Part shown: in pieces, positions 1 through 64,000 of the stretch
Layout of the letters: each line of letters begins with the position of its first letter
Numbering within the stretch: position 1 is the stretch's first letter
Source: an uncultured Eubacteriales bacterium
GTDB taxonomy: Bacteria > Bacillota > Clostridia > Christensenellales > UBA1242
Direction: 5' to 3'
Length of the DNA: 64,000 nucleotides
NCBI GenBank assembly: GCA_900552105.1
Contig: URYH01000001.1
Span: 2,341-66,340 of the forward strand
Translations under genes and position numbers: made by a program
The notes under the pieces: model-generated
What the model was told of the DNA's origin: nothing
What the model saw: only the letters and a program-made list of their open reading frames with translations
The model's database searches: none

Positions 1-1
1 T

Positions 2-1036
2 ACAATGTTCAGTCCAATGAGTAAACATAGAGATGAAATCTTCGGTTGGATTCCAAAAACAATTGAAAGCTATAACGATCCAAAGATGAGATGGAGTCCA
101 AAAATTGATAAACACGAGTTTGATGATTGCTTCAAAGATATAGACGTGCTTATTGCAACAGATTGTATTTCCGAAGGTCAAAACTTGCAGGACTGCGACC
201 TTTGCATAAATTACGATATTCACTGGAACCCAGTGCGCATTGTTCAAAGGTTTGGTCGTATTGACAGACTTGGAAGCAAAAACAAAGTAATAAGGCTTAT
301 AAACTTTTGGCCACCATTGCCACTTAATGAATACATCAACTTGACTGATAGGGTAAAGAGCAGGATGACAATTGTTGACCAAACTGCAACAGCCGATGAT
401 AACCTATTAAACCCAGATGACCAAATGGATGACTATCGTGAAATCCAAATAAAGAAACTTCGTGAAGGCGAGAACATTGACCTTGAAGATCAGAACAATG
501 GTATTTCAATCTCAGACCTTGGACTTAACGAGTTTAGAATGGATGCCGCGCAGTTTATTAAAACTTATGGCGAACCAAAACGAGTGCCAAAAGGAATGCA
601 CTCAGTTATCCCAGCAGATGAAGAAAAGGGTGTTGTGCCCGGTGTTATTTACATTTTGAAAAACCAAAACAACAATGTGAATATCAATAGGCAAAACAGG
701 TTGCACCCTTATTATCTCGTATATGTTGGTGTTGATGGCGAGATTATAGACAACCACTTGGAAGTCAAACAAATATTGGATGCACTTCGTTTGTCTTGCA
801 AAGGGCAAATTGCACCAATTCCAAAAGCATATAAAAAGTTCAATGATGAAACAAATGATGGACAGGATATGCACAAATATTCAGAACTACTTGAAGAAGC
901 CATAAAAAGCATAATTGAAGTTAAAGAACAAAGCGATATCAATGCACTTTTTAAACAAGGAAGTATGGTGCTAACGGGTGCAAAGATAAAAGGACTTGAT
1001 GACTTCGAACTATTAGCCTTCGTAGTAGTGAAATAA
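2..1036 (+). CDS. SNF2/DEAD-like superfamily-2 helicase, C-terminal part (5-prime end outside window)
   Basis: The frame is open from the window edge to the stop at 1034-1036. Helicase C-terminal motifs V-VI are readable ([17 protein letters not shown]; [19 protein letters not shown]). About 250 aa follow without a motif I recognise. Same strand as the next gene, 20 nt upstream of it. Confidence 0.8.
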
Positions 1037-1056
1037 CCCAAAGATAAGGAGAAAAG

Positions 1057-1695
1057 ATGTTTATCTATAGCGACAAAACTGCTGTAAATATAAACTTTAA
1101 GATGCTTGAACTTTTCAGAACAATAAAGGCAGATAAAACAATAAAAACAGATGCACAAGTTGTTTCAAAAGTCATTCTAGCAAACACATTATCACCAGAT
1201 AGGACAAATCTGGAACCAAGCGAAAATGTGAAAGAAATCTACATAATGGACATTGTGCTAAATAGTGCAAGTGTTCCAACAAAGTTTATTGATGCACTAA
1301 ATAAATACATAAACTTCCAAATACTTTTTAGATTGCGATACGGAGTAGATGTCAAGTATATCACATCACTAAAAGTATTTACTGAAGATAAAACTAAGGT
1401 TTTGAAAACTTGCGAAAGTGATTGGCAAGAAGAAAACAAGGAAGAGTTTCCAACTACTAGCAAACTAGAAAATGTTTTCAAAGCAATGGTAAGTTACATC
1501 ACGAAAATAAGGTTTAGACAAGATGAAACTTTTGAAGAATACACAGACCGAACCAACCAAATAAGAAAGCACAAAACAGAGATTGAGAAACTAACAAAAA
1601 CTCGTGATGCAGAAAAACAACCAAACACAAAAATGGCTATAAATAGCCAAATAAAAGAACTCAAAAGAGAATTGGAACAGTTGGAGGTAATATGA
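1057..1695 (+). CDS. Hypothetical protein, DUF4391-like by genomic context
   Basis: 212 aa with an AAGGAG RBS just upstream of the ATG. Its stop overlaps the next start (ATGA at 1692-1695). The family label rests on my memory of a recurrent helicase / DUF4391 / methylase / Res gene order, not on a search. Confidence 0.55.
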   Translation: MFIYSDKTAVNINFKMLELFRTIKADKTIKTDAQVVSKVILANTLSPDRTNLEPSENVKEIYIMDIVLNSASVPTKFIDALNKYINFQILFRLRYGVDVKYITSLKVFTEDKTKVLKTCESDWQEENKEEFPTTSKLENVFKAMVSYITKIRFRQDETFEEYTDRTNQIRKHKTEIEKLTKTRDAEKQPNTKMAINSQIKELKRELEQLEVI

Positions 1696-2129
1696 ATAGG
1701 AAAAATAAAAAAATGATTTTAGAAGATATTCAGCTTTGTGAGGAAGCATTAAAAAGCGAAAATAATAAAGATTTTTTTCAATATGTTTATAAAAAATATC
1801 AAAGATTAGATGGTGAGTTATTCATAGCAGGTAAATCTGGTGCTCTTAATAGTAGTTATGATAATTGGAGTAAACAAATCAATCAATTAATTGGTTCATT
1901 GCGGGGCTATTTATTGATGAAAGACTTCCCTAATAATATGAGGCGAACAAATACTAAGATCGTAATAAAAAACAAAGATGGAATTATTGGTAATGGCAAT
2001 GTAAACAAGATAGATAAAAAAACAGATATAAACACAACAGTGGATATTGATGTTAGTAAAGACGAAAATTTAAAGAGGAAAGGAATATTTTCAAAAATTT
2101 TTAGCATTTTTAAAGGAGAGAAAAAATAA
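1692..2129 (+). CDS. Hypothetical Lys/Asn-rich 145-aa protein
   Basis: The start overlaps the upstream stop (ATGA). Its stop TAA shares one base with the mod ATG (TAATG at 2127-2131). Visibly more A+T-rich than its neighbours. No recognisable motif. Confidence 0.6.
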   Translation: MNRKNKKMILEDIQLCEEALKSENNKDFFQYVYKKYQRLDGELFIAGKSGALNSSYDNWSKQINQLIGSLRGYLLMKDFPNNMRRTNTKIVIKNKDGIIGNGNVNKIDKKTDINTTVDIDVSKDENLKRKGIFSKIFSIFKGEKK

Positions 2130-3991
2130 TGGATAAATTACAAATGCAAAGTAAAAATTTGGTTGATGAAAATATTGAATTCATCGCAAAAAGGTTTCCA
2201 AATTGTGTAACGGAAGCAATAGATGAAAATGGCAAGTTGACTAGACTTGTCGATTTTGATTTGCTCAAACAGGAACTTAGTAAAGACATTGTTGAGGGTA
2301 ATGATGAAAGATACACGCTTAATTGGGCTGGGAAGAAACAAGCAATTTTAACAGCGAATTCTCCTATCAATGCAACACTTCGCCCATGCAGAGAAGAAAG
2401 TGTTGATTTTGATAGCACAAAAAACCTTTATATTGAGGGGGACAATCTTGACGTTTTGAAACTTCTTCGTGAAACTTACTTGAACAAAGTTAAAATGATT
2501 TATATTGACCCACCTTACAATACTGGTAATGATTTTGTGTATGAAGATGATTTTGCTAGTAGCACTGAAGATTATTTGCAAGCAAGTAAGAGTTATGATG
2601 ATCAAGGCAATAGAATGTTCCAAAACAACGATTCAAATGGTAGATTTCATTCTGATTGGCTTTCAATGATGTATTCAAGACTGAAATTAGCAAAAGATTT
2701 ATTAACTGATGATGGGGTAATTTTTATTTCTATTGATGACAATGAACAAGAGAATTTAAAGAAAATTTGCAATGAAATATTTGGTGAATTAAATTTTATT
2801 GGCACACATATACGAAAAACAGTATCCCAAAGAGCAATGGCAAAAAATTATAATACACAACACGAATATTGCTTAATCTATACTAAAAATTATAATAATT
2901 TTGATTTATGTGGCGACGAAAAAAACTTTGATGTTTACAGTAATCCAGATAATGATCCACGAGGAGATTGGAAAACATCTGATCCCACTATGAGTGGATC
3001 TAAAAATAATTTCGCGATTATCAATCCATATAACGGAAAAATAGATTTTCCACCAAAAGGAAGAGGTTGGGCTTTTACTAAAGAAAAATTTGATTGTTTA
3101 GTAGATGAAGGGACGGTTATTTTCAAGAAAGATTGCAAGGAATCGGAAAGAGGTTTTATTTACAAAGCTTATAAGAAAGATTTAAGAAGTCAAAATTTGC
3201 TTTTAAATTCTCTAGACGTTTGCGAAAATCAATATATGAATCAAGTTTCGACAAAAGAAATGATGGAATTATTTGATGAACGAATGTTTGACTACGCCAA
3301 ACCAGTTTCATTTGTAAGAAAAATATTAAGTTATGATAAAAATAAAGAATCAATTATATTAGATTTTTTCTCGGGCTCTGCAACAACTGCTCACGCAGTG
3401 ATGAAATTAAATGCCGAAGATGGTGGGAATAGAAAATTTATTATGGTTCAACTTCCTGAAGTTTGTGATGAAAAATCAGAAGCTTACAAGGCTGGATATA
3501 AAAACATTTGCGAAATTGGCAAGGAAAGAATCCGTCGTGCAGGCAAGAAAATTAAAGAAGAAAATCCTAATGCAAAAGATTTGGATATCGGTTTTAGAGA
3601 TTTAAAACTTGATAGCAGTTGTATGAAAGACATTTATTATTCACCAGATAAAACAACACAAGATTTGCTTACTCAATTTGAAGATAACATCAAAGAAAAT
3701 AGAACTCCAGAAGATTTGCTATTCCAAGTAATGCTTGATATGGGTGTAATGCTTTCAAGTGAAATAAAAACATTAGAAATCAATGGCAAAAAAGTATTCA
3801 ATGTTAACGATGGCGACCTTGTTTGCTGTTTTGATAAAGACCTTAACGAGACGACAGTTACAGCAATAGCAAAAATGCAACCATTGTATGCAGTATTCCG
3901 TGATGCAAGTATGTCAACCGATAGCGTGGCAGTAAACTTTGACCAAATATTTGAAACTTATTCGCCAACCACAACAAGGAAGATAATTTAA
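2129..3991 (+). CDS. mod: Type III restriction-modification DNA methyltransferase (Mod), beta-class amino-methyltransferase
   Basis: 620 aa. Motif IV DPPY (MIYIDPPYNTGNDF) precedes motif I FxGxG (ILDFFSGSATTAHAV), the order typical of type III Mod. An A+T-rich central segment (about 2700-3350) fits a variable target-recognition domain. Confidence 0.9.
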   Translation: MDKLQMQSKNLVDENIEFIAKRFPNCVTEAIDENGKLTRLVDFDLLKQELSKDIVEGNDERYTLNWAGKKQAILTANSPINATLRPCREESVDFDSTKNLYIEGDNLDVLKLLRETYLNKVKMIYIDPPYNTGNDFVYEDDFASSTEDYLQASKSYDDQGNRMFQNNDSNGRFHSDWLSMMYSRLKLAKDLLTDDGVIFISIDDNEQENLKKICNEIFGELNFIGTHIRKTVSQRAMAKNYNTQHEYCLIYTKNYNNFDLCGDEKNFDVYSNPDNDPRGDWKTSDPTMSGSKNNFAIINPYNGKIDFPPKGRGWAFTKEKFDCLVDEGTVIFKKDCKESERGFIYKAYKKDLRSQNLLLNSLDVCENQYMNQVSTKEMMELFDERMFDYAKPVSFVRKILSYDKNKESIILDFFSGSATTAHAVMKLNAEDGGNRKFIMVQLPEVCDEKSEAYKAGYKNICEIGKERIRRAGKKIKEENPNAKDLDIGFRDLKLDSSCMKDIYYSPDKTTQDLLTQFEDNIKENRTPEDLLFQVMLDMGVMLSSEIKTLEINGKKVFNVNDGDLVCCFDKDLNETTVTAIAKMQPLYAVFRDASMSTDSVAVNFDQIFETYSPTTTRKII

Positions 3992-4003
3992 GGAAGAAAA
4001 TTT

Positions 4004-7000
4004 ATGAAATTTAGATTCAAAACACAGCCATATCAACAAGAAGCTGTAAGTAATATCAGCAAGGTATTCAAAGGACAGCCAAAGTTGGATATGGTTAGAT
4101 ACACAAGAGACTTGGGTATTAAGAAAAAGACTGAGCAAGTTACGCAGGCTTCACTTTTTGACGCATATGACGAAAATGACGATGGTTTCGAAAATGCTAA
4201 AATTTTGCTTGATGAAACTGACATTTTGCAAAACATAAAGCATATTCAACAAGACTGCAATTACAAAGAGTCAGAAGAGTTGGTTAAAGGTTTTGGCAAA
4301 TGTTCTCTTGACATTGAAATGGAAACAGGAACAGGCAAAACCTATGTGTATATCAACACCATTTTTGAACTCAATGAAAGATATGGTTGGAGTAAATTCA
4401 TTGTTGTTGTTCCAAGCATTGCTATTCGTGAAGGTGTTAAAAAGTCATTCCAAATGATGGAAGATCACTTCATGGATCGTTATCACAAAAAGGCAAGATA
4501 CTTTGTCTATAACAGCAAAAGGCTTTCGGAACTCGATAGTTTTGCTTCAAGCAGTGATATCAATGTAATGATTATCAACACGCAAGCATTCAACGCTCGT
4601 GGCGCTGATGCCAGAAGAATTGATATGGTGCTTGATGAATTTCAATCAAGAAAACCAATTGATGTTGTGGCAAAAACAAGACCAATCCTAATTCTTGATG
4701 AACCACAAAAGATGGGCGATGAGAAGAGTGCAACACAACTTTCACTTCGCAAATTCAATCCACTATTTTGTATGAACTTCTCGGCAACACACAAAAAACA
4801 ACACAATCTTGTATATTGCCTGGATGCAGTGGATGCATACAACAAATGCTTGGTTAAAAAGATTCAAGTCAAGGGCTTTGAAATTAAGAACTTGCGTGGA
4901 ACAGATAAATACCTATACTTGCAAGACATTGTGCTTTCACCAAACAAACCACCAATGGCAAGAATAGAAATGGAAATAAACTATAAGGCGGGAATAAATA
5001 GAGAAACGAGACTTGTTGTAGTTGGAAGAAATTTATATGATATTTCTGCTGGCAAAGGTGCAACTCCTTTGCAACAATACAAAGACGGCTATGTTGTTTC
5101 TGACATCAATCCATTCAACAACACAATCACTTTCCTAAATGGACAAGTTTTGCATATAGGCGAAGTGCTTGGAGATGTATCAGACAAAGACCTTAGAAGA
5201 ATACAGATAAGAGAAACAATCCGTTCCCACTTTGAGAAAGAAGAGAAGCTTTACGATAAAGGAATCAAATGCTTGTCATTGTTCTTCATTGATGAAGTTG
5301 TAAAGTATAGGGATTACAACGAGCCAGATGAAAAAGGCGAATATGCAAGAATGTTTGAAGAAGAGTACACAAAGGCACTCAACGAAAAGATAACACTATT
5401 TGAAACACCTTACATTCGCTACTTGAAAGGCATTGATGTTAAAGACACACACAAAGGTTATTTCTCAATAGATAAAAAGACCGGAAGAATGATTGACTCA
5501 AAAGAAAGTAAAGGCGAAGGCTCGGATGATATCTCAGCATACGACCTAATACTAAAGAACAAAGAGAGATTGCTTTCAAAAGAAGAACCAACAAGATTTA
5601 TATTCTCACACTCAGCGCTTCGTGAAGGTTGGGATAACCCAAACATCTTCCAAATTTGTGCATTGAAACCAGGTGGCGACAGTGCAATTGCAAAACGACA
5701 AGAAGTTGGTCGTGGACTTCGTATTGCTGTAAATATGATAGGCGATAGAACAGACCTTCATTATTTCAAGAATGAGAGATCATCATTCCATAATGTCAAT
5801 ACTTTAACAGTTATTGCAACTGACAGTTATAAAGACTTCGTTGGTTCAATACAAAAAGTGATTAAAGAGAACCTTGCAGATAGACCTACAAGAGCAACAA
5901 TTGAGTATTTCCGTGGCAAATTCGTTAGCGATGGAAAAGAGAGAATTCAAGTTGGTAGCGATATGGCAAGTGATATTCAAAGTTATTTAAGATTTAACGG
6001 TTATGCTGATAAAGACAACAAAATCACTCAAAAATACTTTGATGACAAGGCAAACAACACACTTGCGGTAATGCCAGAAATCCTTGCACCATACACAGAA
6101 AGTGTGCATAAACTTGTTGAAAGCATTTACAATGAAAAAGCACTTGATGGTATGTTTGAAGATGCTAACAAGTCAACAGTGGAAAGCAATCCACTTAACG
6201 ATAACTTCCACAAGGCAGAGTTCCAAAAACTTTGGAAGCAAATCAACCATAAATATACATACAAAGTTGACTTTGACAGCGAAGAACTTATTAAGCATTC
6301 AATTGAAAGCATAAACAAAGGATTGTTCGTTGCTGAATTAAAGTATGTTGTAACAATCGGTCAGCAAAAGAAAACAATGGATGAGAACGCATTAAAGCGT
6401 GGTGATTCGTTTAGCACAACCGACACAAGAACTGAAACAATTCGTAGTGGTGCTGCCGATAACACAAAATACGATCTAATTGGAAAAATTGTAGATAATA
6501 CAACTTTAACTAGAAGAACAGTAGTTCGCATTTTGCAAGGTATTACAAGAGAAAAATTTGAAATGTTTGCTATCAATCCAGAAGAGTTTATAACAAAGGT
6601 TTCAAGACTTATAAACGAGCAAAAAGCTTCAATGATTGTTGACCACATAACATACAATAAAACCGAAGGCGAATACGACAGTGATATCTTCACAGGCAAC
6701 CAAGCAAAGATTGACTTTGACAAGGCATATAAGGCGCAAAAGGCAATTCAAGATTATGTTGTAACCGATGGAACAGCTGAAGAGTCAATAGAGCGTAAGT
6801 TTGCAAAAGAACTTGATGTGGCAAATGAAGTTTGTGTATATGCAAAACTTCCAAGGTCGTTCCAAATTCCAACGCCAGTTGGAAACTATGCTCCAGACTG
6901 GGCAATAGCATTTAACGAAGGCAGTGTAAAACACATATACTTTGTTGCTGAAACAAAAGGTAGTATGGAATCACTAGAACTTCGTGGAATAGAAAAAGCA

Positions 7001-7114
7001 AAAACAGATTGTGCCAAAAAACTGTTTGACCAACTTCAACTTGCAGGCAATGTAAGATACGAAGTGGTGGATAGTTACGAAAGTTTGCTAGACAAAATGC
7101 AATCAATAGATTAA
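4004..7114 (+). CDS. res: Type III restriction endonuclease subunit (Res), SF2 helicase plus PD-(D/E)xK nuclease
   Basis: 1036 aa. Motif I METGTGKTY, motif II ILILDEPQK, motif VI QEVGRGLR, and a C-terminal nuclease signature APDWAIAF ... YFVAETKG. AAGGAAG RBS. Starts 12 nt after the mod stop. Confidence 0.9.
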   Translation: MKFRFKTQPYQQEAVSNISKVFKGQPKLDMVRYTRDLGIKKKTEQVTQASLFDAYDENDDGFENAKILLDETDILQNIKHIQQDCNYKESEELVKGFGKCSLDIEMETGTGKTYVYINTIFELNERYGWSKFIVVVPSIAIREGVKKSFQMMEDHFMDRYHKKARYFVYNSKRLSELDSFASSSDINVMIINTQAFNARGADARRIDMVLDEFQSRKPIDVVAKTRPILILDEPQKMGDEKSATQLSLRKFNPLFCMNFSATHKKQHNLVYCLDAVDAYNKCLVKKIQVKGFEIKNLRGTDKYLYLQDIVLSPNKPPMARIEMEINYKAGINRETRLVVVGRNLYDISAGKGATPLQQYKDGYVVSDINPFNNTITFLNGQVLHIGEVLGDVSDKDLRRIQIRETIRSHFEKEEKLYDKGIKCLSLFFIDEVVKYRDYNEPDEKGEYARMFEEEYTKALNEKITLFETPYIRYLKGIDVKDTHKGYFSIDKKTGRMIDSKESKGEGSDDISAYDLILKNKERLLSKEEPTRFIFSHSALREGWDNPNIFQICALKPGGDSAIAKRQEVGRGLRIAVNMIGDRTDLHYFKNERSSFHNVNTLTVIATDSYKDFVGSIQKVIKENLADRPTRATIEYFRGKFVSDGKERIQVGSDMASDIQSYLRFNGYADKDNKITQKYFDDKANNTLAVMPEILAPYTESVHKLVESIYNEKALDGMFEDANKSTVESNPLNDNFHKAEFQKLWKQINHKYTYKVDFDSEELIKHSIESINKGLFVAELKYVVTIGQQKKTMDENALKRGDSFSTTDTRTETIRSGAADNTKYDLIGKIVDNTTLTRRTVVRILQGITREKFEMFAINPEEFITKVSRLINEQKASMIVDHITYNKTEGEYDSDIFTGNQAKIDFDKAYKAQKAIQDYVVTDGTAEESIERKFAKELDVANEVCVYAKLPRSFQIPTPVGNYAPDWAIAFNEGSVKHIYFVAETKGSMESLELRGIEKAKTDCAKKLFDQLQLAGNVRYEVVDSYESLLDKMQSID

Positions 7115-7126
7115 AATGAGGTAAAT

Positions 7127-7924
7127 ATGGGCGGGTTAATATTTTTTCTTTTAATTCTAATTTGTAGCATTGTTGCTGGAATTGAACAACTTGCACAAGG
7201 TCGAATAAATGGACTTTGGTATATTTTAGTTCCTGGTGTAATCATAGTGGCTTTTGTGATTGCTTTAATAAAACAATATAATAAAGTTAAAAAGAAATAT
7301 TTGCCGACAAGTATTAAACAAAAGATACAACCAAAAAATGATTCGTTTTATGATTATTGGAATCAAATGAGAGAAAAAGCACTGCACGGTCCACTTGCAA
7401 CAGAGGAATTATATGAACACCTTGCAAAAGTTTTTGAGGAGGGACACTATTCGAATGTTGAAGATGTATCAAAACAGGGGATAAAAATACTAAAAGGAAC
7501 AAATAAAAATGGGGAAAAATATACATTTTTTTCTCTTGAAGATACAGATTTGGACTTTGACAAGTTGGCAGATATTTCAGAATTTATCCAAACGGAAAAA
7601 TTGTCTGGTTCAAAAATAAACTATGTGGCACAGCAAGTGCCGAAACAACCATATACCAATTTGTTTAAAAAGTGTATGATGGGAGAGGGTGTCAAAGTAT
7701 ACGACACAATCACAGTTTTAGATGAAGCAAACAAAATGCTTGGAATAGTGCAAGCACAAAATTTATCACAAGTAAGTGAGAAGAAAGTCGCAAAAGTGCA
7801 GAAGCCAAAGTATGAAAAAGTGTTCCCACACATGATGAGTTCCGATGATGATCCAGAAGAATTGCAGGAACTTGATGATATGATGGTTATGGATACTCTA
7901 GATGAAGATGATGATATGTTTTAA
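7127..7924 (+). CDS. Membrane-anchored hypothetical protein with a poly-acidic C-terminal tail
   Basis: 265 aa with two N-terminal hydrophobic helices (LIFFLLILICSIVAGI; LWYILVPGVIIVAFVIALI). The tail is SSDDDPEELQELDDMMVMDTLDEDDDMF. GAGG RBS. Starts 12 nt after the res stop. Confidence 0.7.
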   Translation: MGGLIFFLLILICSIVAGIEQLAQGRINGLWYILVPGVIIVAFVIALIKQYNKVKKKYLPTSIKQKIQPKNDSFYDYWNQMREKALHGPLATEELYEHLAKVFEEGHYSNVEDVSKQGIKILKGTNKNGEKYTFFSLEDTDLDFDKLADISEFIQTEKLSGSKINYVAQQVPKQPYTNLFKKCMMGEGVKVYDTITVLDEANKMLGIVQAQNLSQVSEKKVAKVQKPKYEKVFPHMMSSDDDPEELQELDDMMVMDTLDEDDDMF

Positions 7925-7936
7925 AAGGAGATAAAA

Positions 7937-8236
7937 ATGGAAAAAGAAATTATCATTCCACAAGGGTTATATGAAATAGGAGTAGATTTCCCAGAAGGAT
8001 CATACATTTTTGATTCAATGAATAAATATGGAACTCTTGAGATATTTGATCAAAAAAAACTTCAAAAGAGCAATTTGGATAATGACTACGATGATGACGA
8101 TGACATTGAAAGATATTTTGTTTTGGGTACAGGAAATGGTTTTCAATGCAAAGTAGTATTAAAAAAGAAAGATTGTCTAAAGATTGATTTTAGGGCAAAA
8201 GTAAGCAAGGTAAAAAAGATTTCATTTGAAGATTAA
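7937..8236 (+). CDS. Hypothetical 99-aa protein with an acidic run
   Basis: AAGGAG RBS, 12 nt after the previous stop. Internal DNDYDDDDDIE tract. Confidence 0.6.
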   Translation: MEKEIIIPQGLYEIGVDFPEGSYIFDSMNKYGTLEIFDQKKLQKSNLDNDYDDDDDIERYFVLGTGNGFQCKVVLKKKDCLKIDFRAKVSKVKKISFED

Positions 8237-8433
8237 GACAAAATAGACTAGGCAAAAGACATGGTCTATTTCTGTAAAAAGTTAAAATAAATATTTCAAA
8301 TCCTATTTTTAACTTTGGAAATTTAAATTTTTTTATACAGAATTGAAAATAATATATTATAATACAAACATAGTTGCAAAGATGCTCAAAATCATACTCC
8401 ACTTATGCAACTTAAAAATAAAAGGAGAATATT

Positions 8434-17057: not shown

Positions 17058-17117
17058 TCAAGTAGGCTTGCCTTTCTTTTTGCAAAGTTTGCAATTTTCA
17101 CAAATGCCAACTTTCAT
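17058..17117 (-). CDS. Possible 19-aa Cys/Lys-rich micro-ORF (MKVGICENCKLCKKKGKPT)
   Basis: GGAGGA lies 3 nt upstream of the ATG (ggaggaaaaATG). The ORF is convergent with RNA unit 1. No homology evidence is available for something this short. Confidence 0.2.
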   Translation of the reverse strand: MKVGICENCKLCKKKGKPT

Positions 17118-17148
17118 TTTTCCTCCAACATTTATTTTTATAAAACTC

Positions 17149-17178
17149 TTGCTTTTTTATCTTCCAATATGATATTAT
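17149..17178 (+). promoter_or_regulatory. Promoter of structured RNA unit 2
   Basis: TTGCTT, 18 nt, TGa-TATTAT. Paralogous to 16915-16943. Confidence 0.5.
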
Positions 17179-17179
17179 A

Positions 17180-17247
17180 TTTGAAAATCAACCAAGCCCT
17201 TGGGGCAATTATCTTGTGGAAACACAGCGCGGGGGTTGATTTTTTTT
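17180..17247 (+). ncRNA. Structured small RNA, unit 2 (paralogue of unit 1)
   Basis: P1 is aaaatcaacc / ggttgatttt (10 bp, a completely different sequence from unit 1 but still perfectly paired) followed by a T-run. P2 is gccc-ttg-gggc. P3 is cttgtg-GAAA-cacag, followed by cgcggg. Confidence 0.55.
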
Positions 17248-17449
17248 ATTGCTTAAATTTTTTAGTAAACTTTTTATTTGCTTTTGAGTTTTGTTTGAAA
17301 ATCTAACACCAAATAATTTTTCAGCCCCAAATTGCTCTTACTTCTGTTAGTAAGGTGAACTTATTCTTGTTTTTATATTTCTATTTCCTTATATTTGACT
17401 TGTTTTATTTTTGCGTGTTAACATAATAAAAACTTTGGAGGTTATTATT

Positions 17450-17677
17450 ATGAAAAAGCACATGGACGCAAACATATTTGCTCAAATGTTTGTTGAGGAT
17501 ATTCCTGATATTCTCAAAGACGGGAAAGAACATATTCTTTCATTTTTACCAGAAATATTTAAAAATGACCCAGAATTAAAAGTTTTACAAAAAGCCGTTG
17601 CCGAGGCAGGTTATTCCATCAAACTAAACCAAGATACAAAAGACAATGACTTACAAGAATGGATACTTTCGAAATAA
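17450..17677 (+). CDS. Hypothetical 75-aa protein
   Basis: GGAGG RBS 7 nt upstream of ATG 17450. A terminator follows immediately. Confidence 0.55.
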   Translation: MKKHMDANIFAQMFVEDIPDILKDGKEHILSFLPEIFKNDPELKVLQKAVAEAGYSIKLNQDTKDNDLQEWILSK

Positions 17678-17701
17678 ACGCATTATTTGCGTTTATTTTT
17701 T
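17674..17701 (+). terminator. Intrinsic terminator
   Basis: ataaacgca / tgcgtttat stem followed by a T-run. It overlaps the stop codon. Confidence 0.7.
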
Positions 17702-17764
17702 CAAGTCACTTTATTTGACTTATTTCTCACATTGCCATATCCTTAAAGTAAAGGAGAAAAATTT

Positions 17765-17962
17765 ATGGACAATGAATTAAAAGTTGAATTGGAACTGATA
17801 AAAACTACACTTTCTTTACAATTACAAGACTTCGCCAAAGCTCACAATCTTTCGAAAAAAGACACCGAAGATCTCATTACTATTGGCGATAGAAACATGG
17901 ATATTGCATTTCACAAAATGGATCCAACAGTTCCTTTTGGAAATTTCAAAAAGAGGAGATAA
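17765..17962 (+). CDS. Hypothetical 65-aa protein
   Basis: AAAGGAG RBS. Its 3-prime flank (aaatgcattatttgctttt) is a degenerate copy of the terminator at 17674. Confidence 0.5.
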   Translation: MDNELKVELELIKTTLSLQLQDFAKAHNLSKKDTEDLITIGDRNMDIAFHKMDPTVPFGNFKKRR

Positions 17963-18007
17963 ATGCATTATTTGCTTTTAAACTTTTGTTTCGTCATCTA
18001 ATGCCAA

Positions 18008-18053
18008 ATCTTGCCACCCGCCAAATTCGTTCTTCTTGGACGAATTTTTTTAT
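18008..18053 (+). repeat. Direct repeat copy 3: tRNA-Gln 3-prime-end-like sequence plus terminator
   Basis: atcttgccacccgccaaattcgttcttcttggacgaatttttttat aligns with copies 1 and 2. It has a 2-nt deletion in the tRNA part, and the terminator stem is preserved. Confidence 0.75.
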
Positions 18054-18110
18054 TGTTTTATTTGTTTGAAAAATTAAAAAAATTGTTGTAAAATGTAAAT
18101 GAGGTTTGAT

Positions 18111-18776
18111 ATGGCAAAAATTCTTATTGTTGATGACGAGAAAAACATTGTTAATGTCATCAAGGAATATTGTGAATACTCGGGATTTGAAACTGATGTT
18201 GCATACGATGGGCTTGAGGCATATGAAAAAGCAAAAGTCAATTTCTATGATTGCATCATCATGGATATTATGATGCCAAAGATGAGTGGATATGAGGCGG
18301 TTGAAGAAATCAAAAAAATCAAAGATGTTCCAATCATTTTGTGCAGTGCAAAAGTGGAAGAATATGACAAGCTCAAAGGTTTTGAACTTGGTGTTGACGA
18401 TTATATCGTCAAACCTTTTTCTCCAAAAGAGGTTATCGCGAGAATAAAAGCGTTGTTAAAACGTTCACACGCAACAAACCTTCATGACATTTTAATTTTT
18501 GATAATCTCAAAATTGACTTGTCGGCTCACATGGTGTTTGTTGATGAAGAACAGGTTGAATTGACAAACAAAGAATACGACTTGCTTCTTTTGCTCGTTC
18601 AAAACAGAACAAAATATGTATCTCGTGAGCAAATGCTTGAAGCAATTTGGGGTGACGATTATCGCAAAGATCCTCGAACAATCGACACTCACATAAAAAT
18701 GCTTCGCAAAGATTTGAAGTCTTGTGGCGACAAAATTAAGACGGTCAGAGGAGAAGGTTATAAATTTGAAGCGTAA
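18111..18776 (+). CDS. OmpR/PhoB-family response regulator
   Basis: Receiver domain (KILIVDDE, DCIIMDIMMP, KPF) plus a winged-helix domain (LTNKEYDLLLLL, TIDTHIKMLRKDL, RGEGYKFE). Confidence 0.9.
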   Translation: MAKILIVDDEKNIVNVIKEYCEYSGFETDVAYDGLEAYEKAKVNFYDCIIMDIMMPKMSGYEAVEEIKKIKDVPIILCSAKVEEYDKLKGFELGVDDYIVKPFSPKEVIARIKALLKRSHATNLHDILIFDNLKIDLSAHMVFVDEEQVELTNKEYDLLLLLVQNRTKYVSREQMLEAIWGDDYRKDPRTIDTHIKMLRKDLKSCGDKIKTVRGEGYKFEA

Positions 18777-20154
18777 ACTTATTGATGTGCATGGAATAAA
18801 GTTCAAGTTGTTTTTGCGATTTTTGTCACTTCTCGCAATAATTCTTTTGTTGGTGTGGCTTTTGCAATTTTTTCTTTATGCAAACATTTATCGAAATATA
18901 ACGTCAAAAGATTTGGCCAAAATTGATGAACAAGTTGTGTCGCTCTATGAAAATGGCGATTTGACAACTCTAAAAAATTATTCAAACAAAAACAACTGTT
19001 CGATTGTTATTTATTCAAAACTTGGCGACAGCATTGACATAAGATTTTCAACATTGAGAAACAACACGGAAGGAGCATTCAATCAAAAACTCAAAGATAT
19101 GGCACAAAATCTTCGAAAAGAGAGCTCAACGAGATATTATCTTGAAGAAGATGGCACGGAAACTTTTAATTGCGGCAGAGTTGAAAAGATTGACGGAAAC
19201 AATGTATATTTCTACACTTGTGGAGTTGTTTCTGTTGTTGATCAAACTCCACGAGTTATGACATTCGTTTTGCTCATTGTTAGTCTTGTGAGTTTGCTTG
19301 TGACATTGGGGGTTTGGTTTGTTCTTGCAAAAGATATTTCAAGGCCTATAACAAAACTTTCTGAAAAAGCAGCGACTCTTGCGAGTGGAAATCTTGGTGT
19401 TGAATTCGATAGCTTTGACTACACTGAAGTGGCACAACTTTCTTCAACTTTGAATTATTCTATTTCTGAAATCAAAAAAAGCGAAGAGATACAAAAAGAT
19501 GTCATTCAAAATGTTTCTCATGAGCTTCGAACACCGCTTACGATGATTCGTTCATACACAGAACTTTTGCAAGATTTCTCTGGTGATGACCCAGTGAAAA
19601 GAAAAGAACATTTGCAAGTTATTAGTGAACAAACCGATAGGCTTGAAAACTTGGTTAAAGACATGATTGACCTTTCAAAGTTGCAAGCAAAAACAATGGT
19701 TTTTAACAAAACAGAATTTGATTTGAGTGAAAGTTTGAAGGGGATTGAAGACAACTACAAAACTCGTTATGAAAATGAAGGTTATAAATTTAAGTTTAAA
19801 ATTGCAAAAAACATCAACATTAATGCAGACAAACAGCGCATTGAACAAGTTATTATGAATTTGATAAATAATGCAATCAACTATTCAACAGACAACAAAA
19901 ACATTCAAGTTAATTTGCAAAAAGATGGAGAGAATGCAAAACTTGAAATCATTGACCACGGAATTGGAATATCTGAAAAAGATTTGCCTCAAATATTCCA
20001 AAGGCATTTCCGCTCAACAAATTCACAACATACAACAGCAGGCAGCGGTGTGGGTTTGACAATTGTGAAAGAAATTTTGGATTATCATGGTTATAAAATC
20101 AGTGTCAAAAGCAAAGAAAATGAGGGCAGCACGTTTACAGTTGAATTTAATTAA
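18766..20154 (+). CDS. Sensor histidine kinase (HisKA/HATPase_c)
   Basis: H-box SHELRTPLT, N-box NLINNAINYS, G-boxes DHGIGI and GSGVGLTIV, and two TM helices. The start is uncertain: TTG 18766 after GAGGAGAAGG, or GTG 18724. Confidence 0.85.
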   Translation: MKRKLIDVHGIKFKLFLRFLSLLAIILLLVWLLQFFLYANIYRNITSKDLAKIDEQVVSLYENGDLTTLKNYSNKNNCSIVIYSKLGDSIDIRFSTLRNNTEGAFNQKLKDMAQNLRKESSTRYYLEEDGTETFNCGRVEKIDGNNVYFYTCGVVSVVDQTPRVMTFVLLIVSLVSLLVTLGVWFVLAKDISRPITKLSEKAATLASGNLGVEFDSFDYTEVAQLSSTLNYSISEIKKSEEIQKDVIQNVSHELRTPLTMIRSYTELLQDFSGDDPVKRKEHLQVISEQTDRLENLVKDMIDLSKLQAKTMVFNKTEFDLSESLKGIEDNYKTRYENEGYKFKFKIAKNININADKQRIEQVIMNLINNAINYSTDNKNIQVNLQKDGENAKLEIIDHGIGISEKDLPQIFQRHFRSTNSQHTTAGSGVGLTIVKEILDYHGYKISVKSKENEGSTFTVEFN

Positions 20155-20181
20155 AAGACCAAAAACCTGGTCTTTTTTTTT
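20153..20181 (+). terminator. Intrinsic terminator after the kinase gene
   Basis: agacca / tggtct stem followed by T8. Confidence 0.7.
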
Positions 20182-20215
20182 AACCAAAAATTCTTGATTT
20201 GAATAATCTCATAGT

Positions 20216-21244
20216 ATGAGAGAAATAAATATTGAAGCGCTTTGCAACAACTATCAATGCATAAAGAAAAGTTGTGGCAAAAAAGTGTGTGCCATGGTCA
20301 AGGCTGATGCATATGGTCATGGTATAAAAAAGGTTTGTGAAACATTAAAAAAAGATGCTGATTTTTTTGGAGTTGCAACAATTGGCGAGGCAATAACAAT
20401 TCGGTGTGTTGGGGCACAGAATCGAATTTTGATGGTTGGCAAAAGTGAATTTTGTGACTTGCAAAAATATCAGGACAACAATGTTGAGTTGAGTGTTTTT
20501 TCATTTTCTGATTTGCAAAAAATGGAAGAGATTTGCAAGCAAAATTCTTTTCATTTGAAAATTCATATCAAAATCAATTCTGGCATGAACAGACTGGGCG
20601 TCAAAACAATAAAAGAGTTTAATTTGATGCAAAATTTATTAAAAAACTCAAAAAATCTTGAATTTTGTGGACTTTTTACTCATTTTTGTTCAATAAAAGA
20701 AGATAAATCATATTTTGAGAAACAGAAAAAGCAATTCGGATTGTTCGTTTTTTCAATTGACAAAATGTTTAAGCCTCTTATTCATGTCGGTGGGAGTGGG
20801 GCAATTTGTGAAAAGTTTTCATTTTGCGTTGATATGGTCAGGGTGGGTTTGGCACTATATGGATATTCAAGTGATTTATCAGTTCAAAAAGTCATGCGAG
20901 TGACATCAAAAATTTTGCAAATCAATGAAGTTTTGCCATATGAAATGACGGGATATTTCCCGTGTAAAACCGCTTCATTTCCTCGCCGCACTGCAACCAT
21001 ATTCTATGGATATGCTGACGGCATCCCAAAAAAATTAACAAATCAAGCATTTGTCAAAATTAACAATCAAAAATGTGAGATTTTGGGTGTCTGCATGGAT
21101 ATGATTATTTGTGATGTGACAAATGTTTTGTGCGAAGAGGGTGATGAGGTCGTTGTGTTCGATGATGCAAATGTTTGGGCGGAAAAGTTGGGTGTTATTC
21201 CATACGAAGTACTAACTGGTTTCAAAAACTTGAGGAAACACTAA
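20216..21244 (+). CDS. alr: Alanine racemase
   Basis: 342 aa with the PLP-lysine motif AMVKADAYGHGI. Confidence 0.85.
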   Translation: MREINIEALCNNYQCIKKSCGKKVCAMVKADAYGHGIKKVCETLKKDADFFGVATIGEAITIRCVGAQNRILMVGKSEFCDLQKYQDNNVELSVFSFSDLQKMEEICKQNSFHLKIHIKINSGMNRLGVKTIKEFNLMQNLLKNSKNLEFCGLFTHFCSIKEDKSYFEKQKKQFGLFVFSIDKMFKPLIHVGGSGAICEKFSFCVDMVRVGLALYGYSSDLSVQKVMRVTSKILQINEVLPYEMTGYFPCKTASFPRRTATIFYGYADGIPKKLTNQAFVKINNQKCEILGVCMDMIICDVTNVLCEEGDEVVVFDDANVWAEKLGVIPYEVLTGFKNLRKH

Positions 21245-21250
21245 ATTTTG

Positions 21251-21279
21251 TTGAAAAAAACTTTTTTGTGATATATAAT
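21251..21279 (+). promoter_or_regulatory. Candidate promoter of rsmD
   Basis: TTGAAA, 17 nt, TATAAT (21274-21279). Confidence 0.45.
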
Positions 21280-21285
21280 TCCCAC

Positions 21286-21825
21286 ATGAGAATCATATCA
21301 GGAAAACACAAGGGAAGAAATTTGCTGGCACCAAAAACAGAAGATGTGCGACCAACGCTTGACATTGTCAAGCAGGCGTTTTTCACAAAAATGCAATTTG
21401 AAATTGACGGTGCTCGTTTTTTGGATTTGTTTGGTGGCAGTGGGGCAATCGGAATTGAAGCGCTTTCACGCGGAGCGGCAGTCACAATTTGCGATAATAA
21501 TCCAGAAAGTATTGACCTTATTAGGCAAAATTTGAAGTTGATTGGTGAAAAGTGCGATGTTCAGTTGATTGACTACAAAAAGTTTTTAAAAACCAACAAA
21601 AAACAATTTGATATAATTTATATTGATCCACCATACGAACATACAAAGGCATATGCAAGTGCTTTGAAGCTCATAAAAGAAAACGCACAACTATCCACAA
21701 ATGGAATAGTTGTGTGTGAAAGCTATTTTGAAAACCGAATTGATTTTTCTGGATATAATATTGTTTGTCAAAAGAAATATGGGACGGTTGTTTTGACTTA
21801 CCTAAAACCTAGTCAACTAAACTAG
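21286..21825 (+). CDS. rsmD: 16S rRNA (guanine966-N2)-methyltransferase RsmD
   Basis: N-terminus MRIISGKHKGRNLLAPKTEDVRPT, SAM motif LDLFGGSGAIGIEA, and IYIDPPY. Confidence 0.85.
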   Translation: MRIISGKHKGRNLLAPKTEDVRPTLDIVKQAFFTKMQFEIDGARFLDLFGGSGAIGIEALSRGAAVTICDNNPESIDLIRQNLKLIGEKCDVQLIDYKKFLKTNKKQFDIIYIDPPYEHTKAYASALKLIKENAQLSTNGIVVCESYFENRIDFSGYNIVCQKKYGTVVLTYLKPSQLN

Positions 21826-22639
21826 CTCCACAATTTGGACATTTTGTGTCGTCTGGATTTTGTTTTGAGCCACAATATTTGCATCTTTTCACGCTCTCAT
21901 TTTGGGCAGGAGAAGATGCATTTTCTTTTTCAAGTTCGTTGAGTTTCATGCTTTTCTTTGCTTTGATGAATGTAAGCACTGCAACAACAACACTCGCACC
22001 AAAGCAAGCAATGGTCATAATCATTGCAGTTCTTTTTGAATTTTTTGCTCCGACATATTCGCCGTCATTTTCAAGTGGAATATTGATATAATCCATGTTG
22101 ATTGAATCTGTTCGCATTGTCACAGGGATTGAATCAACAGCAAGCAAAATGTTGTCGCCGACAACAAATTGATCGATCTCATTAATTGAATAAACCGAGA
22201 ACGTATATCCATCAAGGGTTTTCCCGTCAGATGTTTGAAGTGAGTATGTCAGATACCATTTTCCGCAATCATCATTTCGGAACTTCCCAGTTATTTTTCC
22301 AGTTATTTGATAGTCTGGGTGAGTGGTCGCGTAATTTATCATGTTGATATAGTAGGCGTTGTCGTCTTCAATTTTTTTGACTTGGTCTTTTGCTGCAATA
22401 AGTCCAAGGGTCGACATAAACCCAAACAAAATAAGAACAAAAAACGCCGTGAAAAGTCCGCGCAAAGCACTTGTCTTTTCCGCTGGGACATAATATCGAT
22501 GTCCAAAGAACCAAATTCTTAATGGTGTGGGCCCTCGTCTTAACGAACCGGAACTTCTGTGTCCGCCTCCGAAATGTGAACCTCCTCCAAAACCGCCGCC
22601 GTGACTTCCGCCACCGCCTCCATGTGAACCGCTTGGCAT
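21809..22639 (-). CDS. Membrane protein with a Gly/His-rich N-terminus and a C-terminal zinc ribbon
   Basis: 276 aa from ATG 22639 (AAAGGAG RBS). N-terminus GGGGGSHGGGFGGGSHFGGGH, two TM segments, and a C-terminal CKYCGSKQNPDDTKCPNCG. Confidence 0.65.
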   Translation of the reverse strand: MPSGSHGGGGGSHGGGFGGGSHFGGGHRSSGSLRRGPTPLRIWFFGHRYYVPAEKTSALRGLFTAFFVLILFGFMSTLGLIAAKDQVKKIEDDNAYYINMINYATTHPDYQITGKITGKFRNDDCGKWYLTYSLQTSDGKTLDGYTFSVYSINEIDQFVVGDNILLAVDSIPVTMRTDSINMDYINIPLENDGEYVGAKNSKRTAMIMTIACFGASVVVAVLTFIKAKKSMKLNELEKENASSPAQNESVKRCKYCGSKQNPDDTKCPNCGASLVD

Positions 22640-22734
22640 AAAAACTCCTTTGATGAATGCAAAATTATTATACGTATATATTAATACAAAGCATAAAAAA
22701 TACACAACCAAAAATTGTTGTGTATTAATCTTTT

Positions 22735-23067
22735 TTAGAGAATTGTGATTATGTTTGCAAAAAGTGAAAGCGCAACAACAATATGTAGAACTTCAAATGA
22801 AACTCGTTTTTCACAAATGAAGTATGCAACCAATGTTCCAATTGCACCAATATTGATTATTGTGGCAATCCCTGTCATTGCAAGAACTCCTTTCGTCCCT
22901 CCACAAATCAGAATGAATGCCCCAAGCAGCATAAAAAATATTGCAACGAGTGAAAGGAATAGTGGAATGTTTTTGAGTGAGAACAATGATTTTGCATCAA
23001 ATTTTGTTTTCTTTGAAGTTTGTGGTTTCGCTTCAATCACAACTTCGTCTTCAGATTTGTTTGACAT
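22735..23067 (-). CDS. Small membrane protein (110 aa)
   Basis: Strong RBS (ataGGAGGaaattATG). Three hydrophobic segments. Confidence 0.65.
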   Translation of the reverse strand: MSNKSEDEVVIEAKPQTSKKTKFDAKSLFSLKNIPLFLSLVAIFFMLLGAFILICGGTKGVLAMTGIATIINIGAIGTLVAYFICEKRVSFEVLHIVVALSLFANIITIL

Positions 23068-23076
23068 AATTTCCTC

Positions 23077-24486
23077 CTATAAATTTAGAATTTTTATAGT
23101 ATTGGTTTTGCCTGTTTGTTTTGGTGTTCCAACAACCATAACTATTATATCATTTGTTTTCCCCAAATGCAAAGATCTGCAAATGGATTTTGCATTTTCA
23201 ATCATTTCATATTCATTTTCGAGCGTTTTTGTTAAAATTGCGGTCGTATTCCAGCAAAGTGCGAGTTGATTAAATGTCTTTTGATTTGATGTCAGGGCAA
23301 GTATTCGGTTTTTGACACGATAGCGTGATATAAGTTCGGCAGTAGTTCCAGTTTCTGTATAAACACAGCAAGCAGGGGACCCGAGAGATACAAGGTTTTT
23401 GCAGGTCGAACTTGCAACCGAATCAGAAATGGAAAGGGTCTTGTAGGTGTGTCGCAAAAATTTTGTGTTGTATGCAATATTGTTTTCGGTCTCCATAATA
23501 ATTTTTGACATTGTTTTAACAACGCGAAGGGGATTAATTCCAACCGCAGTTTCGCCCGAAAGCATGGTTGCCGTTGCGCATTCATAAATTGCGTTTGCGA
23601 CATCGCTCACTTCAGCGCGAGTTGGTCGAAGGGAGTTCGTCATTGATTCGAGCATTTCAGTGGCAACAATTGAGATTTTTCCTTCACTTATGCAAGATTT
23701 GATGATTTTCTTTTGAATATGTGGAATTTTTTCAAGTGGTATTTCAACTCCCAAGTCTCCGCGTGCAACCATAATTCCGTCCGAGTTCGCGATGATTTCG
23801 TCAATTTTTTTGACGCCCTCGCCATTTTCAATTTTTGCAATTATTTTTATGTCCTTTGCTCCGTTTTTGTTCAAAAATTCTTTCATTTCAAACAAGTCTT
23901 CTTTGTTTGACACAAACGAAGCAGCGATGTAATCAACATCATTCTTTATTGCAAAAAGCAAATCCGATTTATCCGCTTCACTCAAAAAATCTCTGCGAAT
24001 TTTTATTCCAGGGACATTGATTCCTTTGTGAGTCGTGAGTTTTCCACCAAACAAAACTTTGGTGTCGATACTTTCTTCGTTCTTTTTTATCACACGAAGA
24101 ACAAGCATGCCATTATTCGCAAAAATTTTGTTGCCAACTTCAACATCATCAATCATTTGTGGATACGAAACTGATGCAATCTTTTTTGTTCCAAGAATTT
24201 GTTTTTTTGTTAGCGTAAAGGTGTCTCCCGCAACAAGTTCAATGCCACGCTTTGGAAGTTCGCCCAAACGAATTTCGGGACCTTTTGTGTCGAGCATGAG
24301 GGCAAGTGGCAACCCGAGTTCGTTGCGAGCGGCCAAGATGTTGTTTATTGTTTTTTGATGGCTTTCATGTGAGCCATGACTCATATTAATTCTTGCAACA
24401 TTCATGCCCGCTTTCATGAGAGAAATCAAACTATCTTTGTCATCGCAAGCAGGTCCAATTGTGCAAACAATTTTTGTCTTTTTCAT
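23077..24486 (-). CDS. pyk: Pyruvate kinase
   Basis: 469 aa from ATG 24486 (MKKTKIVCTIGPACDD). MVARGDLGVEIP motif. The upstream 105 codons of the ORF track look non-coding. Confidence 0.9.
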   Translation of the reverse strand: MKKTKIVCTIGPACDDKDSLISLMKAGMNVARINMSHGSHESHQKTINNILAARNELGLPLALMLDTKGPEIRLGELPKRGIELVAGDTFTLTKKQILGTKKIASVSYPQMIDDVEVGNKIFANNGMLVLRVIKKNEESIDTKVLFGGKLTTHKGINVPGIKIRRDFLSEADKSDLLFAIKNDVDYIAASFVSNKEDLFEMKEFLNKNGAKDIKIIAKIENGEGVKKIDEIIANSDGIMVARGDLGVEIPLEKIPHIQKKIIKSCISEGKISIVATEMLESMTNSLRPTRAEVSDVANAIYECATATMLSGETAVGINPLRVVKTMSKIIMETENNIAYNTKFLRHTYKTLSISDSVASSTCKNLVSLGSPACCVYTETGTTAELISRYRVKNRILALTSNQKTFNQLALCWNTTAILTKTLENEYEMIENAKSICRSLHLGKTNDIIVMVVGTPKQTGKTNTIKILNL

Positions 24487-24584
24487 AACTACCTCAAAAG
24501 TTATTTTATACGCAAATAAAAGAAAACACAAACAAAACAAAGTTTTTTCTTGACCGCAAACATTATTTGACTTAAACTCACTAT

Positions 24585-25736
24585 ATGATGAAACAAAAAA
24601 TTGCAATAATAGGTGGCGGTGCAAGTGGACTTGTCGCCGCAATAATGTCAGCGGAAAACGGTGAGGTTGTCTTGTTTGAGAAGGACGACCGCATTGGCAA
24701 AAAGATTTTGCAAACGGGGAATGGCAGGTGCAATTTCTGCAACAAAAATTTATCGCCAAAAAAATATAATAATCCCCAGTTCGTTGAGCGAGTATTCGCA
24801 AAAGTTGGACTTGATGACATATTGAACTTTTTTAAAAATTTAGGTTTGTGTTATAACTGGGATGAAGAGGGGAGAATGTATCCGGCAAGCAACCTTGCAA
24901 GTTCTGTGCTTGACGTATTGCGTTATGAGTGTCAAAGAGTTGGAGTTTTCATAAAAACAAATAGCCCAGTTTTGGACATAAAAATTCGTGACGGAAAATT
25001 TGAAATTCAAAATGAAATTTTTGACAAAGTTGTCATTTCTTCTGGAAATATCTCAAATGAGTTTTTGACTAAATTGGGCATTTCTTCGACAGAAAAAAGA
25101 CAGGGACTTTGTTCACTTAAAACTCCAAAAGAAGAAATTGCGGGACTTGCAGGAATTCGTGCAAAAGTTGAAATAAAGATTGCGATTGAGGGTGAATTAT
25201 ATAAAGAGGTTGGCGAACTTCAATTCAAGCAAGACGGACTCGGAGGGATATGTGTTTTTGATATTTCGAGCATAATTTCTCGAAAAAACATAAAAAATCC
25301 AACAATTTTTGTTGATTTTGCACCATTTTTTGAAAATTCTGCTTTGAAAGATGAATTAAATCGCCGCCTAAACAAGCAAAAAAATGAGCCAATCGAAAAC
25401 GTTTTTGTTGGAATGTTTCATAGACTTCTTGGTGCAATGTTTCTCAAAAGATGTGGAATTTTGCCGTCAACACTTTGCAAAAATGTGACAGAAAAACAAA
25501 TTTGTGACCTTGTTGAACAAATAAAAAATTGTGCATTTCATATTCAAGGGACGTTGGGAGAAGGGCAAGTTCGAGTTGGTGGAATTTCACTTGATGAAGT
25601 TGATGAAAACCTTATGTCGAAAAAACATCCAAACCTATATTTTGTTGGAGAATGTCTTGATGTTGATGGCTTGTGCGGGGGATATAATCTCGCGTGGGCG
25701 TGGGCAAGTGCAATTCTTGTGGGAGAACAAATTTAG
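24585..25736 (+). CDS. HI0933/BaiN-like NAD(P)/FAD-dependent oxidoreductase
   Basis: Dinucleotide fold IAIIGGGASGLVAAI. C-terminal motif YFVGECLDVDGLCGGYNLAWAWASA. Confidence 0.8.
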   Translation: MMKQKIAIIGGGASGLVAAIMSAENGEVVLFEKDDRIGKKILQTGNGRCNFCNKNLSPKKYNNPQFVERVFAKVGLDDILNFFKNLGLCYNWDEEGRMYPASNLASSVLDVLRYECQRVGVFIKTNSPVLDIKIRDGKFEIQNEIFDKVVISSGNISNEFLTKLGISSTEKRQGLCSLKTPKEEIAGLAGIRAKVEIKIAIEGELYKEVGELQFKQDGLGGICVFDISSIISRKNIKNPTIFVDFAPFFENSALKDELNRRLNKQKNEPIENVFVGMFHRLLGAMFLKRCGILPSTLCKNVTEKQICDLVEQIKNCAFHIQGTLGEGQVRVGGISLDEVDENLMSKKHPNLYFVGECLDVDGLCGGYNLAWAWASAILVGEQI

Positions 25737-25747
25737 TGCAAACAAAA

Positions 25748-25781
25748 ATATGATGTCCAAAATAATGGACATCATATTTTG
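25748..25781. terminator. Bidirectional intrinsic terminator
   Basis: 12-bp stem atatgatgtcca / tggacatcatat with an A-run before and a T-run after. Confidence 0.7.
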
Positions 25782-25812
25782 TTAAAAAACATATCGTTTT
25801 TTTAATTGTGGT

Positions 25813-26907
25813 TTATAAATTTTTGTTCAACTTTTTTTCTTTATCCAAAATCAAAGCGCTTGCAAAACTTGCAAAAAACTCTGGAGATGTTTGATGTTTG
25901 AAAATGCAATCTTCGCGTGCCCTTGAACCGCTTCGGAATGCACAGTTAAGCAAGTCTGATAACAGGCGGGTGTTTTTGTCCGTTCGTTTCAAATATTTTT
26001 CGAGTGACAATTTTGCGAATATCAATTTTGTGTTTTGTGCATCAAGGTCGTCGACTGACAGCATTGCGTCATCGCGACTGATTAAATTTGAAATCATGAG
26101 TTTGCTGGGTCGAAAACATCTTGTTTTGTAATATCCCTCATCAATTGTTGCAAGAACTTGATTGATTTGGTTTGAGTTGTAATCGTTTTCTTTGAGCAAA
26201 CTTCGAATTTGATTTTGATTGGCAAGATATTGTTCTTTTTGTTTTTTGCAATACTCTTCGTCTTGAACAGCAAGTTGCATATGTTTGTGAGAGAATGTGC
26301 CGATTTGAAGCGAGGCGTCAATGTTGTTGAGAGTGTTTGATGCTTTATGCTTTGAATTTTTTGTGACAAATTCAGAATTTTTGTCAAACACACTATTTCG
26401 TCTTGCATTGAGCCCAGCAACAAAAGCACGGTCGGCAACTGAATAGAAATTTGACATTGTCGCGTATTCAAGTTTTCCAGCATTTTTGAGTTGTCGAATT
26501 TCATTTGAAAGTGTGTAGAGTGCGACAGAAAATTGACGTATCTCTTTTGCTGAAAGGTGGTCAACAAGATTTTGTTTTTCGCTCAACCCTTTTTGTTTTT
26601 TTATTGTTTCAAGACAGTGGGCGGTTACATCAACAAAGTTAAGCCCATAAAGTCCAGCATATACCGCTGAAATTATGTGCGAGAAAATTGTTCTGTCGTC
26701 ATAACTCACCATATTTTTTGAGTCGGGAGTGAGAATGCCAATGTTTTCAAGCCATTTTCGCTCTTTGAGTGTAAGACGCTCTTCGTTGAGTTTGGTGTTT
26801 TTCATTTTTCCAAGGAAAGCAACATCAGACGCAACCGTCTTGACTTCAAGCTTGAATATTTCACGAAACAGTGCTCGGAGTTCTTCTCCAAATATATTCT
26901 TTTCCAT
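25813..26907 (-). CDS. Hypothetical 364-aa protein, probably translated from a leaderless mRNA
   Basis: Long ORF with no motif I recognise and no SD. The ATG lies 6 nt downstream of a consensus -10 (see the promoter feature). Confidence 0.65.
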   Translation of the reverse strand: MEKNIFGEELRALFREIFKLEVKTVASDVAFLGKMKNTKLNEERLTLKERKWLENIGILTPDSKNMVSYDDRTIFSHIISAVYAGLYGLNFVDVTAHCLETIKKQKGLSEKQNLVDHLSAKEIRQFSVALYTLSNEIRQLKNAGKLEYATMSNFYSVADRAFVAGLNARRNSVFDKNSEFVTKNSKHKASNTLNNIDASLQIGTFSHKHMQLAVQDEEYCKKQKEQYLANQNQIRSLLKENDYNSNQINQVLATIDEGYYKTRCFRPSKLMISNLISRDDAMLSVDDLDAQNTKLIFAKLSLEKYLKRTDKNTRLLSDLLNCAFRSGSRAREDCIFKHQTSPEFFASFASALILDKEKKLNKNL

Positions 26908-26913
26908 ACAAAT

Positions 26914-26942
26914 ATTATATCATATATAAATTCATTTTGCAA
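26914..26942 (-). promoter_or_regulatory. Near-consensus promoter positioned for a leaderless transcript
   Basis: On the minus strand: TTGCAA (26942-26937), 17-nt spacer ending TGa, TATAAT (26919-26914), then 6 nt (atttgt) and ATG at 26907. Confidence 0.6.
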
Positions 26943-27005
26943 GAACACTTTTTGTCAGTTGACTTTTGGATTTTTTTGTGTAAAATTTAGTTTAACGAGG
27001 TTGAT

Positions 27006-27650
27006 ATGATTAGTGTAAAAAATGTTTGCTTGAAGTTTACGAAAGAGTTTTATGCACTCTATGATGTTTCATTTGATATCCAAAAAGGTGAGAGCGTTGC
27101 ACTCCTTGGCGGGGAAGACAGCGGCAAAACAAGCATGCTTCGTGTTCTTTGCAAGCTTGAAGACATCAATAGTGGGGAAATCTATATAAAAGGCATTCCA
27201 CTCAAAAAACTCGATTTCAAAAACGACATTTCAATGGGATATTTCCCTCAAACTCCCGTTTTTATGGAAAGAAAAACCGTCAAAGAAAACTTGGAATTTG
27301 TTCTCAAAGACAGAGGATTCACAAAATATGAAATTGAGGAAAAAATCAATGAAGCTTTGATTTTGTTCGACCTAGCAAAATATAAAGACGAAAAAATCAA
27401 GAAACTCAGTCTGTTTGAAAAATATATGATTGCACTCATTCGCTTGTCATTCAGAAAACTTGATGTTCTATTGATAAATAATGTTTTTGACCAAGTTGAA
27501 AACGATGGAAGAGAAAAACTTATCAAACTCTTTGATGATATGTTTGTCAAATCCGGAGTCACTTGCCTCATTGCAACAACAAGTGAAGAAATTGCGAACA
27601 GACTTTGTTCAAGAACTATAAAGTTTAATAACGGGCAGGTTGAAGACTAA
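27006..27650 (+). CDS. Degenerate ABC-type ATPase-like protein (catalytic residues lost)
   Basis: Walker A GGEDSGKTS and a Q-loop Q are retained. The signature is LSLFEK instead of LSGGQ. Walker B is LLINNVFDQVE instead of hhhhDE. The H-loop His is absent (IATTSEE). Confidence 0.7.
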   Translation: MISVKNVCLKFTKEFYALYDVSFDIQKGESVALLGGEDSGKTSMLRVLCKLEDINSGEIYIKGIPLKKLDFKNDISMGYFPQTPVFMERKTVKENLEFVLKDRGFTKYEIEEKINEALILFDLAKYKDEKIKKLSLFEKYMIALIRLSFRKLDVLLINNVFDQVENDGREKLIKLFDDMFVKSGVTCLIATTSEEIANRLCSRTIKFNNGQVED

Positions 27651-28009
27651 TGGACAAAATGACAAATGATGAGGAACTTGGAAGTTTGTGTGACGATGTG
27701 AGAGCGTTGTTCTCAACTGGCAATATTGTTGATTTTGCCCTTGAAAGACAAAAAATGCAGTTTATAACCATTTTTTCAAATGAAAATATATTAAATATTT
27801 TGAGAGATGAAGAAATTATGTCAACAATAAAAATTTTCTTTGACAATAATCTCAACATTTCTCAAGCATCAAAAAATGGGTTTATGCACCGTAACACTTT
27901 GACATATCGTCTTGACAAAGTAAAAAAACACACGGGACTCAACCTCAAAAACTTTGATGACGCAATAATATTTGCAAATCTCGTCACAGTTTTCCGAAAA
28001 ATGTTTTAA
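27650..28009 (+). CDS. Small PucR/CdaR-type helix-turn-helix protein
   Basis: 119 aa. C-terminal HTH ISQASKNGFMHRNTLTYRLDKVKKHTGLNLKNFDD. Its ATG shares a base with the upstream TAA (TAATG). Confidence 0.65.
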   Translation: MDKMTNDEELGSLCDDVRALFSTGNIVDFALERQKMQFITIFSNENILNILRDEEIMSTIKIFFDNNLNISQASKNGFMHRNTLTYRLDKVKKHTGLNLKNFDDAIIFANLVTVFRKMF

Positions 28010-28482
28010 TCGTCAAGGTCAGATATTTTTTTGAAACTCTCAATGCTTTGCTTTGAATTTTTGTTTAGGTCGACATCTTTGTCGTCCTTTTTGTTATTGC
28101 CCAAAATTGATGAAACAAGAGAGAGCGGATTTCCTGAACTTGCGCCAGACTTGTTCCCTCCAAGCAAACTCGCAATATTAAGCCCGCTGCCACCTCCGCC
28201 GTTCATCCCAGCAAGAAGTGGCAACAAACTTTGAATGTCGAGTCCGCCACCACTTGCTGGGGCTTGTTGCTGTGTCACTTGTTGCATGGGTGAAGAATCT
28301 GGTGCAAAATTTGGCATGAACTGTGTTGCAGAAGCTTGCGTTTGTGGCTGCTTTGGCGTGTCAAACGCTTCTTTTGGATAGTAGTTTTCAGAAAGATTAT
28401 AATTTTGTGGTGCGGGGCGAGGTGCGGGAGAAGCGGATTGTTTTTGCCCCAAAAATCCTTTTAATAATTTTGATAAATTCAT
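28006..28482 (-). CDS. Low-complexity Pro/Gln/Gly/Ser-rich protein (158 aa)
   Basis: ATG 28482 with an AAAGGAA RBS. The ORF-track extension upstream is unsupported. Confidence 0.5.
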   Translation of the reverse strand: MNLSKLLKGFLGQKQSASPAPRPAPQNYNLSENYYPKEAFDTPKQPQTQASATQFMPNFAPDSSPMQQVTQQQAPASGGGLDIQSLLPLLAGMNGGGGSGLNIASLLGGNKSGASSGNPLSLVSSILGNNKKDDKDVDLNKNSKQSIESFKKISDLDD

Positions 28483-28547
28483 AGCGTTTCCTTTCACTAA
28501 TAAATATATGCGCGCATATATTAAACTAGTTAGTTTTGAGGTATTAA

Positions 28548-28838
28548 ATGTCAAAAAATTTGAAAGATTTTGCACAAATGAAGTTTGAAGAGGCACCAAA
28601 AGACACATCAAGGAACTCACAAACAGAGCCACCTAAGGACTTTCAAAACTTCTATGACTCGCACAAAAACTTGTCACAGAACCAACTTCAAGAAGAACTA
28701 ATCAAAGAAGTTGCAAAACAAAAAATGGCTGGAACATTTGATTTTGAAAAACTATCAAACACATTTAATATGATGGCGCCTTACATGAGTGAGGAACAAA
28801 AAAATCATATTAATTCAATTTTGCAAGGACTCAAATGA
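28548..28838 (+). CDS. Hypothetical 96-aa protein
   Basis: GAGG RBS. Its stop overlaps the start of the subtilase gene (ATGA at 28835). Confidence 0.55.
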   Translation: MSKNLKDFAQMKFEEAPKDTSRNSQTEPPKDFQNFYDSHKNLSQNQLQEELIKEVAKQKMAGTFDFEKLSNTFNMMAPYMSEEQKNHINSILQGLK

Positions 28839-30004
28839 AACAAAAGATTGACCCAAGTTTATATGAAAGCGTGTTCACTCTTTCAAGCAAAGAAAATGTT
28901 GACTGCCTGATTTATTCAAGAAGTCCATATCAGCTTGAAAATTATTTTGTGAAAAACAAGAAAATTCTCGGCATTTCGTCAATAGATGTTTTTCCGTTTA
29001 TTGGTGCGGTTGGTGTCAATATTTTGCCAAGTTCTTTGCAAAAAATTTCAGCGCTCAAAATTGTTGAGTATGTTTCGCGTGCGGCAAGTGTTCAAGCAAT
29101 GATTGATGTTTCGCGAAAAATTATGAGGGTGGACGAAGTTCATAATGCGGGATTTCGCGGTGAGGGTGTGACAATTTGCTATATCGACACAGGGCTTGCT
29201 CCACACATGGACTTTGTGTTTGGCAAAAACCGCGTCCTTCATTTTGAAAACTTTGTGACAGACAATCAAACCATGCATGACGACAACGGCCATGGGACTT
29301 TTGTTTGCGGTGTTGGAAGCGGCAATGGTCTTGCGAGTGGTGGGAAATATGAAGGTGTTGCACCGGCCTCAAACATTGTTGCCCTCAAAGCACTTTCGAG
29401 TGATGGCGAAAGTGGAGCAATGACCATTCTTTCTGCCATGCAGTGGGTTTATGACCACCATTTGGAATATAACATTCGCGTTGTGTGTATGAGCTTTGGA
29501 AGTGAGCCAATGATGGTTAATGACCCAATCGCAAAAGGTGCTGAAATGCTTGTTGGCAAGGGGATTGTTGTTGTTGCGGCAGCGGGAAACTCTGGGCCCG
29601 AATATCAGACAATCAAGTCGCCAGGAGTCAGCACAAAAATAATCACGGTCGGCGGGCTTGATGACAGGCGTGTGTTTGATGGGCACTACGACACAAAGGA
29701 TTTTAAAATTGCCAAATTTTCTTCGCGAGGGCCAGCGTTTTCAAAGTTTAAACCTGATTGTCTTGCGCCTTCCGTTGATATTACATCTTGCACGCAGGAC
29801 AAAAAGATGTATGGGAAAATGAGCGGCACAAGTGTTGCCACTCCAATGATTGCGGGATTATGTGCTTTGATTTTGCAGAAATATCCGCGAGCAACACCAT
29901 ATCAAGTCAAGCAAAAACTTGTTGCAAGTTGCAGACCAATATCATTCAATAAGAATGAAGAGGGTTATGGACTGGTTGATGCGTTCAAATTCGTTATGTT
30001 TTGA
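28835..30004 (+). CDS. Subtilisin-like (S8) serine peptidase without a signal peptide
   Basis: Catalytic triad contexts D (VTICYIDTGL), H (HGTFVCGVG) and S (SGTSVATPMIAG). An N-terminal region of about 100 aa resembles a prodomain. Confidence 0.85.
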   Translation: MKQKIDPSLYESVFTLSSKENVDCLIYSRSPYQLENYFVKNKKILGISSIDVFPFIGAVGVNILPSSLQKISALKIVEYVSRAASVQAMIDVSRKIMRVDEVHNAGFRGEGVTICYIDTGLAPHMDFVFGKNRVLHFENFVTDNQTMHDDNGHGTFVCGVGSGNGLASGGKYEGVAPASNIVALKALSSDGESGAMTILSAMQWVYDHHLEYNIRVVCMSFGSEPMMVNDPIAKGAEMLVGKGIVVVAAAGNSGPEYQTIKSPGVSTKIITVGGLDDRRVFDGHYDTKDFKIAKFSSRGPAFSKFKPDCLAPSVDITSCTQDKKMYGKMSGTSVATPMIAGLCALILQKYPRATPYQVKQKLVASCRPISFNKNEEGYGLVDAFKFVMF

Positions 30005-31061
30005 TGTTTGAAACAATGATGTCAACAATCCTCTGATTTGCTGAACTTTCTTTTGAATTTGACATATTCTTTTTGAGTATGTCTTTTTTGTATAATGTGA
30101 TTTCAATTTCTTTGACAAATTTTTGATTTGTTGCGTTCTCTTGTTCAAACACTCGGAAATAGCCAAGTTTTTCAAAGTATTTTGCGTTGTCGATTTGGTC
30201 GCCACGACTTTCGAGTTTCGGCAGAGGAATGAGAAGGGCGGGAAGGCGTGTGGCGATGAGCTCAAAAAGTGTGTTTGCACCACTTCGACAAACCGCAATA
30301 TCACTCATGGCAAAAAAATCTTGTATGTTTGAAACAAATTCAAACTGCTTGTAATTTTGAATATTTATGCTTTTGTTTTGGTTGCCTCGCCCAACAATAT
30401 GAGCGATGTTATATTTTTTTGAAAGTGTTTGAATATTGTTCCAAACAAGTTGGTTTATTGCCATTGCTCCGATTGAACCGCCAAACACCAAAATCACTGG
30501 ACGAGAATCAAACCCAAGTTTTTGTTTTTGAACTTTTCCGCGTCCCGCTGTGATTTCTGGACGAACAGGCGAGCCTGTGCAAATCATTTTTGATTTTTTT
30601 TGTTGCATCTCAAAACTTGTGCACATCACTGTTGCGTAGTGATAGATAATTTTGTTTGCAAGTCCCATCGAAAAATCAGATTCGTGTGAAATAACAGGAA
30701 TTTTTAATTTTTTGCCCGAAATTGCAACAGGAATTGCAACATAACCGCCTTTTGAGAAAATTATGTCTGGTTTTAACCCTTTTAAGACTTTTTTTGTTTT
30801 GCGAATTGAAGAGATGAGTTTGAATGGCAACAAGAACAAGTCAAAGGAAAAAGTCCTTCGAAACTTGACCGCAGGAATCTCAACAAATTCAATTTCGGGA
30901 TATGATTTCAAAATTTCTTTTTCAATGCCAGTCGCAGTCCCAAAATAATAAATTTTGTCAAAGTGTTTTTCGAGTTCTGGAACGAGTGCAAGGTTTGGCA
31001 TGACGTGACCCGCTGTTCCACCACCAGTGAGAACGATTGATTTTTCTTTTTTGCTTTCCAT
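29994..31061 (-). CDS. murG: Undecaprenyldiphospho-muramoylpentapeptide beta-N-acetylglucosaminyltransferase
   Basis: 355 aa, with the N-terminal G-loop LTGGGTAGHVMPNLAL. Confidence 0.85.
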   Translation of the reverse strand: MESKKEKSIVLTGGGTAGHVMPNLALVPELEKHFDKIYYFGTATGIEKEILKSYPEIEFVEIPAVKFRRTFSFDLFLLPFKLISSIRKTKKVLKGLKPDIIFSKGGYVAIPVAISGKKLKIPVISHESDFSMGLANKIIYHYATVMCTSFEMQQKKSKMICTGSPVRPEITAGRGKVQKQKLGFDSRPVILVFGGSIGAMAINQLVWNNIQTLSKKYNIAHIVGRGNQNKSINIQNYKQFEFVSNIQDFFAMSDIAVCRSGANTLFELIATRLPALLIPLPKLESRGDQIDNAKYFEKLGYFRVFEQENATNQKFVKEIEITLYKKDILKKNMSNSKESSANQRIVDIIVSNIKT

Positions 31062-31278
31062 ATTGTTATTGTATGCATATCTTAATTATTTTATTTTTAT
31101 GAATAAATATGCAATAACATAAATTTTTATACAACGCAAAAAATTTTAGATGGCTTGAAGTGTTTTTATTTTTTTAATTTGTTTGACGATTTTTTCTTTT
31201 AAAAAGTTTGACAAAATCTTGTTTTAATTTGTTTTGTTATGATATAATAAAAAAGATTGATTATTTTTTGGAGAACGT

Positions 31279-33225
31279 ATGGCTGAGAATTACAAATCAA
31301 AAGACATCGTTGTTCTTGAAGGACTTGAAGCGGTTAGACTTCGTCCGGGAATGTATATTGGAACGACGAGTGTGAAAGGACTTCACCATCTCTTGTGGGA
31401 AATTGTCGACAACTCAATGGATGAGGTCGCAAATGGATATGGAAAAAGAATTTCAATAACTCTCCATGTTGACGGTTCTGTGACTGTTGAAGACGACGGA
31501 AGAGGAATTCCGGTTGATATTCACCCAACACTGAAAAAATCTGGTGTTGAGGTTGTTTTTACGCAACTCCATGCTGGCGGAAAATTCAACAACGACAATT
31601 ATGGTTATTCAGGTGGTTTGCACGGCGTTGGTGCGTCAGTCACCAATGCACTTTCGAGTTGGCTCAAAGTGACAGTCAACAAGGATAAGAAAAAATATTA
31701 CATGGAGTTTTCGAGTTTCAAGGACGAAAACGGAAAATGGCACAGCGGAATTCCAGTTTGTCCACTCAAAGAGATTGGTGTTTCGACTCATTCTGGAACA
31801 AAAGTGACTTTCATGCCGGATAGTTCAGTTTTTGAAACAATTGTGTTTGATTATGCAACCATTGCAAAAAGATTGAGAGAACTGGCATATCTGAACAAAG
31901 GTGTCATGATTTCGCTCACGGACGAAAGACAAAACAAAGCGGAAGACTTTCATTTTGAGGGCGGTGTCAAAGACTTTGCTTTATACATGATTCAAGGCAA
32001 AACACCACTTTTCAAAGATCCAATTCTTATGGAAGCAGAGAGCAAAGTTCTCAAGCTTGAAGCGGCGGTCATCTACACAGATTCATACACCGAAAACTCT
32101 TTTTCATATGTAAACAACATTCCAACCACCGAAGGCGGAATGCATGAAACAGGCTTTAAGAGTGCGTTCACAAAAACCATGAATGATGTTGCGAGAAAGA
32201 ATGGACTTCTCAAAGAAAAAGAGCAAAACCTTTTGGGCGAAGACTTTCGCGAGGGCATCACGGTTATGCTTTCAATCAAAATGCGAAATGTTCAGTTTGA
32301 AGGACAAACAAAAACAAAACTCGGAAATCCCGAAGCCAAAACCGAAGTTGATGCTTTGGTTTCGAGCGAACTCCAAAAGTTTTTTGACAAAAAAGAAAAC
32401 ATCAAGATTGCAGAAATCATCATAAACAAAGCAAAGGGTGCAGCAAAAACAAGAGAAGCAGCACGCAAAGCAAAAGAAATAACACGTCAAAAGAACAGCA
32501 TTGACAACTATAACTTGGTTGGAAAACTTGCTGCATGCACAACGCGAAAGAACGACACAACCGAACTCTTTATTGTTGAGGGTGATTCGGCGGGCGGAAG
32601 CGCAAAGCAAGCGCGCGACAGGTCGTTCCAAGCAATTTTGCCACTTCGCGGAAAACCGCTTAATGCGGAAAAGAAAAGACTTGACCAAGTTCTTGCAAAC
32701 GAAGAAGTTAGGACAATAATTTCAGCACTCGAAACTGGAATTGGCGAAGATTTTGACATTTCAAACCTTCGTTATAACAAAGTTATCATTCTTTCCGATG
32801 CTGACCAAGACGGCTTCCATATTCGTGCAATTCTTCTCACATTCTTCTTCCGTTATATGAAGAGTTTGGTGACAGACGGACACGTTTATATTGGATTGCC
32901 ACCACTTTATCGTGTTTATAAAAAAGACTATTCAGAATATGTTTATTCAGATGCAGAACTTCCTGATGCAATCAAACGCGCTGGGAAAGGGTATCAAATT
33001 CAACGCTTCAAAGGACTTGGCGAAATGAACCCTGAACAACTTTGGGACACAACCATGGACCCAAGCAAGCGTTCTCTTTTGCGTGTGACCATTGACGATG
33101 TCGCAGAAGCGGAAAGAATGGTGACGACGCTTATGGGTGATGATATTGATGCAAGAAAAGAATATTTGAATGAACATTGCAATTTCAATCGTGAAGACAC
33201 ATTTATAAAGGAAGTCGATAGATAA
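31279..33225 (+). CDS. parE: Type IIA topoisomerase subunit B (ParE-like; GyrB not excluded)
   Basis: 648 aa. GHKL ATPase LHHLLWEIVDNSMDE, Toprim ELFIVEGDSAGGSAKQ and PLRGK, and DADQDGFHI. Confidence 0.8.
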   Translation: MAENYKSKDIVVLEGLEAVRLRPGMYIGTTSVKGLHHLLWEIVDNSMDEVANGYGKRISITLHVDGSVTVEDDGRGIPVDIHPTLKKSGVEVVFTQLHAGGKFNNDNYGYSGGLHGVGASVTNALSSWLKVTVNKDKKKYYMEFSSFKDENGKWHSGIPVCPLKEIGVSTHSGTKVTFMPDSSVFETIVFDYATIAKRLRELAYLNKGVMISLTDERQNKAEDFHFEGGVKDFALYMIQGKTPLFKDPILMEAESKVLKLEAAVIYTDSYTENSFSYVNNIPTTEGGMHETGFKSAFTKTMNDVARKNGLLKEKEQNLLGEDFREGITVMLSIKMRNVQFEGQTKTKLGNPEAKTEVDALVSSELQKFFDKKENIKIAEIIINKAKGAAKTREAARKAKEITRQKNSIDNYNLVGKLAACTTRKNDTTELFIVEGDSAGGSAKQARDRSFQAILPLRGKPLNAEKKRLDQVLANEEVRTIISALETGIGEDFDISNLRYNKVIILSDADQDGFHIRAILLTFFFRYMKSLVTDGHVYIGLPPLYRVYKKDYSEYVYSDAELPDAIKRAGKGYQIQRFKGLGEMNPEQLWDTTMDPSKRSLLRVTIDDVAEAERMVTTLMGDDIDARKEYLNEHCNFNREDTFIKEVDR

Positions 33226-36075
33226 TTGGACGAAAAAGAAAATCAACACAAACCAAATAATGTTTTGCCGGGGCAAGTTCGCTATGATGAACTTCTTTCT
33301 TCCATGACGCAGGAAGAAGAACATAGCGAAAATGTTTCTTCGCAAAAAATTGAAGGTCAAATTGATTTTTCGCAACTGCTTCTCGACCTTGATGCAAGGC
33401 TCAAACAAAGCGAAAGCACGCTCTCTCATGAACAAAAGCCATCGAGGCCACCAAAAGAGAGCCGAGAGCAAAAACTTGAGCGAGAAGAGAAAGAAAAAGA
33501 GCAAGTCGCGGAGTTTGAAGAACAAAAACGCGAGCAACAAAAAGCAAGTCAAAAAGTCGTTAAATCAGACATACAAAACCAAAAGAAGGAGGACGAAGAC
33601 ATGAGCATTGAGTTCAAAAACGAAGAAATTATTGAAGAGTCTCAAGACGCAAAAAGTGCCTTTTCTTTGCCTCCTCGCGGGAGTGACGGATTGTTTGAAA
33701 AAAGCATTGACGAAGTTTTGCACGATTCAATGATTCCATACACCGAACACGTCGTGCTTGACCGTGCACTTCCTCGTGTTGAAGACGGACTCAAACCTGT
33801 TCAAAGAAGAATTCTCTATTCCATGCTTGAACTCGGTGTCACACCAGACAAACCTTTCAGGAAGTCTGCGCGTATTGTTGGTGATTGCATGGGTAAATAT
33901 CACCCTCATGGCGATAGTTCTGTTTATGACGCAATGGTCAGAATGTCGCAAGATTTCTCAATGAGTGCTCCACTGATTTGGGGTCACGGAAACTTTGGCT
34001 CAGTTGATGGCGATGGTGCTGCTGCAATGAGATACACCGAAGCAAAACTTCAACCTCTCGCAATGGAACTTTTGCGTGATATTGAAAAAAATACAATTCG
34101 TTGGGGACTTAACTTTGACGACACATTGAAAGAACCAGATATTTTGCCGGGGCGTTTTCCAAACCTTTTGGTTAATGGTGCATATGGAATTGCTGTTGGT
34201 CTTGCAACAAACATTCCTCCTCACAATTTGGGCGAAGTGATTGACGGAACAGTGGCATATATTGACAACAACAAAATCACACTTGCCGAGATGATGAAAT
34301 ATATTCCTGCGCCAGATTTTCCAACCGGTGCTCAAATCACTGCGGGAGATGAAATCGTCAATGCTTATCGCACAGGAAAAGGCAAACTAATAATTCGAGC
34401 AAAATGCCACCTTGAATCAAAAGGTGACAAACGCGAACTCGTGTTCACTGAAATTCCTTATCAACAAAACAAGGCAGCAATTTTGCAAAAGATTGCTGAA
34501 CTCAAAAACGACGGAAAAAATCCACTCGCTGACATCTCTGAAATTCGTGATGAAAGCGATAGGGAAGGAATGCGTGCTGTCATTCGCCTAAAAAAGGAAG
34601 CAAATCCAAAAGAGGTTTTGGAATATCTCTATAAATCAACAAACTTGCAGACCGCATTCAGCATAAATATGTTTGCAATCGCTGGTGGAAAACCAAAACT
34701 CATGGGACTTCTTGACATCATTTCATACTATGTTGAATATCAACGTGAAGTCATCTATAAGAGAACAAAGTTTGATTATGATGCAGCAAAAGATAGGGCT
34801 CATATTGTTGAAGGACTTCTGATTGCAATCAAGAATATTGATGAAGTTATCAAAATCATCAAAAAGTCTTCAACCACGGCTGAGGCAAAGAGCAGGCTCA
34901 AAGACAGATTTTTGCTTTCTGAACGCCAAGCGCAGGCAATTCTTGACATGCGTCTTGCTCGACTTGTAAATCTTGAAGTTGAAAAACTTGAACTTGAACT
35001 CAAAGAACTCAAAGAGCTCATCAAACGACTTTCTGAAATCCTTGCTTCAAAGAAATTGCAATTTGAAATTGTTAAAAATGAACTTCTTGAAATCAAGAAG
35101 AAGTATTCAGTTCCAAGAAGAAGCGAGATAATCAAGACTCTTGAAATCAAACAACTCAAAGAAGAAGACGAAACAGCATATCAAAAAGATGTTTATATTG
35201 GTGTGACGGCGGCAAACAATGTCAAAAACATTGCAGCAAAAAATTACTCAATGGCTCAAAAAGAAATCACTGACACTTCAAGTGCGAACGACATTCACAC
35301 TGTGCTTGTTCCAACAAAATCAAAGAAAAAAATTTTGATGATAACAGAAAATGGAAATTGCATCAAAACTGATGTGCAAAAAATCCCAGAAGCAAAATGG
35401 CGTGACAAGGGAACATCAATAAAAAATATTGAGTCAAATGCTGATGTGAATGACAAAATTGTGTCAATCCTTGAAATGCCAGAAAAAACAGAAGATTTGC
35501 AAGTGCTGTTTATGACAAAATTTGGAATGGTCAAACTATCAAACTTTGACGACCTTGTCATCAGCAAAGGCTTCTATCAAGTCGTCAAACTCAAAGATGG
35601 CGATAAAGTTTTGTCAGCAGAAATCAAGACAAAAGACGGGTCGGTGATTATGCTCTCAAAGAGTGGCATGGTTCTCAATATGTCAAAGACTGACACTCCA
35701 ACACAAGGCAGAATTTCAACAGGTGTTATTGGAATGAGTCTTGAAGCAAAAGACGAAGTTGTTTGTGCGGGGCAAGTGAGTGCGGAAGACTCCTTGGTTG
35801 TGATGACAAACAAGGGTTTTGCAAAAAGAGTTTCGTGCAGTGAGTTTGATGTTTTGCCAAGAAATAGAAAAGGACTTCGAACGATTGCGCTTGGGGAAAA
35901 CGGAAAAGAAGTTTTGTTTGGACAAATTTATAACACCAATAAAATTATTGCAGTTCTCACAACAAATGGACTTGTGTCGGTAGCAACGCGTTCGCTCGAC
36001 GTTGAAGGGCGATACACAAAAGGCACTCAAAAAGTCAAACAAAAGATTGAAGAAGTATATTCTTATAACAGATAG
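33226..36075 (+). CDS. parC: Type IIA topoisomerase subunit A (ParC-like) with a possible 125-aa Glu/Lys-rich N-terminal extension
   Basis: [12 protein letters not shown], the active-site Tyr context [10 protein letters not shown], and no GyrA box seen. The frame is open from TTG 33226, directly after the parE stop. A strong internal start exists at ATG 33601 (AAGGAGGacgaagacATG). Confidence 0.8.
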
Positions 36076-36096
36076 CAAATTCAAGCATTCAAGCAA

Positions 36097-36125
36097 AAAA
36101 CGAGGCACATAGCCCCGTTTTTTGT
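36097..36125 (+). terminator. Intrinsic terminator after parC
   Basis: aacgaggc / gccccgtt stem (one mismatch) followed by a T-run. Confidence 0.55.

Positions 36126-64000: not shown

Follow-up and report, generated by a model that had tools for sequence, protein, structure and literature searches.

Type III restriction-modification (R-M) enzymes are textbook two-subunit machines, and the operon at the start of the 64,000-nt stretch of uncultured Eubacteriales DNA that we analysed (the window) raises the question of what further genes, among them one for an SNF2-family helicase, contribute beside mod and res. The reading that we favour, with a probability of about 0.6, is that the locus is a four-gene type III-like cassette with a licensing module, to which cargo open reading frames (ORFs) have been added and which is subject to promoter inversion.

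Genes of the operon

All seven ORFs of the operon, at positions 2-8236, lie on the + strand, the first being partial at the window edge (Table 1), and both their coordinates and their junctions are exactly those of the original prediction: in order, a gap of 20 nt, overlaps of ATGA and then TAATG, and three gaps of 12 nt each. A Shine-Dalgarno sequence of the GGAG/GAGG type is found upstream of each ORF start. The further claim that no terminator appears before 8236 is consistent with our terminator scan but is only weakly testable, and two weak + strand terminator-like sites, at 628-640 and 2230-2252, do fall within the operon; overall the scan gave 6 sites where 5.2 +/- 2.4 were expected, no excess over chance. 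Located 3' of 8236 is a weak hairpin alone, after which the next gene has a promoter-like site of its own.

Table 1. Features of the operon (window coordinates) and of the region upstream of it (coordinates on contig L002)
Feature	Coordinates	Strand	Remarks
tRNA-Leu	L002 5422-5504		upstream of window
Serine recombinase, 201 aa	L002 5708-6313	minus	Pfam Resolvase E=2e-24
Putative invertible promoter	L002 6386-6556		upstream of window; perfect 21-nt inverted repeats flanking 129 nt
SNF2-family helicase, C-terminal 344 aa	2..1036	+	Pfam Helicase_C E=3e-12
DUF4391 protein, 212 aa	1057..1695	+	Pfam PF14335, 82.4 bits
145-aa basic protein, pI 9.7	1692..2129	+	species-specific, probable cargo in the DUF4391-Mod slot; without family match
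Type III Mod, 620 aa, beta-class N6-adenine DNA methyltransferase	2129..3991	+	PADLOC MTase_III E=1e-230, Pfam N6_N4_Mtase
Type III Res, 1036 aa, SF2 ATPase and PD-(D/E)xK endonuclease	4004..7114	+	PADLOC REase_III E=2e-285, Pfam ResIII and RE_endonuc
265-aa protein, two N-terminal hydrophobic helices and acidic tail	7127..7924	+	species-specific; without family match
99-aa acidic protein, pI 4.9, poly-Asp loop; last operon gene	7937..8236	+	species-specific; no significant family match

The start of the window falls inside the helicase gene, so that 773 N-terminal residues are missing from the window ORF, which holds motifs V-VI of the RecA2 lobe and a C-terminal region of ~240 aa. Contig L002, our source of upstream sequence, agrees with the window at every position across 11,695 nt and supplied the full-length protein (1117 aa); the gene begins at L002 6627, 2318 nt upstream of the window. 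The complete helicase has SNF2-rel_dom, ResIII and Helicase_C domains and intact ATPase motifs (GLGKT, DESH and QRFGRIDR). The match of the following protein to DUF4391 far exceeds the gathering threshold of 29.9 bits and covers model positions 33-232 of 232. Its predicted structure (AF2, pLDDT 94.3) comprises an alpha/beta domain and then a C-terminal helical hairpin, and the model has no Foldseek match at E<=1e-3 in PDB or BFVD; as modelled, the fold is without a known structural relative.

Judged by their sequences, Mod and Res are genuine enzymes of the EcoP15I type. Mod matches both EcoP15I Mod (E=9e-68) and the Mod of PDB 6k0w (E=8e-109), and Res matches EcoP15I Res (E=7e-65) across both the ATPase and the endonuclease domains, but scores 345 bits where the NCBIfam StyLTI-type equivalog model has its cut-off at 564. 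The two proteins are intact, as originally predicted, and the motifs in Res are GTGKT at 109, DEPQ at 232, QEVGRGLR at 566 and PD...ETK at 964-985. In Mod the order is DPPY (residue 127), target-recognition domain and motif I (413); the DPPY and the order are thus as had been described, but motif I reads DFFSGSATT, that is FxGxA and not the FxGxG that had been reported. Other cassette Mods have G, S or A at the last position of this motif, which makes FxGxA a normal variant. Sister strains carry a 668-aa Mod allele in which the central recognition domain is replaced while the remainder of the operon is ~96-100% identical, and strain-to-strain changes in Res are predominantly synonymous (132 synonymous to 12 non-synonymous).

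A conserved and mobile four-gene cassette

The original prediction stated that a helicase and a DUF4391 protein recur beside type III mod and res genes. This association is real and near absolute. We took a helicase-centred GTDB sample, made up of the best 80 of at least 558 loci by similarity to the query. Of its informative loci, 66/67 have DUF4391, which comes after the helicase with a median gap of -1 nt; the count is 56/56 for Mod and 47/49 for Res, the genes never depart from the order helicase, DUF4391, Mod, Res, and a median of 7 nt separates Mod from Res. The exceptions are one deleted locus, one that has decayed and one that ends at a contig edge. A Res-centred sample from IMG/VR, in which Res identity falls as low as 34-37%, has the full cassette in 53 of 63 loci, and four distant DUF4391 members (22-30% identity) all sit in the same cassette. 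DUF4391 is an obligate partner of the helicase, and we hold with high confidence that the conserved unit is one of four genes in the fixed order SNF2 helicase, DUF4391, Mod, Res. Minimal four-gene copies are found on the E. coli plasmid pLAO18 (NZ_OP242248.1, 3154-12215) and at locus L012.

In the sampled loci, we found no case of the helicase and the 212-aa gene occurring independently of mod and res; more precisely, no intact helicase-DUF4391 pair without Mod-Res was seen among the best 80 of at least 558 helicase-centred loci. Because the pair was almost never found without Mod-Res, while the Mod-Res clade sometimes occurs alone (~5 intact loci within the same Res clade), SNF2-DUF4391, with its second ATPase, is most likely a dependent accessory module. 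We note that these Mod-Res-only relatives indicate that the core can persist without the pair, and the pair could therefore have a separate function that merely needs R-M to be present.

Like the classical type III systems EcoP15I, EcoP1I and StyLTI, the cassette has homologous Mod and Res proteins with the same motif order, mod before res, a Res that joins an SF2 ATPase to a C-terminal PD-(D/E)xK domain, and a Mod whose recognition domain is swapped from strain to strain. Unlike them, it has SNF2 and DUF4391 genes preceding mod in 84-96% of the sampled loci of the clade, and its phase variation would take the form of promoter inversion (see below) rather than repeat tracts in mod. A plain two-gene (mod, res) type III system is ruled out by the SNF2 and DUF4391 genes found before mod in 47/49 and 53/63 loci of the two samples.

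The cassette is horizontally mobile. The helicase N-terminal domain is found in at least 558 GTDB species representatives from many phyla, and 122 plasmid records carry the helicase, including plasmids of E. coli, Acinetobacter, Listeria, Enterococcus and Lactococcus; the plasmid matches of helicase and DUF4391 share one genus profile. Among the cassette components the helicase also has the highest mean pairwise identity (0.61 over 89 complete loci). In the accessible literature we found no paper describing an SNF2-DUF4391-Mod-Res cassette, which is widespread, yet unnamed and unstudied.

Possible roles of the SNF2-DUF4391 pair

We propose that Mod would mark self DNA, its swappable recognition domain determining where, and that Res would cleave unmarked DNA, with DUF4391, translationally coupled to the SNF2 ATPase, acting jointly with it as an accessory module; the pair may thus provide a second ATP-driven factor that decides when and where Mod-Res engages DNA. 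The arguments for such a loader or licensing role are gene linkage, co-divergence and analogy, and we put it forward tentatively. That the cassette represents a distinct type III-like class, in which SNF2 and a new-fold DUF4391 adaptor are needed to load or license Mod-Res, is a bolder proposal that we regard as somewhat doubtful.

The analogy is in part with MANTIS (Gao_RL, BREX-related type 2), whose four genes encode an ATPase, a small protein with no assigned function, an N6-adenine methyltransferase and a helicase-nuclease, and in which loading and activation of the methyltransferase depend on the ATPase together with the small co-regulator, methylation being hemimethylation with an inverted-site preference that is type III-like (bioRxiv 10.64898/2026.09.23.753747). 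The cassette resembles MANTIS in its four-gene layout and in having two ATPases within one methylation-based system. The first ATPase of MANTIS, however, is an ORC/Cdc6-type AAA+ protein (DUF499) where that of the cassette is SNF2, its small protein is DUF3870 and not DUF4391, and as effector it has a fusion of an HKD nuclease with SF2 where the cassette has a type III Res; profile searches detected no homology between the components of the two. Membership in BREX, BREX-related systems or MANTIS is rejected, there being no BrxC/DUF499 AAA+ domain in any of the seven proteins. The only PglZ seen was at a single, aberrant fusion locus (L126).

The SNF2 proteins of DISARM class 1 and ARMADA offer a second parallel. 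Here an SNF2-type ATPase (DrmD or ArmA) likewise lies beside an adenine methyltransferase and a helicase-nuclease, and in growth assays an ARMADA II mutant without ArmA was no longer protected from phage Bas18; the nuclease of the cassette, in contrast, is a type III Res. The helicase matches DrmD locally (E=1e-33), with a score of 64 against the NCBIfam DrmD cut-off of 610. We reject the assignment of the operon to DISARM class 1, as the DrmD-like matches are only local and the operon has no DrmA, DrmB (DUF1998) or DrmC (PLD).

It is also possible, if rather unlikely, that SNF2-DUF4391 is instead a mechanical helper, a dsDNA translocase that clears bound proteins or anti-restriction factors or that aids the long-range communication needed for Res cutting. 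SNF2 proteins translocate on dsDNA and act as remodellers, the helicase matches Snf2, Sth1, INO80 and RapA in the PDB, its ATPase motifs are intact, and strict dependence on Mod-Res fits such a helper equally well, so that the present data do not separate it from the licensing model. Nevertheless, the helper would leave DUF4391 without an obvious role, and a type III Res such as that of EcoP15I carries its own ATPase for site-to-site communication.

Two independent defence systems lying side by side, with SNF2-DUF4391 autonomous and merely co-localised with a type III R-M system, would account for the intact Mod-Res-only relatives, and defence genes do cluster, unrelated ones sitting inside these very operons. 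We nonetheless consider this explanation improbable in view of the fixed gene order, the overlapping start and stop codons and the short median gaps within both pairs, co-occurrence (47/49) that extends across many phyla, the lack of any intact helicase-DUF4391 pair without Mod-Res in the sampled loci, and the fact that neither the helicase nor DUF4391 has a recognisable effector domain. A Mantel test on the 89 complete loci points the same way: correlations over pairs of the four proteins span 0.57-0.85, and that between helicase and Res (r=0.75) is near that of the known partners Mod and Res (0.77), with 0.85 for helicase-DUF4391 and 0.79 for DUF4391-Res (all p=0.001). We note that such co-divergence would likewise follow from plain co-inheritance on one mobile element.

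The suggestion that the helicase adds a second activity might be taken to mean that it is a second nuclease-motor effector, HKD/PLD plus SNF2, like MtsD or the effectors of BREX-related systems, from which HKD-SNF2 proteins are known. Indeed, its best PADLOC model, PDLC01075, is labelled 'C3a139, HKD+Snf2' (a label that we traced to cluster 139 of a CRISPR accessory-gene survey), and the match runs end to end (E=3e-105, residues 6-1116 against model positions 5-947 of 948). The conserved N-terminal domain of ~245 aa, however, has no invariant His, as the HKD/PLD motif HxK(x)4D would need, either in 5 or in 29 diverse sequences, no match to PLD-family Pfam models in those 29 at E<=5, and no PDB sequence match, and Res already provides a conserved PD-(D/E)xK nuclease. 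A nuclease function of the helicase is thus unsupported and we judge it very improbable. The cassette does share with Hma and HKD-SNF2 effectors (BREX-related types 1 and 2; PMC12839542, PMC11232893) membership of its helicase in a broad SNF2 defence-helicase group and the full-length HKD+Snf2 model match, but it is without an HKD motif and without the DUF499/HmaC ATPase, and the HmaA match is local.

Probable cargo genes and an invertible segment with a putative promoter

The original prediction suggested that the locus may work as a composite defence system. A reading of all seven ORFs as one co-evolved seven-component system could draw on the tight coupling, on the Shine-Dalgarno sequences of all seven and on the fact that every sister strain examined has kept the 265- and 99-aa genes, but it is highly unlikely given that the three small ORFs have no homologue among 160 other cassettes, that minimal four-gene copies exist and that the 145-aa slot holds different genes even within the species. 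These three ORFs, none of which has a significant match in Pfam, PADLOC, NCBIfam or PHROGs, are confined to their own species and are very probably cargo add-ons that the cassette would have gained here. Homologues of the 145-aa protein occur only in loci L001-L008; in the sister strain L117 a SieB-family gene directly follows DUF4391, and at L106 a DUF4391+SieB product is called. More broadly, the slot between DUF4391 and Mod is filled (>300 nt) by unrelated genes in 41/64 loci, and the variable slots of other cassettes hold 23S_rRNA_IVP, RhuM, KAP NTPase, SLFN/HATPase_c_4, OLD-family nuclease and DUF4365 genes. The 265-aa protein has hydrophobic 19-mers within residues 1-52 and an acidic tail ending in LDEDDDMF, and its single-sequence AF2 model is unusable (pLDDT 59); its 90% cluster comprises 53 sequence variants, every one of them 265 aa, and the 99-aa protein is 89-100% identical across sister strains. 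Because they are conserved within the species, as the 53 full-length variants of the 265-aa protein illustrate, the small ORFs may matter locally.

Phase variation through invertible promoters is familiar from Hin/Gin-type DNA invertases and gut-bacterial invertons. We find a comparable arrangement upstream of the helicase gene; this switch lies outside the window and is hence absent from the earlier prediction. A serine recombinase is encoded divergently, 73 nt from the left arm of a pair of inverted repeats, and the 129-nt segment between the arms bears, by consensus match, an extended -10 element, TGTTATAAT, that faces the helicase when ON. The copy that belongs to the window is in the ON orientation. 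Of 21 unique contigs of the lineage that span the segment, 16 show the ON and 5 the OFF orientation, the spacers of the latter being 96-98% identical as the reverse complement, and breaks at the repeat arms are seen in at least 12 contigs. That inversion occurs is as good as certain. That it switches transcription of the operon, with the segment as a putative promoter, is probable on the strength of its sequence; the recombinase would then leave defence and methylation ON in some cells and OFF in others. As in known invertons, a small serine recombinase lies beside an inverted-repeat-flanked segment, here with a putative promoter, found in both orientations in natural populations, but the gene set controlled here would be the four-gene cassette. 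The same architecture is present, in opposite orientations, in the Opitutales pair L079/L090 (28% identity direct and 95.5% as the reverse complement), and the switch has been acquired independently in at least two phyla. The inverton is not general for the cassette, because inverted repeats lie upstream of the helicase in 8/70 loci as against 6/52 control windows.

Taken at face value, a large type III clade is accompanied by a second ATPase and by a protein of predicted new fold, which are kept more strictly than the nuclease itself, and these extra genes imply that the discrimination of self from non-self is controlled at a further level so far unrecognised. Current annotation pipelines and defence finders register the loci simply as 'type III R-M' with a generic helicase, and the module is therefore invisible in defence censuses. 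If the cassette does form a distinct licensed class, then a component that is not part of the classical enzyme would put methylation, restriction or both under an ATP gate, the arrangement would be convergent with MANTIS and BREX yet built on a type III chassis, and it would be explained why the helicase is the most conserved part across hundreds of species. With a minimal four-gene copy available on IncFIB plasmids of E. coli, the role of the pair can be tested directly. Lastly, gut Clostridia and Verrucomicrobiota would appear to switch a whole restriction and methylation system ON and OFF, and promoter inversion should make sibling cells differ in their susceptibility to phage as well as in their methylome.

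A conserved four-gene cassette

We have found that the operon at the start of the window is a conserved, unnamed four-gene type III-like cassette (SNF2 helicase, DUF4391, Mod and Res), accompanied here by species-specific cargo and by inversion of a segment bearing a putative promoter. The seven forward-strand ORFs and every junction between them are as originally predicted, and a good Shine-Dalgarno sequence stands ahead of all seven start codons; terminator and promoter scans of the window gave counts at or below chance. Homology to the solved EcoP15I subunits (E=9e-68 for Mod and 7e-65 for Res) shows Mod and Res, whose catalytic motifs are present, to be a predicted type III enzyme. Motif I of Mod reads FxGxA (DFFSGSATT) and not FxGxG as first given, which is a normal variant since the last position of this motif varies among related Mods. 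The window begins inside the helicase gene. Eight metagenomic contigs were retrieved by exact match to the DUF4391 protein, and one of them, L002, supplied the missing N-terminus: it agrees with the window at every position across 11,695 nt and reaches further upstream, its position 8945 corresponding to window position 1.

Coordinates of the features discussed, by record
Feature	Record	Coordinates	Strand	Match
tRNA-Leu gene	L002	5422-5504		
Serine recombinase (201 aa)	L002	5708-6313		Pfam Resolvase E=2e-24
Inverted repeat and invertible segment	L002	6386-6556		
SNF2-type helicase, C-terminal part	window	2-1036	+	Helicase_C
DUF4391 protein	window	1057-1695	+	82.4 bits (cut-off 29.9)
Type III Mod (620 aa)	window	2129-3991	+	PADLOC MTase_III E=1e-230
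Type III Res	window	4004-7114	+	REase_III E=2e-285; Pfam RE_endonuc
265-aa protein	window	7127-7924	+	
825-aa gene	window	8434-10911		Flg_new_2 (InlB B-repeat)
Type III Mod (668 aa)	L001	11073-13079		
Defence-type insert	L011	11124-12782		
Defence-type insert	L072	15908-17563		
Defence-type insert	L083	13958-15838		
PglZ::DUF4391 fusion (795 aa)	L126	1940-4327		
Cassette (3154-12215) and following gene, E. coli plasmid pLAO18	L095 (NZ_OP242248.1)	3154-14856		
Cassette remnant, Listeria innocua pLI100	L127 (NC_003383.1)	19767-38060		

The family was sampled from three sides, by DUF4391, by the N-terminal domain of the helicase and by Res. The DUF4391 family comprises 875 representatives at 50% clustering, and four members that share no more than 22-30% identity with the window protein, among them one in a Rhodocyclaceae genome and one on a conjugative element, all lie within the same ordered cassette of SNF2 (1091-1103 aa), DUF4391, N6_N4_Mtase and Res with RE_endonuc. 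The helicase N-terminal domain occurs in at least 558 GTDB species representatives, from Bacillota, Bacteroidales, spirochaetes, alpha-, beta- and gammaproteobacteria and Campylobacter to Opitutales, Victivallaceae, Synergistaceae, Fibrobacter, Corallococcus and Eggerthellaceae. The predicted association of the helicase and DUF4391 with mod and res held when the best 80 of these loci were annotated with custom HMMs: among informative loci, the helicase was followed by DUF4391 in 66/67, Mod in 56/56 and Res in 47/49, always in the order helicase-DUF4391-Mod-Res, the three exceptions being one deletion, one decayed locus and one contig end. When sampled by Res, the cassette was complete in 53 of 63 informative IMG/VR loci, even where Res identity falls to 34-37%; about five others had an intact Mod-Res pair without helicase and DUF4391, and the rest were degraded.

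The four proteins have also diverged together. Mantel tests on 89 complete loci gave p=0.001 for every pair, with the strongest correlation between helicase and DUF4391 (r=0.85), followed by DUF4391-Res (0.79), Mod-Res (0.77), helicase-Res (0.75), DUF4391-Mod (0.61) and helicase-Mod (0.57). In the same loci the helicase has a mean pairwise identity of 0.61, Res of 0.55, Mod of 0.48 and DUF4391 of 0.32; as the most conserved component, the helicase is a poor fit to a dispensable passenger.

Plasmids carry the helicase family as well: of 122 such records, 20 are from Listeria, 18 from Enterococcus, 15 from Bacillus, 14 from Escherichia and 11 from Acinetobacter, with others making up the remainder. 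Among 5,426 complete E. coli genomes, 10 have the cassette, which is mostly plasmid-borne there. We note that plasmid pLAO18 carries the minimal four-gene cassette followed by a LAGLIDADG homing-endonuclease gene, and that E. coli copies lie near repA on ~110 kb IncFIB plasmids, one of them broken by ISApl1. On Listeria plasmids, as seen in pLI100, the cassette has become a remnant scrambled by IS1216: the DUF4391-like fragment is 185 aa long, the methyltransferase is truncated and the helicase gene is inverted, with an arsenic-resistance operon adjoining.

The SNF2-DUF4391 pair and its proposed role

The full-length helicase (1117 aa; SNF2-rel_dom, ResIII and Helicase_C domains) keeps SNF2 motifs I (GLGKT), II (DESH) and VI (QRFGRIDR), and its sequence matches in the PDB are Snf2, Sth1, INO80 and RapA. 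Its N-terminal domain of ~245 aa is 45-58% identical across phyla. DUF4391 is predicted with high confidence (pLDDT 94.3) to form a six-strand alpha/beta domain followed by a C-terminal helical hairpin, in which we saw no obvious catalytic motif and for which Foldseek returned no structural relative at E<=1e-3 among PDB entries and BFVD viral models. The two genes usually overlap or abut, and the median gap of -1 nt suggests that their products may act as a stoichiometric pair.

We propose that SNF2-DUF4391 would be a second, ATP-driven accessory controlling how or when Mod-Res engages DNA, and we put the probability of such a licensing or loading role at about 35%. This reading draws on precedents in other systems. 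MANTIS needs both an ATPase and a small co-regulator to load and activate the methyltransferase, while a separate helicase-nuclease restricts (bioRxiv 10.64898/2026.09.23.753747); protection by ARMADA II is lost in a mutant without its SNF2-type component ArmA; and in DISARM I an SNF2 protein likewise accompanies an adenine methyltransferase. An unlikely alternative, though one that deserves weight, is that the pair is a mechanical helper that removes roadblocks or aids site-to-site communication. It is improbable that SNF2-DUF4391 and Mod-Res are simply independent systems sharing a locus. No intact helicase-DUF4391 pair without Mod-Res was found among the sampled loci, whereas the Mod-Res clade occasionally stands alone, and for this reason the comparison of loci indicates that the pair most likely depends on Mod-Res.

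We consider it very improbable that the helicase is a second nuclease. The protein matches PADLOC PDLC01075 ('HKD+Snf2') end to end (E=3e-105), a label that goes back to a survey of the gene neighbours of type III CRISPR loci. However, 29 diverse helicase N-terminal domains contain no invariant His and none (0/29) matches a PLD/HKD family at E<=5; we rejected an HKD nuclease on this ground, and that label is unsupported for this clade.

A 795-aa PglZ::DUF4391 fusion was seen on a single contig, L126, without an SNF2 helicase, between PglX-like methyltransferase and 23S_rRNA_IVP genes on one side and type III Mod-Res on the other. Most likely it arose when a deletion brought a BREX locus and the cassette together; a genuine hybrid of BREX and type III is conceivable as the less simple reading. 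With one contig at hand, and a deletion between two neighbouring systems being simpler, we rejected the fusion as a link between the cassette and BREX.

Species-specific cargo and variation between strains

The original prediction was of a seven-gene composite type III defence operon, and it is partly supported: a conserved, ordered core exists, but it consists of four genes. The 145-, 265- and 99-aa ORFs have no homologues in 160 other cassette loci, which makes a true seven-component system the least credible of the alternatives, and they match no family in Pfam, PADLOC, NCBIfam or PHROGs. We read these ORFs as probable lineage-specific cargo, because the add-ons are restricted to the species and the contents of the 145-aa slot vary.

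Slots between the core genes are often filled (>300 nt): DUF4391-Mod in 41/64 loci, Mod-Res in 26/55 and helicase-DUF4391 in 9/68. What fills them varies widely, 159 occupants being singletons, and those that recur (23S_rRNA_IVP, RhuM, KAP NTPase, SLFN_AlbA_2/HATPase_c_4, OLD-family nuclease and DUF4365) belong to families commonly found within R-M operons. At three loci (L011, L072 and L083) complete defence-type genes, including SLFN_AlbA_2/HATPase_c_4 genes and an OLD-family AAA_15+TOPRIM nuclease, sit between core genes, so that the cassette serves as a carrier of embedded defence cargo. A prophage lies directly 3' of Res at another locus, L128, which is therefore uninformative on the downstream add-ons.

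The 145-aa gene of the window occupies the DUF4391-Mod slot, where same-species variants encode 140-146 aa. Sister strains vary in operon gene content (L106, L109, L110, L114, L117): directly after DUF4391, L117 has a SieB-family (PF14163) gene called instead of the 145-aa gene, L106 has one product called as DUF4391+SieB, and in some strains helicase and DUF4391 are separated by an additional 222-aa gene. The helicase gene is split in L111, L113 and L120. The 265-aa protein and the acidic 99-aa protein are limited to the window's species, and every sister strain whose sequence extends to their position keeps both. The 265-aa protein begins with two hydrophobic helices and its tail is acidic; it occurs in 53 sequence variants, every one full length, and gave a single-sequence AF2 model with pLDDT 59. 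We note that this membrane-anchored protein ends in ...LDEDDDMF (C-terminus near 7840-7921), an acidic tail with a terminal aromatic residue that we take to resemble the bacterial SSB C-terminal tail (DDDIPF). The 825-aa gene after the operon, whose product is predicted to be secreted or lipoprotein-like, has a separate promoter-like site. Some strains keep the gene intact, but in L001, L003 and L006 it is reduced to two short fragments; its promoter-like site and these pseudogene remnants place it outside the system.

The difference between the 620- and 668-aa Mod alleles is confined to the central recognition domain (12-30% identity, compared with 90-100% at the ends), and the other operon genes are 96-100% identical between strains with the swapped domain. 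Strains of one species thus appear to differ in specificity, as the recognition domain has been replaced while the remaining operon is nearly identical. Res alleles of 1036 and 1031 aa differ in one ~60-aa stretch.

An invertible segment, and relation to known systems

Upstream of the window, between the helicase start and a divergent serine recombinase gene, a perfect 21-nt inverted repeat flanks 129 nt carrying a consensus-match extended -10 (TGTTATAAT) directed toward the helicase. Orientation was scored on recombinase-anchored contigs, counting unique contigs that span the switch. Among 21 such contigs of the window's lineage, 16 are ON, with the putative promoter toward the helicase as in the window copy, and 5 are OFF, with spacers that match the ON spacer at 96-98% identity once reverse-complemented. 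A further 12 contigs or more break inside or at a repeat arm, as expected of assemblies of mixed orientations. In the OFF orientation the putative promoter faces the recombinase gene and could feed back on switching. JGI metagenomes, in which the window's lineage is absent, gave no match to the OFF junction or to an orientation-neutral arm pattern, and the operon contains none of the repeat tracts typical of phase-variable type III mod genes.

In two Opitutales genomes, L079 and L090 (9767-9952), the same cassette is preceded by a 27-nt repeat that encloses 132 nt, together with a divergent recombinase gene. The flanks agree at 96-97% identity between the two genomes, whereas the segment is 28% identical directly and 95.5% identical as the reverse complement; a switch of this kind was acquired independently there. 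Invertons are nevertheless not general to the cassette, with no enrichment of inverted repeats upstream of helicases (8/70 loci compared with 6/52 control windows).

The host is a spore-forming Clostridia genome from gut metagenomes, and the island adjoins a tRNA-Leu gene, which lies directly beside its recombinase end; an ABC-transporter operon is on the other side. This position suggests tRNA-associated integration of the island. The same recombinase is present without the cassette in L098 and L104.

Lastly, we compared the locus with described systems. It contains a type III R-M system and would work in a similar way, but it is not a system of two genes only. DISARM is ruled out by the lack of DUF1998 and PLD proteins and a DrmD score of 64 against a cut-off of 610, and BREX, BREX-related systems and MANTIS by the lack of a DUF499/BrxC ATPase and of PglZ; set against their published descriptions, MANTIS, ARMADA, Hma and AbiR were likewise rejected as the same system. 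RefSeq annotates copies of the cassette only generically. Within the accessible literature (subscription-only papers and REBASE being outside our scope) we found no description of the cassette, and 'DUF4391' appears there only in an enrichment table and as a typo for DUF7941. The cassette is open to work in E. coli, and it touches on why methylation-based defences recruit extra ATPases.
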